Assembly: GCA_021734045.1 (NCBI GenBank)
Contig: JAIPJR010000001.1
Location: forward strand, 5,901-69,900
From: Fidelibacterota bacterium
GTDB lineage: Bacteria; Fidelibacterota; UBA8477
Reading direction: 5' to 3'
Length of the DNA: 64,000 nucleotides
The translations under genes were made by a program, and so were the position numbers. Positions within the stretch are counted from its first letter, which is position 1. Every line of letters starts with the position of its first letter. Below, one piece after another: positions 1 to 64,000 of this stretch. The notes beneath the pieces were generated by a model. That model saw only the letters and a program-made list of their open reading frames with translations. It made no database searches and was not told the origin of the DNA.

Positions 1-275
1 TGCTCACCAATCGTATTGTGGTGGCGAAAATAACCCAATCCTCCCTGCAGCGAACCACCGGTCTTGTGGTAGTCGGTGCGATTTTTCTGGTGCTGGTCCT
101 TACGCTTCTGAATCAAACCTGGCCACTGGCGACTTCAGCAGCCGAATTTGATTCTACGGTGAATAATATTGGCGAGTTGCTGTTTGGTGATTACCTGATT
201 TTGTTTGAGGTGGCTTCAGTCTTACTGCTGGGCGCGTTGATTGGTGCGGCGACTCTGGCGCGGAAGGAGCTGTAG
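1..275 (+). CDS. nuoJ: NADH-quinone oxidoreductase subunit J (C-terminal part; the gene begins before the window)
   Basis: Hydrophobic membrane-protein sequence that ends with a TAG stop at 273-275, immediately followed by nuoK, nuoL, nuoM and nuoN. The position in the operon and the TM-rich sequence both match subunit J. Confidence 0.6.
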   Translation, partial: LTNRIVVAKITQSSLQRTTGLVVVGAIFLVLVLTLLNQTWPLATSAAEFDSTVNNIGELLFGDYLILFEVASVLLLGALIGAATLARKEL

Positions 276-276
276 T

Positions 277-582
277 ATGCATGCATTGTCATCCTATCTT
301 ATTTTAAGCGCACTGTTATTTTCGCTGGGTTTATATACCGTTATCACTCGGAAGAATGCCGTTGCCATTCTTATGGGAATCGAGCTGATTTTGAACGCTG
401 CCAATGTGAATTTCATCGCATTCTCAAAATTTGTGACCCATCATGTGGAAGGGCACCTGATGGCGGTATTTATCATTATGCTGGCTGCTGCGGAAGCGGC
501 AGTGGCATTGGCTATTATCCTGAATCTCTATAACGATCATGGCAATATCAATGTTGATGAAGCCAACGCGCTAAAACGGTAG
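277..582 (+). CDS. nuoK: NADH-quinone oxidoreductase subunit K
   Basis: ATG at 277 encodes an approximately 101-aa protein with three predicted TM segments (MHALSSYLILSALLFSLGLY...LNAANVNF...), typical of NuoK/ND4L, located between nuoJ and nuoL. The ORF-track start at 241 is a TTG and is probably spurious. Confidence 0.8.
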   Translation: MHALSSYLILSALLFSLGLYTVITRKNAVAILMGIELILNAANVNFIAFSKFVTHHVEGHLMAVFIIMLAAAEAAVALAIILNLYNDHGNINVDEANALKR

Positions 583-589
583 GTCTCAC

Positions 590-2695
590 ATGCCCATGGT
601 AAATCTATCTATAATCATTCTGGTCTTACCCCTTATCAGCTTTGTCTTCCAAATGTTTTTTGGGCGCCGGCTGGAAGGTAAAAAGGGCGAATGGATTTCC
701 ATCTCGCTGGTACTGGTGACGCTGTTATTGGCCATCATCATGTTTGCCAACATGCTCTTCGACTACCAACCCGATTTCAGGCAGGAAGCCCAATTCACCT
801 GGCTGAATCTGGGGAGCTTTCAGCTTGAGATGGGGATTTTGGTGGACAATATCACCATTATCATGTTGCTGGTGGTCGCCATCATCAGCGGCTTGGTGCA
901 CATCTACTCGGTGGAGTACATGAAGGACGATGTGCGCTATTCACGCTACTTTGGTTTTCTGGGAATTTTTACCTTCTCTATGTATGGCATCACCATCGCC
1001 AATAATCTCTTTATGATATACTGTTTCTGGGAGTTGGTGGGTTTGTCATCTTACCTGTTGATTGGACACTGGTGGGAGAAAAAATCGGCTGCGGATGCCG
1101 GTAAAAAAGCCTTTATCGTGAACCGCATTGGCGATATCGGTATGTTTATGGGGTTGATGATCGTTGCTACCGTGGCCGGTACCTTTAATTACGAATTATT
1201 GTTTGAGCGCATCGGTAATGGTGCCTGGGCGGCCGGTGTTGGTGGCTTGTTCGGCGGCGTGGATCCCAATACCCTCCTGACCTGGGCGGGGGTGCTAATT
1301 TTCATGGGTGCAATTGGCAAATCGGCGCAATTTCCGTTGCATGTCTGGTTACCGGATGCCATGGAAGGTCCCACGCCGGTCTCTGCATTAATCCATGCGG
1401 CGACTATGGTGGCGGCAGGTGTTTATCTCACGGTTAGAATATTCCCCATGCTCACACCAAACGCCATGTCATTCATTGCTTTAATCGGCGGATTTACGGC
1501 CTTTTTCGCTGCCACGATTGCTATTACCCAGAATGACATTAAAAAGGTGCTGGCCTATTCGACCGTGTCCCAATTGGGGTACATGATTATGGCACTGGGA
1601 ACCGGTGCCTATGTTGCGGGCTTTTTCCACCTGGTGACACACGCCATGTTCAAGGGGCTGCTCTTTCTGGCGTCTGGTTCGGTTATTCACATGATGCATC
1701 ATAGTTTGCATAAACTGGGTGACCATGAAACCGATGCCCAGGATATGCGCAATATGGGTGGTTTGCGGACGAAAATGCCGATTACCTACACCGTATTTTT
1801 AATCGCATCATTGTCCATCTCAGGGATACCGCTTTTCTCAGGATTTCTGAGTAAAGATGCCATTCTGGCCGGTACTTGGGCTTATGCAGCCCACATTCAT
1901 GACGGCTGGCTGGCCCAGGCGCATCTGGGCTGGCTGCTACCTTTCTTTGGCTTTTCGGCAGCATTGATTACGGCATTTTACATGTTCCGGCTTATGTTTA
2001 TGACATTCCACGGTGAGCCGAAAAATAAAGCCATATTTGATAACATGCATGAAGCACCCCGATTGATTACGGTGCCCATCATGGTATTGGGCGCGCTTTC
2101 CACCTGGATATTCTTCTCACTACCCTCATTCAATCCACTGGGTGGCGAAGGGTGGTTCCACCACCTGGTGCAGCAGGCGAAGAGTGTGGTACCAACGGGT
2201 GCTTTTGACGCAGAGACCTTCGCGCACGGATTGCATGCAGCCCACTATCCGGCCATGTACACCTCACTAATCGTGGCCGGGTTGGGTATTGGTCTGGCTG
2301 TGCTGATTTATCTGCTGCGGGAGATTGATCCAGAAAAAATCGCTATCCGATTGGGTGTGCTGTACCGCGGTTCCCTGAACAAGTGGTACATGGACGAAAT
2401 CTACTTGCACGGTATCATCCGGCCATTTTTAAAGGGCTGTGGTGCCGTGGCAACATTTGATATGGAAATTTATGATCATTATGTCATCGATGGTGTGGGG
2501 CGTCGTGTGAAATCCTTGGCGACCGGAACCGGTGTGGCAGATGATCTGGTGGTTGACGGTGCCGTGAATCTATTCGGCATCATTTTTCAATGGCTGGGGT
2601 GGACACTAAAGTTTGTCCAGACCGGTAAAATTCAGAATTATTTGATCTATGTGCTCATCGGAGTGCTGATGGTCTATTTAATCAATGTCTTCTAG
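590..2695 (+). CDS. nuoL: NADH-quinone oxidoreductase subunit L (Mrp antiporter-like)
   Basis: 701-aa polytopic membrane protein carrying the conserved NuoL/ND5 antiporter-like core (…WLPDAMEGPTPVSALIHAATMVAAGVY…). It is the first of three antiporter-like subunits in order. Confidence 0.9.
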   Translation: MPMVNLSIIILVLPLISFVFQMFFGRRLEGKKGEWISISLVLVTLLLAIIMFANMLFDYQPDFRQEAQFTWLNLGSFQLEMGILVDNITIIMLLVVAIISGLVHIYSVEYMKDDVRYSRYFGFLGIFTFSMYGITIANNLFMIYCFWELVGLSSYLLIGHWWEKKSAADAGKKAFIVNRIGDIGMFMGLMIVATVAGTFNYELLFERIGNGAWAAGVGGLFGGVDPNTLLTWAGVLIFMGAIGKSAQFPLHVWLPDAMEGPTPVSALIHAATMVAAGVYLTVRIFPMLTPNAMSFIALIGGFTAFFAATIAITQNDIKKVLAYSTVSQLGYMIMALGTGAYVAGFFHLVTHAMFKGLLFLASGSVIHMMHHSLHKLGDHETDAQDMRNMGGLRTKMPITYTVFLIASLSISGIPLFSGFLSKDAILAGTWAYAAHIHDGWLAQAHLGWLLPFFGFSAALITAFYMFRLMFMTFHGEPKNKAIFDNMHEAPRLITVPIMVLGALSTWIFFSLPSFNPLGGEGWFHHLVQQAKSVVPTGAFDAETFAHGLHAAHYPAMYTSLIVAGLGIGLAVLIYLLREIDPEKIAIRLGVLYRGSLNKWYMDEIYLHGIIRPFLKGCGAVATFDMEIYDHYVIDGVGRRVKSLATGTGVADDLVVDGAVNLFGIIFQWLGWTLKFVQTGKIQNYLIYVLIGVLMVYLINVF

Positions 2696-2716
2696 GACAG
2701 GGAGGAATTGGCTTAG

Positions 2717-4225
2717 ATGGGTGCGCATCTCTTAACGCTAGTGACCTTTATACCGGTATTGGGCGGGATTATCATCGCGTTCATTCCCCGTGAGAAACTG
2801 GATGCCATTCGTTGGACTGCTGTTGCGGCGACAGCATTGCAGCTATTGGTTTCATTCGTGATCCTGGGAAGCTACGACCGGATGAATCCCGACATCCAGA
2901 TGGTAGAACACTACTCATGGATACCGGCATTCAATATTGAATACTTTATGGGCATTGATGGACTGAGCCTGCCGATGGTGCTATTAACGCCATTTATCAG
3001 TTTTCTGGCCATCTTTTCATCCTGGAAAATTCCGAAAGCCCAGAAGGGATATTTCTCCCTGTTTCTACTCCTTGATACCGGGATGATGGGTGTCTTTGTA
3101 TCCCTGGATTTCTTCCTGTTTTACATCTTCTGGGAAGTGATGCTACTGCCCATGTACTTCCTTATCGGGATGTGGGGTGGTCCGAAAAAAGAATATGCCG
3201 CCATTAAGTTCTTTTTATACACATTGTTTGGCTCCGTCCTCATGTTGCTGGGTATGCTGGCACTCTATTTTTCACTGGAGCCCCATACTTTTAATATGAT
3301 AATCCTACGGGACGCCGCCCCGGAAATCGGTCAAAAACTCCTGCTGGGGATGAATGCCGCCAAAGTGATTTTTATGCTGCTATTCGTGGGATTCGCCATC
3401 AAAGTTCCCATTTTCCCATTCCATACCTGGTTACCGTTGGCGCATGTGGAAGCTCCCACCGCGATTTCTGTGATTCTGGCTGGAATTCTGTTGAAAATGG
3501 GTACCTACGGATTTCTCCGGATTTCCTGGCCGGTTTTGCCCAGCGCTACGCTTTGGTTCGCACTGCCAATGGCGATTCTTGGGCTGATTAATATCATTTA
3601 TGGAGCGATGGCTGCTCTGGCGCAGAAAGACCTGAAGAAAATGGTGGCCTACTCATCCATCAACCATATGGGTTACGTTCTTCTGGGAATGAGTGCCATG
3701 ACTGCCGCCGGTATGAATGGCGCGGTCTTTCAGATGTTTAACCACGGCACCATCACAGCCATGCTCTTTATGTTAGTGGGTGTGGTGTATGACCGGGCTC
3801 ATCATCGTGATATCGATGGGTTTGGCGGAATCGCGGCGAAGGTTCCTATCTACGCGGGTGTTGTGGCGCTGGCGTGGTTCGCAGGTCTGGGCTTGCCGGG
3901 TCTGTCGGGATTCATTTCAGAAGCACTTTGCTTCATTGGTGCCTTCCCGGTTTTCACCTGGATTACCATTTTTGCTACCCTGGGAATCGTGCTGAATGCA
4001 GCTTATTTTCTCTGGTCCTACCAGCGCATTTTCTTCGGTCCGCTTAACCCCAAATATGAGAATCTGGAGGAGATCAATAAGCGTGAATTGTGGACGCTGA
4101 TTCCCCTGGCCGTAGTGGTGATTTTCCTGGGAATCTATCCGGCTCCCATGCTGGATCTCATGAGCGGAACGCTGAATCAACTGGTTGATATTGTTAAAAC
4201 CGCCGGCATGATGGCTGGTTTCTAA
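2717..4225 (+). CDS. nuoM: NADH-quinone oxidoreductase subunit M
   Basis: 502-aa antiporter-like membrane protein (…HTWLPLAHVEAPTAISVILAGILLKMG…), the ND4 family, in the middle position of the three. Confidence 0.9.
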   Translation: MGAHLLTLVTFIPVLGGIIIAFIPREKLDAIRWTAVAATALQLLVSFVILGSYDRMNPDIQMVEHYSWIPAFNIEYFMGIDGLSLPMVLLTPFISFLAIFSSWKIPKAQKGYFSLFLLLDTGMMGVFVSLDFFLFYIFWEVMLLPMYFLIGMWGGPKKEYAAIKFFLYTLFGSVLMLLGMLALYFSLEPHTFNMIILRDAAPEIGQKLLLGMNAAKVIFMLLFVGFAIKVPIFPFHTWLPLAHVEAPTAISVILAGILLKMGTYGFLRISWPVLPSATLWFALPMAILGLINIIYGAMAALAQKDLKKMVAYSSINHMGYVLLGMSAMTAAGMNGAVFQMFNHGTITAMLFMLVGVVYDRAHHRDIDGFGGIAAKVPIYAGVVALAWFAGLGLPGLSGFISEALCFIGAFPVFTWITIFATLGIVLNAAYFLWSYQRIFFGPLNPKYENLEEINKRELWTLIPLAVVVIFLGIYPAPMLDLMSGTLNQLVDIVKTAGMMAGF

Positions 4226-4255
4226 ACGGTCGTGAAAGCGAAGTAGAGTCGTACT

Positions 4256-5746
4256 ATGGATTTAACTCAACTCGCCCTGAGCCTCAAGTACTTTATCCCC
4301 GAGATGGTCCTCACGGGCTTTATTGTCGTGGCCATTCTGTATGACCTGTTTCTGAAACCGGAGACCAGTCACCGGGTCGGGTTTGTGGCTATCGCCGGGC
4401 TGGTGGTTACACTGGGGATGTTGTATCAGCAGCAGGGAATTCCGGCAACCGGTATTTTTGCTAACATGTTCGCGTTGGATGGTTTTGCGACCTTTTTTAA
4501 ATGGGTTGTGGCCATTGGCGCGGCGCTGGCAATCTGGATGTCATTGGATACGAAGGAGCTGGAAAATCGACGGGTTGGTGAATATCACATTCTCATCCTG
4601 ATTTTAGTGCTGGGGATGTTTCTCCTCGTCTCCGCGACGCACATTATCTCCATCTATCTCTCGCTGGAAATGGTCAGTATCATGTCCTATCTGCTGGCCG
4701 GTTATCTCAAGGAAAACAGTCGTTCCAATGAAGCCAGTGTGAAGTATGTGATTTATGGTGCCTTCTCGTCGGGCATTATGCTATACGGTCTGTCACTTCT
4801 GTATGGGTTAACCGGTACCGGCTATATCAGTGAGATTCAGGCGCAACTGGTGCTGGGGCAGGTCTCGCCGGTGATGCTGGTTTTAGTCACCGTGTTGCTC
4901 TTGGCCGGATTTGGGTATAAAATTTCCGCTGTCCCGTTTCATTTCTGGACACCGGATGTATATGAAGGTGCGCCCACACCCATCACGGCCTTTTTATCCG
5001 TCGCTCCCAAAGCAGCCGGATTTGCAGTGCTGATTCGATTCTTCAATGTTGCCCTTTCTCAGGGAGATCCCAACACACCCTCCTGGCTGGCGCTGCCCGG
5101 TCTGGATTGGCCCATGATTATTGCCGTTTTGAGTGCGATAACCATGACCGTGGGAAATGTCCTGGCTATTCAGCAGAATAATATCAAACGGCTGCTGGCC
5201 TACTCAAGTATTGCCCATGCCGGATACATGCTCATGGGTGTCGTGGTTGCCGACCAAACCGGTATAGCAGCCATTCTCTATTATGCTGGTGTGTACATGC
5301 TCATGAACCTGGGGGCCTTCTTCGTTGCCATTCAGATTAAAAATATTTACAACACGGAAACCATCGCAGACTATGCCGGCTTGGGCTTTAAGGCACCCTG
5401 GATTGGAATAGCCATGGCGGTCTTCCTCTTTGCCCTTACTGGTTTACCACCAACCGCAGGATTTGTAGCCAAATTTTACCTCTTTCGTGCCCTGGTTCAA
5501 TTTGGAGACGGATTTTTGTGGTTGGCTATGTTCGGCTTACTTAATGGTGTCGTGAGTTTGTTCTATTATATGCGGATATTGAAAGCCATGTATTTCGATA
5601 AAATGGAGATTCCAGAGAAACTCACGGCTGTGCCGCTCCATTTCAATGTTCTCATGTTTATCCTGGTGGTCCCGCTGTTGGTGGGGTGGATGTTTGGTGA
5701 TCCCCTGTCTATCTGGGCAGCTGAAGCGGTGCAATTTTTCTTCTAG
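4256..5746 (+). CDS. nuoN: NADH-quinone oxidoreductase subunit N
   Basis: 496-aa antiporter-like membrane protein (…FHFWTPDVYEGAPTPITAFLSVAPKAAGF…), the ND2 family. It is the last gene of the nuo operon and is followed by a terminator. Confidence 0.9.
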   Translation: MDLTQLALSLKYFIPEMVLTGFIVVAILYDLFLKPETSHRVGFVAIAGLVVTLGMLYQQQGIPATGIFANMFALDGFATFFKWVVAIGAALAIWMSLDTKELENRRVGEYHILILILVLGMFLLVSATHIISIYLSLEMVSIMSYLLAGYLKENSRSNEASVKYVIYGAFSSGIMLYGLSLLYGLTGTGYISEIQAQLVLGQVSPVMLVLVTVLLLAGFGYKISAVPFHFWTPDVYEGAPTPITAFLSVAPKAAGFAVLIRFFNVALSQGDPNTPSWLALPGLDWPMIIAVLSAITMTVGNVLAIQQNNIKRLLAYSSIAHAGYMLMGVVVADQTGIAAILYYAGVYMLMNLGAFFVAIQIKNIYNTETIADYAGLGFKAPWIGIAMAVFLFALTGLPPTAGFVAKFYLFRALVQFGDGFLWLAMFGLLNGVVSLFYYMRILKAMYFDKMEIPEKLTAVPLHFNVLMFILVVPLLVGWMFGDPLSIWAAEAVQFFF

Positions 5747-5780
5747 TAAAATCCTGAACCCCAATATCAGAGCCATTTTG

Positions 5781-5809
5781 AACCGCCTCGCCAGAGGCGG
5801 TTTGTTTTT
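5781..5809 (+). terminator. Rho-independent terminator after nuoN
   Basis: GC-rich hairpin ccgcctc-gcca-gaggcgg followed by a TTTGTTTTT tract, 35 nt after the nuoN stop. Confidence 0.7.
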
Positions 5810-5922
5810 CACTGGTGCGCAAATTCGATGTGGGCTTTGGACTTTTTTATTTAGTCTTCCTGCTGTATAATCGTGTCCGGTTGCTCGATCAACCCTTTGA
5901 AACCCAAAAACATGCGGAATTC

Positions 5923-6672
5923 ATGCTTAAATACACGATTTTTAACGAAAAAGGCGGGGTAGGTAAAACCACCATCTCTGCGAATCTGGCTGCGGCGCTG
6001 GCGCTTCGAAAAATGAAGGTCCTGGCCATTGATTTTGATCCGAAGGGAAATCTTACCAATTATTTTTTAGCGGAAAACCCCATTAAAAATAAGCGTCTGG
6101 AGGATGTTTTTAACCCAGATCTGCTGGAAGACAATATCGTCCAGGTTCGCACCAATCTTTACCTTCTGCCGGCATTTAACGGGCTGTATTCATTTGATAA
6201 ACAGACCTATCTTTCCCGCCAGTTTACGCCCATGGAAGATTACACATTTATTGTGGAAAATCTGTTACAGCGGCTGCGTTTTGATTTTATCATCATCGAC
6301 GCCTTACCCACCTTTAATCTGCTTACCCTAAATGCCATCCAGTTTACAAAATATCTCCTGGTGCCGGTTTCTATGAATTTCTGGGCTATGCAGAGCATGA
6401 TTGAGCTGGATACGAAGATATTTAACCTCACCAAGGTGGGGCGCATTTATAAAATCATTCCGAATTTCTACGACCGGGTCACCACGGTATCCCGGGATAT
6501 TTTGCACGAGTTACGGGGGACATTTCTCACTGCTGTCACAAAATCGGTGATCCCCAGGCGAATCGCCCTGGAAAAGGCGTCCGGGGCTTCAAAAACAATT
6601 TTCGAGGCTTTTCCCAATGATCCGGCCGCGGCTGCATTTAAAAAGTTGGCGCGGGAGATTATGATCCAGTAA
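5923..6672 (+). CDS. ParA/MinD-family P-loop ATPase (orphan)
   Basis: Deviant Walker A motif KGGVGKTT near the N-terminus (MLKYTIFNEKGGVGKTTISANLAAALA). ATG at 5923 is in frame with the ORF-track start at 5815. The upstream extension would overlap the nuoN terminator, so 5923 is preferred. Confidence 0.75.
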   Translation: MLKYTIFNEKGGVGKTTISANLAAALALRKMKVLAIDFDPKGNLTNYFLAENPIKNKRLEDVFNPDLLEDNIVQVRTNLYLLPAFNGLYSFDKQTYLSRQFTPMEDYTFIVENLLQRLRFDFIIIDALPTFNLLTLNAIQFTKYLLVPVSMNFWAMQSMIELDTKIFNLTKVGRIYKIIPNFYDRVTTVSRDILHELRGTFLTAVTKSVIPRRIALEKASGASKTIFEAFPNDPAAAAFKKLAREIMIQ

Positions 6673-6733
6673 GGGACAGCACATTTTTTCCTTAACACAT
6701 TGAGTCATCAAGTAAAAGAGAGTGGGGGTTGTC

Positions 6734-8443
6734 ATGCTGAAGCTCATTGAAGCGCATGGTGGTGAGTTAAAAAATCTGATGGTTGCCAGCAGCCGTGTGG
6801 CTGATTTGAAGGCTGCCACCATCCACATGCCATCCTGGACAATGGAAGATCATCAGATTGATGATTTGGAATTGTTGTTGAATGGCGGTTTTTCGCCACT
6901 CACCGGTTATCTAACACAGGAAGCTTACGAGTCGGTATTGTCAGATTTGCGCCTTCCGGACGGAAATTTGTGGTCTATACCCATCACGCTGAGTGTGTCT
7001 AAAACTTTTGGCGATACCGTGAAGGTTGGTGCGCAAATCGTGCTGCGAGATAAAGAAGGTTTGGCCCTGGCGGTATTAACTGTCACGGATAAATGGTTGC
7101 CGGATAAATCACGCGAGGCGGAGACTGTCTTTGGAACCAAGGACCGGGCTCATCCGGGAGTAAAACAATTGTTTGACCAGGTGGGCGATGTCTACCTGGG
7201 GGGACCGGTAGAGGGGTTAAGCCTTCCACACCACTACGATTTTAAAGAATACCGGGACACGCCCGAGGAATTGCGGCGCATTTTCCAGAAACTGGGTTGG
7301 TACAATGTGACGGCATTTCAGACCCGCAATCCCATGCACCGTGCCCATTTCGAAATGACCCTGCGGGCAACTTCAAAATTTAAGACCAACCTATTGATTA
7401 ATCCGGCAGTCGGTGTAACAAAACCGGGTGATGTAGACCATTATACCCGCGTCCGATGTTACCAGAAATTACTTCCCAAGTACCCTACCGGTACAGCGAT
7501 GCTGAGTCTTCTGCCATTGGCCATGCGCATGGCGGGTCCACGGGAAGCGTTATGGCATGCCATTATCCGGAAAAATTTCGGCTGCAATCATTTTATTATC
7601 GGGCGGGACCATGCCAGTCCGGGGAATAATAGTAATGGTCAGGAATTTTATCCACCCTACGCCGCTCAGGAGTTGTTGGAAGCGCACGCTGAGGAGCTGG
7701 GGATTACCGTCATTAAATTCAAGAAGTTGGTTTATAACGAAGATAAAGCTGAGTACCAACCCATTGATGAGGTGAAAGAGGGTGAACGCACGCTGGATAT
7801 TTCCGGCACCGAATTGCGCTATCGGCTCGAAAAGGGGCTTGATATTCCGGAATGGTTTTCTTTTCCGGAGGTGATTGAAGAGTTACGACACACCTATCCG
7901 CCCATGATTCATCGCGGGTTCACGCTGTTTTTTACAGGGCTTTCCGGATCGGGGAAATCCACCCTGGCCAATGGTCTATATGTCAAATTAATGGAAGATG
8001 GCCGGCGCCCGGTAACGCTGCTGGATGGCGATGTGGTGCGGACACACCTGTCCCGTGAGCTGGGATTTTCTAGAGAGCACCGGTCCATAAATGTGCGGCG
8101 TATCGGCTATGTGGCCAGTGAGATTACCAAAAATGGTGGTATTGCCATTTGTGCGCCAATCGCACCGTACGAAGAGGACCGCCGTCTTAACCGGGAGCTT
8201 ATTTCACACTATGGCGGGTACATTGAAATATTTGTCAATACCCCCCTGGAGGAGTGTGAGAAGCGCGATGTCAAAGGCTTATATGCCAAAGCCCGGAAAG
8301 GTTTGATCAAGGAGTTCACGGGAATCAGCGATCCCTACGAAGAACCTAAAAATCCGGAAATGGTGGTGGACACGACGGGTGTAGAACCGGAAGCGCTGGT
8401 ACAGGAAATTCTGTTGAAGATTAAGCAGTTGGGATATGTGTAA
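6734..8443 (+). CDS. Bifunctional sulfate adenylyltransferase / adenylylsulfate (APS) kinase
   Basis: N-terminal ATP-sulfurylase motifs (QTRNPMHRAH, GRDHA) and a C-terminal APS-kinase P-loop (GLSGSGKSTLA). The RBS GAGAGTGGGGG sits 5 nt upstream of the ATG at 6734. An in-frame GTG at 6722 is also possible. Confidence 0.85.
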   Translation: MLKLIEAHGGELKNLMVASSRVADLKAATIHMPSWTMEDHQIDDLELLLNGGFSPLTGYLTQEAYESVLSDLRLPDGNLWSIPITLSVSKTFGDTVKVGAQIVLRDKEGLALAVLTVTDKWLPDKSREAETVFGTKDRAHPGVKQLFDQVGDVYLGGPVEGLSLPHHYDFKEYRDTPEELRRIFQKLGWYNVTAFQTRNPMHRAHFEMTLRATSKFKTNLLINPAVGVTKPGDVDHYTRVRCYQKLLPKYPTGTAMLSLLPLAMRMAGPREALWHAIIRKNFGCNHFIIGRDHASPGNNSNGQEFYPPYAAQELLEAHAEELGITVIKFKKLVYNEDKAEYQPIDEVKEGERTLDISGTELRYRLEKGLDIPEWFSFPEVIEELRHTYPPMIHRGFTLFFTGLSGSGKSTLANGLYVKLMEDGRRPVTLLDGDVVRTHLSRELGFSREHRSINVRRIGYVASEITKNGGIAICAPIAPYEEDRRLNRELISHYGGYIEIFVNTPLEECEKRDVKGLYAKARKGLIKEFTGISDPYEEPKNPEMVVDTTGVEPEALVQEILLKIKQLGYV

Positions 8444-8454
8444 AAATATTCGTT

Positions 8455-10059
8455 CTAATTAATGGAAGATGACAGGTTCACCTGCTCTCTGGTCTTTAAC
8501 TGAGCGGACGAAATGGAAAGCGTTTCTTGGTCAGACAGCTCGGTTACTTTTTCATCTAAAAGTCGGGAATACTCAGCCAAAAGATTATCCAGCTGGTAAA
8601 TAAATATCGTCTCCACCAATGCCCAATCGAGCAACCGTGGGCGATGCCGTACGGCCCACCAGAGAAGTCTCCAAAAATATTTTCGACCAGAATATTTTAT
8701 TCCGATGAAGTAAATCGCACGAAACAGGACCGGTAAATACTCGAAGGTATTTAGCGTCGGGATATCAGTTTCCACTGCCGGGAGGTGATTAAATTCGGTG
8801 AGCCATTGTTTTGCTCGCTCAGAACTGAAAGTAGGGGAATACACTTGTTGTATGGTCTGTTGGAAAGTCTGGTAAAATAATTTTGAAGGTATATTTAGTG
8901 CAATATTGGTCTCTGCTTCATGAAAAGAGAATCCAGGAATTAACCGGTTCTCGCTCTCCATTCGTTCAAACAGGGGTGTCCCCGGTGGTGCCTTGAGCAT
9001 GTTTAATGTCGCCAGCATTATCCCACTCTTTTGAATCAAATCAGCTTGAGTTTGGAAGGTCTCTACTGTATCTGTATCAAACCCGACAATAAAGCCACCT
9101 ACAACAATGAATCCTTTGCGATGCAAAACGGCAATACTCTCAAGGATATCACGCCGAGTGTTCTGAGATTTGCCGGTTAGTTTAAGTGTATCCTCATTGT
9201 CAGTTTCAATCCCGATAAATAGGTGTCGAAAACCTGCTTCCAGCATCAAGTCCATCATTTCTACATCATCAACCAGATTAATGCTGACCTGTGTGGAAAA
9301 GGAGAAAATGGGGACGTGTTGCCTGCGCCATTTAATCAACGCTGGCAATAAATCCTGCTTCAGGACTTTTCGATTTCCAATGAGGTTATCATCGGCAAAT
9401 AGAATGCTGGGGACCGTGGATTCTTTTCTGAAGATATCCAATTCCGCAATAATTTGCGCCGGGCTCTTCATACGGGGACGATTACCGTAAAGGGTTGGAA
9501 CATCACAAAAATCACAGTGATATGGACATCCGCGAGAATACTGAATGATCCCGTATTGGTATCGATTTAGGTCAATAAGGTCCCACCTTGGGAGCGGGGT
9601 TTTTCCGATATGGGCAAAGTCGTCACTGCGGTAAACTTTTTGGAGTGATCCGTGCTCTAAATCTGATAAATATTGGGGGAGTGTGATTTCAGCTTCGTTT
9701 AAAATAAAATGATCAACTCCGGGGAATTGCTCAGACTGCAGGGTGAATAATGATCCGCCTGCAACCACAGTTTTTCCATAGTCTGAGCACCGTTTTATGA
9801 TGGTTCGCGCCGACAGCTCCTGGACATTCATAGCCGAAATAAAAATCTGATCCGCCCAGCGGATATCCTCATCACTTAATGGTTCCACGTTAAGATCAAG
9901 TAGGCGAATCTGCCATGTTTTGGGAAGCATAGATGCGATGGTCAATAACCCAAGCGGTGGATACCATGCCGCCTTACCAAGAATCTTCAGGGTGTGATTC
10001 ATCGTCCAGAATGAACTGGGCATCTTTGAATATACTAAAAGAATTTTCATACACTGCAC
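8455..10059 (-). CDS. B12-binding-domain radical SAM protein (class B rSAM)
   Basis: N-terminal cobalamin-binding-like region (MKILLVYSKMP…) and the radical-SAM cluster motif CPYHCDFC (CxxxCxxC), with a long C-terminal extension. The substrate is unknown. The true start may be the ATG at 10050 (MKILLVY). Confidence 0.75.
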   Translation of the reverse strand: MQCMKILLVYSKMPSSFWTMNHTLKILGKAAWYPPLGLLTIASMLPKTWQIRLLDLNVEPLSDEDIRWADQIFISAMNVQELSARTIIKRCSDYGKTVVAGGSLFTLQSEQFPGVDHFILNEAEITLPQYLSDLEHGSLQKVYRSDDFAHIGKTPLPRWDLIDLNRYQYGIIQYSRGCPYHCDFCDVPTLYGNRPRMKSPAQIIAELDIFRKESTVPSILFADDNLIGNRKVLKQDLLPALIKWRRQHVPIFSFSTQVSINLVDDVEMMDLMLEAGFRHLFIGIETDNEDTLKLTGKSQNTRRDILESIAVLHRKGFIVVGGFIVGFDTDTVETFQTQADLIQKSGIMLATLNMLKAPPGTPLFERMESENRLIPGFSFHEAETNIALNIPSKLFYQTFQQTIQQVYSPTFSSERAKQWLTEFNHLPAVETDIPTLNTFEYLPVLFRAIYFIGIKYSGRKYFWRLLWWAVRHRPRLLDWALVETIFIYQLDNLLAEYSRLLDEKVTELSDQETLSISSAQLKTREQVNLSSSIN

Positions 10060-10259
10060 ACTTACTTTTTAAAAATTAAGTAATCATAATGCAACTTGTG
10101 TAATCAATCAATAGAATATGTGAGGCCGCTTCTGGTGTGTAGGGTAGTTTGACAGAGGCCGATGAAAAATACGCTGTTCAACGGAGGGTGGGTTATAGTT
10201 TTCAGGGTACTTTGAATTTATTTGCAAAGCCTATACACCCCGATTATATTCCGCGCGCT

Positions 10260-10508
10260 ATGAGCGAAAAGAGCACATCTCAAACGTCCCATTGGTTAAG
10301 TGAATTACCGTTTACCAAGGTGAACTATGCCCTTTTTCTGGTGGGGATTTTTGTCATTGCACTTGGGTATATTCTCATGGCCACAGGTGAATTGAATAGT
10401 GTTCAATCGCTATCCCTCTCACCCGTTGTATTGCTGATCGGTTATCTGGTGATTATCCCCGTCGCGATTATGTATCGCGGTAGTGAGAAGAAGAGCGTTA
10501 ACCGCTAG
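10260..10508 (+). CDS. Small two-TM membrane protein, uncharacterised
   Basis: ATG at 10260 (MSEKSTSQTSHWLSELPFTKVNYALFLVGIFVIALGYILMATG…) encodes two hydrophobic helices. The longer ORF-track version begins at a TTG at 10149. No recognisable catalytic motif. Confidence 0.35.
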   Translation: MSEKSTSQTSHWLSELPFTKVNYALFLVGIFVIALGYILMATGELNSVQSLSLSPVVLLIGYLVIIPVAIMYRGSEKKSVNR

Positions 10509-10530
10509 CGCGTTGTGTGAATTGAAAATT

Positions 10531-10605
10531 GGGACCGTAGTTCAGCTTGGTTAGAACGCCAGCCTGTCACGTTGGAGGTCGCGGGTTCGAGCCCCGTCGG
10601 TCCCG
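10531..10605 (+). tRNA. tRNA-Asp (anticodon GUC)
   Basis: Folds by hand into a cloverleaf. The acceptor stem GGGACCG/CGGTCCC, D-arm GTTC…GAAC, anticodon stem CCAGC/GTTGG with loop CTGTCAC (anticodon GTC), and T-arm GCGGG-TTCGAGC-CCCGT all pair. CCA is not encoded. Confidence 0.85.
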
Positions 10606-10614
10606 CTTCAAATG

Positions 10615-10647
10615 AAGAGCCCTGAGTTGATTCAGGGCTCTTTTTTA
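10615..10647 (+). terminator. Rho-independent terminator after tRNA-Asp
   Basis: Hairpin gagccctga-gttgat-tcagggctc followed by TTTTTT. Confidence 0.7.
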
Positions 10648-10818
10648 TGTTAAAATGCTGGAAGAGCGGCCGTTTGCGAGTCACACTTCCCGTGATTTGT
10701 TTTAAATCCTATTTAGCAGAAAACCCGATTGATAGTCGCCGTGGATATCCTTTAAAATACTCACTCTGGAGCGTTGACTCACGTGAGCAGGTCGTCTATA
10801 TTGACCAGCCTATGCGGG

Positions 10819-11844
10819 ATGGAAATGACATTAAGAAGTAAGTTGCTCACAGTTGCCGGAATTACCATCACGCTGGTCTTCACTGCATGGGTTAGTACCT
10901 ATTTAATCCTGAATAATACTTATAACCGCGGTGATAATCATGTGAGGATTGTGATACCTCAGGGGGCCGCGCTGGATCAGATCGCCGATTCCCTTTTTGC
11001 GCATGGTGTTATTTACAATAAAACCAGTTTCAAAATGGCAGCCTGGCTGAGCGGAAAAACCCGTCAATTATTCCCGGGTACCTATTATTTACCCCCGCAT
11101 CTTACCAACAAAGCCTTGTTACGACAATTAACCACAGTTCACCTGCAGGAAGTCACCATCACAATCCCCGAAGGACTACGATCAGATGAGATTATCAGCA
11201 TTCTGTCTAAAAATTTAGACTTGGATTCGATAAAACTGAGTGAGCTCATGTCCGATTTTTCTCTCCTGGCCATCGTGGATCATGGCTTTGTTCATTTGGA
11301 AGGGACGCTTTTCCCGGATACCTATCGTTTTGTTAAAGGCGAATCCGCCCGGGGAATACTTGAACGCTTATTGCGGCATTTCAACAGTCGACTCCTACCA
11401 GAGTGGCAGGCGCGCGCTGCGGAAATGGGCATGACCATTCCCGAAATTATCACTGTTGCTTCTCTAGTGGAAAAGGAGACCGCTAATCCCTCGGAGCGGG
11501 CACTTATTTCCGGTGTGTATCACAATCGGTTAAAAAAGCGAATGCTGCTGAATTGTGACCCCACCCTGATTTATGCCCTGGTTCAGATGGGGGAATGGGA
11601 TGGGAATTTGAAGCTGGAACACAAAGAAATGCGAAATCCTTACAACACCTATCGTTACCGCGGGTTACCACCCACACCCATTGCAAATCCGGGCGCTGCC
11701 AGTATCGAAGCCGCTCTGTATCCTGAGGAAACGCCCTATTTGTATTTTGTGGGAATGAATGACGGATCGGGACGGCATGCCTTTTCCACGACACTTCGTG
11801 AGCATATCAACAAGGTGAATCGCTACCAACGCAGAGGGCGGTAA
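10819..11844 (+). CDS. mltG: Endolytic murein transglycosylase MltG (YceG-like)
   Basis: N-terminal TM anchor (MEMTLRSKLLTVAGITITLVF…) followed by a YceG-like domain (…GTYYLPPHLTNKALL…, …NTYRYRGLPPTPIANPG…). The ATG at 10819 is preferred over the TTG at 10774. Confidence 0.75.
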   Translation: MEMTLRSKLLTVAGITITLVFTAWVSTYLILNNTYNRGDNHVRIVIPQGAALDQIADSLFAHGVIYNKTSFKMAAWLSGKTRQLFPGTYYLPPHLTNKALLRQLTTVHLQEVTITIPEGLRSDEIISILSKNLDLDSIKLSELMSDFSLLAIVDHGFVHLEGTLFPDTYRFVKGESARGILERLLRHFNSRLLPEWQARAAEMGMTIPEIITVASLVEKETANPSERALISGVYHNRLKKRMLLNCDPTLIYALVQMGEWDGNLKLEHKEMRNPYNTYRYRGLPPTPIANPGAASIEAALYPEETPYLYFVGMNDGSGRHAFSTTLREHINKVNRYQRRGR

Positions 11845-11849
11845 TAGAT

Positions 11850-14060
11850 TTGTCCGATTTACTGGCAGGCTTGAATCCCGAACAACAGGCGGCTGTGAAA
11901 GCTGCTGATGGTCCCGTACTGATTTTTGCCGGTGCCGGCAGCGGAAAAACACGTGTGCTGACCCATCGCATTGCATACTTGATTCAGGAAAAACAGATTC
12001 CACCATATCAGATATTGGCGGTGACCTTCACCAACAAAGCCGCAGGTGAAATGCGGGATCGTATCCGGGAGCTGGCAGGTGATAATCACGGGCAGATAAA
12101 TGTTGGCACCTTCCATTCCATCTCAGCCCGAATCCTTCGCCGGGAAGCTGAGTCCTTGGGGTACAGCCGCTATTTTACCATTTACGACGATGATGATGGG
12201 TTGCGCGTGATCAAGCAGATTTTTAAGGATAAAAATCTGCCCACCGACCAGGTTCCTCCAAAGGGTGTATTTTACACGATTAAAAACTATAAAAACCAAA
12301 TGATCGGACCGGATGAGCTGGTGGACCAACCCTTCTTTTTCCGGGGCGGGATTGATTTGGTCGAGGTGTATCGGTTATACGAGCGCCGTCTGAAGCAGAG
12401 TAACGCTATGGATTTTGATGATTTGTTGTTGAAACCAATTGAGTTGTTCAAAAACAACCCGGCTATTCTGAAGCTTTATCAGAGCCGTTTTCGGTACATA
12501 CTGGTGGATGAATACCAGGATACCAACCGGGCACAATTCCAAATGGTGAAGTTACTCTCCGAAGTACATCAAAATTTGTGCGTGGTAGGCGATGATGATC
12601 AGTCCATTTATGGCTGGCGTGGCGCGGACATCCGTAATATTCTGGATTTTCAGGATGCATTTCCCAAAGCTCAGATATTCAAATTGGAGCGGAATTATCG
12701 CAGTACGAAGACCATTGTCACAGCTGCTTCAGCCGTAGTGGGGAATAACCGTGACCGGGCTACTAAGCAGCTTTGGACCGAAGCAGAACAGGGCGATCCC
12801 ATTACGGTGCTGCACGCCAGTGATGACCAGCATGAAGCACGGTTGATTGCAGACAAGCTTTTGGAAATTTCTCAGCAATCTGAGCTGACCTTCAGCGATA
12901 TGGCAATTTTATACCGGACAAACGCTCAATCACGGGCATTGGAAGAGCGGCTGCGTGATTATGGTATTCCTTATCAACTCGTGGGAGGAACCAAGTTTTA
13001 TGACCGCAAAGAGGTGAAAGATTCCCTGGCTTACTTACGAATTATCCAGAATCCTGCGGATGATGTGAGCGTCGCCCGGGTGCTTAACACCCCGCCTCGC
13101 GGCATTGGGAAAACCAGTGAGTTACGCCTGGCGTCCTTTGCGTTGGACGAGGATATTTCACTCTTTGAAGCTTTGAAGCGCGTGGACGAGACAGCAGTGG
13201 GAACAGGTCCGGGGAATAGAGTGAAAGACTTCGTGACCCTTATTGAGAAACATGGAGCACGGCTGGCAGAATCCGATCTTGGGGATTGGGTGCAGGCCTA
13301 TTTAATTGAGACCGGGCTGATACAGCAATACCAGGCCGAAGATTCAGAGGAAGCCGAATCCCGTATTGAGAATATCTATGAATTAATCAACGGCATTCGC
13401 GAGTTCCAGGGGCGTCATGAGGAGCCTACATTAGAGGCTTTCTTAGAAGAGGTGGCCTTACTGACTGACGTGGATAAGCTGACGGATGACCGACGCCAGG
13501 TTACACTCATGACCTGCCACAGCGCCAAGGGGCTTGAATTTCCTATCGTATTTCTCGCAGGGCTGGAAGAAGGGTTGTTTCCTCTAATCCGTCAGACTGA
13601 TGGCGACGGCGATCTGGAGGAGGAGCGGCGCCTTTTTTATGTGGGATTAACACGGGCAGAGAAACGGGCGTTCATCAGTTATTGTTCAGCCCGCCAGCGT
13701 TATGGTGAGACCCTGCTTGCCAAGCCATCACGATTTATCAGCGAGATCCCCATGGATCTTATGGAAATGTCCACAGCGAAAGTGTTGGGTGATGAACAGC
13801 CCGTCACGACGGGAACCAATCGACGGGGGAAAATCATGTCAGAACGGAAACAATCACCATTTGTGGCCAAGCGGATAAAACCGGAGGAGGCAGTCGATTA
13901 TGCTGTGGGTCAGACAGTGGAACATGCTTATTTCGGGCGTGGTCGGATAATGGCCATAACCGGTTCCGGCGGCGATTCAAAGCTGACGATTCTCTTTGCG
14001 GGAAACCAGCAAAAGAAAATCATAGCCCGCTATGCCAAACTGAAAATTATTACAAAATAA
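11850..14060 (+). CDS. pcrA: ATP-dependent DNA helicase, UvrD/PcrA family
   Basis: Canonical SF1 motifs: LNPEQQAAV, GAGSGKT (Walker A), VDEYQDTN, a TFHS-like motif, and a C-terminal 2B domain. 736 aa. TTG start. Confidence 0.9.
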   Translation: MSDLLAGLNPEQQAAVKAADGPVLIFAGAGSGKTRVLTHRIAYLIQEKQIPPYQILAVTFTNKAAGEMRDRIRELAGDNHGQINVGTFHSISARILRREAESLGYSRYFTIYDDDDGLRVIKQIFKDKNLPTDQVPPKGVFYTIKNYKNQMIGPDELVDQPFFFRGGIDLVEVYRLYERRLKQSNAMDFDDLLLKPIELFKNNPAILKLYQSRFRYILVDEYQDTNRAQFQMVKLLSEVHQNLCVVGDDDQSIYGWRGADIRNILDFQDAFPKAQIFKLERNYRSTKTIVTAASAVVGNNRDRATKQLWTEAEQGDPITVLHASDDQHEARLIADKLLEISQQSELTFSDMAILYRTNAQSRALEERLRDYGIPYQLVGGTKFYDRKEVKDSLAYLRIIQNPADDVSVARVLNTPPRGIGKTSELRLASFALDEDISLFEALKRVDETAVGTGPGNRVKDFVTLIEKHGARLAESDLGDWVQAYLIETGLIQQYQAEDSEEAESRIENIYELINGIREFQGRHEEPTLEAFLEEVALLTDVDKLTDDRRQVTLMTCHSAKGLEFPIVFLAGLEEGLFPLIRQTDGDGDLEEERRLFYVGLTRAEKRAFISYCSARQRYGETLLAKPSRFISEIPMDLMEMSTAKVLGDEQPVTTGTNRRGKIMSERKQSPFVAKRIKPEEAVDYAVGQTVEHAYFGRGRIMAITGSGGDSKLTILFAGNQQKKIIARYAKLKIITK

Positions 14061-14074
14061 ACTAAATATATACA

Positions 14075-14093
14075 GATAGTTAAGATTATTATC
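14075..14093 (+). promoter_or_regulatory. Fur-box-like sequence upstream of fur-feoAB
   Basis: gatagttaagattattatc matches 14 of 19 positions of the Fur-box consensus GATAATGATAATCATTATC. A second partial match (ATTATCATT) lies at 14134-14142, about 60 nt upstream of the fur start. Confidence 0.35.
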
Positions 14094-14200
14094 TTTACCG
14101 ATTGGATTTGTCGTTTCAATTTTAATTGAGACGCATTATCATTTGGAAGAGTAGCCGTTTTCGGATAGATTAGGATTGATGAGAGTGGGAGGAAAATAGT

Positions 14201-14653
14201 ATGACAACACATGGTGAAGGATCGTTGAAAAAAGTCTTCCGCGACAACCAGCTAAAGGCCACACCCCAACGTCTGGATGTACTTAAGCTACTTATGACCT
14301 GTAGTGAGCATTTAGACGCAGAGGAGATTTACCAGCGATTATTGAAGAAGAAAAAAAATGTGAGTCGCGCAACGATTTACCGTACACTGGAAGTCTTGGT
14401 AGAGCACGATTTTGTCCGAAAACTGGATTTTGGCGACGGTCGGATGCGGTATGAGCAAAACCAAAACCCGGAAGAGCATCATGACCATATGGTTTGTCAG
14501 GTATGTGGAAAAGTGATCGAGTTTTACAATCCTAAAATCGAAGACTTACAGGAACTGGTGGCACAGAATCACAATTTTGTCATGCTCTCCCATACGATGC
14601 ATATCTACGGGCTCTGCAGTGAATGTGCTGAAGGACATAATGGGAACGAATGA
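14201..14653 (+). CDS. fur: Ferric uptake regulator family protein (Fur)
   Basis: 150 aa. Winged-helix region (…RATIYRTLEVLVEHDFV…) and metal-site motifs HHDHMVCQVCG…CSEC, typical of Fur/Zur/PerR. Its position directly upstream of feoAB supports Fur. Confidence 0.8.
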   Translation: MTTHGEGSLKKVFRDNQLKATPQRLDVLKLLMTCSEHLDAEEIYQRLLKKKKNVSRATIYRTLEVLVEHDFVRKLDFGDGRMRYEQNQNPEEHHDHMVCQVCGKVIEFYNPKIEDLQELVAQNHNFVMLSHTMHIYGLCSECAEGHNGNE

Positions 14654-14667
14654 CTTGATGCAGGTGG

Positions 14668-15012
14668 TTGTTTTTGAACACCGGTGCTTTCAACAGGAAA
14701 TCGGTTCATATGTTTAGTCGGTTTAGAAATCGAATGGGTAATAGCGCACCCCGGCACCAGTTAACCCGAGAAGGTGTACGGTTGTGTGACCTGCACCCGG
14801 GTGAAAAAGCGCGCGTCCTTGAAATCGGCGGTAGCGAGCAATTTCGCATTAGACTCATGGAGATGGGACTACTGACCAATGATATTGTGGAGGTGGATAA
14901 ATATGCCCCGCTCATGGATCCCATGGAATTAATCGTGAAAGGATATCATTTATCGCTTCGCAGGATGGACGCGGAAAAAATTGCAGTGGAGCTGATTGAA
15001 CGGAATGAGTAG
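14668..15012 (+). CDS. feoA: Ferrous iron transport protein A (FeoA)
   Basis: SH3-like FeoA domain (…[38 protein letters not shown]…) directly upstream of and overlapping feoB. The true start may be an internal ATG. Confidence 0.75.
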
Positions 15013-17284
15013 AGCGCTGACAGTTGCAGTAGCCGGTAATCCCAACTGTGGGAAGACCACTATTTTCAACGCCCTTACCGGTACGCGTCAGCATGTGGGG
15101 AATTGGCCAGGCGTGACGGTGGAGCGCAAAGAAGGGCGCTTTGTGCACAATGAACAGACCTATAAAGTCATTGACCTGCCTGGAACCTACAGCCTTTCCA
15201 CTTACTCCGTAGAGGAACTCGTTGCACGCGACTTCATCGTTCAGGATGAACCGGATATCATTGTGAATGTGGTGGATGCTTCGAATCTGGAGCGCAATCT
15301 GTTTCTCACAACCCAGTTGATCGAGATTGGCCGTCCCCTGGTTATCGTCCTCAATATGATGGACATGGCCCGGGAGAAGGGGCTGAAAATTGACACCGAA
15401 ACCCTGGGGGTTTTGTTGGGGGCACCAGTGGTTCCAATCGTGGGGCGCACCGGTGAGGGGATAGATGTTTTAAAAGATAAAATCCACCGGATTCAGGCGC
15501 ACACTTCCCAAAAAGCGCGACATATTGACATTCAATACCATCGTGATATCGAAGTCCAGATCGAGAAAATTAGTGCTGTTTTAGCGCAGGGAGAAAGTCC
15601 GCCTGTTAATGTCCGCTGGGTCGCGGTTAAGCTCCTGGAAAAAGATGACCGCATCTGGGAATATCTGGATGGGTTCGCCGATAAAGAAAAATTGCGCCAA
15701 ACCACGACCGAGGCCATTGAACAAATTGAAAAAATTTACCAGGACACCAGCAGGGCGGCTATTTCACATGCCCGTTATGGTTTTGTGCGGGGAGCGATGC
15801 AGGAATGCGTGCGCAGTTCCACCGCTGAGCCCATCGACTACAGTCGTAAAATCGACAAAGTATTGACACATCGGGTACTGGGATTACCCATTTTCGCGCT
15901 CTTCATGTGGCTGATGTTTGTACTGACCTTCGATTTGGGTGCCTACCCCATGGATTGGATTGATGCGGGTATTTCCTGGTTAGTGAATACGCTTCACGCC
16001 CTCGTTCCGGATTCCATGCTCTCCTCACTGGTAGTGGACGGAATGATTGGCGGCGTTGGAGCTATTGCTGTGTTTCTTCCTAATATCTTTATCTTGTTTT
16101 TTGTCATCGCAATCCTGGAAGATTCCGGATACATGGCGCGCATGGCGTTTATTATGGACCGGGTGATGCATACGCTGGGCCTGCATGGGAAGGCTTTCAT
16201 TCCGCTGGTCATGGGGTTCGGCTGTAATGTCCCGGCTATCATGGGGACCCGAATTCTGGAATCCCGTCGGGATCGGATTCTCACCACATTAATCAACCCC
16301 TTCATGAGTTGCAGTGCCAGACTCCCCGTTTATATCCTGGTCGCCGGCGCATTTTTTCCAGAGAATGCCGGAACGGTCATTTTTGCCATGTATGTTCTGG
16401 GAGTTGTTGCAGCCATATTTTCAGGGAAATTGTTCTCCAAAACCGTTTTGCGGGGTATGTCCAAGCCCTTTGTTCTGGAATTGCCGCCCTACCAAAAACC
16501 AAAACTCTCCTCGTTACTACTCCATACCTGGGAGCGTGGTCAGGTTTTTATCCGCAAGATGGGCACGGTGATTCTGGTGGGATCCATCATCGTCTGGGCG
16601 CTGGGATATTTTCCACGAGAAGTAGAGCTGTCGCAGAATTATGAAGCTCAATCTGCTCGCATCACACAGGAGTGGGAAGCGCAGGAGACTGAAATTGAGC
16701 ATGCGTTTGACGCATCGGTAGCCCTGGGAGAAGAGCAGTATGTATCTGCTATGGTACCGTTTGAATCCAGTGGGCATTACAAAGAGCTGGTAACCCAACG
16801 CGATTCTTTGAAGCAACAGATCGCAGCGAACTATCAGGAAGCGTTGCAGAAGGTGGATTTCACGCGGCAGGCGGAGACCATGAGCCAGAAATGGATTGGC
16901 AGACTTGGAAAACTCATTGAGCCGTTGGTGGCTCCGCTGGGATTCACCTGGCGGGAGGGTGTGGCTCTGGTGACGGGTTTCGTCGCCAAGGAAATCGTAG
17001 TCTCCACATACGGTGTGCTTTTTGGTGTGGGATCCGATGCCAGTGAAGAAAATGCCGGGATACTGACCAGTTTGCGCAATTCCGATATGACACCACTTAT
17101 CGGCCTGGCATTTTTAGTCTTTGTCCTGCTGTACACGCCTTGTCTGGCGACGATGGCGGCGATTCGCCGTGAAACCGGAAGTTGGGGGTGGACCACCTTC
17201 TCGGTCGTCTATTCACTTTTATTGGCCTGGCTTCTAGCCTTCGGGATATACAAAATCGGGAGTGCATTGGAATGGCTCACGTAA
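14996..17284 (+). CDS. feoB: Ferrous iron transporter B (FeoB)
   Basis: N-terminal G-protein domain ([24 protein letters not shown]), then a gate/nucleoside-recognition membrane domain. 762 aa. Confidence 0.9.
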
Positions 17285-17472
17285 TTGATATGATGATTAC
17301 CGGGGGGATTGTTTTAGTCGCGGTGGTACTTACCACGAAATATTTATGGAAACTGATTCATCCGCCAAAACACCTGCATCCCACCTGTGTGGCATGTGAT
17401 ACGGGCTGTGAAATTCGTGATATTCGAAACGACTATCACAAAAAGCAGCACCAGCTCCCGGTAAGCTCCTGA
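17272..17472 (+). CDS. FeoB-associated Cys-rich small membrane protein
   Basis: 66-aa ORF overlapping the feoB stop. One N-terminal TM helix ([22 protein letters not shown]) and a C-terminal Cys cluster ([12 protein letters not shown]). This architecture matches the small Cys-rich proteins commonly found 3' of feoB. Confidence 0.55.
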
Positions 17473-17569
17473 TTCACTTCCATCAGAAAATTTCTTAGAT
17501 TAGCGACGATTTAACCAGGCACAAGCAGTGCTTTAATTTTTCGATTTTAACCCTACATTAGGTGTAATT

Positions 17570-18562
17570 ATGTCGCCCAAACTTACCCGTATCGCCGATT
17601 TTAAACCTGGAAAACCGATTCAGGGTTTTTTTCTGGTGAAGGAAATTCACCAGCGAATCACACGCACCGATCAACCCTACCGGGAGTTGGTCTTGCAGGA
17701 CAAAACCGGTACCGTGAATGCGAAAATTTGGCATGATGCCAAAGCGTTTAAAGCCGATTGTATTGCCGGAGATGCAGTGGTGGTACAGGGGACGGTCAGC
17801 GAATACCGGGGGCAATTACAGTTGGAACTGAAGAAGCTGGGTCAGGCCACGCCGGAAAAGCATGCCGAGTATGGTTTTAATCCCACGGATCTCTTGCCGG
17901 CGTCGCCCTATGATATTGACACCATGTGGCAGGAACTCACGGCCATTTTGGAAGGGATGGAAAATCCTTTTCTGCAGCAATTGGTGACCCAATTATACGA
18001 GCAACATGCCGACCAAATTAAAACACACCCCGCATCCATGTTTTTGCACCATGCTGTGTATGGCGGATATCTGGAGCATGTGCTCTCCATGGCAAAAGTC
18101 GGACAATGGCTGGCGGGTCATTATGAAGTAGATCGGGATCTATTCCTCACCGGTATTTTATTACATGATATTGGTAAAATTGTGGAACTTAGGCCGGTGA
18201 ACCAACCGGGCTATACACCGGAGGGAATTCTGATTGGTCATGTGGTCATTGGCCGGGATATGGCGCGGGCTGTTATGGCTGGGATTGAGGATTTTCCTGA
18301 AGAGCTGCAATTAAAGGTGGAGCATCTCATTCTCTCTCACCAGGGGACCTATGAATGGCAGAGCCCCAAAAAACCGAAATTTCTGGAGGCCATGCTCTTA
18401 CACATGATTGATGAGATGGATGCCCGGGTGAATATGTTCCGATCGGCCGTCGAGCAGGACCAAGAGCCGGGGTCTTTCACCAATCGCTATAATTATTTTC
18501 GACTCAATTTATTGAAAGGTCCGTTGAACAGAGATGCGGATGATGACGCTGACGCTGATTGA
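17570..18562 (+). CDS. OB-fold + HD-domain 3'-5' exoribonuclease (YhaM-like)
   Basis: N-terminal OB-fold region followed by an HD phosphohydrolase motif (…LEHVLSMAKV…LLHDIGKI…). 330 aa, with an acidic DADDDADAD tail. Confidence 0.65.
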   Translation: MSPKLTRIADFKPGKPIQGFFLVKEIHQRITRTDQPYRELVLQDKTGTVNAKIWHDAKAFKADCIAGDAVVVQGTVSEYRGQLQLELKKLGQATPEKHAEYGFNPTDLLPASPYDIDTMWQELTAILEGMENPFLQQLVTQLYEQHADQIKTHPASMFLHHAVYGGYLEHVLSMAKVGQWLAGHYEVDRDLFLTGILLHDIGKIVELRPVNQPGYTPEGILIGHVVIGRDMARAVMAGIEDFPEELQLKVEHLILSHQGTYEWQSPKKPKFLEAMLLHMIDEMDARVNMFRSAVEQDQEPGSFTNRYNYFRLNLLKGPLNRDADDDADAD

Positions 18563-19115
18563 GTACCAGCGTGCCGCCCTGGCGGCTATGCTTGTTGCGC
18601 TACTGCTGGCGGTTGGTGTCACATTTGTCTTCATTCCGAACTTCGAATTAGTTACCACAACGGCATTTCTCACCGGCTACCTCATGGGGCCTCGCTGGGG
18701 TTGGTGGGTTGCCGGGCTGGGAGAAGCGCTATTCTCCGCCATAAATCCAATTGGTTCAGGTCTGGCGTTTCCGGTTCTGTTCCTCTTCCAAATCCTGTCC
18801 ATCATGTTTGTCGCCGGGGTGGGAAGCCTCTTTTACCGGTATCAGATGGCGGAGCAACCGGGCACAGGGACGCATATCTGGCTGGGCGTATTGGGTGGAG
18901 GTTTGACGCTCATATACGATTTTCTCACGGCGCTTAGTTTCCCCTTAACAGCGGGCATTGGAGGATGGACATTGCTCACGGTGGCCGTTCTTGGTTTGGG
19001 GTTCTTTATTGTTCATATCGTGGTGAATAGTCTGCTGTTTGCGATGGTTTTGCCGCATCTTATGTACCTGGGACGGCGCCAGTTGATGCTCCATGGAATT
19101 CTTCAGCATGATTAA
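18534..19115 (+). CDS. Polytopic membrane protein, uncharacterised (possibly an ECF-transporter S-component-like protein)
   Basis: 193 aa with five or six hydrophobic helices. It overlaps the 3' end of the YhaM-like gene by 29 nt and the next gene by 23 nt, which suggests translational coupling. Confidence 0.45.
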   Translation: MRMMTLTLIEYQRAALAAMLVALLLAVGVTFVFIPNFELVTTTAFLTGYLMGPRWGWWVAGLGEALFSAINPIGSGLAFPVLFLFQILSIMFVAGVGSLFYRYQMAEQPGTGTHIWLGVLGGGLTLIYDFLTALSFPLTAGIGGWTLLTVAVLGLGFFIVHIVVNSLLFAMVLPHLMYLGRRQLMLHGILQHD

Positions 19116-20736
19116 TCGCCACACGGGACCTGTCTTTGCGATTTTCCTATCAGTACCCCTGTTTCTGTCCGCACAAATTCTACTACCCTGGGAAAATTTG
19201 TCATCTGTTCCCGATTTTGGGGTAACAGCGGGGCCAGCGGTGACACTGAATTTTGAAAGGCCTTTTGGTTATCCGGGTGTGCAAATCAGGCAGTTTGGTG
19301 ATTTGACCCGCCTGAATCCTGTAAATGGAGAGCCGGATCGTCTGATATATCCCTGGTGGTCTGCGGTGAGTGATACGACACAAATCCTGCTGCGCCCTCC
19401 CGTCATTCATGAGCCGGATACATTGGGCGCGCGGGTGATGATCGATTACAAACAGGGGGATGCGGCATTTAAAAATTTCGCCTTTACATACAAAAATGCC
19501 TTAAGCCGGGAAACCGCTATCGGGTGGGTGAGTGAAAACCGCCGTCACACACGCTTTCTGGATGTGATAGATTACGAACAGCAGGATCATCGGTTTGAAT
19601 ATCTGATCCAAACCAGCAACAGCAGCATCCGGGTTCAGGCCAATTACAACCGGCTGCGTACACCATTCTACACCATCATATTTGATACGCTGACGCAGAC
19701 GAGTGTTCTGGATCCATCGGACAATCTGAATTGGGCTCGTTATACGGGTGTGATTGATGCGCAATTTATTCGGAACACGAACCGGTGGGAATTTCTATTG
19801 TACCAACAGCAAGGTTTCTGGCATTGGGATGACTCGACGCGTAATCAGTGGAGTGTTCTGGCACTTTCCCGGTTGGAGCGGCGCTTGGCGAAAGGGTTCA
19901 TGTTTAATGCTGAACTGGGGTATTGGCAGCAGAAATTGGGGGAGTGGAATCTGGGTGTGCCATTAGCCGAGCTGTTTGTTTCCCGCGAAGGCTCATCCTT
20001 CAATGCCGCGCTGGGTATCAAGTCCATGGGGTCAGAAATTTTACCGACCGGTCATCTTCGGTGGCAGCGGAACTGGTTTTATCTGGGCGGTCGGCTGGAA
20101 TCCATTCTCCAATATGACCTGCCTGGTGGGTCCATGCACACCACCTCTGTCCCTCAGGGGTTTCTGGGTATTCGGGACTCCATATTTTCAGCAGAAATCA
20201 TGACCTGGCAGGGATTGGGTGGCCTGCCGTCGCGTTGGCGTTCGGTAATGACTTCAGGCGGAAGAACTGCCGGCTGGGTATTGAAATCGCAGTTGACACT
20301 TCCCTGGCAGATGCGTCTGAAGGTGGGGTATCAGGAATTAACCAAAGGTTCAATGGATTATTATACCTTTGATCAGCGCCGCGTGGTTTGGGGTGTGGAG
20401 CAGTATCTGTTTTTATTTAATAATGCCCTGCTGGCCACACTGCGCTTGTGGGGGACGAGTCATTTTGATGTTCGCAGTGCCCGGTTTCAATCGGAGAGCA
20501 TGCAACTAAAGACACCATTTCTCCTGCGTGCCGACCCGGTGCATCGCCTGAGTTACAGTGTAGAAGCACGCATCAGCGATGTGATTATCGCCTTTACCGA
20601 CCGGAATGTCCTTCAGGACCCGGTCTGGCAAAATTATCTGGGATCAGACTGGCCGGCTACCTACAATGTGGCTTCGAACTTAACTCCTGAGGATCGTTTT
20701 CGATATCTCACCGTCGTCTGGTATTTTTTGAATTGA
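19093..20736 (+). CDS. Secreted / outer-membrane protein, uncharacterised (putative beta-barrel)
   Basis: N-terminal signal-peptide-like segment (…VFAIFLSVPLFLSAQ), alternating amphipathic strands rich in aromatic and G/N/R/W residues, and a C-terminal aromatic residue (…VVWYFLN). No catalytic motif recognised. Confidence 0.45.
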   Translation: MEFFSMINRHTGPVFAIFLSVPLFLSAQILLPWENLSSVPDFGVTAGPAVTLNFERPFGYPGVQIRQFGDLTRLNPVNGEPDRLIYPWWSAVSDTTQILLRPPVIHEPDTLGARVMIDYKQGDAAFKNFAFTYKNALSRETAIGWVSENRRHTRFLDVIDYEQQDHRFEYLIQTSNSSIRVQANYNRLRTPFYTIIFDTLTQTSVLDPSDNLNWARYTGVIDAQFIRNTNRWEFLLYQQQGFWHWDDSTRNQWSVLALSRLERRLAKGFMFNAELGYWQQKLGEWNLGVPLAELFVSREGSSFNAALGIKSMGSEILPTGHLRWQRNWFYLGGRLESILQYDLPGGSMHTTSVPQGFLGIRDSIFSAEIMTWQGLGGLPSRWRSVMTSGGRTAGWVLKSQLTLPWQMRLKVGYQELTKGSMDYYTFDQRRVVWGVEQYLFLFNNALLATLRLWGTSHFDVRSARFQSESMQLKTPFLLRADPVHRLSYSVEARISDVIIAFTDRNVLQDPVWQNYLGSDWPATYNVASNLTPEDRFRYLTVVWYFLN

Positions 20737-20763
20737 TGGTTTGTTGAGAATGTGAGAGAAATA

Positions 20764-20799
20764 AAAACGGGCTGCCAAAAACAGCCCGTTTCATTTTGT
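20764..20799. terminator. Bidirectional terminator between convergent genes
   Basis: Hairpin aaacgggctg-ccaaaaa-cagcccgttt flanked by A- and T-tracts, lying between the + strand gene ending at 20736 and the - strand RND gene ending at 20827. Confidence 0.65.
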
Positions 20800-20826
20800 T
20801 CGAAAATATCCACCAACTTCCGTTGA

Positions 20827-23800
20827 TTAGGTGACCAGCTCCTGTGAGGACACATACTCACTCATCTTCGCCTGTTTTTTCGCGAAGCGTTTTCGTGTCA
20901 TGAGCAGATAGAGTGTGGGAATGAAAATCAGGGTCAGAAAGGTGGATACGGTCATACCGCCAATTACTGAGCGTGCCATGGGTGCCCAGATTTCTGCACC
21001 CGAACCGAACCCCAATGATAACGGCAACAGTGATAGAATTGTGGTTAAGGCGGTCATAAGAATCGGCCGTAACCGCAAACGCCCGCCTTTCACAATCGCT
21101 TCCTGCAGTGAAAGGTCATCCTCCCGGCCGACGATTTGATTGATAAAGTCAATGAGTACGATGGCATTATTCACCACCACACCGACCAGCAGCATCGCGC
21201 CAATCATCACCGTGATTCCCATGTTGGTACCGGTGAGCAGGAGTGCCCAAACCACACCGATAAATGCCAGGGGAACGGTGAAGAGAATGATGAAAGGATC
21301 CAGAAAGGATTCAAACTGGGCTGCCATCACCATGTAAACCAAGATTATGGCGGCTAAAATTGCCAAACCCAGATACATGAACGATTCCTGTAAATCCTTG
21401 GCCGTGCCGCCAATTTCAATACGGAAATCCGGTGGTAATGGCAAAGTCTCCAGCTTGGCATTCAGGTCATTGGTGATGGATTGGAGATCGCGTCCCGAAT
21501 TGTTGGCATTTACCGTCACCAGACGACTTTGGTCTTCCCGGTCAATTTTAACCGGTGCGTCACCAGCCACGATTGAAGCCACATTATTCAGCGGAATCTG
21601 CTCTCCGGTGGGTGTTGAAATATAAATTCTGCTCAAGTCCACTTCACTGGAACGAAAAGCCCGGTCATACCGCACCACCACATTGTACTCATCGCCGCCC
21701 TCACGATAACGGGTGGCAATACTACCTTTGATGGCGGTGGAAACGGTTCGGGCAATGGCTGACACATTCAGACCCAGCGCTGCCGCCCGATCCCGGTCAA
21801 TGTGCACCTGATACTCGGGTTGGGGGAGGGTGAATGACAGATTGATATCCACCAATCCCTCAATGTCCTCCATTATGTTCTCAACCTCATAAGCCAGCTC
21901 TTTCGCGGCTTCCAGGTCGTGACCAAAAATTTTCACCTGAACCGCACCGCCACCACCCATGGCCGGCCCACCCTGCTGAAAATTCATCTTCACACCCGGT
22001 AATTCAGCGAAGCGCTCCCTGAGAACATCCTGAATTTCAAACTGGCTCCGTTCGCGCTCATCTTTATCCGATAGCCGAATCATCATGGAGCCTTTATTGG
22101 AAGCATTACTGCCAAAGATGACCCCAAATCCGGTAGCTGTTCCGAAACTGATATAGACATTTTCAGCTTCCGGAACCTCATCGTGAACGATTTGTTCAGC
22201 CCGGGCAAAAATATCATTCGTCTGGGGTAATGATGTGCCGACTTCCGTGGAAATGTCCATGCTTATCATGCCCTGGTCCGCTTCGGGAATGAATTCACCG
22301 CCCAGACGGGAACCCAGTGCCATGGTGAAGATGAAAATTCCTACGATACTGAAAATAATCGTCTTCGGACGCTTTAATGCAAAACGCAAGGAGCGTTCAT
22401 ACACATCAATTAAGCCGACGAGCAAATGACCGATACGATTATCGAGCCAGACAGCCATACCCCATTTGTGGGTTTGTTGCTTGCGCGACAGGAGCCGGCT
22501 GGCCATGAGCGGGATCAGGGTTAACGCCACCAACAGCGATGTAATGAGCGATACCACAATGGTGAGCGCCATATCCTTGAAAAGCTGCCCGGCAATCCCT
22601 GGTACAAACAGAATGGGAACGAATACGGCTAAAGTTGTCAGCGTGGAAGCGGTGATTGCCATTCCCACTTCGCTGGCGCCATTCTCTGAGGCCACCCGAA
22701 TACGTTCACCACTCTGCTGGCGTCGGAAAATATTTTCCAGCACCACGATGGAATTATCCACCAGCAATCCAATGGATAATGCCAGACCGGCCATTGAAAT
22801 GATATTCAGTGTAATACCCAGGCGGGCCATGATGAAAAAGGTGACCACAATGGAAATGGGAATTGAAATGGAGACAATAACCGCGCTGCGAATGTGGCGC
22901 AGGAAGAAAAATAAGACCAGTCCCGAAAGCAAAAAGGCTTGAATAACGGTGCTGGATAAATTGGAAATGGATTGGTTGATGAATTTTGCCTGGTCAAACA
23001 AGACATTGAATTTAAGTCCGTTCCCCAGCCGTTTTTCCAGGTCGGGTAATGCCTCTAACACCGCTTCTGTCGCCTGGACTGTATTGGCATCCGTCTGTTT
23101 ATAGGCCATCATCATCAGCGCGTTCTGCTGATTGGTGCGAATGACCTGAGAAATTTCCTTAAAGCCATCGGTCACGGTGGCCACATTCTTCAGGTAGATG
23201 GGTGTTCCGGAATTGGAATATCCCACCACTGTATTCCCAATCTGATCCACACTGCTGAAAGTAGCATCTGTTTTCACCGAGAATTCCCGGCTGCCTTCTT
23301 CCAGTGTTCCACCCGGGATTTCCAGATTACTGAAAGTGAGGGCATTTTGAATCTGCTCCACCGTAATCCCGTTTGCGGCTAATTGATAGGGATTCAATGA
23401 AACCTGGATCTCCCGCTCCAATCCACCAACCGTTGTAATTGACGCCACACCGGGCAGCCGCTCCAGCCGCGGCTCCGCCTGTTCCAGGAGGAGTTTCCGC
23501 AACTCGGCCTCACCCAATTGATCCGCGGTGGCCGACATAAAGACAATTGGTTGCATGGAGGGGTTGAATGCGAAGGTCAGGGGCTGACTCACCTCATCCG
23601 GGAAGTAATCACGGATCAAATCAATCTGCTTCCGGACATTCTGCTCCGCCACATCCATGTCGGTACCCCAGTCGAATTCGATGAAAATGATGGAGGAGCC
23701 GCTCAGGGATTGGGAAGTGACCCGTTTCACACCTTCCACGGAAACCACCGTTTCCTCAATGGGACGGGTTACCAGCGTTTCAATATCTTCCGGTCCCACA

Positions 23801-23958
23801 CCTTCGTACTGGGTGATTGCGCCGATGAGGGGAAACTGGATATCGGGATACAAGTCCAGCCGCAACTGGAGTAATCCGAAAACACCAAATCCCACGGCGA
23901 TGAGATAAATCATGGCGAAGGTGACGCCACGCTGGATACTGACTTTTGATAATTTCAT
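20827..23958 (-). CDS. RND-family multidrug efflux transporter (AcrB/HAE1-like)
   Basis: 1043-aa, 12-TM protein with two large periplasmic loops and characteristic AcrB family sequence throughout. Confidence 0.9.
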   Translation of the reverse strand: MKLSKVSIQRGVTFAMIYLIAVGFGVFGLLQLRLDLYPDIQFPLIGAITQYEGVGPEDIETLVTRPIEETVVSVEGVKRVTSQSLSGSSIIFIEFDWGTDMDVAEQNVRKQIDLIRDYFPDEVSQPLTFAFNPSMQPIVFMSATADQLGEAELRKLLLEQAEPRLERLPGVASITTVGGLEREIQVSLNPYQLAANGITVEQIQNALTFSNLEIPGGTLEEGSREFSVKTDATFSSVDQIGNTVVGYSNSGTPIYLKNVATVTDGFKEISQVIRTNQQNALMMMAYKQTDANTVQATEAVLEALPDLEKRLGNGLKFNVLFDQAKFINQSISNLSSTVIQAFLLSGLVLFFFLRHIRSAVIVSISIPISIVVTFFIMARLGITLNIISMAGLALSIGLLVDNSIVVLENIFRRQQSGERIRVASENGASEVGMAITASTLTTLAVFVPILFVPGIAGQLFKDMALTIVVSLITSLLVALTLIPLMASRLLSRKQQTHKWGMAVWLDNRIGHLLVGLIDVYERSLRFALKRPKTIIFSIVGIFIFTMALGSRLGGEFIPEADQGMISMDISTEVGTSLPQTNDIFARAEQIVHDEVPEAENVYISFGTATGFGVIFGSNASNKGSMMIRLSDKDERERSQFEIQDVLRERFAELPGVKMNFQQGGPAMGGGGAVQVKIFGHDLEAAKELAYEVENIMEDIEGLVDINLSFTLPQPEYQVHIDRDRAAALGLNVSAIARTVSTAIKGSIATRYREGGDEYNVVVRYDRAFRSSEVDLSRIYISTPTGEQIPLNNVASIVAGDAPVKIDREDQSRLVTVNANNSGRDLQSITNDLNAKLETLPLPPDFRIEIGGTAKDLQESFMYLGLAILAAIILVYMVMAAQFESFLDPFIILFTVPLAFIGVVWALLLTGTNMGITVMIGAMLLVGVVVNNAIVLIDFINQIVGREDDLSLQEAIVKGGRLRLRPILMTALTTILSLLPLSLGFGSGAEIWAPMARSVIGGMTVSTFLTLIFIPTLYLLMTRKRFAKKQAKMSEYVSSQELVT

Positions 23959-23970
23959 ACCGAATTGTCC

Positions 23971-25257
23971 TTAATTCTTCACACTCACCAGGGTGGAATC
24001 GTTGAGGATGGTGCGACCAATTGAAACAACTTCATCACCCTCCTGTAGCCCGGATAATACTTCGTAGAAGGCATCCGATTCGATGCCAATCTGAATGGTA
24101 CGGTATAATGCCAGACTGTCATCCACCACGAATACTGAATAAGTCGTGATCACCTTACTGTCCCGCAAATCGGTTCCGGTCTGAATTTGATTGGTCTTGG
24201 TATCCACATCATTTTTGGAAACCAGCAGGACATCATTCTTTTCCTCGATGAGAATTTTCACCGTTCCAAACATCCCGGGTTTCAGCAGACTCTCCGGGTT
24301 GGGTACGCTGATTTCGGCTTCGGTTGTCCGGGTCGCTGGATTGAGAACGGGTGAAACTTTCGACACGACACCTTCGAAATTGTGGTTTGGATGCGCGGTG
24401 GTCGTGATAATCGAGCGCATACCCCGGCGCACTTTACTCACATCAGCTTCAGATAATTGAACCACCACTTTCACGGTGTCCATCTGGTAGATATTGATCA
24501 GCGGGATTTGACCGGCGACCATATCACCCTCCTCCAGCGTCCGGCCGGCGACAACACCGGAGATGGGCGCTTGAATCAGCGCATCACCCAATTGGGATTT
24601 CATGCTGGTAAGGGCAGCGCGTGCCTGGTTTACGGCCTCTTCGGTCACCTCTTTTTGGGTTTTTATCTGGTCAAACTGACTTTTCGACATGGCATTGGCT
24701 TCATACAGTGAAGCGGCACGGTTGAACTCCTCCTGGACATTCATCAGTTGAGCCAGGGCGGTATTCAACCCTGCGTTGGCCTGATTCACCGCTTCCATTA
24801 ATTTGGTATCTTCAATCTGGGCAATGGGATCGCCTGCGTTTACAAAATCACCATTATCCACATAAAATTTGTTGATGCGATCGGGGACTTTACTGAAAAC
24901 CCGAACCATGGTTTTCCCGCGCACATCACCCACATAGGTGAGGGATTTAGCGATATAGCCCCGCTTAATGGGATCCGTGTAAACCGGAACGACGACATTT
25001 TCTGATTCAGAAAGGTTCGCTTTCTTCAACTGCGCCACCAGTTTCTCGACATTTTCCACAAATGCCCGGCTCTCATCTGTCGTGGGATTGGGATTTTTTG
25101 TGTAATCCGTAACCAGTGCCACAATTTTATTTGCCGTCCGGTCATAGGTGAGCCCGGCGTTTTTCTTGCCACCACCCATTACCATCGCGCCGATGATGAT
25201 TAAAACCACGACGACGATTGCTGCTATGATTATTTTCTTTTTCATACGTATCCTCAC
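23971..25257 (-). CDS. RND efflux membrane fusion protein (HlyD/AcrA family periplasmic adaptor)
   Basis: N-terminal TM anchor, coiled-coil hairpin, and lipoyl and beta-barrel domains, lying between the TolC-like and RND genes. Confidence 0.85.
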   Translation of the reverse strand: MRIRMKKKIIIAAIVVVVLIIIGAMVMGGGKKNAGLTYDRTANKIVALVTDYTKNPNPTTDESRAFVENVEKLVAQLKKANLSESENVVVPVYTDPIKRGYIAKSLTYVGDVRGKTMVRVFSKVPDRINKFYVDNGDFVNAGDPIAQIEDTKLMEAVNQANAGLNTALAQLMNVQEEFNRAASLYEANAMSKSQFDQIKTQKEVTEEAVNQARAALTSMKSQLGDALIQAPISGVVAGRTLEEGDMVAGQIPLINIYQMDTVKVVVQLSEADVSKVRRGMRSIITTTAHPNHNFEGVVSKVSPVLNPATRTTEAEISVPNPESLLKPGMFGTVKILIEEKNDVLLVSKNDVDTKTNQIQTGTDLRDSKVITTYSVFVVDDSLALYRTIQIGIESDAFYEVLSGLQEGDEVVSIGRTILNDSTLVSVKN

Positions 25258-25288
25258 GTTGACTCAATTCTATTGTTTAGTGCACCTT

Positions 25289-26608
25289 TTACAGGGCATT
25301 CACCGCTTTTTTCAACTGATCCACGGCCACATTGTATTGAAAAATGGACTGGTAATAACTGGACTGAGCCTGGAGGTAGTTCCCCTCCGCCGTTAAAACT
25401 TCCAGTTGCGTCGTGCTGCCGTTTTCGTACATGATGCGCGCCAAACGCAGGGCTTCGGCGGCATGTTCCATCATGGTGGCGTTTGCACCGATATTCATTT
25501 CGGTTTCGTTTACTTTCAGCCAGGCTGATTCGATTTCAGATTTGATGGATAATGCCGTCTGCTGTAGCCGAATGTCTGCTTCCTTTTTAGAAATCAACGC
25601 CTTCTGAATGCCCAGGGTTTTACGCCCGCCCGAAAAAAGCGGCCAGGACAGATTCAGCGCGGTAGTCGTGCTCCGCATGTACAAGTCCCGGTCAATGTCG
25701 CGGGAGTGTTCGGCTTGGGCCTGATGGCGCACATCCGCACTCAGTGAGAGGGACGGTAAGAGCTGGCCCATGGCAATATTGCGTTGGTATTTCGCAATAT
25801 CCTGCTGACTCTCGGTGATTCGCATCTCCGGACGATTCACCAGACCAATAGCTTTGAGAGAATCCAGAGAGGTACCAGCAAAGGGATTGGCGATTTTCCG
25901 GAGGGAGTCGGCAATGTTCAGATGAACCACTTCTTCAATCCCCATTACCATTCGCAGATGGGTTAGCACCGTCTCGTGTTGATTTTTCAGCGACTGTAAT
26001 TGGGGTTGCAGGCTTTGGAGCTTCACCTGGGCCTGAAGAACATCAAAGCGACTGGCCCGGCCCACGGCTTCACGCTTTTGGACCTGTTCCAGATTGGTTT
26101 TTGCGGAAAGACTAGAGCGTTCCGTGGCTTTAATGAGTGATTCTAAAAACTCGGTTTGGAAGTAAAGACTCCGCACCGTGTTGAGCACCTGTTGCCGGGT
26201 GAGTTCCCGTGACCAGGAACTGATATTTTTTGATTCCAGAGCGATGAGCAAACCATTCCCCGCTGCGCCACCATTGAATAAGGGCTGATTCAGAGACAGT
26301 CCCGCAGTGGCATTATAGGGAACACCCATGGTAATGGGGATGTTGGGTCCGGCGGGATTGGTAAAATTGGGGATGTAAATAACCGGTAGCTCGTGGTTTT
26401 TTGTATATGAGCCGTAAGCGGTAATGCTGGGTAGCACTGTTCCTACTGCTTCGGCTACACTCACTTTTGCCTTGGTTTCACCTTTTCGGGCGATGGTCAG
26501 GTCAAAATTCTGCTCCAGAGCCAATTGTTCCGCTCGCTCCAGGGTTAAATCGATTGTCTGGGCAAACCCCAAACTAACCAACAGGAGGAATAGAGTCATG
26601 CGCTTCAT
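25289..26608 (-). CDS. TolC-family outer membrane efflux protein
   Basis: Signal peptide (MKRMTLFLLLVSLGFAQ) and two repeated alpha-helical/beta-barrel halves typical of outer-membrane factor proteins. First gene of the efflux operon after tetR. Confidence 0.85.
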   Translation of the reverse strand: MKRMTLFLLLVSLGFAQTIDLTLERAEQLALEQNFDLTIARKGETKAKVSVAEAVGTVLPSITAYGSYTKNHELPVIYIPNFTNPAGPNIPITMGVPYNATAGLSLNQPLFNGGAAGNGLLIALESKNISSWSRELTRQQVLNTVRSLYFQTEFLESLIKATERSSLSAKTNLEQVQKREAVGRASRFDVLQAQVKLQSLQPQLQSLKNQHETVLTHLRMVMGIEEVVHLNIADSLRKIANPFAGTSLDSLKAIGLVNRPEMRITESQQDIAKYQRNIAMGQLLPSLSLSADVRHQAQAEHSRDIDRDLYMRSTTTALNLSWPLFSGGRKTLGIQKALISKKEADIRLQQTALSIKSEIESAWLKVNETEMNIGANATMMEHAAEALRLARIMYENGSTTQLEVLTAEGNYLQAQSSYYQSIFQYNVAVDQLKKAVNAL

Positions 26609-27177
26609 TGGATTGACGATCCTTCTTTAATAAACATGATGATCTGTTTTGTCAGATTTTCCGGGTCGAATTCGCCATTTACCCGAAACTGCCGCCCCAT
26701 GATGGCACCATTCACTGCGGGAATAATCATGGATGCCAGTAATTCCGGTTCCATATCATTGCGAACTTCGCGCGCTGCGATGCCCCGTTTAATGATATTG
26801 ACCAGGGATTGAAAACTCTGCTCAATAAGGGGCTCGAAATCTATCTGAATCTGGTTCCGGAAACGCCCTTGCAGCGTGAAAAAAATCAGCCGGCGGGTAT
26901 TGGGGAAATCAATGGCATTTCGCACATTGCACAGTGCCCAGTTATGCAGAGCAGACCATACATCCGGTGAATTCTCCGTCACAGTAATCTCCTGTTGGAG
27001 ATGATTCCGGAAATTATCTTCAACAACAGCCCGGAAAATGGCCTCCTTGTTAGGATAGTGATAATACAAGGCTGCTTTGGTAACGCCAACCGCTTCGGCA
27101 ATCTCCCGCAGAGAGGTACTGGTATAGCCTTTGTCGGCGAATAATCTGGCTGCGGTTTCTTTGATTTTATCTTTCAT
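26605..27177 (-). CDS. TetR/AcrR-family transcriptional regulator
   Basis: N-terminal HTH (…TSLREIAEAVGVTKAALYYHY…). The ATG at 27177 is preceded by the RBS GGGGGA. The GTG at 27198 given in the ORF track is less likely. Overlaps the TolC-like gene by 4 nt. Confidence 0.85.
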   Translation of the reverse strand: MKDKIKETAARLFADKGYTSTSLREIAEAVGVTKAALYYHYPNKEAIFRAVVEDNFRNHLQQEITVTENSPDVWSALHNWALCNVRNAIDFPNTRRLIFFTLQGRFRNQIQIDFEPLIEQSFQSLVNIIKRGIAAREVRNDMEPELLASMIIPAVNGAIMGRQFRVNGEFDPENLTKQIIMFIKEGSSIQ

Positions 27178-27200
27178 CGGTACATATCCCCCGGCCACTC

Positions 27201-27220
27201 CTTACTAACCGGCCGGTAAG
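27201..27220. promoter_or_regulatory. Putative TetR operator, copy 1 (TTACTAACCGGCCGGTAAG)
   Basis: Imperfect dyad CTAACCG-NN-CGGTAAG about 24 nt upstream of the tetR start codon. Copy 2 is nearly identical (17 of 19 positions). Confidence 0.45.
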
Positions 27221-27331
27221 AAAAGCATTATACAGGTGGTAAACAAGAACTTTTGAATCTAATTAATTTTGGTATAAATATAATAAAAACAATAAATAAT
27301 ATGAATTCCGACTATCGATAGTTTAGAAATA

Positions 27332-27350
27332 TTACTAACCGAACGGTAAG
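27332..27350. promoter_or_regulatory. Putative TetR operator, copy 2 (TTACTAACCGAACGGTAAG)
   Basis: Second copy of the same 19-bp dyad motif, about 130 bp further upstream of the tetR-tolC-MFP-RND operon. Confidence 0.4.
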
Positions 27351-27370
27351 TGAGCAGCCGAATAATGCGA

Positions 27371-27406
27371 TCCAAAATAGAAGGCGACGATAAAATCGCC
27401 GCCTTC
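27371..27406 (-). terminator. Putative terminator after the ACT-domain gene
   Basis: Hairpin gaaggcgacgat-aaa-atcgccgccttc, with a single mismatch. On the minus strand it is followed by TATTTTGG. Located 64 nt downstream of the ACT-domain gene stop. Confidence 0.45.
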
Positions 27407-27469
27407 GTTCCCCCTTAACCACCTCCTTTTCAGGAGGCAAGCTAATGTCTGTTACTGCTGGGCTCCCGG

Positions 27470-27946
27470 TCAGGGCACCTCAAATACCGTATCCAGCGCT
27501 TGCCGTGCAATTTCCAGCTGATCCTGCCGGACAACGGAACTAATCGAGCTGATTGAGGTGCTGATTCCTAAGATATTTACACCATTCAAACCCAATGCTC
27601 TGAAAGCCCGTGCCGCCAATCCACAGCGCTCCCTGAAATGCGGTCCGTACACGGTCAAAAGACTGACCGGGTAGGTCTTGGTTACCTTCAAATTCTGATG
27701 CAATTCCTGTACTGCCTGTACAGCCTGGTCCAGATTGTACTCATCATCCGGTTTTACGGTTACCGACATCATCGCCTGGCCTTCATCTCCGATGCTGCTG
27801 GTGGCTGAGATGAATCCGATACAAATATTCCGTGCGGCAAATTTACTCAAAACCGTACCCGCCCAGTCTGGAGAATCTATTCCGGATGAGAGATGAATGA
27901 ACATGAGATTGTTGTCCACCAGAATGCCGCCTACCCGCTCTTTCAT
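27470..27946 (-). CDS. Stand-alone tandem ACT-domain protein (aspartokinase regulatory-domain-like)
   Basis: 158 aa. Its C-terminal half resembles the regulatory ACT pair of aspartate kinases (…LLTVYGPHFRERCGLAARAFRALGLNGVNILGISTSISSISSVV…). The start ATG overlaps the histidine kinase stop (ATGA). Confidence 0.6.
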   Translation of the reverse strand: MKERVGGILVDNNLMFIHLSSGIDSPDWAGTVLSKFAARNICIGFISATSSIGDEGQAMMSVTVKPDDEYNLDQAVQAVQELHQNLKVTKTYPVSLLTVYGPHFRERCGLAARAFRALGLNGVNILGISTSISSISSVVRQDQLEIARQALDTVFEVP

Positions 27947-29286
27947 GGGACAATCTCCTTTGGAAAATGCACCTGAAAGGTGGAGCCCTGGTCCACTATG
28001 CTCTCCACCGTGACATAGCCACCGTGTTCATCTACCAGCCGCTCCACAATTGCTAATCCCAGCCCTGAGCCTGCTGAACTCACCGACTTTGCCTGAGGTG
28101 TACGATAAAATTCGTGAAAAATTTTCTTCAAATCCGAGGCTGCAATGCCAATACCGGTATCACGTACCTCCAGCAGGATTTCATCACTGGCGTCCATCAG
28201 GCGAATCAGGACGGAACCACTCTCCGGGGTATAGCGCACCCCGTTGGTTACCAGATTCCGCAGCACCTTCCGGATAGCATCCGGATCACAGACCAGTTTC
28301 ACCGGAGATTTCGGCATTTCCGCATCCAGCGTAATATGATGTGCGCTGGCGGTGATTTTTTCGTCCTGTAGAACTTCCTGCACCAACTCCCGCAGATCTG
28401 TTTCTACAAATTCCCCGGCACGCCGTAAATCACCGTAAGTGAGGTCCGAAAGGTCATTGAGCAATGCGATCATTTCTTCAGTTTTTTTCATGGATCGGGC
28501 TGCCATGTCCAGCACCCGGTCATCCACCTGATCGTGGAGAATGTCGTGAATGACTGCCAGGGTGGATTGGATGGTGCTGATGGGGGCTTTCAATTCGTGA
28601 CTGCTGACGCGAAGAAAGTTGGTTTTAGCCCGGTTCAATTCCTGGAGACGCCGGTTAGTGAATTCCAGACGTGTCCGCACCCGACGATACCGGTCGGTGA
28701 CATTTTTCGCCAGATAGGTGGAGAGGAAAATAGTCATGAGAAAAATGAGCCAGGTGAAAACCACAATTTCGGTGTACCGGGTGATATCTACACCTTCGTA
28801 AAAATTGAAATGGGGGAGAACACCAAGCCATTCGGTGCCCAGTAATGTGGTGTACAGAATTACTGCCAAGCCTGCAAATCCATAAGGCCGGGTCCCTGGA
28901 AAGATGACTGCGGCAGTAATAATGTGGAACAGATAGAAAAAGTAGAGCGGACTTTCGATTCCACCGGTAAAATGTATCAGAACGGTGAGGATGAGTAGGT
29001 CTCCCACCATCTGGATGACGATCAAATTTATCAGGTAGTCTTTGTGTTGACGAATAACATAATCGCGCAACAGAATGTAGATGGCATTGACAAGGACCAG
29101 GCCAATGAGAATCAGCACCAGGGCTTTGCATTGGACATGAATAGCCGGGAAATAGCATCCCAGCGCGATGCCAATGCCGAACACAACGATTGCCAGCCAG
29201 CGAATTCTGATTAGCCACGTGACCCGCCGCCGCAACGCAGCTGCAGTGAAAAAGGGTAGTGTGAATGGTGTCCGGCTCTGACTCAC
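27943..29286 (-). CDS. Sensor histidine kinase (membrane-embedded six-TM sensor, HisKA + HATPase_c)
   Basis: Six N-terminal TM helices without a sizeable periplasmic loop, then an H-box (RVSSHELKAPISTI) and N/G1/G2 boxes (…LVTNGVRYT…DTGIGI…GSGLGLAIV…). 447 aa. Confidence 0.85.
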   Translation of the reverse strand: MSQSRTPFTLPFFTAAALRRRVTWLIRIRWLAIVVFGIGIALGCYFPAIHVQCKALVLILIGLVLVNAIYILLRDYVIRQHKDYLINLIVIQMVGDLLILTVLIHFTGGIESPLYFFYLFHIITAAVIFPGTRPYGFAGLAVILYTTLLGTEWLGVLPHFNFYEGVDITRYTEIVVFTWLIFLMTIFLSTYLAKNVTDRYRRVRTRLEFTNRRLQELNRAKTNFLRVSSHELKAPISTIQSTLAVIHDILHDQVDDRVLDMAARSMKKTEEMIALLNDLSDLTYGDLRRAGEFVETDLRELVQEVLQDEKITASAHHITLDAEMPKSPVKLVCDPDAIRKVLRNLVTNGVRYTPESGSVLIRLMDASDEILLEVRDTGIGIAASDLKKIFHEFYRTPQAKSVSSAGSGLGLAIVERLVDEHGGYVTVESIVDQGSTFQVHFPKEIVP

Positions 29287-29307
29287 TGGGTTCCCACCTT
29301 CATGTAA

Positions 29308-29703
29308 TTATGCACGAACGTATTCACGTACTGTGTCAATCAAATCCCGGGGACTCACCGGTTTTTCCAGGAAAGCCTGGACCGGCAGGAAATCCTCATC
29401 TTTATGGGGATCGAATGTGAATCCGGTTTGATTGCCTACTGCCGTGAGAATCACCACCGGTGTATCTTTGATTGCCTCTTCGGACCGGATTTGGTAGGCA
29501 AGCTGGAAGCCCTCATCCAGATGTGCCATCATCACATCCAGCAGAACCAAATCGGGTTTTTCCTGACGCAATTTCTCCATTCCCCGGGTACCTTCCTGGG
29601 CGTCAATGACTATATATCCCACGGATTCCAGCGTTACCCGCATGGCTTCCACCAAATCAATATCGTCATCGATGATGAGAATTTTCTTTTTATTATCAGC
29701 CAT
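29308..29703 (-). CDS. Single-domain response regulator (CheY-like receiver only)
   Basis: Receiver motifs (KKKILIIDDD…, DLVLLDVMM, the conserved T, and K at …LEKP). No output domain. Start chosen as ATG 29703 (MADNKKKIL). It overlaps the upstream hydrogenase maturation protease gene by 8 nt. Confidence 0.8.
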   Translation of the reverse strand: MADNKKKILIIDDDIDLVEAMRVTLESVGYIVIDAQEGTRGMEKLRQEKPDLVLLDVMMAHLDEGFQLAYQIRSEEAIKDTPVVILTAVGNQTGFTFDPHKDEDFLPVQAFLEKPVSPRDLIDTVREYVRA

Positions 29704-30229
29704 GAACTCTGACCTCCTTTGAAAATCGTGGTGAAGGATGATTTCGTTTGATTGTGTTACCGGGAAGCGTTTTCCCGTGGTGATAAATATTCTCAATCAA
29801 TGTGATCACCTGAGGCAGGGCATTTCTGACAGCAGGGGATAGCCGGTGACTCACTGCTACAATTCCCGGCTGAACACCGATGACCCACATTCGCTCCGGC
29901 AGCATGTCCAGCTTTGTCGCCAGATGATACGCTTCGGCCAGTCCCATGCCGTGCAGGGACAGATGGTCCCAGTGCAGGACCAAATCTGCTTCCGAGGGAT
30001 CAAAACAACGCACTGCCCCCGGTTCTGCTCCCATTCGGGCGGCATCCACAATCACCAGATGCTTCCGGTTGGGAAAATATTCCAACAAGCCCAAAGTATC
30101 AGTACCGCCATCTATAAGTTCAATATCCCATTCTGCCTGCGTCTTGCGCAATGCCTGAATAACTGCAATTCCCACACCATCGTCTCCGAATTGGGGATTG
30201 CCTACGCCGATGACGGTTAACCGGGACAT
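29696..30229 (-). CDS. Hydrogenase maturation endopeptidase (HycI/HoxW/HybD family)
   Basis: MSRLTVIGVGNPQFGDDGVGIAV… matches the GxGNxxxxDDGxG signature. It sits directly 3' of the [NiFe] large subunit gene. Confidence 0.8.
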   Translation of the reverse strand: MSRLTVIGVGNPQFGDDGVGIAVIQALRKTQAEWDIELIDGGTDTLGLLEYFPNRKHLVIVDAARMGAEPGAVRCFDPSEADLVLHWDHLSLHGMGLAEAYHLATKLDMLPERMWVIGVQPGIVAVSHRLSPAVRNALPQVITLIENIYHHGKTLPGNTIKRNHPSPRFSKEVRVHG

Positions 30230-30232
30230 GTT

Positions 30233-31540
30233 TCACGCATCCTTAAAATCCACATCCAGAATATGCACGCTGCAGGAGATACAAGGATCGTACGCCCGCA
30301 CCAGCATTTCCAAATGTTGGGTGATTTCCGGCTTGGTTTTGTCCACGATTTCAGGCACCAACTTTTGCATGTCTGCATCCACATTGGCCAGGTTTTGACC
30401 CGTGGGAATCACGCAGTTTGCCGCCACGATGCGCCCGTGATTGTCGTAAGTATAATCGTGAAACAGAATACCCCGAGGCACCTCCGTGGAGCCGATCCCA
30501 CGACCGTAACGGGTAGGTGTCTGGTTGGGTTTTTCTGCTTTCAGACCGCACCCCAAAAGCTCATCAATAATGCGCACACTATCTTCCATGCAGTGCACCA
30601 CTTCCACCACCTGCGCCACGGTATTCATGTACGGGTTGTAGCATTTGGGTTTTAAGCCCAACGTCTCAGCACCTGCCAGCGCGGATTCATTCAGGTGCTT
30701 GTAGTTATTATTCCACCGCGCCAGAGCACCCACCATATAAGCTTCCCGTTTGTGCCGGGCGTGTTTGGATGTGCTGTGTGCCACCACGAATTCATTGGTG
30801 ACACTGAGATAATCCTCCACCGGAAAAGTCCCACCATCGGAGGAGCATGCCGCCCCTCCATACAGCGCATATTCTTCAGGGTGAGTGAGTGAAATATACT
30901 CGGTTTCTCGCTCGAACTGAGGAATAGCACCGGCCAATGCTTTCATCGTCTCAACAGTAGCCGCGCAATCCGGTAGCCCTTCGTTGAGTAATTTATCCTT
31001 TAAGAGCAGCAGCTCGTCCCGGGTAGGAATGCGTGTAAAACCACCAGGTACCGGTGTAATGGGATGTACTGCCCGTCCGGAAACAATATCACCAATATCA
31101 TTTGCCAGACGCTTCATGCGTAATGCCCGCAGAACGACATCCTTGTGGGTGGCAATGAGGGGGAAAACGCTGGGGGCATCCAAAAAATCGGGAACTGCCA
31201 GAAAATAGGCATGGAGAATATTGGATTGTATGGTAGCGCCGTTCACCAGCAATTTGCGCAACAGAACGGTCTGTTCCGAAACCTCTAAACCAAGTGCTGC
31301 TTCAGTGGTTTTCAGCGAGGTGATTTGATGACCAAGGCTACAAATTCCACAAATCCGGCTGGTGATGATGGCTGCTTCGGTAAAACTGCGTCCCTTCAGC
31401 ATGGCTTCGAAGAATCGCGGTGGTTCAACAATATTCAGATGAGCTTTTTCCAGGACACCATCCCGCATATTCACGACAATGTTTCCATGCCCCTCCACCC
31501 GGGTGATGTGATGAACATTGATATCCAAATTCTTCTTCAT
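30233..31540 (-). CDS. [NiFe] hydrogenase large (alpha) subunit, group 3b-like
   Basis: N-terminal L1 motif RICGICSLGH (RxCGxC) and C-terminal L2 motif DPCISCSVH (DPCxxCxxH). 435 aa, short like the group 3 enzymes. Confidence 0.9.
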   Translation of the reverse strand: MKKNLDINVHHITRVEGHGNIVVNMRDGVLEKAHLNIVEPPRFFEAMLKGRSFTEAAIITSRICGICSLGHQITSLKTTEAALGLEVSEQTVLLRKLLVNGATIQSNILHAYFLAVPDFLDAPSVFPLIATHKDVVLRALRMKRLANDIGDIVSGRAVHPITPVPGGFTRIPTRDELLLLKDKLLNEGLPDCAATVETMKALAGAIPQFERETEYISLTHPEEYALYGGAACSSDGGTFPVEDYLSVTNEFVVAHSTSKHARHKREAYMVGALARWNNNYKHLNESALAGAETLGLKPKCYNPYMNTVAQVVEVVHCMEDSVRIIDELLGCGLKAEKPNQTPTRYGRGIGSTEVPRGILFHDYTYDNHGRIVAANCVIPTGQNLANVDADMQKLVPEIVDKTKPEITQHLEMLVRAYDPCISCSVHILDVDFKDA

Positions 31541-32271
31541 ACGGCCACCTCATAAGCATTGAACAACTGTAATCGTTTCACCGCTTCATCCACTGACAGA
31601 CCTTTTTCCGTCAAAATTTCCACCATCGCTTCCCGATTCATCCCTTCCACAAACCCCCGGCAGCCGATACACGCCTGACCAACACCAGGGCAAATCGCCT
31701 GGCAGCCCGCCCGTGTTACAGGTCCCAGGCATATCTGTCCTTTGGTAAGGAGACATTCATTCTCTTCCAATTTGCATTCCACACAGACTGCATAGTTGTA
31801 TGTGGGCGGTGTTTTGCCCATGACCAGTGCTTTGAATAGTTGGAGAAAATCAGGCTGACTCATGGGACAGCCCCGCACCTCGTAATCCACAGCCACAATA
31901 GCTGAAATCGGCATAGCCGGGAGGGTGGCAAACCGGTATTTGTCTTGACCGTAAACCGTCTCCCTCACTTGTTCAATAGGCTGAATATTCTTCATGGCAT
32001 TAATGCCACCGTTCACCGCGCACGCGCCAAGTGCTACCAATATTTTGCTCCGGCGACGAATATCATGGATGCGCTCAACACATGAAGGAGAGGAAATGGA
32101 GCCTTCAACGAAAGTAATGTCATACTCATCACTGGTTTCATCCATGGCTTCCCGGAATTCCACCAAATCAACATGGGCCAGCAAATCCAGCAGTTCATTC
32201 TCAAAATTGAGTTTATTCAACTGACAACCTTCACAACCGGTAAAATCAAAAAAAGCAACTTTAGGTTTCAT
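31537..32271 (-). CDS. [NiFe] hydrogenase small (delta) subunit
   Basis: 244 aa with the proximal-cluster Cys pattern (…DFTGCEGCQ…, GACAVNGG, …CPGVGQACIGCRG…). Overlaps the alpha subunit gene. Confidence 0.85.
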   Translation of the reverse strand: MKPKVAFFDFTGCEGCQLNKLNFENELLDLLAHVDLVEFREAMDETSDEYDITFVEGSISSPSCVERIHDIRRRSKILVALGACAVNGGINAMKNIQPIEQVRETVYGQDKYRFATLPAMPISAIVAVDYEVRGCPMSQPDFLQLFKALVMGKTPPTYNYAVCVECKLEENECLLTKGQICLGPVTRAGCQAICPGVGQACIGCRGFVEGMNREAMVEILTEKGLSVDEAVKRLQLFNAYEVAV

Positions 32272-33123
32272 CTACAGCGCCTCCTCCAGCGGTTTGATAT
32301 CCGTGTACCGGAAGACCGGGCCATCCTGGCAGCAGTATTTCCCATTGATCTGACAATGTCCGCACTTACCCACACCACATTTCATCCTGCGTTCCAGCGA
32401 TACGAAAACCTGCTCATCAGGCAGGCGTTTTGACTTTAACGCCATGAGGACGAATTTGTACATCACCGGTGGACCTGTGACAGCTGCGATAGTATTTGGC
32501 AGATCCAATTGCAGTGCCGGAATCAGGGTTGTAATCACACCCACATTTCCAGTCCAGTCCGCGTTACCATGATCCACAGTCACATGAAATTCCACATCAT
32601 CACGCGCCGTCCATTCTGCCAGTTCTTCCCGGTAGAGCAATTCAGCTGGCGATTTTGTCCCATAGAGTATAATGAGCCGCCCAAATTCGGCTCTCCGGTC
32701 CAGGATGTAATGAATAAGCGATCGTAACGGGACGATACCAATACCACCACCGACTATCAGCACATCCTTCCCTCTGAACTCATTCACATTAAAACCATGA
32801 CCGAAGGGGCCCCGAATACCAATCGTGTCACCGGTATCCAGTGTTCGCAAGACCGATGTCAGCATACCCACTTTGCGGATACACAACTCAAAGCTGCCTT
32901 GCCTGGTGGGTGATGATGAGACGGAAATGGGCGCTTCACCAACCCCCAGAACGGATACCTCTACAAATTGTCCCGGTGTATGTCCCAGATCCTGACCACC
33001 GGGCAGCTCCACACGATACCATTTTTCCAGTTTCGTCAGTTCTTTTGCTTCCACGATTTTACACATGGTAGGCAGGTAGAGGCCCCGCTCTGCCGGGAGC
33101 GTTATATCATGCAAATGTTTCAT
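32272..33123 (-). CDS. Hydrogenase gamma subunit (FAD/NAD(P)-binding, [2Fe-2S]; sulfhydrogenase HydG / anaerobic sulfite reductase AsrB-like)
   Basis: Ferredoxin-NADP reductase-like fold with GGGIGIVP nucleotide-binding motif and C-terminal CGVGKCGHCQ cluster motif. 283 aa. Confidence 0.8.
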   Translation of the reverse strand: MKHLHDITLPAERGLYLPTMCKIVEAKELTKLEKWYRVELPGGQDLGHTPGQFVEVSVLGVGEAPISVSSSPTRQGSFELCIRKVGMLTSVLRTLDTGDTIGIRGPFGHGFNVNEFRGKDVLIVGGGIGIVPLRSLIHYILDRRAEFGRLIILYGTKSPAELLYREELAEWTARDDVEFHVTVDHGNADWTGNVGVITTLIPALQLDLPNTIAAVTGPPVMYKFVLMALKSKRLPDEQVFVSLERRMKCGVGKCGHCQINGKYCCQDGPVFRYTDIKPLEEAL

Positions 33124-34160
33124 GCCACCACCCCCGTTTTCGCATATTGTTGGTTTTCATAATCCTGGATCAAATTATTCACAATATCCGTGAGTGAGAT
33201 GCCCGCGGGGCAGAAGGCCGTACAGCGTCCACACCCCACACACCAGGGAACGCCCTCTTGGTCAGTGATATACTTGAACTTGCGGTAAACGCGGTGACGG
33301 GTTCGCTGCTCGTATTTGTCACGAAAATTTTCACCACCCGCCACCTCCGCGAAGGGCGTGAGCATGCAGCCGTCCCATTGGCGCCGCCGCTCGCCGGACT
33401 TCACATCCAGCGCCACATCATCCATCACATCGAAACAGTAACACGTGGGGCACATGAGATTACAGGTTCCGCAACCCACACAGCGCTCGGCAACCTTTTG
33501 CCAGACTTCCGAGTGGTACACGTGCTGGAATACTTCCGGAATACGGTTGTAATGGTATTTCAGCTTGTTTTTGAAATTCCGCTCAAAACGGACAATATCT
33601 TTCACAGCCTTGAGTTTCTGAAACCCCTTCAGCAAATCAGAACCCTCTTTATTCAGGATGAACAGGTAGTAATTGGTATCTACTTTATTCAGGAAAAGAT
33701 CGAATCCTTCCATCTCTTCCACCCGGATTCCAACACTGCGGGAGAAGTGATAGTCGTCGGGCTCAAAAGAAATTCCGATGAAAATGGCGTCCTGCCGGCG
33801 CAGGATATAATTAGGCTCGGGATGCCCCTCAATCATATTGTGATCCAGGCGCAGAACCGCCTGCATGTCGTAACTGTGGACCCCGAAAAATATCCGCTTT
33901 TCCGGCTTAATCTCTTCCTCCACAACATTTTGTTTCTGAATCGAGTACTGCAGGAGCCGTTCAGTTGGCGGCAGGAAAAATTTCTTAAGGGACAACATTG
34001 TCCGGTTGTAATCAAGGACCACTTCAGATGCATGCGTTACCCGTTCAAAGCTGTACGACTTTTCACCCTTCTGGTGTGGTGCGTACACCGGGGCGATTTT
34101 TTTTAAATGCTCAAGCAGGTCAGGTACTGCTTTTTGAGCCAGATGATAGCACTCCATCAA
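33120..34160 (-). CDS. Hydrogenase beta subunit (4Fe-4S; HydB/AsrA-like)
   Basis: Two ferredoxin-type motifs, CVGCGTCNLMCPTCYC and CVGCGRCTAFCP. 346 aa. First gene of the beta-gamma-delta-alpha operon, an order typical of group 3b bidirectional hydrogenases. Confidence 0.8.
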   Translation of the reverse strand: MMECYHLAQKAVPDLLEHLKKIAPVYAPHQKGEKSYSFERVTHASEVVLDYNRTMLSLKKFFLPPTERLLQYSIQKQNVVEEEIKPEKRIFFGVHSYDMQAVLRLDHNMIEGHPEPNYILRRQDAIFIGISFEPDDYHFSRSVGIRVEEMEGFDLFLNKVDTNYYLFILNKEGSDLLKGFQKLKAVKDIVRFERNFKNKLKYHYNRIPEVFQHVYHSEVWQKVAERCVGCGTCNLMCPTCYCFDVMDDVALDVKSGERRRQWDGCMLTPFAEVAGGENFRDKYEQRTRHRVYRKFKYITDQEGVPWCVGCGRCTAFCPAGISLTDIVNNLIQDYENQQYAKTGVVA

Positions 34161-34385
34161 TTTGCCTCTTTATCAATAGATGTTAAAAAAAATGCGTGTA
34201 TGTGCGGCATTTTGCCTCCCTTGAGCAAGGGAAGTTGCAAAGCAAGTGCCACATATGTTCTTGTTTTTACTGTTATTAATTGCGCATGTGAACTAACTGG
34301 ATGCCCGTGTTTCTTCTGCCAGACAGCACCAGTCAATAGCGCTAACTTCAGGGTATTTTAAGGGTTGGGAGGCGAGTAATTGTCC

Positions 34386-34422
34386 CAATCTTCCCGATGG
34401 TTTTGATTCACCGGGAAGATTG
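34386..34422. promoter_or_regulatory. Perfect 11-bp inverted repeat in the hydrogenase-operon upstream region
   Basis: caatcttcccg-(14 nt)-cgggaagattg. No flanking U-tract on either strand, so it may be a regulatory dyad rather than an intrinsic terminator. Confidence 0.3.
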
Positions 34423-34453
34423 GAATTTAGGAAGTGAAATTTATCGTACTGAT

Positions 34454-35764
34454 TTACCGGACCAGGGTAACCTTTTGGAGGAAGCGCCGGTGGTTTACGG
34501 AAATTTCCAGGATGTAAACACCACTGGATACGGGATTCACATTGTCATTATACCCGTCCCAACGGAGTGAGTAGGATCCGGCTAATTTTTCTGCTTCTGG
34601 GCTGATAACACGGACGCGCCGCCCTCGGATATCATAAACAGTGACCCCCACTTGGGCTGTACTCGTCAGGCTGAGAGTGAAATTGGTTTCCGGGTTGAAT
34701 GGATTAGGATAGGCCGGTGAAATGCGGAAATCGCCTGGGATATGGTACTCAGCAATATCCGTGGTGGTGGTAGGAGCGATAACGATTTTGGAGGGACCGT
34801 CTCCAACAACGAGCTGGTGCGTACTGGTACCATCGGCGGTGATATGATACACCTCATCTGTATCAAAACTGGCTACCCACGCTCCCGATTCCCGGGGGTC
34901 GGTAGCCACAGACATCACACCGTGACCGACGGTCAGCGGATTGGATTCGCCATTTTGAACCACAAAATCCGCCATGGAATAGGTATAGATTAACCCGGCC
35001 GGCGCATCACCCCAGCCACCGGCCGCCAGATAGACCACACCGTCTGTATCTGCTGCGAACGCACCTGGACTGCCACCAATTTCCAATGTGTCCAGCACGC
35101 TATTGTCACTCAACTCAATCCGGACCACCCGGCCAAATTCACTGTAATAGTTACCGGTGCAAAGCACATGGAGCGTGCCGTCATCAGACCGGAGCAGTTT
35201 TTGTGGATTGGTGGGCACCGCATAATCACCGATGATGTTCAGATCTTCGGCATCATGTACCACAATTTTGCCCTGTCCATAACTCCAGTCACTGGAATTG
35301 AAATTTGAGCTGGTGACATAAATATGGCCGTCAGCTACCAGAATTCCCTCAGGTGAAGGGCCGGTTTCCACCGTGTCAATGACACTGGCGGTGGTCAAAT
35401 CTATCCGCGCCAACTGATTAGACTGAAACAGACTCACCAGGACATTTCCTGTACCGTCCAGCGTCATTTCATAGGGATTTGAATTTTCCGGTAAGGGTAT
35501 ATCTGCCAGTAGATTGAAATTGTGCCTGTTAAAAATCTGTAGGTTGTGGGACCCAGAATTCAGTACCAGCAACGAGTCACCCTTGATCAGCATGTCGTTT
35601 GGGTATAAGCCGACTGTGGAGGCATCGTTGGTGGTGGTTTCACCATCCCAGATACTGATGGTCTCAGCCAGGCTATTCAGTATATAAAGCTCACTACCGG
35701 CAATAAGGAGGTGTGTTTGAATGAGCGTGAGAATAATGATACGGGAAATCGATTTGAATGTCAT
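34454..35764 (-). CDS. Secreted beta-propeller-like protein with a T9SS type-A C-terminal sorting domain
   Basis: Signal peptide, repeated YVTN/NHL-like blade segments (…LVLNSGSHNLQIF…, …NVLVSLFQSNQLARIDL…, …GHIYVTSSNF…, …GVVYLAAGG…) and a C-terminus (…YPNPFNPETNFTLSLTSTAQVGVTVYDIRGRRVRVI…SGVYILEISVNHRRFLQKVTLVR) matching the Por/T9SS secretion tail. Lies directly downstream of the riboswitch-controlled TonB receptor. Confidence 0.7.
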   Translation of the reverse strand: MTFKSISRIIILTLIQTHLLIAGSELYILNSLAETISIWDGETTTNDASTVGLYPNDMLIKGDSLLVLNSGSHNLQIFNRHNFNLLADIPLPENSNPYEMTLDGTGNVLVSLFQSNQLARIDLTTASVIDTVETGPSPEGILVADGHIYVTSSNFNSSDWSYGQGKIVVHDAEDLNIIGDYAVPTNPQKLLRSDDGTLHVLCTGNYYSEFGRVVRIELSDNSVLDTLEIGGSPGAFAADTDGVVYLAAGGWGDAPAGLIYTYSMADFVVQNGESNPLTVGHGVMSVATDPRESGAWVASFDTDEVYHITADGTSTHQLVVGDGPSKIVIAPTTTTDIAEYHIPGDFRISPAYPNPFNPETNFTLSLTSTAQVGVTVYDIRGRRVRVISPEAEKLAGSYSLRWDGYNDNVNPVSSGVYILEISVNHRRFLQKVTLVR

Positions 35765-35805
35765 CTTAGCTCCGTTTAATCGTTAAAGTTACGGCTTGAA
35801 TTGTT

Positions 35806-38007
35806 TCAGATTGAGGCTGAGAGTGAAAAACTCACCTGGCGTCCCGGCAGGGGATATCGTTCCAGCACCTCATACTGCTGGTTGGTGAGATTGTGGATGG
35901 TCAGGTTCGTGGTGAGGGTGGTTGTGGCGAATGAAAATTTATTTCCCACGGCCATGGTCCAGTCGGAAAACGGTTCCAGCCATTTGGTATTAGCTTTACG
36001 GATATATGTGCGTCCCTGTGCATGCCAGGTGGTTTGCAAGAAATAGCTTCGCCATTGCCATTTTGTATTCACGGTTACCTGATGTAATGCCCGGTAGGGC
36101 AGGTATTTTTGATAAGAATTAGCTCCCGGTGTGAGATTAATTGGGCGTCTGGCATCATACATCACATCCATCATGAAATAATTTGCCCAAGGGGTCAGGC
36201 TGACCAGAACATTGTACCCGGTAATCTGTGCCGATTCCACATTTTCAGGTGCGAAACGGTTGGCGTAACCCCGCACCCAACTGATGAGGTCTGTATATTT
36301 CTGACGGTACACCGTTCCGGACAGGGTCACTTGCCAGGGTGAAAAATCCGTGAAACGCAATCCCCACTCCGCATCCCGACTGCGCTCAGGATTCAAATCC
36401 GGATTGCCTACAGCATAAGCGTCGGGCACCCAGAATAATTCCCAGAAGCTGGGCAGGCGGTATCCCGTACCCATTTTGATCCAGGTCGAGAAGCGCTCTG
36501 TGTGTAGCCGCCAATGGGTCTGCCAGGTAAATGACACCTCACTTCGGCCCGTCGTTTCGTAGCGGGTCATTAAGGTGGGCGAGAGGGTATAGTTGGAGAT
36601 AGGCAGATGATACTCTCCGGATGCCACAATCGCCCGGGTATCGCGTTCATGCTGACCCAGACTGTACTGGGGGCGCAACCGATCCTGAGCGTCAAGGGAC
36701 TCACCACGCCAGGTCATTTCCAGCCCCAGAGCCGTGGACTCGGATTGGTAGGTTCCCTTCAGACTTTGCTCCAGAAGTCCGTGTGCCGTTTGAAGATGAT
36801 ACCCACCAAATACCGATTCCTGAGCAGATTGATTCTGCTCTGTTCGGTCCCAGGTGGTAGCACTGGTGACAGACCAGGAATTTTTGTTGAAAATCACTTG
36901 GGTAGCCAGGTGCTGCTGCAGTGCGTCCCGGGTGGCGTCGGGTGTTAATTCATACAATGGCCCGGGTAATCCCTGTTGAGAATGGCTTACAAATCCCAGA
37001 CTTTCCCAATGCAGACCGGAGCGCGGTGAGTAGGTGGTGTTCAGCCACAGCGATTGTTGGGAATGGGCAGCATTCTGTCGTCGGAAAGATTCACCGTCCA
37101 CCGTGTACGGGTAATTATTTTGACCCGTTTCCCAATTTCCATGCGCGCTTACCGAGAATGTACGGCGGCGTACTTCGCCCCGTGCCCGCATGCGCTGCTG
37201 GCCCCAATTTCCGGTGGTAGCTGTTAAGCCATACTGCTCGTCCTGGGGAGCTGGTGCCAGGATAATATTCACCACCCCGCCCATAGCCTGGCTACCGTAC
37301 CGGGAAGACTGATTGCCGGGTGCGATTTGGATTTCACCGATGGATTGGGGCGCAATCTGATTCACATCAAAACCACCGCTACTACCGGTCTGTACCGGCT
37401 GGCCGTTCACCAGAATCAAGACCTGATTGGCTTGGCTGCCCCGAAGGGTAATTTTTGGCGTTTGGCCTGGTCCCCTTGACTGGCGTTCAATTTCAGGGAT
37501 ACGCACGAGCAAATCGGATACATCCCGGGCAACCAGGATATCTTCCTCTGAGGGCCGAAAGCGGTGAAATGTACCGGCTGGTAGCGATAGGTTTCGTGGT
37601 GACGCGGTGGCTTCCACCTGTACCGCAGGGAGATCAATCTGTCGCGGTGTGAGCGTCACGGAGAGATTCGCACTGCCCCGGGGATTCAGGTCAATGGCCA
37701 GTTCTTCCGGTTCGTATCCGATATGCGTAAAGCGGAGTTTCACACTACCCGCCCGAGGTGCCTGTATTTGGAAGCGTCCGGACTGATTGGTGACGGTGCC
37801 CGTGCTGGCATTCATCAGGATGACCTGGGTTTCTGCCAGCCCTTTTCCCGTAATCGCATCCCGGACAATGCCGGAAACGGTGAAATCCCGGCCAAAGTTC
37901 CAGGACGGGCAAATGAGTAACACCACCAGGAAGGTTCTGAGTAATGGAAACAGTTTTACCGGAACTGGTAGTCGCGGTTTTGGGGGAAGTGAGTATGAGA
38001 AATACAT
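35806..38007 (-). CDS. TonB-dependent outer-membrane receptor (BtuB-like; N-terminal carboxypeptidase-regulatory-like domain)
   Basis: Plug domain and 22-strand barrel signatures (…TLRGSQANQVLILVNGQPVQ…, TonB-box-like segment). Preceded by a cobalamin riboswitch. ATG 38007 (MYFSYSL…) has an RBS GAGG. The ORF-track start at 38013 is a TTG. Confidence 0.85.
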   Translation of the reverse strand: MYFSYSLPPKPRLPVPVKLFPLLRTFLVVLLICPSWNFGRDFTVSGIVRDAITGKGLAETQVILMNASTGTVTNQSGRFQIQAPRAGSVKLRFTHIGYEPEELAIDLNPRGSANLSVTLTPRQIDLPAVQVEATASPRNLSLPAGTFHRFRPSEEDILVARDVSDLLVRIPEIERQSRGPGQTPKITLRGSQANQVLILVNGQPVQTGSSGGFDVNQIAPQSIGEIQIAPGNQSSRYGSQAMGGVVNIILAPAPQDEQYGLTATTGNWGQQRMRARGEVRRRTFSVSAHGNWETGQNNYPYTVDGESFRRQNAAHSQQSLWLNTTYSPRSGLHWESLGFVSHSQQGLPGPLYELTPDATRDALQQHLATQVIFNKNSWSVTSATTWDRTEQNQSAQESVFGGYHLQTAHGLLEQSLKGTYQSESTALGLEMTWRGESLDAQDRLRPQYSLGQHERDTRAIVASGEYHLPISNYTLSPTLMTRYETTGRSEVSFTWQTHWRLHTERFSTWIKMGTGYRLPSFWELFWVPDAYAVGNPDLNPERSRDAEWGLRFTDFSPWQVTLSGTVYRQKYTDLISWVRGYANRFAPENVESAQITGYNVLVSLTPWANYFMMDVMYDARRPINLTPGANSYQKYLPYRALHQVTVNTKWQWRSYFLQTTWHAQGRTYIRKANTKWLEPFSDWTMAVGNKFSFATTTLTTNLTIHNLTNQQYEVLERYPLPGRQVSFSLSASI

Positions 38008-38029
38008 CTGCAAACCTCATTCGCGAAGG

Positions 38030-38200
38030 CTATAGCGTGAATGACGTGTCGTGCAGGTGTCCTGACTCCCGGATCATTCTCCTCCAGCGCCTTCCCAGCT
38101 AGGTAAAAAGCCAGTGGCGGATTGCCAGATTCGTTCCCGGTTACAGTAGCGCGTCTGTGCCCGATTCTCACGGGCTTCCCGTACGCGACACATCTCAAAA
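38030..38200 (-). promoter_or_regulatory. Cobalamin (B12) riboswitch in the 5' leader of the TonB-dependent receptor
   Basis: The minus-strand transcript reads …GGGAAGCCCGTGAGAATCGGGCACAGACGCGCTACTGTAACCGGGAACGAATCTGGCAATCCGCCACTGGC…GCTGGGAAGGCGCTGG…. This contains the conserved core elements GGGAA…GTGAGAATC…CGC-ACTGTAA…the B12 box GCCACTG…GGGAAGG. The sequence ends about 20 nt before the RBS of the receptor gene. Confidence 0.8.
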
Positions 38201-38429
38201 TTTGAAAAATCGCTCATTAAGCTAAATGGCTCCTGGTTGATTACAATAAATTTCTTACACGATGATGCATTTCTTTGTTCGGTGGATAGTAAGCAACAAT
38301 AAATACAGTTAGATACGCGATAAATCACCCGGAGCATACCTGGGGATGATACGGTCTTGCAGGCGGGATATCCGCCGTTGGAGTCTAATCCGTCAGCGGT
38401 TAAATTGGCCACGCCTTGAAGGAGGGATT

Positions 38430-39227
38430 GTGTCAGAAAAATCGATGACAAATATTGGTGTGGCCAATATTTATGAAGAGCCGGCATTCCGCTCACAGGT
38501 GGTTTCCCAATCCTATTTAGGGGAGTCGCTGCATGTATTGTCCATCGAAAAAGACTGGTTCCGGGTTCGCCAGGAAGATGGCTATGAAGGCTGGATCAAT
38601 GCGGGGCAAGCGGTGGAGAAACCCGCCGATTGGGATGATGTGGTGAAATTTACCACTGATGATCTGGTAACCACGATATACGACCAGCCGGATATGTATG
38701 CCGCGCCGCTGCGTGACATGATTTTGGGAACACAATTACCATTGCGCAGCCGTCGTGATGGGTGGGTGGAGATTTCACTGCCCGATGGGATTACCGGTTG
38801 GGTGGTGGATCATCCTTACCATTACCCATCAGAGCCAACAGTGGAACAACTCCTCTCCACTGCCATGCGGTTTCAAGGCATTCCCTATTTCTGGGGAGGT
38901 AAGACTCCCAAAGGTTTTGACTGTTCCGGATTTGTTCAGACCGTTTTTCGTCTCAATGGACAAGCTCTCCCCCGGGATGCATGGCAGCAGGCTGAGGTGG
39001 GCGAAACATTGCCGGCGAATTGGGAAACATGGCAGGCCGGCGACCTGATTTTTTTTAGCGAAAATGGTCAGCGCATCACCCATGTGGCGTTGAGTTTAGG
39101 GGCCGGTGATTATATCCATGCTTCCGGATATGTGAAGCTCAATTCCTTTAACTCAAATCATGGCGAGCTTTATCATCAGCCGTTGGTGGATAACTATGTG
39201 AAAACACAGCGGGTGATTGCAGTGTAG
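38430..39227 (+). CDS. NlpC/P60-family cell-wall peptidase with N-terminal SH3b-like domains
   Basis: C-terminal catalytic region (…GIPYFWGGKTPKGFDCSGFVQTVF…H…) with the Cys-His papain-like motif. GTG at 38430 has a strong RBS (AGGAGGG 4 nt upstream). An ATG at 38445 is also possible. Confidence 0.8.
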   Translation: MSEKSMTNIGVANIYEEPAFRSQVVSQSYLGESLHVLSIEKDWFRVRQEDGYEGWINAGQAVEKPADWDDVVKFTTDDLVTTIYDQPDMYAAPLRDMILGTQLPLRSRRDGWVEISLPDGITGWVVDHPYHYPSEPTVEQLLSTAMRFQGIPYFWGGKTPKGFDCSGFVQTVFRLNGQALPRDAWQQAEVGETLPANWETWQAGDLIFFSENGQRITHVALSLGAGDYIHASGYVKLNSFNSNHGELYHQPLVDNYVKTQRVIAV

Positions 39228-39314
39228 CAATGTTTCACCAGGAAGAGCCGAATTTTCGCGCAAGCATCAGACTGACTAATAGATTGTGTGATTGAAAGTG
39301 GAGTTTAGAACATC

Positions 39315-40328
39315 GTGGTAGATTCAGAAAAGAAGCCGGTACTTCTATCCGGCATCCAGCCCTCCGGTACATTGGCATTAGGCAATTACATTGGAGCCAT
39401 GCGGAATTGGGTGGCTTTGCAGGACAAGTATCAATCCATTTTTCTGGTAGTAGATCTGCACGCCATTACCGTTAGGCAAAAACCAGCGGAATTGCGCCAG
39501 CGGTGCCTTTCTTTCGCTGCCCAGTACCTGGCGGCAGGCATTGATCCGGAAAAAAGTATCGTTGTAATGCAGTCTCATGTCCCGGAACACAGCCAGTTGG
39601 CCTGGGTGCTGAATTGTTATACCTATATGGGTGAATTAAACCGCATGACTCAGTTCAAGGACAAGTCGGCACGGCACACGGATAATGTGAATGCCGGGCT
39701 TTACACCTACCCTGTGCTCATGGCCGCGGACATTCTCCTGTACCAATCCGACTTGGTGCCGGTGGGGGATGACCAGAAACAGCATCTGGAACTAACCCGG
39801 GATATCGCCGAACGTTTTAATCACAGATACAGCCCGACCTTTGTGGTGCCGGAACCCTTCATTCCCAAAGCAGGTGCCCGGATTATGAGTTTGCAGGAGC
39901 CAGAGAAAAAAATGTCAAAATCAGACGATAACACCAATAATTATATTGGCTTACTAGATACACCGGATATGATTGTAAAAAAGGTGAAGCGGGCAGTAAC
40001 TGACAGCCGGACCGATGTTACTTTTGACGCTAAGAACCGGCCGGGTGTGAGTAATCTGTTAAGCATTTACAGTGTTCTCACCGGAAAAGATATGGATGGC
40101 ACGGTGGATAGTTTTAGCGGCAAAGGTTATGCGGAGCTGAAAATGGCGGTAGCTGAGGTTGTGGTGGAGACACTGAAACCCTTTCAGAAGCGGTACAACG
40201 AGGTAATGGAAGATAAAGCGCATCTGGATACTGTTCTCAACCAGGGTGCAGAGCGGGCACGGCGCATTGCCCGCAAAACCCTGAGTAAAGTATATCGGAA
40301 AATTGGGTTCGTTCAGCCCGGTTTGTAA
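39315..40328 (+). CDS. trpS: Tryptophan--tRNA ligase
   Basis: Class I aaRS with HIGH-like (…[17 protein letters not shown]…) and KMSKS (KMSKSD) motifs. 337 aa. Confidence 0.9.
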
Positions 40329-40339
40329 ACGGCGAAACC

Positions 40340-41086
40340 ATGTCTGAATCAAAACTGCTGAATCGGAACTACACGGTGGACCTGCCCATTTTCGAGGGTC
40401 CGCTGGATTTATTACTCTTCCTGATAAAAAAAGACGAACTCAATATCTACGACATTCCCATTTCAAAAATCACCCAGGATTACTTAGCGTACCTTGAGAT
40501 TATAAAGGAGTTGCGCCTTTCCACTGCTGGTGATTTTGTCCTTATGGCTGCCACGCTCATGAAAATCAAAGCCCGTATGCTTCTGCCTGTGCCGGAAGCG
40601 GAGGGTGAGGAGGCGGAGGATCCCCGTAGTGAACTGGTGAATATGCTGCTGGAATATAAACGCTTCAAAGAGGCTGCCGACCATTTTGCTGACCGGGAGC
40701 ATACACAAAACCGGATGTACTACCGGGTCCCATCAACCTCAGAAGGAGAGTTTGAAGTTGGTGCGGAAGATTTGCTGGCGGATGTGAAATTATATGACAT
40801 TATGCTCACTTTTCAGTATCTGTTGCAGAACTATGAGGAACCCCTGAGTCATGAAGTAGCCATGGAAGCGGTTTCTACCTCGGAGCAGGGTGCCTACCTG
40901 AAAATATTACTCAATCAATCAGAAGAGGTCTGGTTCACAGAGATTATGAAGGACCTGGGGTCGCGATTGGTTATCATCGTCACCTTTTTGGCCATACTGG
41001 AACTCATTCGCAGCAGGGAAATTATCATGGAGCAGAACGACCTTTTCAGTGATTTACGCATACGGCGAGGAGAACGCTTTGGATAA
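40340..41086 (+). CDS. scpA: Segregation and condensation protein A
   Basis: ScpA family N-terminus (…VDLPIFEGPLDLLLFLIKKDELNIYDIPISKITQDYLAYL…). 248 aa. Confidence 0.8.
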   Translation: MSESKLLNRNYTVDLPIFEGPLDLLLFLIKKDELNIYDIPISKITQDYLAYLEIIKELRLSTAGDFVLMAATLMKIKARMLLPVPEAEGEEAEDPRSELVNMLLEYKRFKEAADHFADREHTQNRMYYRVPSTSEGEFEVGAEDLLADVKLYDIMLTFQYLLQNYEEPLSHEVAMEAVSTSEQGAYLKILLNQSEEVWFTEIMKDLGSRLVIIVTFLAILELIRSREIIMEQNDLFSDLRIRRGERFG

Positions 41087-41630
41087 GTCTGAATTAATAC
41101 AAATTACAGAAGCGCTGTTAATTGCCACACCAGAACCGTTGACTGAAGCGCGGTTTGCCCAATGTTTCGATTCTACACCGGACATGTCATTAAACGAAAT
41201 TATCGAGTCCTTAAGTGCTTTCTACAAAGAGACCGACCGGGCATTTCAGATTTTCAAAGTCGCTAATGGTTATCAGCTGGTTACACGGAAAGAATTCGAA
41301 CCGTTTGTGAAGCGGCTCTACACTCGATCCGCCCGGCTGCGTCTCTCGCAGGCAGCGCTGGAGACACTGGCCATCATCACCTACCGCCAACCCATCAGCC
41401 GGGTAGAAATTGAAGCGATCCGGGGGGTGAGTTCCGATTCCCCGTTGCGCACGCTTTTAGAGCGACGACTGATAGAGATTCGCGGCCGCGATGAGGGTCC
41501 GGGCCGGGCGCTGCTGTATCGAACGACCACGGAATTTCTCCAGTACTTTGGCCTGAACTCCCTGCAGGATCTGCCCAAGCTGCGGGAAGCGCAGGAATTA
41601 ATTCAGGACGAAGATGAGAGTCTGGTTTAG
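41049..41630 (+). CDS. scpB: Segregation and condensation protein B
   Basis: ScpB winged-helix repeats (…IEAIRGVSSDSPLRTLLERRLIE…). Its start overlaps scpA. The true start may be the in-frame TTG a few codons downstream (MDKSELIQITEALL). Confidence 0.75.
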   Translation: MIYAYGEENALDKSELIQITEALLIATPEPLTEARFAQCFDSTPDMSLNEIIESLSAFYKETDRAFQIFKVANGYQLVTRKEFEPFVKRLYTRSARLRLSQAALETLAIITYRQPISRVEIEAIRGVSSDSPLRTLLERRLIEIRGRDEGPGRALLYRTTTEFLQYFGLNSLQDLPKLREAQELIQDEDESLV

Positions 41631-41659
41631 TTTCGCCACGCTGAATTATTCCCTAATCC

Positions 41660-42415
41660 ATGTCTGAGTCAGCCAATTCCGGAGACGCCAAAGCGGGAAT
41701 TCGATTGAATCGTTTCCTTGCCATGGCCGGTATCGGGTCGCGACGGGTTTGTGATGAGTTGATTCAAAAGGGCATGGTTCAAGTTAATGGCGTGATACAG
41801 GTTGAGCCGGCAACGCGTGTCGTGGAAGGGCGGGATCAGGTTGAATTTCAAGGCCGTCCGGTGAATTTGGTTCATGAAACTCATTATTACATCTTTAATA
41901 AGCCACGGGGCGTAATTACCACCACAAGTGATCCCTTTGGCCGGCCCATTGTGGTGGATTTTTTGCCCGGTGATGCACGCATTTACCCGGTGGGACGATT
42001 GGATTTCGACACCACCGGCGCTTTATTGCTCACCAATGATGGGGACGTGGCATATCGGCTCACCCATCCCAAATTTCAGATACCAAAAGTTTACCAGGTT
42101 TTGGTTCGCGGAAACCCGCCGGAAGCGACCCTGCGCCGGGTGGAGGCTGGCATAGAAATTGAAGCCGGGTTTGTTGCCAGAGGTGAAATTAACGGATTTT
42201 GGTACCGGGGTGGCAACACCGAGGTCCGGTTGACGCTACGGGAAGGAAAAAAGCGCGAAGTGAAACGCATCTTTCGTACTCTGGGACATCCGGTTGTGCG
42301 CTTACACAGAGAATCCTTTGCCGCGTTGACGGTGACCGGATTAAAACCCGGTGAATGGCGTGAATTGACGCCAGAGGAAGTACGCGAACTCAAGGAGCTG
42401 GTTCATGGACATTAA
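41660..42415 (+). CDS. rluB: 23S rRNA pseudouridine synthase (RluB/RsuA family) with N-terminal S4 domain
   Basis: S4 RNA-binding region (…LNRFLAMAGIGSRRVCDELIQKGMVQVNG…) and catalytic motif (…YPVGRLDFDTTGALLLTNDG…). Confidence 0.8.
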   Translation: MSESANSGDAKAGIRLNRFLAMAGIGSRRVCDELIQKGMVQVNGVIQVEPATRVVEGRDQVEFQGRPVNLVHETHYYIFNKPRGVITTTSDPFGRPIVVDFLPGDARIYPVGRLDFDTTGALLLTNDGDVAYRLTHPKFQIPKVYQVLVRGNPPEATLRRVEAGIEIEAGFVARGEINGFWYRGGNTEVRLTLREGKKREVKRIFRTLGHPVVRLHRESFAALTVTGLKPGEWRELTPEEVRELKELVHGH

Positions 42416-44114
42416 GGGTAAACGGGTGATGATTTTTGGTGGCTGGGGTTTGGTTGGCCGGGCGGTGGCAAAGCAGGTTTTGCGTGAACAACCAACGGAA
42501 TTAATTCTTACTTCACTCCGGGAAAATGAAGCCCGGGAGATTCAGGAAATCCTGGCAAATCATCCGGTAAACCGGGGGACGCGCATCTCCGTTGTGCATG
42601 GTGATTTATTCGTGCGTAAAGAATTGTCACTGAAATCAAAGGGTGAAATCTACGAAACCGACGATTTGCTCCAGACCATGATCCAGGACCTTTACGATGA
42701 TTTGAGTCCGGATATTATCGAAAATTCCAACCTCTACCAGGTTTTGAATCAGTACAAACCTCAGATACTCATAGATTGTATTAATACCGCTACGGCATTT
42801 GCCTATCAAAATGTTTTTCAGGTCGTGGCGGAAGTACGAGCGGATCTGGCGAAAGCACGGTCGGGAGAGACCGTTAGCGATGATTTTACAAAGAAGGTAG
42901 AGCGACTGGTTTCTACCCTTTACATCCCTCAACTCATCCGGCACGTCCAGATACTGATTGAAGCCATGCGTCAGGCGGAAACAGAATTTTACCTGAAGGT
43001 TGGAACTTCGGGAACCGGCGGTATGGGCTTTAATATTCCCTACACCCACTCGGAGGAAAAGCCTTCTAAAATGCTCATGAGCAAATCGTCTTTGGCTGGT
43101 GCCCATACCATGCTGCTCTGGTTATTGGGGCGGACGCCGCATACACCGATTGTAAAGGAAATCAAACCTACCGCCGCCATCGCATGGAAAAAAATCGGGT
43201 ATGGCAAAGTTGTGAAGCGGGGGCAATTCATTCCAATGTACGATTGTCTGCCTGATTTGGAAACCACGCTGGGGCATGAATTGGTTCGGAATCCTGCACC
43301 TACCTGGCAGCGATTGGAGGAACGTTTTATCGAGTCGGTTTACATTGACGCCGGTGAAAACGGGTATTTCTCCGCTGGTGAGTTTTCAGTCCTTACCGCC
43401 GAAGGTCAGATGGAATTTGTCACACCTGAAGAGATTGCCGATAAGGTATTGATTGAGATTAAAGGCGGTAATACGGGCAATGACATTATCGGCTCGTTGG
43501 ATTCGTCGGTACTGGAACCCTCTTATCGTGCGGGATTAATCCGGAAAAATGCCATCGAACGCATGGGTGATTTGCAGCAGGAAACCGGTTCAGACAGCGT
43601 GGCATTTGAACTCCTGGGACCACCCAGGTTGACCAAACTACTGTATGAAATTTACATGCTGAAGCGGTTGCACGGGGCTGTGAATGCGGTACTGGATACA
43701 CCGGCGTCTGATCTGGCAGCTGCAATGGAAGAGTTAATTCTTTCCGACGATGAATTGCGTGCCACTATTATCTCGGTTGGAACGCCGATTTTGCTGAGTG
43801 ATGGAAAAACCTACCTGCGGGGACCCTCCATTTCGGTGCCGGTTTTCGAAGGGCAGCCGGTTTTGCCGGTAACACCGGAGAATATCGAAAAATGGACCTC
43901 CCAGGGCTGGCTGGATTTACGCGTGTCCAACATGGAATATTGGCAAAAACGCCTCCATTGCCTGTTGGATGATCAGGAATTGGAGCCGGAGGACGATTAT
44001 TCGTCCTACTACTATCGTAACCGACGATTTTTGGATGCGAAAGAGCGCATGGACATTGGTGCAATTGTGAATTGGATCATGGAGTATGAGGATAAAGGTT
44101 ATCGCATTAAATAG
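42405..44114 (+). CDS. Uncharacterised 569-aa protein with N-terminal NAD(P)-binding Rossmann-like motif
   Basis: The N-terminus KRVMIFGGWGLVGRAVAKQV resembles a GxGxxG dinucleotide-binding fold. The remainder (…VGTSGTGGMGFNIPYTHSEEKP… and a long C-terminal region) carries no motif I can confidently assign. Overlaps the rluB stop by 11 nt. Confidence 0.5.
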   Translation: MDIKGKRVMIFGGWGLVGRAVAKQVLREQPTELILTSLRENEAREIQEILANHPVNRGTRISVVHGDLFVRKELSLKSKGEIYETDDLLQTMIQDLYDDLSPDIIENSNLYQVLNQYKPQILIDCINTATAFAYQNVFQVVAEVRADLAKARSGETVSDDFTKKVERLVSTLYIPQLIRHVQILIEAMRQAETEFYLKVGTSGTGGMGFNIPYTHSEEKPSKMLMSKSSLAGAHTMLLWLLGRTPHTPIVKEIKPTAAIAWKKIGYGKVVKRGQFIPMYDCLPDLETTLGHELVRNPAPTWQRLEERFIESVYIDAGENGYFSAGEFSVLTAEGQMEFVTPEEIADKVLIEIKGGNTGNDIIGSLDSSVLEPSYRAGLIRKNAIERMGDLQQETGSDSVAFELLGPPRLTKLLYEIYMLKRLHGAVNAVLDTPASDLAAAMEELILSDDELRATIISVGTPILLSDGKTYLRGPSISVPVFEGQPVLPVTPENIEKWTSQGWLDLRVSNMEYWQKRLHCLLDDQELEPEDDYSSYYYRNRRFLDAKERMDIGAIVNWIMEYEDKGYRIK

Positions 44115-44143
44115 CGGATAATCCATAGAATTTCTCTGATGTA

Positions 44144-44311
44144 ATGGCATTATACGGTCGCAATTATTTTGGTCTCTGGCTCATCATGGGGATGATGATT
44201 GGTTTTTTTGTGGGCACCGGTTTTCAGTCGCCGGAAGTGGGGGTGGTTGCCGGGGGCGGCTTGGGACTACTCTACGCATGGCTGAAGAGCCGAAAGCATT
44301 CGGGTGAATAA
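44144..44311 (+). CDS. Small (55 aa) hydrophobic protein, uncharacterised (below the ORF-track cut-off)
   Basis: ATG at 44144 encodes MALYGRNYFGLWLIMGMMIGFFVGTGFQSPEVGVVAGGGLGLLYAWLKSRKHSGE with one or two TM helices, in the intergenic region after the 569-aa gene. Coding status uncertain. Confidence 0.3.
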   Translation: MALYGRNYFGLWLIMGMMIGFFVGTGFQSPEVGVVAGGGLGLLYAWLKSRKHSGE

Positions 44312-44384
44312 ATCCCTACCAAGCCCATCCCGGCGTATTACTTTCCCCTGAACATCATCAACATACAGGGTGTGGAGGAGATAA

Positions 44385-44603
44385 ATGGCTCGATTATTAA
44401 CAACGAGAAATGCCTTGTGGATTACATTGGCAACGGGTGTAGGTGCTGTACTGCAATTCTATGCGCTCCTGCGCTATGTGGACCGTCTCCCCGGTGATAC
44501 GGTTGGCATCATTATTTATGCAATCACCTGTCTTTGTTTTCTCATTCTGGCGGGTGTTTGTTTTCGGATTTGGCGACGGTTGGCGACTGAAAACAACGCG
44601 TGA
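44385..44603 (+). CDS. Small (72 aa) two-TM protein, uncharacterised
   Basis: MARLLTTRNALWITLATGVGAVLQFYALL…IIIYAITCLCFLILAGVCF… carries two hydrophobic helices. No homology assignable by eye. Confidence 0.3.
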   Translation: MARLLTTRNALWITLATGVGAVLQFYALLRYVDRLPGDTVGIIIYAITCLCFLILAGVCFRIWRRLATENNA

Positions 44604-44740
44604 TAAATCCTGCATGCCCCGGCTTCAGAATATTGCTTTCGAAAAAGTTGGATTCACACAGACCGGCGACTATATTTGGCCGCTTTTATGAGAGCAGTTA
44701 GAGAATATAAGCGCAATAGAATTAATGGTTTTTTGAAAGC

Positions 44741-47700
44741 ATGATTATCGCCATTGATGGTCCGGCGGCATCCGGAAAATCCAGTACTGCAGCGCGTGTT
44801 GCGGCGAAATTGGGGTTCCGGCATATTGATACCGGTGCCATGTACCGGGCTGTGACCTTGTACATGTTGGATCATGGTGTAGATATTTCGGACACAGAAT
44901 CCGTTCTGAACGTACTGCCGGATGTGGATGTGTCGCTTGAATTTAAAGGTGATAATCAACATGTGATTCTAGCGGGTGTGGATGTGAGTGATCGCATCCG
45001 AACGCCGGCTGTGAATGAGCATGTGAGCCAGGTTAGCGCAATACCGGCCGTACGCCAGCGTCTCGTAGAACTCCAGCGCCAAGCTGCCAATGACTACGAT
45101 GTGGTATTGGAAGGACGCGACATCGGAACAGTCGTATTTCCCAATGCCGAATTGAAAATTTTTATGATTGCCGATGTCCATGTCCGGGCACAACGGCGCC
45201 AGCAGGAGTTGGCGAGCCTGGGCATTCAGCAAGACCTGGCTGAATTGGAAAAAGATCTGATAGCGCGTGACAAAATCGATTCATCGCGAGAATTGTCACC
45301 ATTGAAACCCGCTACTGATGCAGTCGAGCTGGATACATCCAAGCTTACCATCGACCAGCAGGTAGCATTCATCGTTAACCAAGCCAAGCAACTGATTGCA
45401 GAGGAGGAAAGACCCTTCATGGCAGAAGAAGAAAAAAAGGATGCACCGCAGACTGAAGACCAGTCCCAGGAGACATCCGAAACCACCTCAGACGCCGTCG
45501 AGATGACGCCCGCCGAGGAAACCCAGGACAAAAAAGAAGAGACCATCGCGTCTGAACCTGAACCCGAAACCAAAACCGAGACCGAAGCTGAATCCAAAAC
45601 TGAAGCCGAAGCCGAAGCCGAAGCCGAAGCCGAAGCCGCAGAAACTGACGCTAACACCGCATCTGCTAAAGATGAGGGTGACGAAGTCAGTTCTGAGGTA
45701 GCACAAAAAACTGATGCTGAAATGACGCCTGAACAAGCCCCGGATACAGAAGCACCGGTCGAGGAAAGTGCGGAATCATCTGACAAAGATGAACCGGCCA
45801 AAAGCACTCGGAAAACCGTCAAGGTGAAAGCCAAAACTTCTGGTGAGCCACCGGTTCAACCGGTTGTTGATGCGGAAGAAGCTGAAAAAGCTTCGAAAAA
45901 GATTGCCGGACTGGATAAACGGTCCGCCATGAATGACATCTTCAACCAGATCAAGACAGTGAAGCCGGATCAGCTTGCTGAAACCATTGCTGAAGAATCC
46001 GAGGAAGTGAAAGACCTTTCCTTCCTGCTGGATCGTACTATCGCAGACATTACGCCGCGTACCCTGGTGGAAGGGCGTGTCATTTCTGTGGGCGATCGTG
46101 AAGTACTGGTGGACATCGGTTTCAAATCCGAAGGGCTGGTTTCCCGGGATGAATTCAAGGATGACGAATTGCCCAAGGTGGGTGATAAAATCGAATTATT
46201 CCTGGATACACTGGAAGATGATCAGGGTCAGACAATTCTGTCCAAACGCAAAGCAGATTTCATGCGTGTCTGGACCGCGATAAAAGATGTTTCCGACAAT
46301 GACGACCTCATCAATGGCACCATTACTCGCCGGATTAAAGGTGGTATGGTGGTGAATGTGATGGGTATTGATGCCTTCCTGCCCGGATCGCAACTGGATG
46401 TGCGCCCCATCCATGATTTTGACGCATATATCGGAAAGTCCTACGACTTCAAGATCGTCAAACTCAATGAAACCCGGAAGAATATCGTACTCTCACGGAA
46501 AGACCTGCTGGAGGAAAAACTCCAGAAACAGCGGGCTGAACTGTTGAAGAATATCGAGATTGGCCAGGTACTGGAAGGCCGGGTAAAAAATATCACCGAT
46601 TTTGGCGTATTCGTCGACTTGGGTGGTGTTGATGGTCTGTTGCATATCACCGATTTGTCCTGGGGACGGGTTAACCATCCCTCTGAAGTTGTGGATATGG
46701 ACGATGAAATTACCGTAAAGGTGATTGATTACGATGAAGAAAAACAGCGTGTCTCGCTGGGATTCAAACAGTTACAGCCACACCCGTGGGAACATGTGGA
46801 ACAGAAATATCCTGTGGGTTCTGCTGTTAAAGGCAAAGTGGTCAGCATCACCAATTACGGTATTTTTGTGGAATTGGAAGAGGGTGTTGAAGGTCTGGTA
46901 CATATCTCAGAAATTTCCTGGACCCAACACATCAAGCATCCATCGGAAATTTATTCGGTTGGTGACGAAATTGAGACCGTCGTGCTTTCAATCGCACCGG
47001 ATGATCGTAAAATCAGCCTGGGCGTGAAGCAACTGAAACCGGATCCCTGGACCCTGATTGAGGATACCTACATCGTGGGTACACTCCACACAGGTACGGT
47101 TAAGAACCTGACCCAGTTCGGCGCATTTGTTGAATTGGAAGAGGGTATCGAAGGCCTGATCCACATCTCAGATCTCTCATGGACGCGCAAAGTCCGTCAT
47201 CCGAAAGAGGTACTGAAACGCGGAGACGAAGTGGAAGTCCGCATTCTCGACATTGCTCAGGACCAGCGGAAAATCTCGCTTGGGCTCAAGCAGGCCGAGG
47301 AGGATCCATGGCCGCAGATTGAACAGGAATTTGCCGTGAACAGCACCCGTAAGGGTAAAGTCATCAAATTGCTGGACAAAGGCATCATCCTGGAGCTGGA
47401 AGGGACCGATGTTGAAGGTCTGATTCCCCTGGCTGCGTTCAACAAGAAAGACCGGAAGACGATTCTGGATAAGTTCGAGGTAGATCAGGAAGTAGAAGTC
47501 AAGGTGATCGAGATTGATCCCAATGACAAGAAAATCCTGGTCAGCCATGAAGCCGCCATCAAAGATAAAGAACGGGCGGTTGTGGACGAATATCTGCGCG
47601 GTCAGAAGCAGGACGGCAATAAGCTTGACATTCCCGATGAAATCGTGGCCAAAATCAAGGAAGCTGCCGAGGAAGAAACCGAGAAAAAGGTTGCTGCTGC

Positions 47701-48055
47701 TGCCAAGCGGAAAGCCGCTAAAGCAAAAGAAGAAGAAAAAGCACAGAAAAAAGCGGATGCGGAAGATGCTGCGGAATCAGAAGCTGAAGAGAAGCCTGCA
47801 TCCAAAACCAAAACCAAATCCAAATCCAAATCGAAATCGAAAGCAAAATCCGAAGATACGGAAGATGCTGCCGATGCCGATGCCGATGCCGATGAGGATG
47901 CTATTGAAACGGAAGCCACTGGAGAGAAAGAGCAATCTGACTCTGATGTGGAAAACGATGAAAAACCAGCGGACGAATCCGAATCTCCTGATGACGATTC
48001 AACAAAACCCGCTGATGATGCGAACGATGAGGAAGAATCCAAAGACGATAAGTAA
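44741..48055 (+). CDS. Cytidylate kinase - 30S ribosomal protein S1 fusion (Cmk-RpsA), with long low-complexity acidic linker and K/A/E/D-rich C-terminal tail
   Basis: N-terminus MIIAIDGPAASGKSSTAARVA…RDIGTVVFP is Cmk. About 180 aa of E/T/A/S/D-rich linker follow, including an (EA)n run. Then come six S1 repeats (…GRVISVGDREVLVDIGFKSEGLV…, …GQVLEGRVKNITDFGVFVDLGG…, …GSAVKGKVVSITNYGIFVELEEG…, …GTLHTGTVKNLTQFGAFVELEEG…, …RKGKVIKLLDKGIILELEG…). The sequence ends in KTKTKSKSKSKSKAKS and DADADADE runs. Confidence 0.85.
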   Translation: MIIAIDGPAASGKSSTAARVAAKLGFRHIDTGAMYRAVTLYMLDHGVDISDTESVLNVLPDVDVSLEFKGDNQHVILAGVDVSDRIRTPAVNEHVSQVSAIPAVRQRLVELQRQAANDYDVVLEGRDIGTVVFPNAELKIFMIADVHVRAQRRQQELASLGIQQDLAELEKDLIARDKIDSSRELSPLKPATDAVELDTSKLTIDQQVAFIVNQAKQLIAEEERPFMAEEEKKDAPQTEDQSQETSETTSDAVEMTPAEETQDKKEETIASEPEPETKTETEAESKTEAEAEAEAEAEAAETDANTASAKDEGDEVSSEVAQKTDAEMTPEQAPDTEAPVEESAESSDKDEPAKSTRKTVKVKAKTSGEPPVQPVVDAEEAEKASKKIAGLDKRSAMNDIFNQIKTVKPDQLAETIAEESEEVKDLSFLLDRTIADITPRTLVEGRVISVGDREVLVDIGFKSEGLVSRDEFKDDELPKVGDKIELFLDTLEDDQGQTILSKRKADFMRVWTAIKDVSDNDDLINGTITRRIKGGMVVNVMGIDAFLPGSQLDVRPIHDFDAYIGKSYDFKIVKLNETRKNIVLSRKDLLEEKLQKQRAELLKNIEIGQVLEGRVKNITDFGVFVDLGGVDGLLHITDLSWGRVNHPSEVVDMDDEITVKVIDYDEEKQRVSLGFKQLQPHPWEHVEQKYPVGSAVKGKVVSITNYGIFVELEEGVEGLVHISEISWTQHIKHPSEIYSVGDEIETVVLSIAPDDRKISLGVKQLKPDPWTLIEDTYIVGTLHTGTVKNLTQFGAFVELEEGIEGLIHISDLSWTRKVRHPKEVLKRGDEVEVRILDIAQDQRKISLGLKQAEEDPWPQIEQEFAVNSTRKGKVIKLLDKGIILELEGTDVEGLIPLAAFNKKDRKTILDKFEVDQEVEVKVIEIDPNDKKILVSHEAAIKDKERAVVDEYLRGQKQDGNKLDIPDEIVAKIKEAAEEETEKKVAAAAKRKAAKAKEEEKAQKKADAEDAAESEAEEKPASKTKTKSKSKSKSKAKSEDTEDAADADADADEDAIETEATGEKEQSDSDVENDEKPADESESPDDDSTKPADDANDEEESKDDK
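45602..45637 (+). repeat. (GAAGCC)5 hexanucleotide microsatellite inside cmk-rpsA (encodes EAEAEAEAEA)
   Basis: Five perfect tandem GAAGCC units, flanked by degenerate copies (gaagct, gaatcc, aaaact). Confidence 0.8.
47804..47902 (+). repeat. Tandem hexanucleotide repeats (AAAWCS)8 and (GATGCC)3-5 near the 3' end of cmk-rpsA
   Basis: aaaacc aaaacc aaatcc aaatcc aaatcg aaatcg aaagca aaatcc (47804-47851) encodes KTKTKSKSKSKSKAKS. gatgcc x3 with flanking gatgct and gatgag (47864-47902) encodes DADADADEDA. Confidence 0.8.
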
Positions 48056-48079
48056 CGGATTTTTCCTGTTTATATCTGA

Positions 48080-48110
48080 AAAGCCCTGTTTCGACAGGGC
48101 TTTTCTTTAT
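48080..48110 (+). terminator. Rho-independent terminator after cmk-rpsA
   Basis: Hairpin aaagccctgt-ttcg-acagggcttt followed by TCTTTATT. Located 25 nt after the stop codon. Confidence 0.7.
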
Positions 48111-48168
48111 TCTCCAATTGCGTGAATTCGAAATCGCATCCGGCACCACCCAATCTTATATTCACCCC

Positions 48169-49128
48169 ATGGCAAAACGCACCCACCGTGGAAATCTACA
48201 GGCAATCATTGTATCGGTAATCGTGGCCATTTTCCTCTGGTTCTTTGTGGTCACCGATGTGGTGTATTTTTATGACATTGACGTGCCTCTCAAGGTCATC
48301 GGGCTTACAGAAAATAAAGCACTGGTAAAACCCATCCCGGAGACGGTAAAAATGCGGTTCCGCGGCAAAGGTCAGGTGCTCATCTGGGCTTACTTTACCA
48401 TGCCAATGTCCGAATCCTCTGTATTTCTGGATGTTTCAAAGGTTCACCGGCTTCAGGAATATCAACTTAATACCTATTTTGAACAGCATCCCGACCTGTT
48501 GGTTCTGCCACGCGATTTCGATCTGGATTTCATCAATGTTGTAAGCCCTGAGACGGTTTGGGTACACCTGGAAGAACGCGTGACCCGCAAAATAGCCGTG
48601 GCACCCCAGGTGGATATACAGGCAGCACCGGGGTACATGATTGTAGGGGGTATGCGCTACTCACCCGATTCTATTGAGGTGACTGGAGCCGAGACACTGG
48701 TGGAGCAAATCCGGGTGTTGAAAACCGCCCCGCTTGCTCTGACCGATGTGGTGAATGACATTTTCATGGATCTGCCAGTGAAATTGGAGACCCACCAACC
48801 ACTATCTTACTCCGATAATAAAATTCATGTGACTGCAGATGTACAAAGTATCGGTATGCGTCAAATTGAGAATATTCCGGTGCAGATTATCAATGTACCT
48901 GCCGGTTTACGGCCCGTTGCAATCCCGGATCATATCAATTTAACGATTGAAGGAGGACAGGATATCTTATTGACGCTTGGTCGGGAAAATTTTCGCGTCA
49001 CCTTTGATTTTGAAGCGCGCTGGTTGCCGGATGTGCGTCGGTATGCGCCGGAGATTGAAACACCGCACGGGGTCCAGCGTATCAGCAGTGTTTATCCGGA
49101 AAAAGTTGAAATTGTTTTGCGTCAATGA
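48169..49128 (+). CDS. YbbR-like domain protein (CdaR-like)
   Basis: N-terminal TM anchor (MAKRTHRGNLQAIIVSVIVAIFLWFFVV) followed by repeated YbbR-like beta-rich segments. Overlaps the tsaD start by 4 nt. ATG 48169 is preferred because the GTG at 48118 abuts the upstream terminator. Confidence 0.6.
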   Translation: MAKRTHRGNLQAIIVSVIVAIFLWFFVVTDVVYFYDIDVPLKVIGLTENKALVKPIPETVKMRFRGKGQVLIWAYFTMPMSESSVFLDVSKVHRLQEYQLNTYFEQHPDLLVLPRDFDLDFINVVSPETVWVHLEERVTRKIAVAPQVDIQAAPGYMIVGGMRYSPDSIEVTGAETLVEQIRVLKTAPLALTDVVNDIFMDLPVKLETHQPLSYSDNKIHVTADVQSIGMRQIENIPVQIINVPAGLRPVAIPDHINLTIEGGQDILLTLGRENFRVTFDFEARWLPDVRRYAPEIETPHGVQRISSVYPEKVEIVLRQ

Positions 49129-50141
49129 GTCTTAACACCCCCGTCATCCTTGGAATCGAAACATCGTGTGATGAAACCGCTGCCGCCATCGTAGCGGGTC
49201 CTGAATTAAAAAGCCACGTCGCCGCTTCGCAGATCGTGCACCAGGCTTACGGCGGCGTCGTGCCGGAGTATGCCAGTCGGGAGCACGAAAAATTATTAGC
49301 GCCGGTGGTGGAAAATACAATGTCTCAGGCGCATGTGACCTGGTGGGATATTGATGGGATTGCGGTAACCCGGGGACCGGGTCTGGCTGGCTCGCTGCTG
49401 GTGGGTCTGAGTTACGCCAAAGGCCTGGCAGTAGCATTGGACAAGCCGGTACTGGGTATTAACCACATTGAAGGTCATATCTTCGCCAATTTCATCGGTC
49501 AGGAAGAATTGCCAACACCGTTTTTGTGTCTGCTGGTGTCGGGCGGACATACCCAACTCATCCATGTGAAAGATATTCAAAACTATCGTCTGATTGGCCA
49601 GACCCGGGACGATGCTGCTGGTGAGGCTTTTGACAAAGTCGCCCGCATGCTGGGAATTGGTTACCCGGGTGGGCCGCTCATAGACCGTTTGAGTCAGGAT
49701 GGTGATCCGGATTTTATCGCCTTTCCCCGATCCCGGTTTGAAGGAAGTTACGATTTTTCATTTTCCGGACTTAAAACCGCCGTTTTGTACTACCTGCAGA
49801 AGCAGTCCAATGCATTCATAAAATCCCACCTGGCCGATATTGCCGCCAGTTTTCAGCAGGCGGTGGTGTCTGTGCTGGTTGAGCGCGCATTGCAAGCGGC
49901 TGCTGATTTAAATTTGGATCGCTTGGTATTAGCTGGTGGTGTAGCTGCTAATTCCGCCCTGCGACGGCTTGTGGATGAACAGGCTCCGGCGCAAATGACC
50001 ATTTACCAGCCGGATTTACGCTATTGTACGGATAATGCCGCCATGATTGCCTACATGGGTTTTTGGAAATACCGTAACAGCCAGGAATCTGAGTTGTCTA
50101 TCCCCGCCTTCCCCAATCTGAAACTCAGTTTTGGAACCTAG
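49125..50141 (+). CDS. tsaD: tRNA N6-adenosine threonylcarbamoyltransferase TsaD (Kae1/Gcp family)
   Basis: Conserved motifs ILGIETSCDETAAAIV, GGVVPE, metal-binding HxxxH (INHIEGHIF) and GGVAAN. 338 aa. Confidence 0.9.
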   Translation: MSLNTPVILGIETSCDETAAAIVAGPELKSHVAASQIVHQAYGGVVPEYASREHEKLLAPVVENTMSQAHVTWWDIDGIAVTRGPGLAGSLLVGLSYAKGLAVALDKPVLGINHIEGHIFANFIGQEELPTPFLCLLVSGGHTQLIHVKDIQNYRLIGQTRDDAAGEAFDKVARMLGIGYPGGPLIDRLSQDGDPDFIAFPRSRFEGSYDFSFSGLKTAVLYYLQKQSNAFIKSHLADIAASFQQAVVSVLVERALQAAADLNLDRLVLAGGVAANSALRRLVDEQAPAQMTIYQPDLRYCTDNAAMIAYMGFWKYRNSQESELSIPAFPNLKLSFGT

Positions 50142-52241
50142 GTGCTGGTTTTCGCCGAAATAAACACCCATTTTGATTTTCACGGCAACCTGGGGTGGTT
50201 GCTGCTGGCGCTTGTCCTTTTCACGGCGTGGATTTGGTACACCCATCGCCAGGCAAAACAAGCGCCGACAACCCTGCAAGGGCTGGAATGGTTATGGATT
50301 TTGCGTGGCATTTCTGTTGTTTTGTTACTGCTACTATTTTTCGCGCCCGAGATGCGGTTCGCATACTCGGAGTCCAAGGAAAAAGAAGTACTCGTACTGG
50401 TTGATAACTCTGCCAGTATGCCATTAGCATGGGATGAAGACTGGGATGCTGTCAGAGAAGAAACAGCGCAATTTTTTAATAATTTGAGTAAAAGCCATTC
50501 GGTCAGGACAGCGGCAATGTCAAATCAAGGTGACGCAGCCAGCGCAGATTTTTCACAAATAATATTCGATGGCGAATCCAGCATTTTTCCCTCCAAATTT
50601 CCATTTAACGACATGGATCGGTTCTCAGCAGTGATTGCTTTTACTGATGGGCAGTTCAATGTGGGACCTTCTCCGCTGGATGTGGAATGGCTGAAAGCGT
50701 TGCCGATTTACCCGGTTTTACCAGCTGAGCCCAAATCACCGGAGGGGCTTAAAATTGTTGAGTTGATTGCGCCGGATGGGATTGCCGTATCGGACTCACT
50801 CCCGTTTCAATTGACCTGGCGACGCATGGGGAATCTTCCTGCTGAGTTGGAAATTTCTGTACAGAATGAAACAACCCAGCAGATGCTCCTGAGTCACTCA
50901 CTGACACAGACGCGGGAATTGAAAACATTTGTTTCCAAATTACGATTCCGGCAACCTGGACTGCAGCGCTTGAATTTTCAATTAGCCACCACCGATGGTC
51001 AATTTACCACCAATATTTCGAAAACGATCAGAGTGAGGAAATCCCGGCGTCACGTTTTACTTATCTCCGATGTTCTCACACCCCTGGTGACCGTGCTTCA
51101 GCGAAGTTTACCAGACTCGCTCTTTTCAGTGGAATCGTTGATAAAGTCTAAACAAGGTGGCTTTGTCTCGGGAAAAGACCCCCGGATCGTCAATACACCA
51201 GACCTGATTCTGCTGGTTGATCACGGGGATTTAGTCCTAAATGATGATACAAGGGAATTAGTCAGCCGGGTGTATGCCGATTCCATCCCAACCGTCATTT
51301 TTAATTTGAATAACAGTCAGTTATCAACTGCCATTCCGGGACTCCAGATGCGTGGTAATCTTGAGGAGAATGAATTCACACCATTTTTGGCCCAGGAGGG
51401 CAAGCGCCATCCTCTCGGAATACTGGCAACCGCCATAACATCCACCGGTCGGGGTGAGTCAGATTTTTGGACCTCATTGCCGCCCCTGCAGTCGGGCAAT
51501 CAGATACTCTGGGTTGACGGTGTACGGGTCTTCGAAAAAATCGTCTCACCTGAACCAGTCCCCGTGATTACCCTGGACGAAAAACGACCGCTACTGGTGC
51601 TCAACGGGACCGGATATTGGCGCTGGTTTTTCCGACCACCGGGGATGATGCAATTCAATCAGTACTGGGAGCAAGTGGTTACCTACCTGTTGAATCGAAA
51701 ATACCTGAAGTTGGTATCCCTCAATCTACAGAATGAGGCGATTCATGTGGGGGAGCAAGTGCCGGTCCATCTCCAGGTGCGTGATGTCCAGGGGGCACCG
51801 CTGGATCAAGGCAGTGTATCATTGTATCAGGTTGAACAGTCCAACGGCACATCCCAATCGTTAGCCGTGTGGCGTGTTGCCCCCGGCTTATACCGTTCGG
51901 CATTAAAGACTAGTGAAAAAGGGCGATACACGCTGATTGGCCGGGCTGAACGAGGCGGGAATGTCTGGGGGCAGGATAGTCTGGAGGTACAGGTTGCTGC
52001 ATACTCGGCGGAAACGCAGGTTACGGGAGTGAATCAACCTTTATTGCAGCGACTGGCGGCAAATTCCGGTGGTCATGTGCTGGGACCGGATGACTTGAAT
52101 GATATCCGACTTCCTGCTGGTGAATACACCACTTGGCATGAATTTATATGGCCGGGATTGAACCGTGTCTGGGTCATGTTTTTATTAATTCTGGCGTTTG
52201 GCATGGAATGGATTTTCCGGCGCCGTATGGGGTTAATGTAG
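50142..52241 (+). CDS. Membrane-anchored vWA-domain protein with N-terminal double-TM segment (BatA-like architecture)
   Basis: Two N-terminal TM helices, then the MIDAS-like motif LVLVDNSASM (DxSxS), then a long extracytoplasmic C-terminal region and a final TM/hydrophobic segment (…VWVMFLLILAFGMEWIF). 699 aa. GTG start. Confidence 0.55.
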   Translation: MLVFAEINTHFDFHGNLGWLLLALVLFTAWIWYTHRQAKQAPTTLQGLEWLWILRGISVVLLLLLFFAPEMRFAYSESKEKEVLVLVDNSASMPLAWDEDWDAVREETAQFFNNLSKSHSVRTAAMSNQGDAASADFSQIIFDGESSIFPSKFPFNDMDRFSAVIAFTDGQFNVGPSPLDVEWLKALPIYPVLPAEPKSPEGLKIVELIAPDGIAVSDSLPFQLTWRRMGNLPAELEISVQNETTQQMLLSHSLTQTRELKTFVSKLRFRQPGLQRLNFQLATTDGQFTTNISKTIRVRKSRRHVLLISDVLTPLVTVLQRSLPDSLFSVESLIKSKQGGFVSGKDPRIVNTPDLILLVDHGDLVLNDDTRELVSRVYADSIPTVIFNLNNSQLSTAIPGLQMRGNLEENEFTPFLAQEGKRHPLGILATAITSTGRGESDFWTSLPPLQSGNQILWVDGVRVFEKIVSPEPVPVITLDEKRPLLVLNGTGYWRWFFRPPGMMQFNQYWEQVVTYLLNRKYLKLVSLNLQNEAIHVGEQVPVHLQVRDVQGAPLDQGSVSLYQVEQSNGTSQSLAVWRVAPGLYRSALKTSEKGRYTLIGRAERGGNVWGQDSLEVQVAAYSAETQVTGVNQPLLQRLAANSGGHVLGPDDLNDIRLPAGEYTTWHEFIWPGLNRVWVMFLLILAFGMEWIFRRRMGLM

Positions 52242-52338
52242 TGGTAATGCTGTTTGAGTCTTTGCCGCGAACGACTATATTCGGGCGCTTTTAATGGGGG
52301 AGAAAAAATGCGAGTAGCAATCAGGTGGAACAGGTAGT

Positions 52339-53652
52339 ATGAAGCGAATTTGTGTAATTGGAACCGGGTATGTGGGGTTGGTGTCAGGCGCCGGCTTGGC
52401 GGATTTTGGCAATGAAGTTATTTGCAGTGATATTGATGCGGAAAAAATTCAGCAGCTGCAGCAGGGGGTTATTCCCATTTATGAACCGGGGTTGAAGGAG
52501 CTGGTTGATCGCAATGTGAAAGCCAAACGGTTGAAATTTACCGCCGATGTTCCGGAAGCGATTCGAAATTCTGAGGTAATTTTCACCGCGGTGGGGACAC
52601 CCATGGGACAGGATGGTGAAGCGGATTTGAGTGCCGTTGAAGCGGTTGCCAAGACTGTCGCCCAGAACCTGAACAGCTACAAGTTGATCTGCACCAAGAG
52701 CACGGTCCCCGTGGGTACGGGTGAAAAGATCAAGCGTATTATTGCCACATTCAAGAACAATGGGAATGAGTTTGATGTTGTTTCCAACCCCGAGTTTTTA
52801 CGGGAAGGCTCTGCGGTTGGCGATTTCCTGATACCGGACCGGGTTGTAATTGGTGTGGACAGCCCCCGGGCAGAGAAGGTCATGCGTGAGGTGTACCGCA
52901 CATTGTTTATCAATGAAACCCCCATGGTGATTACCAATATTCCAACGGCGGAATTGATTAAGTACGCCTCCAATGCTTTTTTGGCCGTAAAAATTTCTTT
53001 TATCAACGAGATGTCCAACCTGGCCGATGCTGCGGGTGCTGATGTCCATGTGATTGCCAAGGCAATGGGATTGGATGGGCGGATTTCATCCAAATTTCTC
53101 CATCCCGGTCCGGGATACGGCGGGAGCTGTTTCCCCAAGGACACCAATGCTTTGGCAAAAACTGCCCATGACCTGGGAATCAGGATGGAGGTGGTGAATG
53201 CCGCCATCCGGGCCAATGCCAATCAGCGTGAATCGGTTCTGGAGCGCATCCGTTCTTTGATGCCGGAACTTGCAGGGAAACGCGTAGCTGTTCTGGGCTT
53301 GGCTTTCAAACCGAACACGGATGATGTCCGTGATACACCGGCAGAGGAAATTGTAAAGGGACTGCGACGCATGGGAGCGGATGTGGTAGGTTATGATCCT
53401 ATCGCGGCAGATAATTTCAAAAAATACTATGATCCAGAGCTGGAAATTAAAGAAAGCGTCTGGGATGCGGTGGAAGGTGCCGACCTCACGGTGATTCTCA
53501 CCGAATGGAATGAGTTGCGCGGACTGGACTTACCACTGCTGAAAGAAAAAATGCGACAGCCTTTTGTGGTGGACGGTCGAAACATCCTGAGTGTTGAAGA
53601 ATTGAAGTCGCTGGGATTTTCCTACCGCAATATGGGGCGCAGCAAAATTTAA
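52339..53652 (+). CDS. ugd: UDP-glucose 6-dehydrogenase
   Basis: N-terminal Rossmann fold (MKRICVIGTGYVGLVSGAGLA) and catalytic Cys motif (GFSYGGSCFPKD-like, here PGYGGSCFPKD). 437 aa. Confidence 0.85.
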   Translation: MKRICVIGTGYVGLVSGAGLADFGNEVICSDIDAEKIQQLQQGVIPIYEPGLKELVDRNVKAKRLKFTADVPEAIRNSEVIFTAVGTPMGQDGEADLSAVEAVAKTVAQNLNSYKLICTKSTVPVGTGEKIKRIIATFKNNGNEFDVVSNPEFLREGSAVGDFLIPDRVVIGVDSPRAEKVMREVYRTLFINETPMVITNIPTAELIKYASNAFLAVKISFINEMSNLADAAGADVHVIAKAMGLDGRISSKFLHPGPGYGGSCFPKDTNALAKTAHDLGIRMEVVNAAIRANANQRESVLERIRSLMPELAGKRVAVLGLAFKPNTDDVRDTPAEEIVKGLRRMGADVVGYDPIAADNFKKYYDPELEIKESVWDAVEGADLTVILTEWNELRGLDLPLLKEKMRQPFVVDGRNILSVEELKSLGFSYRNMGRSKI

Positions 53653-53675
53653 TACACACAATATTCTGAGAGTCG

Positions 53676-54992
53676 TTGAACATGCAAGAACTACTGAAAA
53701 AAATTGAGACAAAAGAAGCGGTCTTTGGCGTCATCGGGCTGGGTTATGTGGGATTACCTTTGGCGGTGGAATTTGCCAACGCGGGCATGAAGGTCATTGG
53801 CATTGATGTGGATGAAGAGCGGGTGGCCAAAATCAACCGAGGTGAGAATTTCATTCAAGATGTGGATGATGACGAACTAGCTGCGGCCGTAAAAAATGGC
53901 AAGCTGGCCGCCACCACGGATTACAGCAGTCTGCGGCACATTGATGCGCTGAGTATCGCCGTGCCCACACCATTGAATAAGACCAAGGATCCGGATATCA
54001 GCTTTATTCTCCAGGTGAATGAGCAGATCGGTAAATATCTGCACAAAGACCTGGTGGTTATCTTGGAAAGCACCACCTATCCCGGAACCACGCGTGAACT
54101 CATTCTGCCGACACTGGAATCTACAGGTTTACGGGTCGGCAAAGATGTATTTCTGCTCTTTAGTCCTGAGCGCGTGGACCCGGGTAATCCCGTTTACCAC
54201 ACGGAAAATACACCCAAGGTGATTGGTGGCATGACGGAGAGCTGTCTGAAATTAGGTGTGGCGTTGTATTCGCATGTATTTGAAAAGCTGGTTCCTGTGA
54301 GCAGCCCCGAAGCGGCAGAGTTGGCTAAATTGCTGGAAAACACGTTCCGTAGTATTAACATTGGCTTGGTGAATGAAATGGCTATGATGTGTGATCGGCT
54401 TGGCGTGGATGTGTGGGAGGTGATAGACGCCGCCGCGACCAAACCCTTTGGCTTTATGAAATTTACACCGGGTCCGGGTCTGGGTGGACATTGTATCCCC
54501 ATTGATCCCCACTATCTCTCATGGAAAATGCGTACGCTGAACTACCGAGCGCGCTTTATCGAATTGGCCGGTGAGATCAATGCGGAAATGCCTAATTATG
54601 TGGTGGATTTGGTGATTGAAGGGTTAAACCGTCAGGGTAAGAGCGTGAAAGGCTCGAAAATATTGTTGCTGGGTATGGCGTACAAACCTGATATCGATGA
54701 TGTCCGCGAATCCCCGGCATTGGATGTTCATGCACTCCTGAAAACCCGGGGTGCTCAGGTTGATTTTAATGATCCTTATGTGGAAAAGGTGAGGTTCGAC
54801 GGGATTTATGCCGAATCTGTACCCTTGGATGAAGCCACACTGTCCGAGTATGACTGTGTGGTGGTGACCACGAATCACAAAGTATATGATATGGACATGA
54901 TCGCGAAACATGCCCGATTAATTATCGATACGCGGAATTCCACAGCTCACCTGAAAAATGAGAATATCATTCGCTTGGGAGCGGCCGGATAA
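53676..54992 (+). CDS. Nucleotide-sugar dehydrogenase (UDP-N-acetyl-D-mannosamine / UDP-N-acetylglucosamine 6-dehydrogenase, WecC/Cap5O-like)
   Basis: A second UDP-glucose/GDP-mannose dehydrogenase family member (VIGLGYVGLPLAVEFA…, …PGPGLGGHCIPIDP…). The sequence is closer to the WecC/CapL type than to Ugd. Confidence 0.7.
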   Translation: MNMQELLKKIETKEAVFGVIGLGYVGLPLAVEFANAGMKVIGIDVDEERVAKINRGENFIQDVDDDELAAAVKNGKLAATTDYSSLRHIDALSIAVPTPLNKTKDPDISFILQVNEQIGKYLHKDLVVILESTTYPGTTRELILPTLESTGLRVGKDVFLLFSPERVDPGNPVYHTENTPKVIGGMTESCLKLGVALYSHVFEKLVPVSSPEAAELAKLLENTFRSINIGLVNEMAMMCDRLGVDVWEVIDAAATKPFGFMKFTPGPGLGGHCIPIDPHYLSWKMRTLNYRARFIELAGEINAEMPNYVVDLVIEGLNRQGKSVKGSKILLLGMAYKPDIDDVRESPALDVHALLKTRGAQVDFNDPYVEKVRFDGIYAESVPLDEATLSEYDCVVVTTNHKVYDMDMIAKHARLIIDTRNSTAHLKNENIIRLGAAG

Positions 54993-54993
54993 C

Positions 54994-56184
54994 ATGCGAC
55001 GATTGATTCTTCTCTGCACTTTGGTTCTCCCGTTGCTTGTTTACGGACAGCGTTTTGGAACCTCCCAAACGCCCGGCGACCAGCGGACGGTCATCACACC
55101 GGAGCAGCCATCGGAGAACCCTATTCCGGTTGAATTAATTGCATTGGAAAGACCGGTTGACCCGAAGAGTTATCGCGTGGGACCGGGTGATCAGATTGCC
55201 ATCAGTATTCAAACCAGTGAAATGCTTGATAAAGTTTTAACCATCAGCCCTACAGGATATTTAATGATTCCGGGTGTAGGGAAGGTTGATCTGCGAAATT
55301 TAACACTGGATGCTACTATCGAACGAATCAATCAGGCAATACTGTTGAATTTTAAAAACGCCCGGGTGAATAGTGAACTGGTTGGCTTGCGTAAGTTCAA
55401 AATAGCGATTGTGGGTGCGGTCAAAACTCCCGGCTATTACACGGTATCCGCGGTGAACCGGGTTTCCGATGTGATTGAATTGGCGGAACCCCGTCAGATG
55501 GCATTACTGAATCAGGTGGAATTGGAGCGGATTGATGGGAGTGTGTTGAACCTTGATATCACGAATTTTTACGCACAGGGCGATCTTCATCATAACCCAC
55601 AACTGACCGAGGGTGATCGGATCCGGGTGAAGTATGGAGACTTGGATGAGCATGCTATCGTTATTCGGGGAGCGGTACAGAACACCGGATATGATTATTT
55701 AAAACCTGGTGAAACATTGGGTGAGCTGATTGCCCGACGCATTGATTTCCGTTCCAATGCTGATCTGGAGAATATCAAGATTGTTCGTAGGGTGAGCGGC
55801 TCAATAGAATTTATTACGGTGGCACCAGAGGAATTCAGTGCCTTCAAGCTCCAGCCAGGGGATGATATTGAATTTTTATATGAAAAACCGGTGAATGTGC
55901 AGGGGTACGTGGCCTCCTCGGGATCGTTCAATTTTATCCCCGGCTACACGGCGGCGGATTATGTCACCCTGGCGGGTGGCTTGTTGCCTTCGGGTACGAT
56001 GAATGGTATTAAAATATCCCGGGTAGACGGCGCGGTTCTGCACGGTGAAGATGTGGTCATTCAGCGGGGAGATATTATTGAAGTGCCCAGATCGTGGATG
56101 AATATTGCATTTGGTGAAATAAGTGTTATCGAATTTTTCTCAACCATGGCGACATTAGTATTAGCTATTCTTGCAGTGAAGTGA
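54994..56184 (+). CDS. wza: Polysaccharide export outer-membrane protein (Wza family)
   Basis: Signal peptide (MRRLILLCTLVLPLLVYGQ), polysaccharide-export motif (YRVGPGDQIAISI…), repeated SLBB-like domains, and a C-terminal amphipathic helix (…FFSTMATLVLAILAVK). Confidence 0.8.
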   Translation: MRRLILLCTLVLPLLVYGQRFGTSQTPGDQRTVITPEQPSENPIPVELIALERPVDPKSYRVGPGDQIAISIQTSEMLDKVLTISPTGYLMIPGVGKVDLRNLTLDATIERINQAILLNFKNARVNSELVGLRKFKIAIVGAVKTPGYYTVSAVNRVSDVIELAEPRQMALLNQVELERIDGSVLNLDITNFYAQGDLHHNPQLTEGDRIRVKYGDLDEHAIVIRGAVQNTGYDYLKPGETLGELIARRIDFRSNADLENIKIVRRVSGSIEFITVAPEEFSAFKLQPGDDIEFLYEKPVNVQGYVASSGSFNFIPGYTAADYVTLAGGLLPSGTMNGIKISRVDGAVLHGEDVVIQRGDIIEVPRSWMNIAFGEISVIEFFSTMATLVLAILAVK

Positions 56185-56190
56185 TTTAGT

Positions 56191-57330
56191 ATGCATAATT
56201 CTGGTACCGAAAAAAAAGATATCAAGCCGATAAATAAATTAATTTTAGTTCTTTATACATACCGTAAAGGATTTGTTATATCAAATTTTATTGTAGGTAT
56301 TTTAGGACTAATAATCGCATTTAATCTACCACTATGGTACAGAAGTACTGGCTTGGTTTTGGTACAGCAGGAATCAAATACCTCCAGTATCGCCTCAATG
56401 ATTGCACAGGTTGCACCATTTCCTACCATGCTTAGCTCAGGAGATAAAGTCATGCAATATATGGGGCTGCTGACATCTCAAAACGTGTTGGATTCCATAA
56501 TTGAAAAATATAATTTGAAAGAATTATACAAAAAACAGACAAAATTCCACACGTACCAGGCTGTAAAATCGCATCTATCACTTGAAGATAGGCAGGATGG
56601 TACTTTCTCAATATCGTATCTGGTAAAGGAGAACCCGGAACTAGCAGCTAAAATCGTTAATAGTTTTTATGCTGAATTGAATAAATTAATATTAAAAATC
56701 AATCGATCAAAAGCGGTTGATTACAGAACTTATTTGAGTCAAAGTTATAATGTTGCCAATCAGAGACTGGAAAACCTACTAGAGGAATTTAGAGAATTTC
56801 AAGACAGTACAGGAATCGTGTCCATTGAGGAACAGATAAAATCTTCTTTGCTGGGTCTAGCAGATTTGGAGGCACGAAGATTAACAAATCGGATTGAATT
56901 AGAGTATGCGCAGAAAACATTAGGCGAAGATGATCCTACAGTCTTATCCATTGAACAAAGACTTGATGCAATTGCCCGAGAAATCCATAAATATCGTACA
57001 AGCGGTGAATATTCAAATATACCAATTATTTCTATACCTGAAGCAAGTATTTCTTATATGAATCATTATCGTACTGTCGAAGTTCAAGTTAAGGTCGTTG
57101 AATATCTTGCGTTACAATTGGAGCAAGCCAAACTGGAAGAACAAAAACAATCTGCTAATCTTTATCTCGTGAATCCGGCTCAACCAGCCGACTATAAATC
57201 AGAACCGAAACGTTTGAATGTACTCATTACAATATTATTCTTTTTTAATGTTGCATTTATGCTTTATTATTTAATAAAAGACTACTATTCACGTAATAAA
57301 TCTGAACTTACCACTATTTTACACTCGTGA
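56191..57330 (+). CDS. wzz: Polysaccharide chain-length determinant protein (Wzz/PCP family)
   Basis: N-terminal TM helix, a long coiled-coil periplasmic region, and a C-terminal TM helix (…LNVLITILFFFNVAFMLYYLI). 379 aa. AT-rich gene. Confidence 0.7.
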   Translation: MHNSGTEKKDIKPINKLILVLYTYRKGFVISNFIVGILGLIIAFNLPLWYRSTGLVLVQQESNTSSIASMIAQVAPFPTMLSSGDKVMQYMGLLTSQNVLDSIIEKYNLKELYKKQTKFHTYQAVKSHLSLEDRQDGTFSISYLVKENPELAAKIVNSFYAELNKLILKINRSKAVDYRTYLSQSYNVANQRLENLLEEFREFQDSTGIVSIEEQIKSSLLGLADLEARRLTNRIELEYAQKTLGEDDPTVLSIEQRLDAIAREIHKYRTSGEYSNIPIISIPEASISYMNHYRTVEVQVKVVEYLALQLEQAKLEEQKQSANLYLVNPAQPADYKSEPKRLNVLITILFFFNVAFMLYYLIKDYYSRNKSELTTILHS

Positions 57331-58619
57331 GTGGAAGAAATTTTTATTTACATCTGCCGATATTAGTATTTGCTGTTATTTGGCTCACAGTTATCTCACT
57401 ATATTTTAATAATCCATATAATTTTCCGAGTTTACTTAGTGAAACCAAACTAATCTTGTTCTCGGGAATTTTATCTGTATTCGCAGGTTATTATCTGGTA
57501 CATTATTTTACCACTTCTTTGGATAATAAAATACAACAAACAAAGGGTGCTTTGGTTGTGTTTGATGAAAAAAAAATGATGACCATAACTGGTATAATGA
57601 CAATATTACCAATAATAGGTGTCATTTTAGCTTTTATTTTTATCCTTGAGCTGGTTGGTGGAGCTGAAAATTTTTTCACGCGCCCTTTGTATGTTCGTCA
57701 TTTGATTGTTGAATTTCAGAGAAGCACTCTGAGTAATTGGTCACTAGCATTTTCTGTATCGAACTATTTTATTAGCGTAGTTTATGTATGTAATTTATTG
57801 GGTGGTGTTGTTTTTAATTTCAGCAGTAAATGGCGATATATTGGGCTTTTACCGATAGTCGTTGGCGCGATTGCCAGTGCATTATTTATTCGACGTTATG
57901 TCTTTATAAATGCAGCATCATTCTGGTTGATAAGTTTATTGTTCTCATCTTATTATTACCCCCAAGTACTGAGGAGAAAAATACTTCGCAGGTTTAGAAT
58001 GATCTTGATGATTATTGGCATCGTATTTTTTGGATTTACAATTGTCATACTTACTTTGCGAGCCGTTACTGACACAGGTATGGCTGATTATTTTATTGAG
58101 AGTATTCTGTCTTATTACACTGGTGGTGTTGGTGCTTTCAATCAGATGGTTACAAACAATTACGATTACACGTGGGGAACTACCACCTTTAGAAGCATTT
58201 TTAAGTGGCTTGACAGGTTGCATCTTTGGGATTTAGATAGAATCGTAGGCAGTCAATTGGAATTTGTTCGCGTTGGCAGAACCTGGCTAAACACATACAC
58301 CTACGCGTACAGTTTCTTTCGTGATTTTGGATTAATAGGGGTATTAATCATGTCGTTAATTTGGGGAGGATTAACAAGATACATTATGGGGTTGACCTTT
58401 AACAAATATTCATTTGTGAAGTTGTTTTGGAGTGTTTCACTCACGTTTTCTTTTTTAATGTCTTTTTATTCATTCTTTTTTGATGGGCTTACGACTATTG
58501 TATTCTGGGCACTTATTGCTTGGTTAGTCGACAGATTTATGCGGAAGCATGATGTATACCTGATAAGTAGTCCCGTTATTGAGGCCAACCAAAATTCCTT
58601 GAGTTTACAAAATCATTAA
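57327..58619 (+). CDS. wzy: O-antigen/oligosaccharide polymerase (Wzy-like)
   Basis: 430-aa polytopic membrane protein with about 10-12 TM helices and one larger loop. Sits between wzz and the glycosyltransferase gene. AT-rich. Confidence 0.6.
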   Translation: MSGRNFYLHLPILVFAVIWLTVISLYFNNPYNFPSLLSETKLILFSGILSVFAGYYLVHYFTTSLDNKIQQTKGALVVFDEKKMMTITGIMTILPIIGVILAFIFILELVGGAENFFTRPLYVRHLIVEFQRSTLSNWSLAFSVSNYFISVVYVCNLLGGVVFNFSSKWRYIGLLPIVVGAIASALFIRRYVFINAASFWLISLLFSSYYYPQVLRRKILRRFRMILMIIGIVFFGFTIVILTLRAVTDTGMADYFIESILSYYTGGVGAFNQMVTNNYDYTWGTTTFRSIFKWLDRLHLWDLDRIVGSQLEFVRVGRTWLNTYTYAYSFFRDFGLIGVLIMSLIWGGLTRYIMGLTFNKYSFVKLFWSVSLTFSFLMSFYSFFFDGLTTIVFWALIAWLVDRFMRKHDVYLISSPVIEANQNSLSLQNH

Positions 58620-58633
58620 TACGAAACGGTATT

Positions 58634-59806
58634 ATGGCTGGCACAGGTAAACACATATTATTTATTGGCAATCTACCAACCCCCTATGGTGGTGTGGCAA
58701 CACATTGTCATAATTTGGTTCATCATTTGGCTATAGCGAATGTGAATATATATTTTCTTGATTCAAAACCACGGCCTTTTAAACAAATTCCAAAGGGAAT
58801 TAGTTTTTTTAGTATATCAAAGAAAATACATGTACTAGCTGTTGCAGTTATTTTGTTTCTGTTGAAACCGTCCAGATGGCGCTGGTTATTTCAAATACCC
58901 CTTCGAGATTTCATCAAGTTAGCTTCAATTTGGTATAAAGGTTGTCAAATATTAAAAACTTATCCATGTATCAATATTATTCACTCGCAGCACATTACTG
59001 CTATTTCTTTGGCTTCAACATTGCTGAAAGAAAAATTTAAAACAAGACATTTGGCAACTGTTCATGGGGCTGAAATTACTGATTTTAAATTATTTATAAA
59101 ATGGAAAAAATGTATTGATTATGTCATTCAAAACGTGGATACACTGATCAGTGTATCTAAATATACAGCTAAACATGTTGAGAATTATTATCCTCATGCT
59201 AAAAATAAATTAAATATAATACCAAATGGGGTGGGACCTGAATTCAAACTTGATCTGGAGGCTAAAAGAGAAAGGAAAATTCTCTTTGTTGGCGATTTTC
59301 ATCCGCGTAAGGGCGTCAATATATTGCTACAAGCGTTTCATACTTTAAAAGACCTGGGCTGGAGTTTACATCTAGTAGGGACACCAGGATCGGCACTAGT
59401 TGAAGTACAGCAATTAATTTCACATTTGGATTTGGACCAGAAAGTCTCCATCTCGTTAAATGTATCTCATGAAGCGTTAATCAATATTTACAACAAAGCT
59501 TCAATTTTTGTATTTCCGACACAATTAGAGACAGAGGGATTTGGCATTGTCGCATTAGAAGCAATGTCATCAGGGTGTCCGGTGATCGCCTCAAATATTG
59601 CCGCTATTCCTGAAATAGTAGAGCATGAAAAGACCGGTTTACTATTTCCTCCAGGTGATATAAGGGCCTTGGGAAAAGAAATTAAACGATTGATAATAGA
59701 TGAAGTATTTAGATCTCAATTAGTCGCCCATGCGCAACAATCCCTCATTAAATATGATTGGGGAAATATCGCGGCGCGGACAAAACAACTTTATGAGAGT
59801 GACTAA
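58634..59806 (+). CDS. Glycosyltransferase family 1 (GT4-type)
   Basis: C-terminal GT-B signature (…FVFPTQLETEGFGIVALEAMSSGCPVIASNIAAIPEIV…) with the E-x7-E motif. Confidence 0.8.
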   Translation: MAGTGKHILFIGNLPTPYGGVATHCHNLVHHLAIANVNIYFLDSKPRPFKQIPKGISFFSISKKIHVLAVAVILFLLKPSRWRWLFQIPLRDFIKLASIWYKGCQILKTYPCINIIHSQHITAISLASTLLKEKFKTRHLATVHGAEITDFKLFIKWKKCIDYVIQNVDTLISVSKYTAKHVENYYPHAKNKLNIIPNGVGPEFKLDLEAKRERKILFVGDFHPRKGVNILLQAFHTLKDLGWSLHLVGTPGSALVEVQQLISHLDLDQKVSISLNVSHEALINIYNKASIFVFPTQLETEGFGIVALEAMSSGCPVIASNIAAIPEIVEHEKTGLLFPPGDIRALGKEIKRLIIDEVFRSQLVAHAQQSLIKYDWGNIAARTKQLYESD

Positions 59807-59813
59807 TTGACTG

Positions 59814-61268
59814 ATGATGGGATTCTTCCAACAAAGTTTAATTTATGGTCTTGGTCAACTCGCTGTTCAGTTGGTTGGTTTCCTGATCTATCCCATTCTC
59901 ACAAATGATCGGTTTTTCTCAGTTGAAGACTTTGGCATCTGGAATATCTTAGCACCGACGATGACTATTATGACCATTATTTACAGTGGAGGTCTCTCCA
60001 CCGGATTTTTTAAGTTTTTTATCAATACCGAATCGCCGGATCAACGTTATTCTGCATTTCATAGTAGTATGTTTATTGTTGCTGTATTCGGAGTAATCAC
60101 AACGATGATTACCCTACCGGTACTTGCATTAGGATTAAGAGCCTCTGGCTCTTCAATACAGTGGCCGTACTTTGCTCTGGCAATGGTGACAGCATTCGCA
60201 AATGCGGTTATCGGTATCTGTTTGGCAGTGTATCGGGCTCAGGGTCGTGCAAAACAATTTGTAGCGATCAATTCCCTCAGATTTGTATTAATGTCGCTCC
60301 TAATAGCCATTGGTGTCATCATTTTCCAGGGTGGCTTGTGGGGACTGCTTATCGCATACAGTGCATCTGCCACTTTGGTAGGGATTTACTTGACTGTAAA
60401 AACTTTTGCAGGGTTCCAAAAGACAGCAATTCAAAAGAATTTACGATCGAAGATACTCAAGTTTTCACTCCCGTTGATGCCCACACAGCTTGCAGGTTGG
60501 ATTTTATCGGTGTCTGATAAATTTCTCATCGGGATACTTTTGGGTGTGACTGAAGTAGGCTTGTATAGTGCCGGGTATCAGATAGCACTGGTAACGAATG
60601 CATTTTTTATTGGTCCTTTTAGCTTGGCGTGGGGGCCATTTATGTTTCGTGAGGGCGTAAAAACAGACGGCCCTTTAAAAATAGCCAGACTTTTAGAAAT
60701 GTATACGATCATCGGAGGAATATTTGTCACGCCATTGATATTCTTAGGACCGGAAATAATCGCATTTTTGAACGGAAATATAACCTATGTTCCTTCGTAT
60801 AGAGTTATCCCACCTGTTGCTCTGGGTTACTTATTTTTTGGTTATTATTTGTTTTATAGCACTGGTCTTAATCTCACGAACCGAACCGTGTATTTCCCGA
60901 TTATCACCGGTTCTGTTGGTATTCTAAATATAACATTAAATTTAATTTTACTACCGCGTTGGGGGTATGTCGCTGCTGCATGGGTGACATTGATATCCTA
61001 TTTCACGCTGTTTATAATAATGAAAATTAGTACGGCGAAGTTGTATCATATCCCGATCAAAAAATTGACGTTAATTGGTATCTGGGGAATATTATTCGGC
61101 CCCGTTTTGGGAGGGAGTTATTGGGTACAATCCACTGACTATCCAATAAATTTTGCCTGGAAACTCATTATGATTTTCATTATTTGGTTTGTACTCATTT
61201 TTTCCAGTGACTTAACCCGAACGCGATTATTGATGATGCTCAATTTTGGAGTACGCAAAGTTGAATAA
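59814..61268 (+). CDS. wzx: Polysaccharide flippase (Wzx, MOP superfamily)
   Basis: 484 aa with about 12-14 TM helices and the typical Wzx N-terminal region (…GLGQLAVQLVGFLIYPILTN…). Confidence 0.7.
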   Translation: MMGFFQQSLIYGLGQLAVQLVGFLIYPILTNDRFFSVEDFGIWNILAPTMTIMTIIYSGGLSTGFFKFFINTESPDQRYSAFHSSMFIVAVFGVITTMITLPVLALGLRASGSSIQWPYFALAMVTAFANAVIGICLAVYRAQGRAKQFVAINSLRFVLMSLLIAIGVIIFQGGLWGLLIAYSASATLVGIYLTVKTFAGFQKTAIQKNLRSKILKFSLPLMPTQLAGWILSVSDKFLIGILLGVTEVGLYSAGYQIALVTNAFFIGPFSLAWGPFMFREGVKTDGPLKIARLLEMYTIIGGIFVTPLIFLGPEIIAFLNGNITYVPSYRVIPPVALGYLFFGYYLFYSTGLNLTNRTVYFPIITGSVGILNITLNLILLPRWGYVAAAWVTLISYFTLFIIMKISTAKLYHIPIKKLTLIGIWGILFGPVLGGSYWVQSTDYPINFAWKLIMIFIIWFVLIFSSDLTRTRLLMMLNFGVRKVE

Positions 61269-62415
61269 TGCCGGATTAGATAGTACAATCCACCATTTGG
61301 AAGGCTGGCTACAGTCAAACGGTCTCTACGGGTACGATCCATATGATATAAAAGGACATTCATCTCTTATAAGGTTTCAGAAAAATCCTCTGACACGAAA
61401 GAGTATCAATCTTTTTGTGGAAGCAATGCCGCTTGTGTCTCGAAAAATATTTCAGATTAAACCAGTGGTCAACGCAAAAGCAGTTGCTTTATTAACACTT
61501 GCTTACCTAAATCGTTACAAATATACACAAAATCAGAATTATTTAAAGCAAGCCAAGTTGGCCGGGAAATGGTTGGTTAAACATGCCAATGATTGGGACC
61601 CAAATATTGTGGGGTGGGGATATCCTTTCGATTGGCAATCACGAGTGATGATTCCACGGGGGACGCCATCTAGTGTAGTGACGGCATTTGGTTTACAGGC
61701 TGTAATTGCATTGCAAAATAAATTTTCTGACCTGATTCCAAATCCCCGGAAATTTTTCTTAGAGGCAGGTCAGTTTTTTACAGAGTTGCTCAATCAATCG
61801 CCAGAAGGTTGCTTTAGCTATACACCTGTCGATCAGTTTAAAGTTCACAACGCAAATTTGTTTTCCGCTTACAGCTTACTTTTACTTGCCGATCTAACCG
61901 AAAATGCTGAATACAGTAACTTAGCAAAACGTGCGGTTGACTATACAATTTCACAACAGGGTCCTGAAGGGGGCTTTGGCTATTGGGGAGATGAATTTGA
62001 AAATAAAATCATTGATAATTTTCATACTGGCTATGTTATAAGGCTGCTCTACCGAATAAATGGTATCCTAAACCACAGGCCTCTAGAGGACACGATTGAC
62101 AGGGCGATGCATTTTTATTCAGAAAATCTATTTGAGGGAAATTTTCCTAAAGATCGACATAATCGGCTCTATCCAATAGATGTACATACCCTTACGGAAG
62201 TAATATTAGTGTATTGCGAATTACCGGCATATCGGAAACTGCTTAAATCAAAAGTAGATAAAACGCTATCCTTCATTATCAATAAAATGCAGTACAAGCC
62301 TGGCTACATTGCTTATAAGAAATACCCTCTTTTCACAGTGAAGTTTCCTTTTCTTAGATGGAATCAGGCGTGGACATATTATGCCCTTTCTGAATTACAG
62401 AGGTGTACTGAATGA
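61246..62415 (+). CDS. Uncharacterised protein within the polysaccharide locus (possible (alpha/alpha)6-toroid carbohydrate-modifying enzyme)
   Basis: 389 aa, soluble. Recurring aromatic/Gly-rich segments (…WGYPFDWQSR…, …GGFGYWGDEF…, …HTGYVIRLLYR…). TTG start overlapping the wzx gene. Function cannot be assigned from sequence by eye. Confidence 0.45.
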   Translation: MEYAKLNNAGLDSTIHHLEGWLQSNGLYGYDPYDIKGHSSLIRFQKNPLTRKSINLFVEAMPLVSRKIFQIKPVVNAKAVALLTLAYLNRYKYTQNQNYLKQAKLAGKWLVKHANDWDPNIVGWGYPFDWQSRVMIPRGTPSSVVTAFGLQAVIALQNKFSDLIPNPRKFFLEAGQFFTELLNQSPEGCFSYTPVDQFKVHNANLFSAYSLLLLADLTENAEYSNLAKRAVDYTISQQGPEGGFGYWGDEFENKIIDNFHTGYVIRLLYRINGILNHRPLEDTIDRAMHFYSENLFEGNFPKDRHNRLYPIDVHTLTEVILVYCELPAYRKLLKSKVDKTLSFIINKMQYKPGYIAYKKYPLFTVKFPFLRWNQAWTYYALSELQRCTE

Positions 62416-63638
62416 CAGTTATCCTCATGTTACTACAAACGAATTTTCCTCCGGATATTCGAGTAGAAAATGAAATCGATTCATTAACGGAAGCAGGACA
62501 TGAAGTTCACCTGATTTGCCAGAACAAGGGTGATGAACCAGAACAGGAACGATGGCAAGCAGCCTTTATCCATCGGATACCAACTATTTTGGGTAACACC
62601 CTGCTCGGAAAAATCATGCAAGCACCTATTTTTTTAAACCCACTTTGGCTTTGGTATATCAACAAAATTGGTAAGAGATTTAAAATTAAGATTATCCACG
62701 TTCATGATCTGCCTTTAACGCCGATGGCCATGATTTTTAAAGCATTCCGGCGAGTAAAAATTATTTATGATATGCATGAGAATTACCCCGCAGCATTGAG
62801 CGTTTGGAATAAGCAAGGGCTCGAAAGACTCCTGAAAAATTATTGGATTGCCGAGCTGATAGAACGGAGAGCTGCCCGCCTGTTTGATCATTTTATTGCT
62901 GTAATTGAGGAAAACAAAACCCGTTTTATAAGAGACCATGGTGTTTTACCTGGGCAGATTTCAATTGTGAGCAATTTAGTGGTACTGTCTAAATACAAAC
63001 CCGAAACTAGCTATGATGAATTTACGTTTCCGGCTGATAAGCACGTCCTCATCTACACTGGTGGTTTGGATCTTCATCGTGGTTTGGGTTTAACACTCAG
63101 CATGTTCAAATTATTAGCGCAAATTCGAAAAGATGTATATTTACTTGTTGTTGGAGGAGGCCGTTCAGCTGCTGGAAAAGTAGAGGAACGCAAGCTGATC
63201 GATGAAATAAAGACTGACTCAATTTTACATAAATCAGTACATATCACAGGGTGGGTGGATTTCAAATATTTACCTTGGCTGGTCCAACAGAGCAAGATTT
63301 GTTTGTTACCACAGGAATCGAATCCACATACGGACACAACTATACCTCACAAATTATTCCAGTACATGGCTATGGCAAAACCAGTGGTCGCAGCAGATGC
63401 TGTTCCTGTTAAAAGAATTATCGAGAAAACTGGTGCTGGCGTGATCTTTCCTTCCGGTGATGCGAAAGTATATGCTGCTATTGTTGATCAGCTCCTCTCC
63501 TCCTCACAGGCTGTTCACTACGGTGACCAGGGGCGCAAGGCAGTTATTGCTCAATACAACTGGGATATTGCGGCAGAAAAACTTATTGGCATATACCAGG
63601 AAATTTTTGAAGGCGCATTTCCTGGTAATAAATTTTAG
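62412..63638 (+). CDS. Glycosyltransferase family 1 (GT4-type)
   Basis: GT-B C-terminal domain (…ICLLPQESNPHTDTTIPHKLFQYMAMAKPVVAADAVPVKRII…). 408 aa. Overlaps the previous gene by 4 nt. Confidence 0.75.
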   Translation: MTVILMLLQTNFPPDIRVENEIDSLTEAGHEVHLICQNKGDEPEQERWQAAFIHRIPTILGNTLLGKIMQAPIFLNPLWLWYINKIGKRFKIKIIHVHDLPLTPMAMIFKAFRRVKIIYDMHENYPAALSVWNKQGLERLLKNYWIAELIERRAARLFDHFIAVIEENKTRFIRDHGVLPGQISIVSNLVVLSKYKPETSYDEFTFPADKHVLIYTGGLDLHRGLGLTLSMFKLLAQIRKDVYLLVVGGGRSAAGKVEERKLIDEIKTDSILHKSVHITGWVDFKYLPWLVQQSKICLLPQESNPHTDTTIPHKLFQYMAMAKPVVAADAVPVKRIIEKTGAGVIFPSGDAKVYAAIVDQLLSSSQAVHYGDQGRKAVIAQYNWDIAAEKLIGIYQEIFEGAFPGNKF

Positions 63639-63657
63639 GTTGTTTACTTTTCATAAC

Positions 63658-64000
63658 ATGCGCATCCTCATCATCTCCCAATATCATCCCCCTGAAATGG
63701 GCGCCGCAGCAACCCGTTGGTCAGATTATGCAAGATTGCTGGCCTCCCGGGGATATCAGATTCAGGTCATTTCGGAAGTCCCCAATTATCCCAGTGGTGT
63801 CATCTCTCATGAATATGCACCAGGGAACCGGTTTAATCTGGTAAGGGCGGGCGGTCAAGTACCTTATAATTTATTGAGGGTTCCGGTTTGGGCCAATCCG
63901 CGCCAAAACACTTTCCAGCGCATGGGCTTCTTTTTCTCCTTCATGTGTTCGGCCATTTACGCGGCACTTAAGCTACCCCGATTTGACTTAGTTATCACTA
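63658..64000 (+). CDS. Glycosyltransferase (WcaI/WbuB-like GT4), N-terminal part; continues beyond the window
   Basis: MRILIISQYHPPEMGAAATRWSDYARLLASRGYQIQVISEVPNYPSG… is a typical GT4 N-terminal domain. Confidence 0.7.
   Translation, partial: MRILIISQYHPPEMGAAATRWSDYARLLASRGYQIQVISEVPNYPSGVISHEYAPGNRFNLVRAGGQVPYNLLRVPVWANPRQNTFQRMGFFFSFMCSAIYAALKLPRFDLVIT

Follow-up and report, generated by a model that had tools for sequence, protein, structure and literature searches.

The 64-kb window analysed here, which is the whole stretch of DNA under study and comes from a marine sediment-type bacterium, contains an operon that combines a group 3b [NiFe]-hydrogenase and its maturation protease with a three-protein signalling package. 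This package consists of a receiver-only response regulator (RR), a six-transmembrane (six-TM) histidine kinase (HK), and a stand-alone tandem-ACT protein (ACT). At least 49 loci of other species from four phyla (Marinimicrobia, Calditrichota including the cultured Caldithrix abyssi, Krumholzibacteria, and one Melioribacteraceae MAG) share this order of eight genes, and the arrangement far exceeds what chance would produce.

Results

Eight genes, all encoded on the minus strand in the order β-γ-δ-α-protease-RR-HK-ACT, form one unit that runs from a σ54-type promoter to a terminator hairpin. The first-pass annotation of this DNA had counted nine genes; the gene coordinates give eight. It had also described overlaps or single-digit gaps throughout, which holds for six junctions: the β/γ, δ/α, and HK/ACT genes overlap by 4 nt and the protease and RR genes by 8 nt, all exactly as claimed, the γ and δ genes abut (0 nt), and the α and protease genes are 3 nt apart. 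The RR/HK junction departs from this description with a gap of 21 nt. The promoter (positions 34251–34236, minus strand; TGGCACttgctTTGCA) has the -24 GG and -12 GC elements with the exact spacing of σ54 promoters, 79 nt 5′ of the ATG of the β gene in the window. It is the sole exact match to TGGCAC-N5-TTGCA in the 64 kb, against 0.10 expected, and TGGCA[CT]-N5-TTGCA is located approximately 78 nt 5′ of the β ATG in 16 other species; the Calditrichota carry the variant TGGCAC-N5-TTGT. The operon promoter of Krumholzibacteria looks σ70-like, some Marinimicrobia clades lack the σ54 motif, and in both the trio of signalling genes is equally conserved. We looked for a gene encoding a σ54 activator (GAFTGA motif) in the window and in the 10 kb around each of 78 loci, and found none. 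An intrinsic terminator hairpin with a 12-bp stem and a U-rich tail (27406–27380, minus strand) directly follows the ACT gene and closes the operon, and no convincing internal terminator was found within it. The proposal that the genes form a single transcription unit is therefore supported by the promoter upstream, the strong terminator downstream, and the lack of a convincing terminator between them.

The four hydrogenase genes encode the Fe-S (β), FAD/NAD(P) (γ), small (δ), and large (α) subunits, in the order of the group 3b heterotetramer. The β gene (33120–34157, minus strand, with the frame extending to 34160) starts at a conserved ATG at 34157 (ATGGAGTG) and encodes a HydB/ShyB-like Fe-S protein that matches Fer4_22 (112 bits) and the NCBIfam models sulfhyd_ShyB (236 bits) and HydB (219 bits); its NCBIfam profile matches are also AsrA-like. 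The γ subunit (32272–33123, minus strand), an FAD/NAD(P)-binding 2Fe-2S protein, contains the FAD_binding_6, NAD_binding_1, and DHODB_Fe-S_bind domains (PRK08345, 269 bits; HydG/ShyC, 213 bits), the δ subunit (31537–32271, minus strand) an Oxidored_q6 domain (sulfhyd_HydD, 207 bits), and the [NiFe]-binding α subunit (30233–31540, minus strand) a NiFeSe_Hases domain (sulfhyd_HydA, 275 bits; ShyA, 253 bits). Both nickel-binding motifs are present in the α translation, RICGICSLGH (N-terminal RxCGxCxxxH) and DPCISCSVH (C-terminal DPCxxCxxH), the latter followed by a 9-residue tail. The maturation endopeptidase (29696–30229, minus strand) matches HycI (82 bits) and TIGR00072 (129 bits against a cut-off of 47). 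The models of the P. furiosus sulfhydrogenases I and II are the best match for all 4 subunits and, together with the α motifs, uphold the earlier assignment to group 3b; this match is at the family and not at the orthologue level, with scores of 207 to 275 bits that do not reach the NCBIfam equivalog cut-offs of 460 to 880 bits for the characterised sulfhydrogenases. From its genes, the enzyme is predicted to be a [NiFe]-hydrogenase of group 3b that resides in the cytoplasm, is linked to NAD(P), and acts reversibly on H2.

The RR gene (29308–29703, minus strand, ATG start) encodes a protein of 131 amino acids in which Response_reg is the only domain, both in the domain search and in the AF2 model, in agreement with the claim that this regulator has no output domain. 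The domain search revealed no DNA-binding domain in the RR, HK, or ACT proteins. Residues D12, D13, D56, T87, and K114 are present in the RR of the window and invariant in 30 regulators. With the kinase boxes described below, these residues make the classical two-component catalytic set complete in both proteins, as their sequences would require of a phosphotransfer pair. The α4 helix of the RR is swapped for an invariant loop (TGFxF...D..FLPV) that is non-helical in the AF2 model, with a pLDDT of approximately 52; such a low-confidence but invariant replacement is what would be expected of a surface that is stabilised by a partner. The mean pairwise identity of the RR is 0.73 versus 0.70 for γ, 0.77 for δ, 0.47 for the HK, and 0.50 for ACT, and the RR is thus conserved as strongly as the hydrogenase core. 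In type C loci a DNA-binding NarL-type regulator is added, yet the receiver-only RR and ACT are both kept.

The HK (27943–29286, minus strand) consists of a 6TM_PilS membrane domain (38 to 40 bits against a Pfam cut-off of 27) followed by HisKA and HATPase_c. Conservation across 46 kinases extends to all of its H, N, G1, F, and G2 boxes (SSHELKAP, NLVTNGVRYT, DTGIGI, FHEFYR, and GSGLGL). In NCBIfam, residues 1–200 match only the ActS/PrrB/RegB models (NF033792, NF045988), with E-values of 1e-6 for the window, 4e-10 for locus L023, and 5e-13 for Caldithrix abyssi; this match is remote, with 28 to 49 bits against equivalog cut-offs of at least 350. RegB carries the ubiquinone motif GGXXNPF and an Arg in TM1 (PMC3000548). 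The TM3-TM4 loop of the kinase family reads [TS]G[GS]x[ED][SN]P[LF] (GGIESPL in the window), with Asn in 19 and Phe in 20 of the 46 kinases, a likeness to the RegB motif at the motif level. An Arg in TM1 (R29 in the window) is invariant across the family; at the motif level it can be set beside R31 of RegB, and the loop beside N110 and F112. The kinases have neither a conserved Gln in TM1 equivalent to Q38 of RegB nor a conserved Cys approximately 40 residues after the phospho-His equivalent to Cys265. Sequence comparison thus places the membrane domain of the kinase in remote homology to the RegB/PrrB/ActS domain, which senses quinone, and this strengthens the first-pass suggestion that this membrane-embedded sensor perceives a membrane or redox signal.

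The last gene (27470–27946, minus strand) encodes the tandem-ACT protein of 158 amino acids (ACT_9/ACT_7/ACT), a paralogue of the aspartokinase (AK) β subunit. It matches the AK regulatory subunits 2re1, 5yei_D, and 2dtj over its full length, and its AF2 model (pLDDT 92) has a TM-score of 0.86 to 2dt9, results that bear out its description as AK-like without a kinase domain. An 'NI..IS.S' segment is common to this protein and the AK β subunits, and most family members retain the 'PDxPG' loop of ACT1. The motifs YGPHFRE and NILGISTSISSI are invariant in the family, and YGPHFRE replaces the 'GxGM' loop of ACT2 of AK. Relatives of this protein are named 'aspartokinase' or 'aspartate kinase' in the source annotation (JGI, UniProt). 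In Marinimicrobia loci with enough flanking sequence, ACT adjoins a kinase or a receiver gene, usually both. Its annotated neighbours in the loci of the survey are kinase/receiver, hydrogenase, and hyp genes, and include no noted aspartokinase gene. Lineages without the six-TM kinase have ACT 0 to 9 nt in front of a PAS/HisKA_3 kinase, a short contig (L054) carries only RR-ACT with no adjacent kinase, and ACT occurs without the RR in 7 loci, so that neither the kinase nor the RR is an invariant partner. In other phyla, ACT relatives occur with other kinases and adjoin genes that resemble those of NuoEF, AsrAB, and formate dehydrogenase.

The eight-gene order was recovered in 41 other GTDB species representatives, with 5 further loci truncated but consistent, and is also carried by Krumholzibacteria, Calditrichota, and the cultured C. 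abyssi. The HK and ACT genes overlap in 45 of 48 loci, by 4 nt in 32 of them. Distance matrices of all 8 proteins correlate at 0.90 to 0.98, and of all pairs HK-ACT has the highest partial correlation of divergence (0.67), in sequences that are phylogenetically structured. When the RR-ACT pair is relocated, it sits between hyp maturation genes and another hydrogenase. The first-pass annotation had noted that the trio occurring elsewhere without hydrogenase genes would speak against the link. Our survey found such cases in a minority: a Fidelibacterota MAG (L045) has RR-HK-ACT without a hydrogenase within 8 to 10 kb, and 7 loci that lack hydrogen genes nearby combine ACT with another kinase/NarL pair. 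Because of these loci the link between trio and hydrogenase is not absolute, but it is strong.

Discussion

The enzyme resembles the group 3b hydrogenases (P. furiosus sulfhydrogenases I and II, bacterial Hyh-type) in its β-γ-δ-α order, best HydBGDA/ShyBCDA matches, metal motifs, and dedicated endopeptidase; it differs in scoring far under the archaeal equivalog cut-offs and in having three extra signalling genes that no 3b operon described so far contains. For C. abyssi, the 3b cluster has been analysed in print with only the enzyme and protease listed, and our literature search found no account of a hydrogenase operon with an RR/HK/ACT trio, so that the eight-gene package appears, as first thought, to be undescribed. 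The RegB/RegA systems (PrrB/PrrA, ActS/ActR, RoxS/RoxR), which also control hydrogen utilisation (PMC3000548), likewise have a six-TM sensor without a soluble domain, and the GGxx(N/S)P(F/L) loop that joins TM3 to TM4 in the present kinase, like its TM1 Arg, resembles RegB at the motif level. However, the RR described here lacks the RegA DNA-binding domain, the kinase has no conserved equivalent of Cys265 or Q38, and the genes are located inside an enzyme operon, with an extra ACT protein, in FCB-group phyla instead of Proteobacteria. PilS/PilR is similar in its 6TM_PilS domain (40 versus 27 bits) and in the σ54 promoter of the target operon, as with pilA, but PilR-type activator and pilin genes are missing from the locus, the linked regulator is receiver-only, and the neighbours are unrelated. 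In the PII (GlnB)-NtrB-NtrC system, a small ligand-binding protein switches a histidine kinase. ACT would be analogous as a small oligomeric metabolite sensor of ferredoxin-like fold whose gene accompanies that of a kinase, its presumed target, although it is a tandem ACT of the aspartokinase type and not PII, and the output does not pass through a transcription factor. The β subunits of α2β2 aspartokinases (C. glutamicum LysC-β, T. thermophilus, M. tuberculosis) share the tandem-ACT fold over the whole length; unlike them, ACT has no catalytic partner nearby, and its gene is tied to two-component genes and hydrogenases. The H2-sensing HoxBC-HoxJ-HoxA and HupUV-HupT-HupR systems, in which a group 2b regulatory hydrogenase is the sensor and works with a soluble PAS kinase and a DNA-binding regulator of the NtrC type, are likewise two-component systems dedicated to a hydrogenase locus, but all 3 of these components are absent here.

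We tentatively favour, at somewhat short of an even chance, the reading that the trio is an enzyme-attached redox/metabolite signalling module with an output at the protein level, and infer its mechanism as follows. The hydrogenase, protease, and three-protein module would be produced from one transcript, and enzyme and module would have been passed on together from a time that precedes the divergence of the FCB-group phyla. The kinase, which has no soluble sensor, would most likely read the redox state of the quinone pool through its six-helix domain, because this domain is a remote RegB/PrrB/ActS homologue; against this, the 6TM_PilS model is named for PilS, whose ligand is pilin and not quinone. 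ACT, translationally coupled to the kinase, would most likely bind a small cytoplasmic metabolite and tune the kinase/phosphatase balance, by analogy with PII acting on NtrB. The kinase would phosphorylate Asp56 of the RR, which may then act by protein contact via its unusual invariant α4-β5 face, with the hydrogenase or its β/γ NAD(P)H module as our preferred candidate target. H2 evolution or uptake would then be gated post-translationally and not controlled through transcription. The maintenance of the trio where the promoter type differs supports such a protein-level output, as do the absence of a DNA-binding domain from all three proteins, the GAFTGA search that found no activator, the retention of RR and ACT in type C loci, and the strong conservation of the RR with its invariant α4 replacement.

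The σ54 promoter implies an unlinked activator and thereby allows for a transcriptional route, in which the kinase feeds an NtrC/PilR-type activator encoded elsewhere and regulates its own operon, while ACT tunes the kinase and the RR serves as feedback modulator or phosphate sink. Operons that contain the genes of their own controlling two-component system are a common form of autoregulation, and the promoter is perfect and conserved. Six-TM kinases of the PilS type partner the σ54 activator PilR (PMC6058289), and RegB-type kinases control transcription, including that of hydrogen utilisation (PMC3000548). We nevertheless regard this route as unlikely: neither the window nor the 10-kb surroundings of the 78 loci encode a GAFTGA activator, the co-evolving adjacent partner is a receiver-only protein, Krumholzibacteria with their σ70-like promoter and the motif-free Marinimicrobia clades conserve the trio just as well, and type C loci retain RR and ACT despite their NarL-type DNA-binding regulator.

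The trio could instead be a general redox/energy two-component system that is merely co-transcribed with the hydrogenase and has most of its targets elsewhere, given that RegB/PrrB/ActS systems act globally (PMC3000548). The hydrogenase-free L045 locus and the ACT relatives that accompany other kinases next to NuoEF-, AsrAB-, and formate-dehydrogenase-like genes point in this direction, and a partner in the core machinery would be consistent with how very strongly the RR is conserved. The trio is, however, joined to the 3b operon by overlaps or short gaps in at least 49 loci of four phyla, the relocated RR-ACT pair lands between hyp genes and another hydrogenase, and all 8 genes share one evolutionary history, which makes such a global regulator quite improbable. 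It is very improbable indeed that the last gene is merely a separately encoded AK β subunit in an incidental position, as the JGI and UniProt names of its relatives and its full-length sequence and fold similarity would have it. Of the proteins of the window's hydrogenase operon, it is the kinase and receiver genes that ACT adjoins, with no aspartokinase gene noted in its annotated neighbourhoods, its ACT2 loop is YGPHFRE instead of GxGM, and the 4 nt that it shares with the kinase gene are a conserved overlap. Moreover, canonical AK β subunits arise from an internal start within lysC.

Our preferred reading of an enzyme-attached module with protein-level output concerns a package whose conservation includes cultured C. 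abyssi, which makes it testable in this organism.

Eight genes encode a hydrogenase and its signalling proteins

The hydrogenase operon consists of 8 tightly packed open reading frames on the minus strand, running from position 34160 to position 27470. The first 4 encode the subunits of the enzyme: beta (33120–34160, with a conserved ATG start at 34157; Fer4_22 domain, HydB/ShyB/AsrA-like), gamma (32272–33123; FAD_binding_6, NAD_binding_1, and DHODB_Fe-S_bind domains), delta (31537–32271; Oxidored_q6 small subunit), and alpha (30233–31540; NiFeSe_Hases domain with the motifs RICGICSLGH and DPCISCSVH, followed by a 9-residue tail). They are followed by the gene of the HycI maturation endopeptidase (protease, 29696–30229), which matches TIGR00072 at 129 bits, above the cut-off, and by 3 genes encoding a response regulator with only a Response_reg domain (RR, 131 amino acids, 29308–29703), a histidine kinase with 6TM_PilS, HisKA, and HATPase_c domains (HK, 27943–29286), and a tandem-ACT protein (ACT, 158 amino acids, ACT_9/ACT_7/ACT, 27470–27946). 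The genes overlap by 4 nt at the beta/gamma, delta/alpha, and HK/ACT junctions and by 8 nt at the protease/RR junction; gamma and delta abut (0 nt), and alpha and protease are separated by 3 nt. The gene order and content proposed in the first-pass annotation are thus correct, but the operon contains 8 genes and not 9, and RR and HK are separated by a gap of 21 nt. Models of the Pyrococcus sulfhydrogenases I and II were the best match for all 4 hydrogenase subunits, yet with scores far under the equivalog cut-offs, so that "group 3b-like", the label given in that annotation, is the right one. No hyp genes, NarL regulator, PAS kinase, or second hydrogenase were found in the window, and an Rfam scan of its 26.5–35 kb region returned one sub-threshold chance match only and no RNA element.

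Elsewhere in the window, the operon is directly followed (20827–27198, minus strand) by genes for a TetR regulator and an RND efflux system (outer-membrane factor, membrane-fusion protein, and AcrB-type pump), and the same neighbours follow ACT in the closest relative, locus L002. A single 1,104-amino acid open reading frame (44741–48055, plus strand) encodes a cytidylate kinase (Cmk) fused to a multi-S1-domain ribosomal protein S1. Between 56000 and 64000 the G+C content falls from about 0.49 to 0.35–0.41. Because this region carries polysaccharide export, glycosyltransferase, and flippase genes, we consider it a variable surface-polysaccharide locus, which may have been acquired horizontally.

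The operon is inherited as a unit

An ACT-profile scan of one genome per GTDB species yielded 78 loci; the 8 window proteins were mapped onto these loci and all neighbouring proteins were clustered. The full order beta-gamma-delta-alpha-protease-RR-HK-ACT was present in 41 further loci, and 5 more, interrupted by contig ends, were consistent with it. These loci include Marinimicrobia, the "FCB group", Calditrichota, and Melioribacteraceae, and across them identity falls to a minimum of 30% for ACT and 31% for HK. Searches started from RR and from a Calditrichota ACT protein reached further lineages, and the 8-gene set was also found in Krumholzibacteria, in Calditrichota metagenomes, on a 415-kb contig of one further organism, and on the 4.9-Mb chromosome of Caldithrix abyssi, whose ACT protein is identical to H1XQX5_CALAY (Calab_0424, strain DSM 13497). 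In the published analysis of the C. abyssi genome, the 3b enzyme (Cabys_3226–3229) and the protease are described and the 3 signalling genes go unmentioned. The window itself comes from a Marinimicrobia (Neomarinimicrobiota/Fidelibacterota) MAG; database entries for its ACT protein carry 2 names, "Lentisphaeria bacterium K9N11" and "Candidatus Neomarinimicrobiota".

The spacing of the genes is conserved as well. Of 48 loci, 45 have an overlap between HK and ACT, which measures exactly 4 nt in 32. An 8-nt overlap joins RR to HK in 17 loci, and RR lies within 46 nt of the protease gene in 40 of 41. In a mirror-tree analysis all 8 genes co-evolve: the pairwise distance matrices of their proteins correlate at 0.90–0.98, and therefore the 8-gene unit is inherited as a whole. 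When the shared phylogenetic signal was removed, the partial correlation of divergence was 0.67 for HK-ACT, 0.51 for RR-HK, and 0.37 for RR-ACT; since these pairs are interdependent, the values are no more than suggestive. A single conserved operon combines the group 3b hydrogenase and its protease with a kinase and a receiver that form an intact pair, and the aspartokinase-type ACT protein it encodes is translationally coupled to HK.

The surroundings of the operon vary. In several Marinimicrobia, ACT is directly followed by hyp genes and a quinone-linked hydrogenase of group 1 (Hyb-type); such hydrogenases were noted earlier in that phylum with no mention of regulators (PMC5688066). In 2 Krumholzibacteria loci (L080 and L081), the region directly upstream encodes NikR, a CbiM-type Ni/Co ECF transporter, a radical-SAM protein, and HydF, so that there the operon is grouped with genes for supplying nickel and maturing hydrogenases. 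In 3 Calditrichota loci (L082, L083, and L085, including C. abyssi), a conserved 926-amino acid hybrid kinase (PAS-PAS-HisKA-HATPase-REC) is encoded directly after ACT on the opposite strand, its gene converging on the operon; this kinase may be part of the same signalling network as RR, HK, and ACT.

The promoter type is not part of the conserved core

Within the 293-nt region upstream of beta, TGGCACttgctTTGCA (34251–34236, coding strand) is a perfect predicted sigma-54 −24/−12 element and the sole exact match in the 64-kb window (0.10 expected). A TGGCA[CT]-N5-TTGCA motif precedes the conserved ATGGAGTG start by about 78 nt, a distance kept in 16 other species of the window's clade; in Calditrichota, including C. 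abyssi, TGGCAC-N5-TTGT lies at about 55 nt, and the Krumholzibacteria operon carries a TTGACA-type element in place of the sigma-54 motif. Because the motif is absent from Krumholzibacteria and from the other Marinimicrobia clades with the same operon, the promoter type lies outside the conserved core. At the distal end, a 12-bp G+C-rich hairpin with a U-rich tail (27406–27380) lies 64 nt past the ACT stop codon. The hairpins within genes are weak 6-bp ones only, and the downstream TetR and RND efflux genes have a promoter-like site of their own.

Two further features were observed in this region. A short palindrome, TCCCTTGCTCAAGGGA (34216–34231, minus strand), falls within the predicted 5′ leader, past the sigma-54 element and ahead of the beta start codon, and is not conserved among aligned relatives. 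In one group of loci (L004–L065), the sigma-54 element is preceded, at a distance of about 60–150 nt, by conserved A+T-rich blocks with TGAT...ATCA-like repeats (columns ~150–260 of alignment A2); they are not recognisable in the window and could be activator binding sites.

Some variant loci separate the signalling genes from the enzyme

All Marinimicrobia loci with enough flank have ACT directly adjoining a histidine-kinase gene, a receiver gene, or both, and the six-TM kinase has been lost in one branch of the ACT tree. In 11 loci hypFCDEAB precede RR and ACT, and these are followed in turn by genes for a cytoplasmic kinase (PAS/HisKA_3) and a regulator of the NarL type (GerE). A few kb beyond lie genes for a receiver-only protein resembling NarL, for AsrAB-like beta and gamma subunits, and for a membrane hydrogenase that is group-4-like and has NuoH/NuoB/NuoC/large/NuoL-type subunits. 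At about 12.5–20 kb in each of 5 loci (L036, L061, L072, L073, and L075), a group-4-like membrane hydrogenase cluster (NuoH, NuoB, NuoC, large subunit, and NuoL-like) stands with AsrA/AsrB-like beta/gamma genes and a gene for a HybA-like Fe-S protein, and is preceded by that of a NarL-family receiver-only protein of about 122 amino acids. On one short contig (L054), the 3b hydrogenase, protease, RR, and ACT genes are present and the six-TM kinase is missing. In 7 other loci, genes for LexA and DnaE2 come after ACT, the PAS kinase, and the NarL regulator, and no hydrogen gene lies closer than 10 kb. Beyond the FCB group, ACT relatives adjoin receivers or kinases together with other NAD(P)H-linked redox enzymes (NuoE/NuoF, AsrAB-like, FdhA/NuoG-like).

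The first-pass annotation had held that the link would fail if the 3 signalling genes occurred without a hydrogenase. One such case exists: in a Fidelibacterota genome (L045, 8239–10459), RR-HK-ACT stand without the 5 hydrogenase and protease genes, directly next to a gene that elsewhere flanks the operon, and the kinase and ACT reading frames overlap by 118 nt. This locus looks like a natural deletion variant that has lost the enzyme genes. Among about 73 informative loci, about 60 have a neighbourhood devoted to hydrogen metabolism, and the link of ACT and its partner genes to hydrogenases is very strong but not absolute.

HK is a RegB/PilS-type intramembrane sensor

All catalytic boxes of HK are conserved in 46 orthologues. 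Hydropathy analysis revealed 6 helices joined by short loops, so that the sensor is essentially intramembrane, as the first reading of the sequence had proposed. Residues 1–200 match 6TM_PilS in Pfam and only NF033792 (ActS/PrrB/RegB) and NF045988 (RegB) in NCBIfam, with E-values of 1e-6 for the window, 4e-10 for locus L023, and 5e-13 for C. abyssi. The TM3-TM4 loop follows the pattern [TS]G[GS]x[ED][SN]P[LF] (GGIESPL in the window), with Asn in 19 and Phe in 20 of the 46 sequences. At this position RegB carries GGXXNPF; this loop and 2 residues of TM1, R31 and Q38, make up a ubiquinone site through which the activity of the kinase is set, and RegB/RegA controls hydrogen utilisation as well (PMC3000548). 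In the HK family, Arg29 of TM1 is invariant, as are N67, Q92, D96, H121, and H159. The family has neither a conserved Gln in TM1 nor a counterpart of the redox-active Cys265. The fold that HK has in common with PilS takes its Pfam name from the latter, which senses pilin in the membrane and has a sigma-54 activator as its partner (PMC6058289). The membrane domain of HK is probably a remote homologue of the quinone-sensing one, which is a lead to the signal and not proof of it.

ACT resembles aspartokinase regulatory subunits and RR keeps a conserved surface

ACT aligns over its full length with aspartokinase regulatory beta subunits, stand-alone or in-frame (2re1, 5yei_D, 2dtj, 3s1t, and 2dt9; E-values of 1e-15 to 1e-25), and its AlphaFold2 model (pLDDT 92) superposes on them with a TM-score of 0.86 at about 24% identity. 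In aspartokinases the effector sites lie at interfaces between paired ACT domains (PMC4142519). Besides the fold, the NI..IS.S segment is kept in the family and the PDxPG loop of ACT1 in most members (DSPDWAG in the window), but in ACT2 the GxGM loop is replaced by an invariant YGPHFRE. A library-wide profile search retrieved many stand-alone relatives with the GPHF signature; the best 150 representatives were either stand-alone proteins of about 155–170 amino acids or true aspartokinases, with no informative fusion to kinase, receiver, or output domains.

RR has a complete phospho-acceptor pocket (D12, D13, D56, T87, and K114), and among solved structures the stand-alone Thermotoga protein RR468 is the nearest to it. 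At the position of CheY helix alpha4, the family has the invariant residues T93, G94, F95, F97, D102, F105, L106, P107, and V108; AlphaFold2 predicts this stretch as mostly non-helical (pLDDT ~52) and the remaining domain with confidence. Mean pairwise identity over 22 complete loci is 0.73 for RR, in the range of gamma (0.70) and delta (0.77), with 0.79 for alpha, 0.62 for beta, 0.50 for ACT, 0.47 for HK, and 0.46 for protease. Relatives of RR at 60%–74% identity were found across phyla, and the best 120 are all 115–131 amino acids long, with no informative fusion to kinase or output domains. Because this surface is invariant without being self-structured and RR evolves as slowly as the enzyme core, alignment and model together suggest a conserved protein partner other than HK or ACT.

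Discussion

We propose that HK would report the redox state of the membrane quinone pool, that ACT, by analogy with PII and NtrB, would bind a cytoplasmic metabolite and shift the kinase/phosphatase balance of HK, and that phosphorylated RR would act via protein contact. Together they could open or close a valve from NAD(P)H to H2 in response to the redox state of the respiratory chain and to the supply of substrate. We give this overall picture of an enzyme-attached signalling module slightly less than an even chance. RR most likely targets the hydrogenase or the NAD(P)H module formed by beta and gamma, given that this module also adjoins RR-ACT in variant loci; that the hydrogenase is its specific target is a doubtful assignment. 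The complete account, in which an ACT-tuned, RegB-like quinone-pool kinase phosphorylates a CheY-like regulator that docks on the 3b hydrogenase or its NAD(P)H module and thereby gates the evolution or uptake of H2 post-translationally, with an ancient, FCB-wide module and the tandem-ACT protein as a new class of accessory sensor, is unlikely to hold in every part.

The signals could instead reach the operon by transcription, through an unlinked sigma-54 activator. The sigma-54 element upstream of beta would fit such a route. Neither RR, HK, nor ACT has a DNA-binding domain, and a six-frame search for sigma-54 activators (GAFTGA) found none in the window and none in the 78 loci. A post-translational target is favoured because no activator is linked to the 3 signalling genes in any surveyed locus, because these genes are kept whatever the promoter type and are made downstream of and together with the enzyme, and because RR and ACT are kept in lineages that add a DNA-binding NarL-type system. 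We regard the transcriptional route as improbable. Another reading is that the 3 genes form a global, RegB-like redox system whose only tie to the enzyme is a shared transcript. RegB/PrrB/ActS systems are global regulators (PMC3000548), and L045 keeps the signalling genes without the enzyme; set beside this is the inheritance of all 8 genes as one unit, and we hold this reading to be quite unlikely. That ACT is a stray aspartokinase regulatory subunit, as its fold might suggest, is very improbable given its coupling to HK.

Each component of the enzyme-attached module comes from a known family, but the literature searched contains no precedent for their conserved combination, in which a 3b operon also encodes a receiver-only regulator, a RegB-like intramembrane kinase, and an ACT protein resembling the aspartokinase beta subunit. 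Nor does that literature describe this ACT family as a recurrent neighbour of two-component genes. There is a real chance that the combination hides a new mode of enzyme control, and since the operon occurs in the cultured C. abyssi DSM 13497, the hypothesis is directly testable. Hydrogenases of group 3b rank with the most widespread ones of environmental bacteria and, to our knowledge, their physiological direction and control are poorly understood. The parts of the module point to 2 inputs, one being the redox state of the quinones in the membrane and the other a metabolite of the cytoplasm, and to an output that bypasses transcription. Were this true, ACT would add a new kind of kinase accessory protein, and the module would explain when peptide-fermenting bacteria of the FCB group, including the abundant marine Marinimicrobia, vent NAD(P)H as H2.

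Follow-up and report, generated by a model that had tools for sequence, protein, structure and literature searches.

Cobalamin riboswitches of the Cbl-I class, which are adenosylcobalamin-selective, are defined by a P2 stem module and a large P6 extension (PMC7367189). The element described here was found in a 64-kb stretch of DNA, the whole of which was analysed and is called the window. It resembles Cbl-I riboswitches such as those of E. coli btuB and Thermoanaerobacter tengcongensis (PDB 4GMA) in its P1-P2 module and P3-P6 junction, in the T-loop-type sequence of L4, in the long P6 extension and the B12 box, in the complementarity of L5 to the loop of a hairpin further downstream, and in its place before a btuB-type receptor gene. 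It differs from them in that L5 is the 5-nt ACGCG instead of the C-rich consensus CCCCCG, and in that the optional P2-P3 hairpin is absent (1 nt instead of 23). Polaski et al. have reported that the kissing loops of the AdoCbl family always contain at least one unpaired nucleotide, whereas the predicted kissing loop of the window is a contiguous palindromic CGCG/CGCG pair with no internal bulge.

Reports also exist of platforms in which an RBS-bearing stem-loop, SL13, forms a ligand-dependent kissing loop with L5 (PMC5028336, PMC9600662, PMC7367189). In the env8 hydroxocobalamin riboswitch (Cbl-IIa, PDB 4FRN), a short single-stranded J1/13 leads into a small SL13, whose docking on L5 conceals the RBS. 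The window has the same order of parts and the same predicted regulatory logic, in which a terminator or an alternative long helix is unnecessary (PMC5028336). The two differ in that env8 lacks the P6 extension and carries J1/3 in place of P2, whereas the window has both the P6 extension and P2. In addition, the RBS of env8 lies inside L13, whereas the Shine-Dalgarno sequence of the window forms the 3' arm of P13, beside L13. The J1/13 linker is 7 nt long in env8 and 10 nt in the window. Linkers of 5–25 nt support regulation in env8 (PMC5028336), and those of the window (10 nt) and of two related loci, L004 (11 nt) and L006 (16 nt), all fall inside this range.

The riboswitch-btuB-btuG loci of Bacteroides (Wexler 2018, Abellon-Ruiz 2023) are a third point of comparison. 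Like the window, they combine a B12 riboswitch with a TonB-dependent receptor (BtuB; BtuB-like in the window) and a neighbouring seven-bladed propeller of the BtuG fold. Wexler et al. searched 313 human gut genomes with BlastP and have reported no BtuG homologues outside the Bacteroidetes (PMC6143338). The window differs from the Bacteroides loci in that its host lies outside the Bacteroidota and its receptor-propeller operon contains neither btuFCD nor btuH. Its propeller shares only 14–17% identity with BtuG, lacks the lipoprotein cysteine and carries a T9SS sorting domain at its C-terminus.

Aptamer and promoter region

A first-pass annotation had picked out by eye, on the minus strand at 38030–38200, a cobalamin riboswitch core with its conserved blocks in canonical order, and had proposed the RF00174 covariance model as a check. 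The model agrees with this reading. A cmscan of the window with Rfam 15 gave one RF00174 (Cobalamin) match, at 38203..38035 (-), with 96.1 bits and E=1.1e-22. The score is about three-fold over the gathering score of 31.5 bits, and the match lies within 5 nt of the proposed interval at each end. Model positions 1–189 of 189 are aligned, and the match is not truncated. Across the window, two Rfam 15 matches stood above the gathering score, the cobalamin riboswitch and a tRNA; the tRNA gene is at 10531–10605 (+) (RF00005, 65.1 bits).

The B12 box and helices P3, P4, P5 and P6 align to the model in the canonical order. The P2–P6 pairings form as in the RF00174 alignment, with seven negative-scoring non-canonical pairs flagged by Infernal, and 33 of the 44 pairs are standard when the Rfam consensus structure is taken literally. 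P2 is bordered by single unpaired bases, and P1, which the first-pass annotation could not delimit, has now been placed (Table 1). Judged from the sequence, the P2 module and the long P6 extension give the aptamer a Cbl-I (adenosylcobalamin-type) layout, and every testable sequence-level feature that defines RF00174 and Cbl-I appears to be present. The identity of the ligand would follow that of the riboswitch family. The minimum free energy (MFE) fold of the whole leader misses the Rfam fold and is about as stable as the folds of shuffled sequences (z=-0.66), a measure that is uninformative for an RNA with tertiary structure. The riboswitch is genuine but ordinary, and how cobalamin riboswitches work is left unchanged by the present case. 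Three open reading frames that overlap it (38074–38496 (-), 37956–38198 (-) and 37787–38035 (+)) were treated as spurious.

Table 1. Positions in the window of the promoter, riboswitch, expression platform and operon features, in the order of transcription.
Feature	Position	Strand	Remarks
Putative -35 hexamer TTGTAA	38241..38246	-	Candidate; TTGkAw conserved in the window, L004, L006 and L136
Putative -10 hexamer TAGCTT	38219..38224	-	Candidate; inside block CATTTAGCTTAA
Cobalamin riboswitch aptamer, Cbl-I architecture	38035..38203	-	RF00174 full-length match
P1	AGAU 38195-38192 with GUCA 38045-38042	-	Three standard pairs and A.A
P2 (8 bp)	UGUCGCGU 38190-38183 with GCACGACA 38054-38047	-	Seven standard pairs and C.A
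P3	38181-38179 with 38057-38055	-	Rfam alignment mapped to coordinates
P4/L4 hairpin GCCCG-UGAGAAU-CGGGC	38175-38159	-	Rfam alignment
P5/L5 mini-hairpin AG-ACGCG-CU	38156-38148	-	Rfam alignment
L5 loop ACGCG, predicted kissing-loop partner	38150..38154	-	Closed by P5 pairs A-U and G-C
P6 and long extension (87 nt)	38147-38061	-	Contains the conserved GCCACUG and GGGAAGGC blocks
B12 box AGUCAGGACACCUGC	38053..38067	-	Invariant or nearly so in all relatives
J1/13 single-stranded linker UUCACGCUAU, 10 nt	38032..38041	-	Sequence and length vary in relatives
P13 hairpin AGCCUU[CGCGAAU]GAGGUU	38013..38031	-	3' arm carries the Shine-Dalgarno sequence
L13, 7-nt loop	38025-38019	-	Begins with CGCG
Shine-Dalgarno GAGG	38015..38018	-	7 nt upstream of AUG 38007
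BtuB-like TonB-dependent receptor, 733 aa	35806..38007	-	CarboxypepD_reg, Plug and barrel (Pfam)
BtuG-like seven-bladed beta-propeller, 436 aa	34454..35764	-	Sec signal, T9SS C-terminal sorting domain
17-bp hairpin, probable operon end	34383..34425	-	-27.2 kcal/mol, z=-5.4 against shuffles; about 30 nt past the propeller stop

The same riboswitch was found in the same place in six related loci with scores of 68.8–93.1 bits, and the element is therefore far beyond chance. Two of these loci, L004 and L006, are syntenic with the window; their riboswitches score 91.2 and 93.1 bits, and their receptors are 74% and 50% identical to that of the window. The other four, L136, L139, L142 and L144, were reached through homologues of the propeller gene and keep the order riboswitch, receptor, propeller, with scores of 68.8–89.5 bits. 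Three loci with more distant propeller homologues (L143, L145 and L146) had no riboswitch within the DNA fetched, and in these another gene precedes the receptor. A metagenome pattern search gave nine more loci, eight of them with readable platforms, in which L5 is CCCCG or CCCCCG and the platforms are different; six have a CUAAUC(C)...GGAUUAG hairpin with CGGG in the loop and AAGGA in the 3' arm. A contig scan with the B12-box pattern AGTCAGGACAYCTGC gave no new riboswitch among the sampled matches, nearly all of which lie inside coding sequence and mostly in one recurring conserved context. This context, where the translated motif reads SQDICF, is presumably mnmA, a gene for tRNA thiolation.

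Upstream of the riboswitch, a divergent NlpC/P60 gene starts at 38346 (+), and the transcription start site therefore lies between 38345 and 38203. In the window, L004, L006 and L136, the two candidate promoter hexamers of Table 1 stand a constant 16 nt apart, with a spacer whose sequence diverges; the block around the second is invariant among the first three of these loci and also occurs in L136. A start site near 38213 +/- 3 is predicted with low confidence. A sigma-70 consensus promoter scan around the riboswitch called nothing; the putative promoter was missed because its -10 hexamer agrees with TATAAT only at positions 1, 2 and 6, three out of six. The region 38204–38250 (-) was also compared in L004, L006, L136 and L139, and the conserved order there is TTGTAA, 16 nt, TAGCTT and then AATGAGCGATTTTTC. 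The sequence AGCGATTTTTC just downstream of the putative promoter is conserved as well, as is the AGCGAUUUUUC stretch past the two hexamers.

Expression platform and its conservation

Downstream of P1 the order of elements is UUCACGCUAU-AGCCUU-CGCGAAU-GAGGUU-UGCAG-AUG. The first-pass annotation had the core ending about 20 nt before the RBS, expected GAGG at about 38015 and proposed that an anti-RBS pairing be sought there. All three points have held. The covariance-model match ends 16 nt, and the 3' strand of P1 23 nt, before GAGG, which is located at 38018–38015, 7 nt upstream of the AUG at 38007. The CCUU at 38029–38026 pairs with this GAGG, and the pairing is conserved in relatives. The P13 hairpin as a whole joins AGCCUU (38031–38026) to GAGGUU (38018–38013) through the pairs A-U, G-U, C-G, C-G, U-A and U-G. 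Its free energy alone is -3.8 kcal/mol, and that of the CCUU/GAGG core alone is -1.8. The CGCG of L13 is the exact complement of the CGCG in L5, with an RNAduplex energy of -5.2 kcal/mol. The expression platform, earlier left unresolved between a terminator and an RBS-sequestering helix, is now read as an RBS-sequestering P13 hairpin, and the earlier interpretation has needed completion only and no correction. SD-like 4-mers stand before 32% of first ATGs in the window and at 7.6% of random positions, and sequestration of a Shine-Dalgarno sequence is therefore meaningful in this organism. A pairing of the B12-box CUGCA (38056–38052) with the UGCAG beside the AUG (38012–38008), seen in one MFE fold, was rejected because L006 has CUGCU and GGAAA at these places.

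A three-way alignment of the window, L004 and L006 showed that the 17-nt block CCTTCGCGAATGAGGTT, which spans P13, L13 and the Shine-Dalgarno sequence, is invariant together with the L5 hairpin. The linker and the coding region diverge among the same three loci, whose receptors are only 50–74% identical. P13 belongs to the MFE fold in L004 and L006. Over all seven loci, the CCUU...GAGG scaffold is present in every case, with AAGG instead of GAGG in L136. The P13 columns are 85.7% paired in the alignment, an underestimate because MAFFT partly misaligns columns where the loop is 8 nt long.

Complementarity between L5 and L13 was likewise found in all seven loci. The loop pairs of the more distant relatives are UCGCG with CGCGAAAA in L136, GCGCG with CGCGACUC in L139, CCCCG with CGAGGGC in L142 and UCCCG with CGAGGUCA in L144, and in each of these the L13 fits its own L5 better than the L5 of the other clade. 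An RNAduplex matrix of every L5 against every L13 is block-diagonal, and cognate pairs score above cross-clade pairs. The CGCG-type pairs gave -5.2 to -6.8 kcal/mol and the two CCCG-type self-pairs -4.8 (L142) and -1.8 (L144) kcal/mol, whereas the cross-clade pairs gave 0 to -2.9 kcal/mol. Counted over P4, P5, the kissing loop and the core of P13, 94% of pairs are standard in register, against 31–47% when the partners are slid by 1–3 columns. Two pairs of P4 show compensatory changes among the relatives. In the kissing loop no column-wise compensatory change was found at the aligned columns of the seven loci; of its four pairs, three are constant, and L142 and L144 have lost the fourth, their loops needing a register with a bulged A instead. 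The match of L5 to L13 at the level of clades amounts in effect to roughly one evolutionary event, and a 4-nt complement in a 35-nt leader is not rare by chance (own estimate about 0.2).

The start codons of the relatives bear on what P13 hides. In L006 an ACG aligns with the AUG of the window, and the gene caller starts instead at an AUG inside GAAUGAGG. When L006 4995–5010 is set against window 38020–38005, this AUG, within the conserved GAAUGAGG of L13/P13, is the only nearby in-frame AUG of L006. The window also has an AUG inside GAAUGAGG, at 38020, which is out of frame with the receptor. In L144 the AUG directly abuts GAGG. Because of these two start positions, in L006 and L144, GAGG cannot be the Shine-Dalgarno sequence in every relative. 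In both loci the start codon, and not the Shine-Dalgarno sequence, would be what P13 hides, and the conserved P13 block may hide the one in some lineages and the other in others.

The element, a Cbl-I riboswitch at the head of a BtuB-like/BtuG-like operon, probably acts as a translational OFF switch through an L5-L13 kissing loop. Corrinoid would bind in the four-way junction of P3–P6. In the bound state the ACGCG of L5 and the CGCG of L13 would form a kissing loop of four base pairs and so stabilise the otherwise marginal P13, in which the Shine-Dalgarno GAGG forms the 3' arm; with GAGG held in the stabilised hairpin, the 30S subunit could not load. Without ligand, P13 would breathe, and receptor and propeller would be made. 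The dependence of the kissing loop on ligand, and the direction and level of control, would be those expected by analogy with the riboswitch family.

The same aptamer could instead drive a helix swap from P1. In this scheme the P1 3' strand UCAUUC would pair, without ligand, with GAAUGA at the L13/SD junction, and closure of P1 on ligand would free the GAAUGA segment, so that P13 could form. The competing helix, UCAUUC.CG with CG.GAAUGA (-4.8 kcal/mol), is indeed the MFE fold of the window platform in place of P13. It overlaps the last bases of P1, and its core UCAUU/AAUGA can be written in the window, L004 and L006. However, the first two bases of the Shine-Dalgarno sequence lie within this helix, which so would be a poor anti-sequestor, and only 4–5 bp of it remain in L004 and L006. 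L136, L139, L142 and L144 have no counterpart helix while keeping P13 and an L5-matched loop. A swap also leaves the invariance of the L13 CGCG unexplained and is, on balance, unlikely. Slightly less probable again is control exerted mainly on transcription or on mRNA stability, with premature termination (for example Rho-dependent) or decay, for which inhibition of translation would act merely as the trigger; as a secondary effect it may occur. An intrinsic terminator can be excluded because the 27 nt between the covariance-model match and the AUG leave no room for one and because a terminator scan found no stem with a U-run in 37500–38700.

That the element is a decayed, non-regulatory relic or an activating (ON) corrinoid riboswitch is very improbable: an activating example has been described (PMC10327014), and the whole-leader fold is not unusually stable, but against this stand a full-length score at three times threshold with just seven negative-scoring non-canonical pairs, strong purifying selection on aptamer and platform across loci at 50% protein identity, a Shine-Dalgarno sequence in the P13 arm, by which docking would give repression, and the classical repression of uptake genes by B12 (PMC6143338).

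Receptor and propeller genes

The riboswitch ends 27 nt before the AUG of the gene that the first-pass annotation had taken for a receptor, and this arrangement is kept in L004, L006, L136, L139, L142 and L144. The product is a TonB-dependent receptor, and its best specific matches are to BtuB. Against NCBIfam the best matches were the BtuB equivalogs NF007926 and TIGR01779 (115 bits each, 3e-33), and against PDB sequences they were E. coli BtuB and Bacteroides BtuB1/2/3. The score of 115 bits is far below the equivalog cut-offs (836 for NF007926 and 600 for TIGR01779), and a CarboxypepD_reg domain is added at the N-terminus. Best match and context therefore make the protein BtuB-like, and not an equivalog.

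The gap between receptor and propeller is 41 nt. The 17-bp hairpin past the propeller stop was missed by the terminator scan because it has no U-tract; it may be a terminator that lacks this tract or a stabiliser of the 3' end. Between it and the [NiFe]-hydrogenase genes lie about 290 nt without coding sequence. The hairpin, this non-coding stretch and the separate hydrogenase cluster indicate that the regulated unit most likely consists of two genes.

The second gene adjoins the receptor in every relative examined. The N-terminus of its product, MTFKSISRIIILTLIQTHLLIAGSELY, contains no cysteine and reads as a Sec-type signal peptide without a lipobox, and its C-terminus is a Por_Secre_tail / T9SS type A sorting domain in Pfam and NCBIfam. 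An AlphaFold2 model built from 27 homologues has a mean pLDDT of 87.9. When this model was compared with the PDB by Foldseek, ranks 2–17 were all Bacteroides BtuG (BtuG1/2/3) or the homologue 3DSM. These matches had an rmsd of about 3.3 A, E values of 1e-12 to 1e-15 and target-normalised TM scores of 0.75–0.79, except for a TM score of 0.44 with the 626-residue BtuG1 chain 8blw_B. Rank 1 was an archaeal protein that combines a YVTN propeller with PKD and covers the C-terminal Ig-like domain as well. In a family profile search BtuG1 was matched at E=1e-21, and an archaeal S-layer YVTN propeller scored higher (1e-33).

Of the features expected of BtuG, the fold and the place beside a btuB-like gene in a riboswitch locus are thus found in the propeller, and the N-terminal lipoprotein cysteine is not. 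It is conceivable, at somewhat less than even chances, that the propeller is a surface corrinoid-capturing protein of the BtuG type, displayed through T9SS and not through a lipid anchor, in Marinimicrobia-/Zixibacteria-like lineages outside the Bacteroidota. Fold similarity and gene context are what would make it a T9SS-anchored BtuG-like protein. The replacement of the lipid anchor by a T9SS domain is the one feature that is mildly unusual, and the sole lead with some novelty.

A receptor protein identical to that of the window is found in the MAG GCA_021734565.1, which NCBI labels 'Lentisphaeria bacterium'. The taxonomic labels conflict, since for both operon proteins the nearest homologues come under the name Candidatus Marinimicrobia, and the genes carry hallmarks of the FCB group, namely a T9SS sorting domain and a TonB receptor of the CarboxypepD_reg type. 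A relative further away is labelled Zixibacteria, and propeller homologues paired with a TonB-dependent receptor occur in MAGs under both names, Marinimicrobia and Zixibacteria.

Genomic surroundings and meaning for the host

The region 27943–34160 (-) holds a four-subunit [NiFe]-hydrogenase cluster (a Fer4_22 protein, an FAD/NAD-binding protein, the small subunit and the large subunit), whose domain order we take to resemble that of group 3b hydrogenases. The same block also encodes a HycI protease, a response regulator and a histidine kinase. In L136 the btu module directly precedes a TetR-OEP-HlyD-AcrB cluster, which in the window lies at 27198–20827, and the hydrogenase block therefore looks like an insertion/deletion difference between lineages. 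On the other side of the riboswitch, a 1109-aa ORF at 44726–48055 (+) contains cytidylate kinase and S1 RNA-binding domains (five matched stretches) and appears to be a cmk-rpsA fusion. A 699-aa ORF at 50142–52241 (+) had no Pfam match at E<=1e-5.

The riboswitch is of value mainly for annotation: it marks the 733-aa receptor and the 436-aa 'T9SS sorting domain protein', both of them generically named, as a module for corrinoid uptake, and suggests that an uncultured Marinimicrobia-like organism scavenges B12. For the riboswitch family, the window would add one further natural case of a compact translational platform with a kissing loop, in which the palindromic CGCG/CGCG loop pair is unusual. 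If the T9SS-anchored, BtuG-like assignment of the propeller is true, the 'lid-on-barrel' B12 piracy of BtuBG would extend to FCB bacteria that live free in the environment and use another chemistry for anchoring, and linkage to the riboswitch gives a testable handle on such BtuG-like B12 capture outside the Bacteroidota.

Follow-up and report, generated by a model that had tools for sequence, protein, structure and literature searches.

A two-domain Ind2-family (PF27054) protein encoded behind a pseudouridine synthase gene: a candidate 2-oxo acid reductase outside the Ind2 ortholog clade

The window analysed here is a 64-kb stretch of DNA, in which a block of same-strand genes includes an ORF of 569 aa with an ATG start (ORF X, 42405..44114, +). 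Position, strand and length are as given by a first-pass annotation of the same DNA. The features of the locus, in window coordinates, are as follows.

39315..41630, + strand: trpS, scpA and scpB, the upstream genes of one same-strand block
41660..42415, + strand: RsuA/RluB-family pseudouridine synthase, whose stop overlaps the ORF X start
42392..42397, + strand: Shine-Dalgarno sequence AAGGAG (read from the sequence), 7 nt 5' of the ORF X ATG
42405..44114, + strand: ORF X, putative two-domain oxidoreductase of the Ind2 family (PF27054), clade A (from homology and a tree)
42405..43151, + strand: SDR-type Rossmann domain of ORF X (residues 1-249)
42438..42458, + strand: glycine motif G12-G13-W-G15-L-V-G18, predicted from conservation to bind a dinucleotide
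42990..43064, + strand: family signature Y196-LKVGTSGTGGMGFNIPYTHSEEKP-220, which follows strand β5; T201, T214 and H215 are putatively catalytic
43083..43085, + strand: K227, in the helix that follows the loop; putative SDR catalytic Lys position, from topology
43152..44111, + strand: C-terminal domain (residues 250-569, the PF27054 region), a β-hairpin subdomain and a helical bundle
44144..44603, + strand: two small hydrophobic ORFs, lineage-specific
44741..48055, + strand: cmk-rpsA fusion ORF, at the 3' end of the gene block
48078..48105, + strand: terminator-like hairpin (12-bp stem and T-run), the probable operon end

The pseudouridine synthase ORF ends in ...ELVHGH, and its TAA stop at 42413-42415 lies past the ORF X ATG, giving the 11-nt overlap that had been reported; the Shine-Dalgarno sequence of ORF X is a perfect AAGGAG within the 3' end of the synthase gene. 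Among the other neighbours, trpS (TIGR00233, 389 bits) and scpB (TIGR00281, 138.5 bits) scored over their cut-offs, and scpA had clear matches, though under its cut-off. The synthase belongs to the RsuA/RluB/RluF group (TIGR00093, 145.8 bits, over the model cut-off). Its earlier name, rluB, stands at the level of this family and rests on synteny (its place after scpA and scpB), because its 121 bits fall short of the 290 required by the RluB equivalog model. Both tiny hydrophobic ORFs described 3' of ORF X are present (44144..44311, 55 aa; 44385..44603, 72 aa). The block from trpS to rpsA is probably a single transcription unit, since the + strand has just one strong terminator-like hairpin, directly after rpsA.

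A database search with ORF X returned ~8000 homologs, most of them 565-575 aa long, from Marinimicrobia, KSB1, Calditrichota and related MAGs. An exhaustive HMMER search recovered 780 clusters (50% identity) at E≤1e-3, including 234 at E≤1e-30, and a scan of reference genomes placed homologs in at least 562 species. An alignment of 45 sequences contained almost no indels and had ~130 invariant columns. Because its homologs are this numerous, are mostly full-length and align nearly without indels over 49-93% identity, ORF X is a genuine gene. Public records name these homologs "short-chain dehydrogenase", "polysaccharide biosynthesis protein" or "hypothetical protein", none of which is informative.

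Pfam, NCBIfam and PDB sequence searches were done twice, with the single protein and then with a family profile, and had the same outcome: only the first ~70 residues of ORF X matched, weakly, to SDR-type NAD-binding families (Polysacc_synt_2, KR, UDP-GlcNAc 4,6-dehydratase). Past residue ~70 there was no match in these three libraries, the Pfam copy searched being one without PF27054. Precomputed Pfam tags do assign PF27054 to homologs, including a protein identical to ORF X (P0001). Gene tables name this entry "Beta_methylindole_red_C"; a literature search for "PF27054" or for "beta-methylindole" with "reductase" found no papers.

Some NCBI labels ("polysaccharide biosynthesis protein") would make ORF X a nucleotide-sugar-modifying extended SDR, i.e., a 4,6-dehydratase or epimerase like CapD, PglF or FlaA1 acting in polysaccharide biosynthesis. 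We consider this unlikely. The matches behind such labels span residues 1-70 only, which is the generic NAD-binding β-α-β unit, and Polysacc_synt_2 itself (PF02719) was rejected, as it fell under its gathering score (20.1 vs 20.2 bits) and matched at profile positions 1-63 of 293 only. The last 320 aa of ORF X show no relationship to the substrate domain of extended SDRs, no glycosyltransferase or sugar-nucleotide gene recurred as a neighbour in ~215 loci, and the sole characterised full-length homolog uses a 2-oxo acid (see below). The first-pass annotation had also mentioned saccharopine dehydrogenase-like proteins as a possible identity. ORF X had zero match to these, and the weak matches of 3/37 Ind2-family members (best E=0.0025) covered the NAD-binding part only.

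The characterised homolog emerged from the most divergent representatives of the family, which are actinobacterial. Genomic context was inspected in Streptomyces sp. NRRL F-5135, Micromonospora okii and Aestuariibius sp. (L090-L092), and in 3/3 the PF27054 gene lies in the same type of cluster: genes for TrpRS, a methyltransferase, the PF27054 protein, an AMP-binding-like protein and a PLP-dependent enzyme, then for a 2-Hacid_dh-family enzyme, a protein of ~215-230 aa, a methyltransferase and an aminotransferase. This order agrees gene for gene with the published indolmycin pathway, which comprises the C-methyltransferase Ind1, the NADH-dependent ketone reductase Ind2, Ind3, the PLP enzyme Ind4, the imine reductase Ind5, Ind6 and the N-methyltransferase Ind7 (PMC8246080; PMC5925218). 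In it, Ind2 converts 3-methylindolepyruvate to indolmycenic acid in an NADH-dependent reaction (PMC8246080; PMC5925218). Aestuariibius is an alphaproteobacterium, in which an indolmycin-type cluster was unexpected.

ORF X aligned with the Streptomyces protein in the Ind2 position over 541 residues (31% identity, E=4e-68) and is hence a true full-length homolog of a characterised reductase. Its identity to Ind2 orthologs in general is 25-31%, and the two-domain architecture is kept down to 25%. Like Ind2 of Streptomyces griseus, the namesake of PF27054 (two domains, 545-570 aa), ORF X has a Rossmann domain and a PF27054 C-terminal domain and is alignable from end to end; the two proteins have in common the glycine-rich loop, the T-H pair, the K and charged residues of the C-terminal domain, and presumably share the chemistry of cofactor-dependent carbonyl reduction. 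The Ind2 family, and with it the family of ORF X, is thus already catalogued and not new. The earlier description of ORF X as a candidate new enzyme family, with segments that could not be placed in any familiar one, was too strong in view of PF27054 and Ind2, although it holds for the library searches past ~70 aa. Likewise, the alignment to Ind2 comes close to a full-length match to a characterised family, albeit one in which a single member has been characterised and no structure solved.

Full-length representatives (97) were placed in a neighbour-joining tree, which divides the Ind2 family at its root into clades A and B. Clade A holds ORF X, all FCB-group genes and ~60 other representatives, and cluster look-ups add Chloroflexota (Ktedonobacterales), Acidobacteriota and Syntrophorhabdaceae MAGs. 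Within clade B, a single sub-branch holds the Ind2 orthologs, among them the PF27054 proteins of the three ind clusters, and the remaining members occur in unrelated contexts; ORF X is therefore outside the Ind2 ortholog clade. The clades also differ in motif (clade A, VGT-S/T-G-T-GGMG...TH-S/G-E; clade B, VST-T-G-L-GGMG...THGD plus a three-residue insertion): ORF X has GTGGMG where Ind2 has GLGGMG, has G200 in place of Ser, and is without the three residues inserted in Ind2 after THG-D/E. Nonetheless, 31 positions are ≥90% conserved in both clades (G13, G15, G18, G66, P119, D124, T201, G203, G205-G208, T214, H215, K227, L237, P255, G317, T340, E342, E343, G354, R380, G405, P407, K411, L413, E415, D504, R506 and W513), whereas three switch cleanly between them and ten are conserved in clade A only. 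Every family residue tested is kept in ORF X, both in the Rossmann domain (G13/G15/G18, D124, T201, G203, G205-208, T214, H215 and K227) and in the C-terminal domain (R380, K411, E415, D504, R506 and W513). Clade A has no characterised member, and this much of the claim to novelty stands, together with a C-terminal domain that has no relative in the PDB. Given a split from Ind2 at the root, substrate and even reaction type in clade A may differ.

To place ORF X among its neighbours, the genes of the window were used as probes in 89 loci, neighbours were clustered de novo in 65 Ignavibacteriota-type and 80 non-FCB metagenome loci, and same-strand adjacent partners were analysed in 134 loci. The order scpA-scpB-pseudouridine synthase-X-cmk(-rpsA) is kept in Marinimicrobia, KSB1, Calditrichota and a few MAGs labelled Gemmatimonadota or Caldisericaceae, where the synthase gene adjoins or overlaps X and the block is often preceded by trpS. 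By contrast, the window neighbours were absent both from the flanks (≤8 kb each side) of all 65 Ignavibacteriota/Kryptoniota-type loci and from all 80 non-FCB clade A loci. In the former, X has varying housekeeping neighbours that by sequence resemble HisRS, PtsN, TrmH and Lgt, along with YbjQ, an aldehyde dehydrogenase and an ABC permease; in the latter, the commonest neighbour cluster was a thiolase (8/80). Hence, the coupling to rluB is not a family-wide functional association but looks like gene order passed down within one section of the FCB group, which corrects an over-reading of the overlap. The small hydrophobic ORFs, suggested along with rluB as neighbours to check for conservation, are more restricted still: they were found only at L001, L006 and L007, where X is 82-100% identical, and were absent from relatives in which its identity is ≤72%.

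The same data bear on a role alongside the synthase or the translation apparatus, e.g., as an RNA-modifying or RNA-associated oxidoreductase. Such a role would account for the coupling to rluB and the place between scpAB/rluB and cmk-rpsA, for the overlapping or abutting starts of X in Marinimicrobia, Calditrichota and KSB1, and for a trpS-to-rpsA block whose genes share a strand and one strong terminator. It is nonetheless highly improbable, given that the linkage is missing in the 65 Ignavibacteriota-type and 80/80 non-FCB clade A loci, that the C-terminal domain of ORF X is acidic (pI 4.7; family median 5.5), unlike typical RNA-binding domains, and that the characterised homolog is a small-molecule reductase.

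Among same-strand adjacent genes, no cluster occurred in more than 6 of the 134 loci, and no conserved pathway partner of the family was found in ~215 loci. Thin recurrences (the thiolase above; 6/134 loci for an S46-type peptidase; and 2-5 loci for each of four others, a DUF711-like protein, YbjQ, an aminotransferase and a fused 2-oxoacid dehydrogenase E1) were too weak and too phylogenetically non-independent to be taken as partners. Two apparent fusions were set aside as well: P0145 (924 aa, with a 3-hydroxyacyl-CoA dehydrogenase [3HCDH] domain), a possible Rosetta-stone protein, is a singleton on one contig, and P0234, with a PPIase, matches the Ind2 family over its first 266 residues only, i.e., over a truncated N-terminal half.

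TrpRS genes lie near PF27054 genes in the ind clusters, in the FCB operon (2-4 kb upstream of X) and near one clade B member (L094), as would be expected if ORF X were an Ind2 ortholog and a marker of a tryptophan-derived antibiotic pathway resembling that of indolmycin, with trpS as its resistance gene. Context and phylogeny effectively refute this. Where ind2 sits in a biosynthetic cluster beside a C-methyltransferase gene, ORF X is part of a housekeeping operon or, elsewhere, a stand-alone gene; its neighbours are trpS, scpA, scpB, the pseudouridine synthase gene and cmk-rpsA, with none of ind1 or ind3-ind8 at the locus and no homologs of ind1, ind3, ind4, ind5, ind6 or ind7 near X. It also falls in the opposite deep clade. 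The trpS of the window is a standard housekeeping TIGR00233 enzyme heading the scpAB operon, and the TrpRS linkage was rejected in general, as no TrpRS gene was present in the flanks (≤8 kb each side) of ~145 other loci (0/65 Ignavibacteriota-type, 0/80 non-FCB).

The full-length AlphaFold2 model of ORF X (pLDDT 83, pTM 0.80) is confident except in the motif loop (residues 203-219, pLDDT below 50). Its N-terminal domain runs β1-αA-β2-αB-β3, an inserted helical segment, β4, helices, β5, a loop, a helix and β6, and is an SDR fold. ORF X combines this Rossmann fold with the N-terminal glycine-rich motif of SDRs, and the dinucleotide-binding sequence VMIFGGWGLVGRAVAKQV singled out in the first-pass annotation corresponds to residues 8-25. 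G13, G15 and G18 are ≥90% conserved in clades A and B, and A2 shows no variation at G12, G15 or G18. Conservation within the Ind2 family peaks at the motif VGTSGTGGMGFNIPYTHSEEKP (residues 199-220 of ORF X); in the model, T201 lies directly past β5 and K227 on the next helix. Solved SDRs (MalC 6nkh, Gre2 4pvc, AerF 6jh7, PglF 5bju and CapD 6bwc) are 10-16% identical to ORF X, which differs from classical and extended SDRs in a helical insertion of ~50 residues between β3 and β4, in a 17-residue glycine-rich loop in the active-site region and in its lack of the YxxxK Tyr. With 569 aa, it is also far longer than classical (~250 aa) or extended (~350 aa) SDRs and, unlike any solved SDR, has an additional C-terminal domain of 320 residues, for which no structural relative was found in the PDB. 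When the family profile was compared with an RmlD-type extended SDR by hhalign, only the β4 segment aligned (probability 11%) and the triad was not resolved.

The position of the YxxxK Tyr, four before K227, is Met223 in ORF X; across the Ind2 family it is variable and never Tyr, and every member, even Ind2, therefore lacks the canonical YxxxK. A role as an "atypical SDR" without catalysis, sensing NAD(P)(H) or redox state in the way of NmrA/HSCARG, would fit both this absence and a gene that usually stands alone with variable neighbours. It is very unlikely, in that Ind2 is catalytically active (PMC8246080) with the same Tyr-less site and equivalents of T201, H215 and K227, and that the extreme conservation of the glycine-rich loop and the charged C-terminal residues is more enzyme-like.

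On balance, ORF X is best read as an NAD(P)H-dependent two-domain oxidoreductase of the Ind2 family, most likely a 2-oxo acid reductase, a reading by analogy to which we assign a probability of roughly 0.5. The protein would be soluble and cytosolic. Its N-terminal ~250 residues, a divergent extended-SDR-like Rossmann domain, would hold the nicotinamide cofactor via G12-G13-x-G15-x-x-G18, and the loop T201-S-G-T-G-G-M-G...Y-T214-H215 together with K227 would stand where SDRs have their catalytic Ser-Tyr-Lys. Because the canonical SDR Tyr is absent, H215 (or Y213) is the putative proton donor; this T201/H215/K227 site is predicted from topology alone. The acidic C-terminal domain, in which E342, E343, R380, K411, E415, D504, R506 and W513 are conserved family-wide, would probably close over the active site and bind the substrate. 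A carbonyl group would then be reduced, most probably that of a 2-oxo acid to give a 2-hydroxy acid; reaction type and substrate class are most likely those suggested by Ind2, the sole characterised family member.

The substrate itself is unlikely to be 3-methylindolepyruvate, because ORF X belongs to the other deep clade, has different residues and lies in a non-biosynthetic gene setting. Clade A appears to act as a single-copy, constitutively co-transcribed housekeeping gene, and its substrate is therefore probably a primary metabolite, by analogy a 2-oxo acid or related carbonyl compound. One candidate role is suggested by chuangxinmycin biosynthesis, where the PanE homolog CxnC is the proposed functional equivalent of Ind2 (PMC5925218). 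Like Ind2, CxnC and PanE-type ketopantoate reductases are proposed to convert β-branched 2-oxo acids to 2-hydroxy acids with NAD(P)H; they are of an unrelated fold and family, with zero sequence similarity to ORF X, and would be functional analogues only. Since Ind2's proposed analogue is a PanE homolog (PMC5925218), and since ketopantoate and 3-methylindolepyruvate are both β-branched 2-oxo acids, clade A might replace ketopantoate reductase. More broadly, clade A could be a missing housekeeping enzyme of the FCB group, Chloroflexota and Acidobacteriota, i.e., a non-orthologous core 2-oxoacid reductase with a substrate domain of a fold unseen in solved structures, but we regard this extension as speculative and improbable.

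Besides correcting the reading of a brand-new family, the Ind2 link suggests a concrete chemistry, NAD(P)H-dependent 2-oxo acid reduction, for a family of thousands of sequences whose one characterised member belongs to the other clade and which several largely uncultured phyla keep as they would a core gene. The C-terminal domain of ORF X is a reasonable target for structure determination.

The scpA and scpB ORFs listed by a mechanical ORF finder share 38 nt (41049..41086), whereas gene calling of the identical contig L001 places the scpB start 30 nt further downstream, leaving an 8-nt overlap with scpA. Under either scpB start, all genes from trpS to rpsA are tightly packed on one strand, and a single strong terminator lies at 48078-48105. 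The ScpB homolog of a KSB1 bacterium (L002 5012-7174) is a long form carrying an extension, at 720 aa versus 183-226 aa in Marinimicrobia and Calditrichota. Features of this block discussed here are as follows.

Features of the trpS-to-rpsA block (window coordinates)
40340..41630, +, scpA and scpB (mechanical ORF finder)
44144..44311, +, small hydrophobic ORF, 55 aa, between X and cmk-rpsA
44385..44603, +, small hydrophobic ORF, 72 aa, between X and cmk-rpsA
44741..48055, +, cmk-rpsA fusion ORF, 1104 aa, cytidylate kinase and ribosomal protein S1 in a single ORF

The first-pass annotation had described two tiny hydrophobic ORFs following X, the 569-aa Ind2-family oxidoreductase gene, and both are present. 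Their suggested role as conserved neighbors of X did not hold beyond the closest relatives (L001, L006, and L007), where alone they are conserved at the protein level. In the Marinimicrobia whose X is 72% identical, the gap between X and cmk-rpsA is just ~137 nt, with no ORF called there. The two ORFs are likely real, lineage-specific small membrane proteins.

Downstream, the fusion ORF consists of a cmk part (residues 1-214) and an rpsA part (residues 408-971), separated by an acidic low-complexity linker of ~190 aa (EAEAEA...), and ends in a KSKSKS/acidic tail. The fusion was also found in further Marinimicrobia (L004/L005, 1029 aa), whereas cmk and rpsA are separate genes in KSB1 and Calditrichota. 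The L001 MAG (GCA_021734565.1) is named "Lentisphaeria bacterium" at NCBI; however, its X protein, operon order, and cmk-rpsA fusion are closest to those of Marinimicrobia (72% identity, identical synteny), and the label may therefore be wrong.

Elsewhere in the family, complete indolmycin-like clusters (ind0-ind8) were found in Streptomyces sp. NRRL F-5135 (L090), Micromonospora okii (L091), and the alphaproteobacterial Aestuariibius sp. (Rhodobacteraceae; L092), none of which is mentioned as a producer in the indolmycin literature cited. In the Aestuariibius cluster, an inserted LuxR-type regulator (Autoind_bind and GerE) separates the TrpRS gene from the methyltransferase, and there are transposase and integrase genes nearby. 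A metagenomic clade B member (L094, 5652-7376) is followed, 3 kb further on, by a class-I synthetase gene of TrpRS size (10373-11374), and no other ind genes accompany the two. This proximity is probably coincidental, because association of family members with TrpRS was not general in about 145 other loci. Finally, a 336-aa JGI metagenome protein (P0284) carries an HPt phosphotransfer domain and is partially similar to clade B members (49% of the query aligned, at 39% identity), which may reflect domain recombination or a gene-calling artefact.

Follow-up and report, generated by a model that had tools for sequence, protein, structure and literature searches.

A lineage-wide cmk::rpsA fusion in Marinimicrobia that probably also encodes a free ribosomal protein S1

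Cytidylate kinase (Cmk) and a six-repeat ribosomal protein S1 are encoded by a single open reading frame (ORF) in the window, i.e., the whole 64-kb stretch of DNA analysed here. This fusion is genuine and lineage-wide in Marinimicrobia. Immediately after the Cmk domain, a start codon with its own Shine-Dalgarno (SD) match has been conserved, and the gene probably yields a free S1 besides the fusion protein. With moderate confidence we favour an account of the whole locus in which cmk and rpsA have merged, the internal rpsA start has been retained, two products would be made, RNA hairpins would have a regulatory role and an acidic extension of S1 would be drifting. The features are collected in Table 1.

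Table 1. Features of the cmk::rpsA locus (positions in the window; aa, residues of the 1104-aa product).
Feature	Position	Strand	Basis and remarks
Sigma-70-like promoter candidate	44648..44676	+	TTGGAT-17 nt-TATATT; 65-93 nt upstream of the cmk start
cmk::rpsA fusion ORF	44741..48055	+	ATG start, 1104 aa, 122 kDa, pI 4.6
Cytidylate kinase domain, aa 1-223	44741..45409	+	TIGR00017; AlphaFold2 pLDDT ~90
Putative internal translation initiation region	45402..45421	+	SD-like AGGAGG 45402-45407, 11-nt spacer, ATG 45419-45421 (Met227)
Acidic disordered N-terminal extension of S1 (predicted), aa 227-396	45419..45928	+	AlphaFold2, composition
Candidate RNA hairpin H2	45439..45478	+	Closing stem GGAUG/CAUCC
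Conserved GC-rich RNA hairpin H3 (predicted)	45486..45518	+	CCUCAGACGCCGUCGAGAUGACGCCCGCCGAGG; encodes DAVEMTPAEE
Hypervariable repeat core of the extension, aa 276-350	45566..45790	+	Includes (GAAGCC)6 at 45602-45637
S1 N-terminal helices (predicted), aa 397-441	45929..46063	+	Correspond to the canonical uS2-docking N-terminus
Six S1 (OB-fold) domains, aa 442-935	46064..47545	+	Pfam S1, 6 stretches, E 4e-86
Long charged K/A/E helix (predicted), aa 966-1004	47636..47752	+	AlphaFold2 pLDDT 50-69; net charge +2
Disordered tail (predicted), aa 1005-1104	47753..48052	+	pLDDT <35; net charge -26; holds (AAAWCS)6 and (GATGCC)3
Intrinsic terminator-like hairpin	48078..48105	+	12-bp stem then T run, 23 nt past the stop codon

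The fusion is genuine and both of its parts are intact

A preliminary description of this DNA had proposed that one ORF encodes Cmk followed by a six-repeat S1, and matches to Pfam and NCBIfam bear this out across the 1104 codons, among which there is no internal stop. The N-terminal part matches Pfam Cytidylate_kin at aa 3-217 (E 2e-71) and the NCBIfam cmk model TIGR00017 at 244-246 bits (cutoff 135.55), with profile positions 3-216 of 217 covered. Throughout 68 homologues the P-loop residues G7/G12/K13/T16 are invariant, as are D30-T31-G32, R36, R105, R126-D127, R176-D177 and R183, which we take to be equivalent to catalytic residues of the E. coli enzyme (e.g., R41). By model score, invariant catalytic residues and a confidently predicted AlphaFold2 fold, the Cmk part is intact. 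The same holds for the S1 part, an intact six-domain bS1 according to its equivalog score and predicted fold: it reaches 750.2 bits with the rpsA equivalog NF004953 (cutoff 720; aa 408-971) and 592 bits with TIGR00717 (cutoff 577), and AlphaFold2 models aa 442-935 as six beta barrels at pLDDT 80-93. Within the close clade the S1 domains are 90-97% identical. The 64-kb window holds no second cmk or rpsA, and the fusion would be the cell's source of CMP kinase activity.

The scenario under which the preliminary description would have failed is that a sequencing or assembly error had created the read-through from cmk into rpsA. The one observation in favour of such an artefact is a relative (L049) with a stop codon at the junction. 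Against it, 119 of the 120 best database homologues (820-1065 aa) carry Cmk and S1 in one protein. These 119 stem from independent assemblies (NCBI, JGI, ENA, Logan, TARA), some of them on up to 126 contigs; the fused ORF is also present in 14 loci that we fetched, and the junction DNA of the relatives L001 and L002 is identical or nearly so to that of the window. Such independent recurrence rules out an artefactual read-through, to which we assign a negligible probability.

Few of the homologues are named at source, and those are Candidatus Marinimicrobia/Neomarinimicrobiota; the closest named genomes are MAG Tobar14m-G39 (89% identity) and CG1_02_48_14 (79%). Of 13 fused or split loci that we fetched, 10 share the gene order (rluB/PF27054 gene)-cmk::rpsA-ybbR-tsaD, and the remaining three have the downstream genes alone or no flank.

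Such fusions had been described as known in a few lineages, some spirochaetes among them, and Treponema pallidum TP0279 is indeed annotated as a Cmk/S1 fusion. The two resemble each other in having an N-terminal Cmk and a C-terminal multi-domain S1 in one annotated ORF. However, TP0279 belongs to a different phylum, and the protein of the window is ~240-275 aa longer owing to its 170-aa acidic extension and 100-aa disordered tail. Both fusions presumably derive from the widespread adjacent cmk-rpsA order. The relatives from outside Marinimicrobia that we fetched (Binatia L004; L060/62/63/66) are unfused and have another gene between cmk and rpsA, which suggests that the fusions in Marinimicrobia and in spirochaetes arose independently. 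More generally, the NCBIfam models for PanC/Cmk, AroA/Cmk, Cmk/Der and IspH/S1 proteins show that Cmk and S1 have repeatedly fused with genomic neighbours; our query matches the Cmk or S1 part of these four models far below their whole-protein cutoffs, and there is no Cmk/S1 model among them.

A conserved start codon with its own Shine-Dalgarno match follows Cmk

In an alignment of 68 sequences, Met227 is the sole invariant column between Q207 and D458. A methionine lies 1-8 residues past Cmk in 118 of the 119 fused homologues, and in the 15 loci for which we have DNA a start codon lies just after Cmk in every case: ATG in 14 and GTG in one (L083), where the GTG had been predicted from a valine in the protein before we had the DNA. 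Each of these 15 starts is preceded, 4-12 nt upstream, by a 5-7-nt match to AAAGGAGG. Among controls, 5.2% of nearby positions have such a match, and so do 7.7% of 800 internal in-frame ATGs. The residues encoded across the SD differ by lineage (EEE, NGG, KEG, KRK, KES, QGK and KGE). In the clade of the window, SD and ATG are 11 nt apart, towards the upper limit of efficient spacings.

The start codon of cmk itself has no SD match (the longest upstream is 3 nt), and a match of at least 5 nt was found at the cmk start in 2 of 11 loci. SD use at ordinary starts looks only moderate here: the corresponding figure for first-start ORFs of these loci is 24%, a lower bound because the starts are uncurated.

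A natural variant illustrates the junction. The codon before the internal ATG is TGA in L049 and TTA in its relative L050; L049 thus has separate cmk (225 aa) and rpsA (828 aa) genes, with rpsA starting exactly at this ATG. A single sequence from a single contig represents this unfused relative (P0068/L049), and its split may reflect either a minor variant or a sequencing error. The conserved start and SD after Cmk, and the stop before it in L049, indicate that the acidic region belongs to S1 as an N-terminal extension. The preliminary description was right in seeing an acidic disordered region here (~170 aa, given as ~180 aa), yet the region is more than a linker joining two domains.

We read the locus as the cmk-rpsA pair of a non-marine Marinimicrobia (Neomarinimicrobiota) bacterium, merged into one reading frame because no stop codon separates cmk from the start of rpsA, and we infer from the conservation at the junction that the internal start is used. 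An abundant 878-aa S1 would be made from the internal SD and ATG, and a scarcer 1104-aa Cmk-S1 from the SD-less ATG of cmk. The ratio of the two products is a prediction from sequence, as is the regulatory role of the hairpins described below.

Alternatively, the 1104-aa Cmk-S1 could be the single product, with Cmk attached through a long acidic tether to every ribosomal S1. The SD-like sequence and methionine would then have been kept for some other reason, e.g., as a peptide motif, a pause site or an evolutionary relic. The junction frame is open in 119 of 120 homologues, the conserved promoter candidate is upstream of cmk only, and the annotation of the T. pallidum fusion is that of a single bifunctional protein, all of which fit this reading. 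We nevertheless hold it to be unlikely, though it is the most serious of the competing explanations. A relic SD and start should decay where the flanking residues cannot be aligned, but both are kept in 15/15 loci and the one non-Met case is GTG; a cmk start devoid of SD in 9/11 loci is a poor fit to a ribosome-level demand for S1; synonymous sites near the junction are constrained in two clades; and one relative, L049, manages with a stop codon at this point.

Two products from one gene are familiar from infB (IF2-alpha/beta), clpB and cheA, where in-frame internal initiation gives two isoforms. As in those genes, one ORF here contains a conserved in-frame internal start with its own SD, from which a long and a short product with a common C-terminus are predicted. 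Unlike them, where the isoforms are of one protein, the long form of the window adds a complete and unrelated enzyme; the arrangement arose from two ancestral genes that fused, and the short product is predicted.

Transcription and comparison with the E. coli locus

Upstream of cmk, the pattern TTGnnn-(16-17 nt)-TATATT is aligned in the window and in L001, L002, L050, L081, L082 and L080. A consensus scan missed this promoter candidate because its -35 hexamer matches at 3/6 positions only. No comparable conserved promoter motif was found within cmk. A single mRNA would run from this promoter to the terminator-like hairpin past the stop codon.

The locus resembles that of E. coli, where cmk is immediately upstream of rpsA, in that expression signals for rpsA are inside or beside cmk. 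In E. coli, synthesis of bS1 is controlled through the structured initiation region of rpsA itself, and here constrained RNA likewise surrounds the rpsA start. The two differ in that E. coli has separate ORFs with rpsA promoters within cmk, whereas the window has a fused ORF in which we detected no internal promoter. Moreover, E. coli rpsA has no canonical SD in its initiation region, whose structure lies on the 5' side of the AUG, while the window has a clear SD and conserved hairpins downstream of the AUG, in the coding sequence.

Synonymous sites around the internal start are constrained

Synonymous conservation is unusually high at the junction. Between the window and L001, synonymous codon identity is 0.96-1.00 at codons 181-270 (0.70 overall), and against L002 it is 0.83-0.85 at codons 211-270 (0.495 overall). 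A second clade (L050, L081 and L082) shows values of 0.67-0.93 in 20-codon bins over codons 201-280, compared to 0.48-0.49 overall. The first third of the former linker is its better conserved part, and these synonymous sites and the hairpin suggest constraint at the level of RNA rather than protein. No conserved antisense ORF that would account for it was found.

Two candidate hairpins lie in this region. Eight sequences retain H3, which lies ~75 nt past the internal start; its core is nucleotide-identical in all 8, from 4 lineages with a GC content of 0.39-0.49; at its 7 degenerate codons there are no synonymous changes. RNAalifold predicts 10 pairs, 100% paired. Every substitution in H3 either preserves pairing or is confined to the loop or an unpaired bulge: for instance, a G-C to A-U change in L080 kept the pair at the cost of two amino-acid changes. 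The G.U pairs indicate that the structure would form in the sense RNA. For H2, RNAalifold on the 8 sequences gives 5 pairs, both sides having changed in 2 of these, and the interior of the hairpin varies between clades. Folding of the 270-nt region has a z of -2.8. With 8 related sequences, the hairpins have modest support from covariation: of 500 shuffles, 5 reached the percentage paired seen in the real alignment and 16 reached its number of changes on both sides. The H3 region also encodes the conserved peptide DAVEMTPAEE, so some constraint at the protein level is possible, and the H3 sequence is absent from clades with short extensions. Most likely H2 and H3 tune initiation, possibly through autoregulation by S1.

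The constrained segment also contains a heptamer, A_AAA_AAG (45433-45439), at which a dnaX-like -1 frameshift could release a free 238-aa Cmk beside the fusion. The heptamer is in the correct frame, a TGA follows 5 codons on in the -1 frame, GAAGAAGAAAAAAAGGAT shows no synonymous change among the window, L001 and L002, and H2 comes after the heptamer. However, the window's 19,872 codons contain this in-frame heptamer 4 times, which makes a single occurrence weak evidence. The heptamer is missing from the other clades, and the SD 25 nt upstream and the hairpin 0 nt downstream fall outside the stimulatory spacings known for dnaX. With the heptamer confined to the clade of the window and its would-be stimulators wrongly placed, we consider a programmed frameshift of the dnaX type very improbable.

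The acidic extension is predicted to be disordered and precedes putative uS2-docking helices

AlphaFold2 assigns aa 224-396 a pLDDT of 25-30 with secondary structure absent. The extension (aa 227-396) has 51 D+E against 20 K+R, a net charge of -31, a pI of 4.16 and no aromatic residues, and it matched no Pfam family. Its hypervariable core is 53% identical, with 33 gap columns, to that of an 88%-identical homologue whose S1 domains are 97% identical; we found no core motif shared between clades.

The canonical S1 N-terminus maps to ~aa 392. Helices are predicted before the first S1 domain (D1) at aa 393-403 and 409-435, the NF004953 match begins at profile position 14 (aa 408), and S1 chains in the PDB, including the S2-S1 chimera 4toi, align from the S1 N-terminal helices onward. 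The predicted uS2-docking-type helices would thus be internal here, with 170 or 396 residues ahead of them, and the 170-aa acidic stretch would be a disordered N-terminal extension preceding the docking helix.

The predicted full disorder of aa 224-396 also suits another reading, in which the fusion is made whole and then cut by a protease in the acidic region into free Cmk and free S1, as disordered segments are generally protease-sensitive. We found no sequence sign of a defined cleavage site, the core having no motif common to the clades, and cleavage leaves the conserved SD, start codon and synonymous constraint unexplained. As a replacement for internal initiation we deem it improbable; it is compatible with, and not exclusive of, a retained rpsA start.

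In-frame repeats and the varying length of the extension and tail

The C-terminal tail had been estimated at ~130 aa and measures 133 aa (aa 972-1104), with 48 D+E and 25 K+R. Across homologues the extension ranges from 65 to 238 aa and the tail from 0 to 146 aa, acidity being kept in both. No other ORF of at least 150 aa in the window exceeds 33% D+E over 40 aa, where cmk::rpsA reaches 50%.

Hexanucleotide arrays had been described in both segments, and we could refine their copy numbers. The reported (GAAGCC)5 is a perfect in-frame array, though of six copies, and lies among tandem repeat arrays that span 45554-45638 of the extension. The reported (AAAWCS)8 does encode 8 Lys-X dipeptides, but its perfect copies number only 6 (47804-47839), followed by AAAGCA AAATCC. 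(GATGCC)3 was found as described, at 47873-47890, and can equally be written as (TGCCGA)4 (47869-47892). The arrays (GAAGCC)6, (AAAWCS)6 and (GATGCC)3 are all in frame, and these three are the only perfect hexamer tandems of at least three copies in the 64 kb. All arrays scoring at least 50 with Tandem Repeats Finder in the whole window also fall within the extension or tail of cmk::rpsA.

Repeat periods in the window and L002 are 6, 12, 18, 24, 30 or 36 nt, all multiples of 3; in L050 this holds for 4 of 5 arrays, the fifth being weak, with a period of 13 and 9% indels. We considered a phase-variable on/off simple-sequence-repeat locus and rejected it: periods in the window are multiples of 3, and the observed variation alters length only. 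Under the favoured account, the middle of the extension and the C-terminal tail would grow and shrink through slippage or recombination of these in-frame repeats, leading to drift in length and sequence while the acidic, disordered character is kept. The in-frame length polymorphism that had been anticipated is indeed seen between near-identical strains (99.5-99.9%) of a sister species, which differ by one 12-aa (36-nt) unit; as an example, L059 and the 99.9%-identical L058 are one such unit of a 36-nt array apart.

A cytidylate kinase-S1 fusion shared across a lineage

The preliminary description had read cmk::rpsA as a single ORF for cytidylate kinase (Cmk) and a six-repeat ribosomal protein S1, separated by an acidic disordered region, and both statements hold. 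The reading frame is uninterrupted over its 1104 aa, Pfam recognizes Cytidylate_kin at aa 3-217 and S1 in six stretches, and the protein passes the NCBIfam equivalog models for both cmk (244 bits, cutoff 135.6) and rpsA (NF004953; 750 bits, cutoff 720, aa 408-971). The extension between the domains (aa 227-396) carries 51 D+E against 20 K+R, that is, a net charge of -31 and a pI of 4.16, with no aromatic residue, and AlphaFold2, given a 68-sequence alignment, predicts it as unstructured. The final 133 aa are rich in K, A, E and D. No family was matched in a Pfam scan of the extension or of this tail, and there is no second cmk or rpsA within the 64-kb window.

Features of cmk::rpsA, of its protein and of the rest of the window (nucleotide positions unless marked aa)
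Feature	Position	Strand	Description
tRNA gene	10531-10605	+	Rfam RF00005, 65 bits
735-aa ORF	35806-38013	-	presumably B12-regulated
Cobalamin riboswitch	38035-38203	-	RF00174, 96 bits
569-aa gene	42405-44114	+	5' of cmk::rpsA
Spacer to cmk	44115-44740		626 nt
72-aa ORF	44385-44603	+	hydrophobic, no Pfam match
Promoter-like motif	44648-44676	+	TTGGAT-17-TATATT, then GGCCGCTTT
cmk::rpsA	44741-48055	+	fusion ORF
Antisense ORF	45226-45834	-	202 aa, Ser/Ala-rich
Probable internal initiation site	45402-45421		AGGAGG, 11 nt, ATG (Met227)
A_AAA_AAG heptamer	45433-45439	+	in frame
H2 hairpin	45439-45478		RNAalifold; upstream of H3, closing stem GGAUG/CAUCC
H3 hairpin	45486-45518		RNAalifold; 10 pairs
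29-nt core	45491-45519		GC-rich, codes DAVEMTPAEE
(GAAGCC)6	45602-45637		in frame
(AAAWCS)6	47804-47839		in frame
(GATGCC)3	47873-47890		in frame
Terminator	48078-48105		
Cmk fold	aa 1-223		AlphaFold2, confident, pLDDT about 90
Unstructured stretch	aa 224-396		AlphaFold2, pLDDT 25-30
Two helices	aa 393-403, 409-435		AlphaFold2
Six OB barrels	aa 442-935		AlphaFold2
Long charged helix	aa 966-1004		AlphaFold2
Disordered end	aa 1005-1104		AlphaFold2

Among the best 120 matches from a search of 5.8 billion proteins, 119 carry Cmk and S1 in one protein (820-1065 aa). Those with a source name come from Candidatus Marinimicrobia/Neomarinimicrobiota, and public records label the fused proteins '30S ribosomal protein S1' or '(d)CMP kinase'. 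The closest genomes, MAG Tobar14m-G39 (89%) and CG1_02_48_14 (79%), place the window in a non-marine branch of the phylum. We found the gene, fused or split, in 13 loci fetched from ENA, JGI, Logan and TARA assemblies; ten share the order (rluB or PF27054 gene)-cmk::rpsA-ybbR-tsaD, and the other three have the downstream genes only or no flanks at all. A sequencing or assembly artefact at the joint, the case that the preliminary description had named as its refutation, is ruled out by the 119 fused homologues and by the junction DNA of relatives, which in L001 and L002 is identical or nearly so.

When 1.84 billion representatives were searched exhaustively with the Cmk domain, most matches were stand-alone Cmk of about 225 aa or fusions of other kinds; Cmk-S1 was seen only in the homologues P0002 and P0181, so the search yielded little besides P0181. 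Candidate fusions beyond the lineage were rejected: in the roughly 50%-identical matches from genome and metagenome scans (L004, from Binatia, and L060, L062, L063 and L066), cmk and rpsA lie apart with another gene between them. Cmk-S1 fusions had been said to occur in some spirochaetes, which agrees with the annotation of T. pallidum; beyond that annotation, we found nothing in the literature on Cmk-S1 biology, on Marinimicrobia S1 or on its fusion. The NCBIfam models include PanC/Cmk, AroA/Cmk, Cmk/Der and IspH/S1, and no bifunctional Cmk/S1. What is new here is the lineage-wide distribution of the fusion, the expanded, hypervariable acidic arms on S1, and an internal initiation region that was apparently kept, its coding RNA under constraint.

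Some observations concern the surroundings of the gene. In clades with long extensions the 569-aa gene always lies 5' of cmk::rpsA; relatives bear the precomputed label PF27054 (Beta_methylindole_red_C) for it, and a direct scan gives weak NAD-binding family matches only. Its spacer to cmk is far longer in the window than in relatives L050-L052 (77-134 nt) and contains the 72-aa ORF; it may have arisen by insertion or may encode a small membrane protein. In the L080 contig, positions 1-1006 hold an IS-type transposase pair (HTH_Tnp_1 and rve) immediately 5' of cmk::rpsA, where rluB or the PF27054 gene is usually found. P0056 (911 aa), the sole fused homologue without a Met in the scanned junction range, has extension-like sequence earlier than expected and may be a rearranged or mis-assembled copy.

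A probable start site inside the fusion

Between Cmk and the first S1 domain lie 65 to 238 aa, depending on the homologue. Within this gap, a Met lies 1-8 residues past Cmk (Met227 in the window, where the peptide spanning the joint reads ...IAEEERPFMAEEEK); no other column between Q207 and D458 is invariant in the 68-sequence alignment. A start codon is present at the junction in all 15 DNA loci, with a 5-7-nt match to AAAGGAGG 4-12 nt upstream. This Shine-Dalgarno (SD) match is kept although the residues encoded by the same stretch vary among lineages, and comparable matches are far rarer elsewhere, with a frequency of 5.2% among control positions nearby and of 7.7% among 800 internal in-frame ATGs. 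In the fused P0181 (L083 2001-4778) a Val replaces the junction Met; a GTG was predicted there, and the DNA reads GGAGG, 9 nt, GTG. The start of cmk itself has no SD in 9 of 11 loci.

The only unfused relative, L049, has distinct genes for cmk (225 aa) and rpsA (828 aa), the latter starting exactly at this ATG; the split variant is read from a single contig. The stop codon directly precedes the start (aacTGAATG, 3998-4003), one base apart from the aacTTAATG of its relative L050. Canonical S1 can be aligned only from about aa 392 on, so that the acidic region is an N-terminal extension of S1. The sequences place this extension behind the ancestral and apparently still intact rpsA initiation site. 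A second start at Met397 (AMNDIFNQ) was rejected, as it has no SD and the Met is missing from short-extension clades.

A dnaX-like -1 frameshift would be another way for one frame to give two products. The heptamer A_AAA_AAG lies in frame 12 nt past the internal ATG, with a TGA in the -1 frame five codons on; yet it occurs four times among the ORFs of the window and is conserved at this position only in the window, L001 and L002, being absent from other clades. We therefore consider frameshifting weak, the least probable of three alternatives to internal initiation.

Constraint on the RNA at the junction

Synonymous codon identity peaks around the internal start. Between the window and L001 it reaches 0.96-1.00 at codons 181-270 (overall 0.70), and with L002 0.83-0.85 at codons 211-270 (overall 0.495). 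The same peak is seen in the independent clade L050/L081/L082 (0.67-0.93 in 20-codon bins over codons 201-280 vs 0.48-0.49 overall). Eight sequences, drawn from four lineages whose GC contents span 0.39-0.49, share the 29-nt core nucleotide for nucleotide; none of its seven degenerate codons shows a synonymous change, and its flanks cannot be aligned between clades.

Two candidate hairpins, H2 and H3, lie here. All substitutions in H3 fall in the loop or in an unpaired bulge, or else preserve pairing; for instance, L080 has a double change from G-C to A-U at the price of two amino-acid changes. Several switches from G.U to G-C point to a structure in the sense RNA. Statistical support from these eight related sequences is modest: 98% of cells are paired, and the observed values were reached by 5 and 16 of 500 shuffles. 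Rfam shows no known RNA family at the junction: at gathering thresholds it reports only a cobalamin riboswitch and one tRNA in the whole window and, in E-value mode over 44300-46100, only chance-level matches. Nor does an overlapping antisense gene account for the synonymous constraint: neither L001 nor the other clades preserve the minus-strand ORF across the acidic region, so it is a compositional shadow, a by-product of stop-poor GA-rich sequence, and not a gene.

In-frame repeats and the length of the acidic arm

The hexamer arrays of the preliminary description are real and in frame, but their counts needed small corrections: GAAGCC is present in six copies, not five, and AAAWCS in six perfect copies, not eight, followed by AAAGCA AAATCC to make 8 Lys-X dipeptides in total. 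Apart from these two and (GATGCC)3, the 64 kb contains no perfect hexamer tandem, and all Tandem Repeats Finder arrays of the window fall in cmk::rpsA.

Variation is unevenly spread along the extension. Its first third (aa 224-275) is 90% identical to the closest homologue, P0001, with conserved synonymous sites; its core (aa 276-350) is hypervariable, with 53% identity and 33 gap columns, against 97% in the S1 domains; and its last part, next to the S1 helix that follows, is a basic patch of moderate conservation. The tail ranges from 0 to 146 aa across homologues. The in-frame length polymorphism that had been proposed is directly supported in relatives: five strains of a sister species, 99.5-99.9% identical, differ by one 12-aa indel, which corresponds to a single unit of a 36-nt x 4.3 array. 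Arrays in L050 have periods of 9, 12 or 18 nt, except for one weak row, which has a period of 13 and contains indels. For the window's own hexamer arrays we found no strain variants, the nearest relative being 88-89% identical and having its (EA)n run replaced. What the repeat variation alters is length alone; it does not act as an on/off switch for the gene.

Probably one mRNA and two proteins

The promoter-like motif is conserved 5' of cmk in seven loci of long-extension clades; a consensus scanner missed it. Gene order is alike in the E. coli cmk-rpsA operon, where the rpsA signals lie within cmk. For a sigma-70-type rpsA promoter inside cmk, as in E. coli, no conserved motif was found here. 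We favour, with rather better than even confidence, a model in which a single mRNA running from this promoter to the terminator would yield two proteins: S1 (878 aa, 97 kDa), initiated at the internal ATG with its strong SD, and, as a minor product, the Cmk-S1 fusion (122 kDa), initiated at the first ATG, which lacks an SD. The hairpins downstream of the internal start would probably modulate initiation; in purpose, though in a different form, this would parallel the autoregulated initiation region of rpsA in gamma-proteobacteria. All statements on the use of the products are inferences.

Two further alternatives bear on this model. The foremost is that the unbroken frame gives a single fused product only, which would still be a lineage-wide case of a ribosome-tethered enzyme; the two-product model removes the stoichiometry problem of a nucleotide kinase at one copy per ribosome. 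Proteolytic separation, for which the disordered region would be the site, ranks second.

S1 enables bacterial ribosomes to capture mRNAs with a weak SD or none, and Marinimicrobia (SAR406) are abundant uncultured bacteria of ocean and groundwater. If true, the two-product model would make cmk::rpsA a clear natural gene fusion that retains the initiation signals of its downstream gene, one ORF encoding an enzyme-ribosomal protein fusion and a free ribosomal protein at differing levels; it would add a candidate cis-regulatory RNA for S1 within coding sequence, and correct the annotation. More speculatively, and in our view improbably as a whole, the sampled Marinimicrobia may make S1 from an RNA-structure-controlled internal start, their only cytidylate kinase being the minor isoform, which S1 could place on the ribosome, linking CMP recycling to translation and mRNA turnover; the fast-evolving acidic arm might then act as an intramolecular nucleic-acid mimic tuning which mRNAs S1 captures. 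The hypervariable arms offer a strain-level length marker, and their variants a natural series for probing the effect of disordered acidic extensions on S1.

Elsewhere in the window, the cobalamin riboswitch immediately precedes the 735-aa ORF on the minus strand, and the tRNA gene is a single one.
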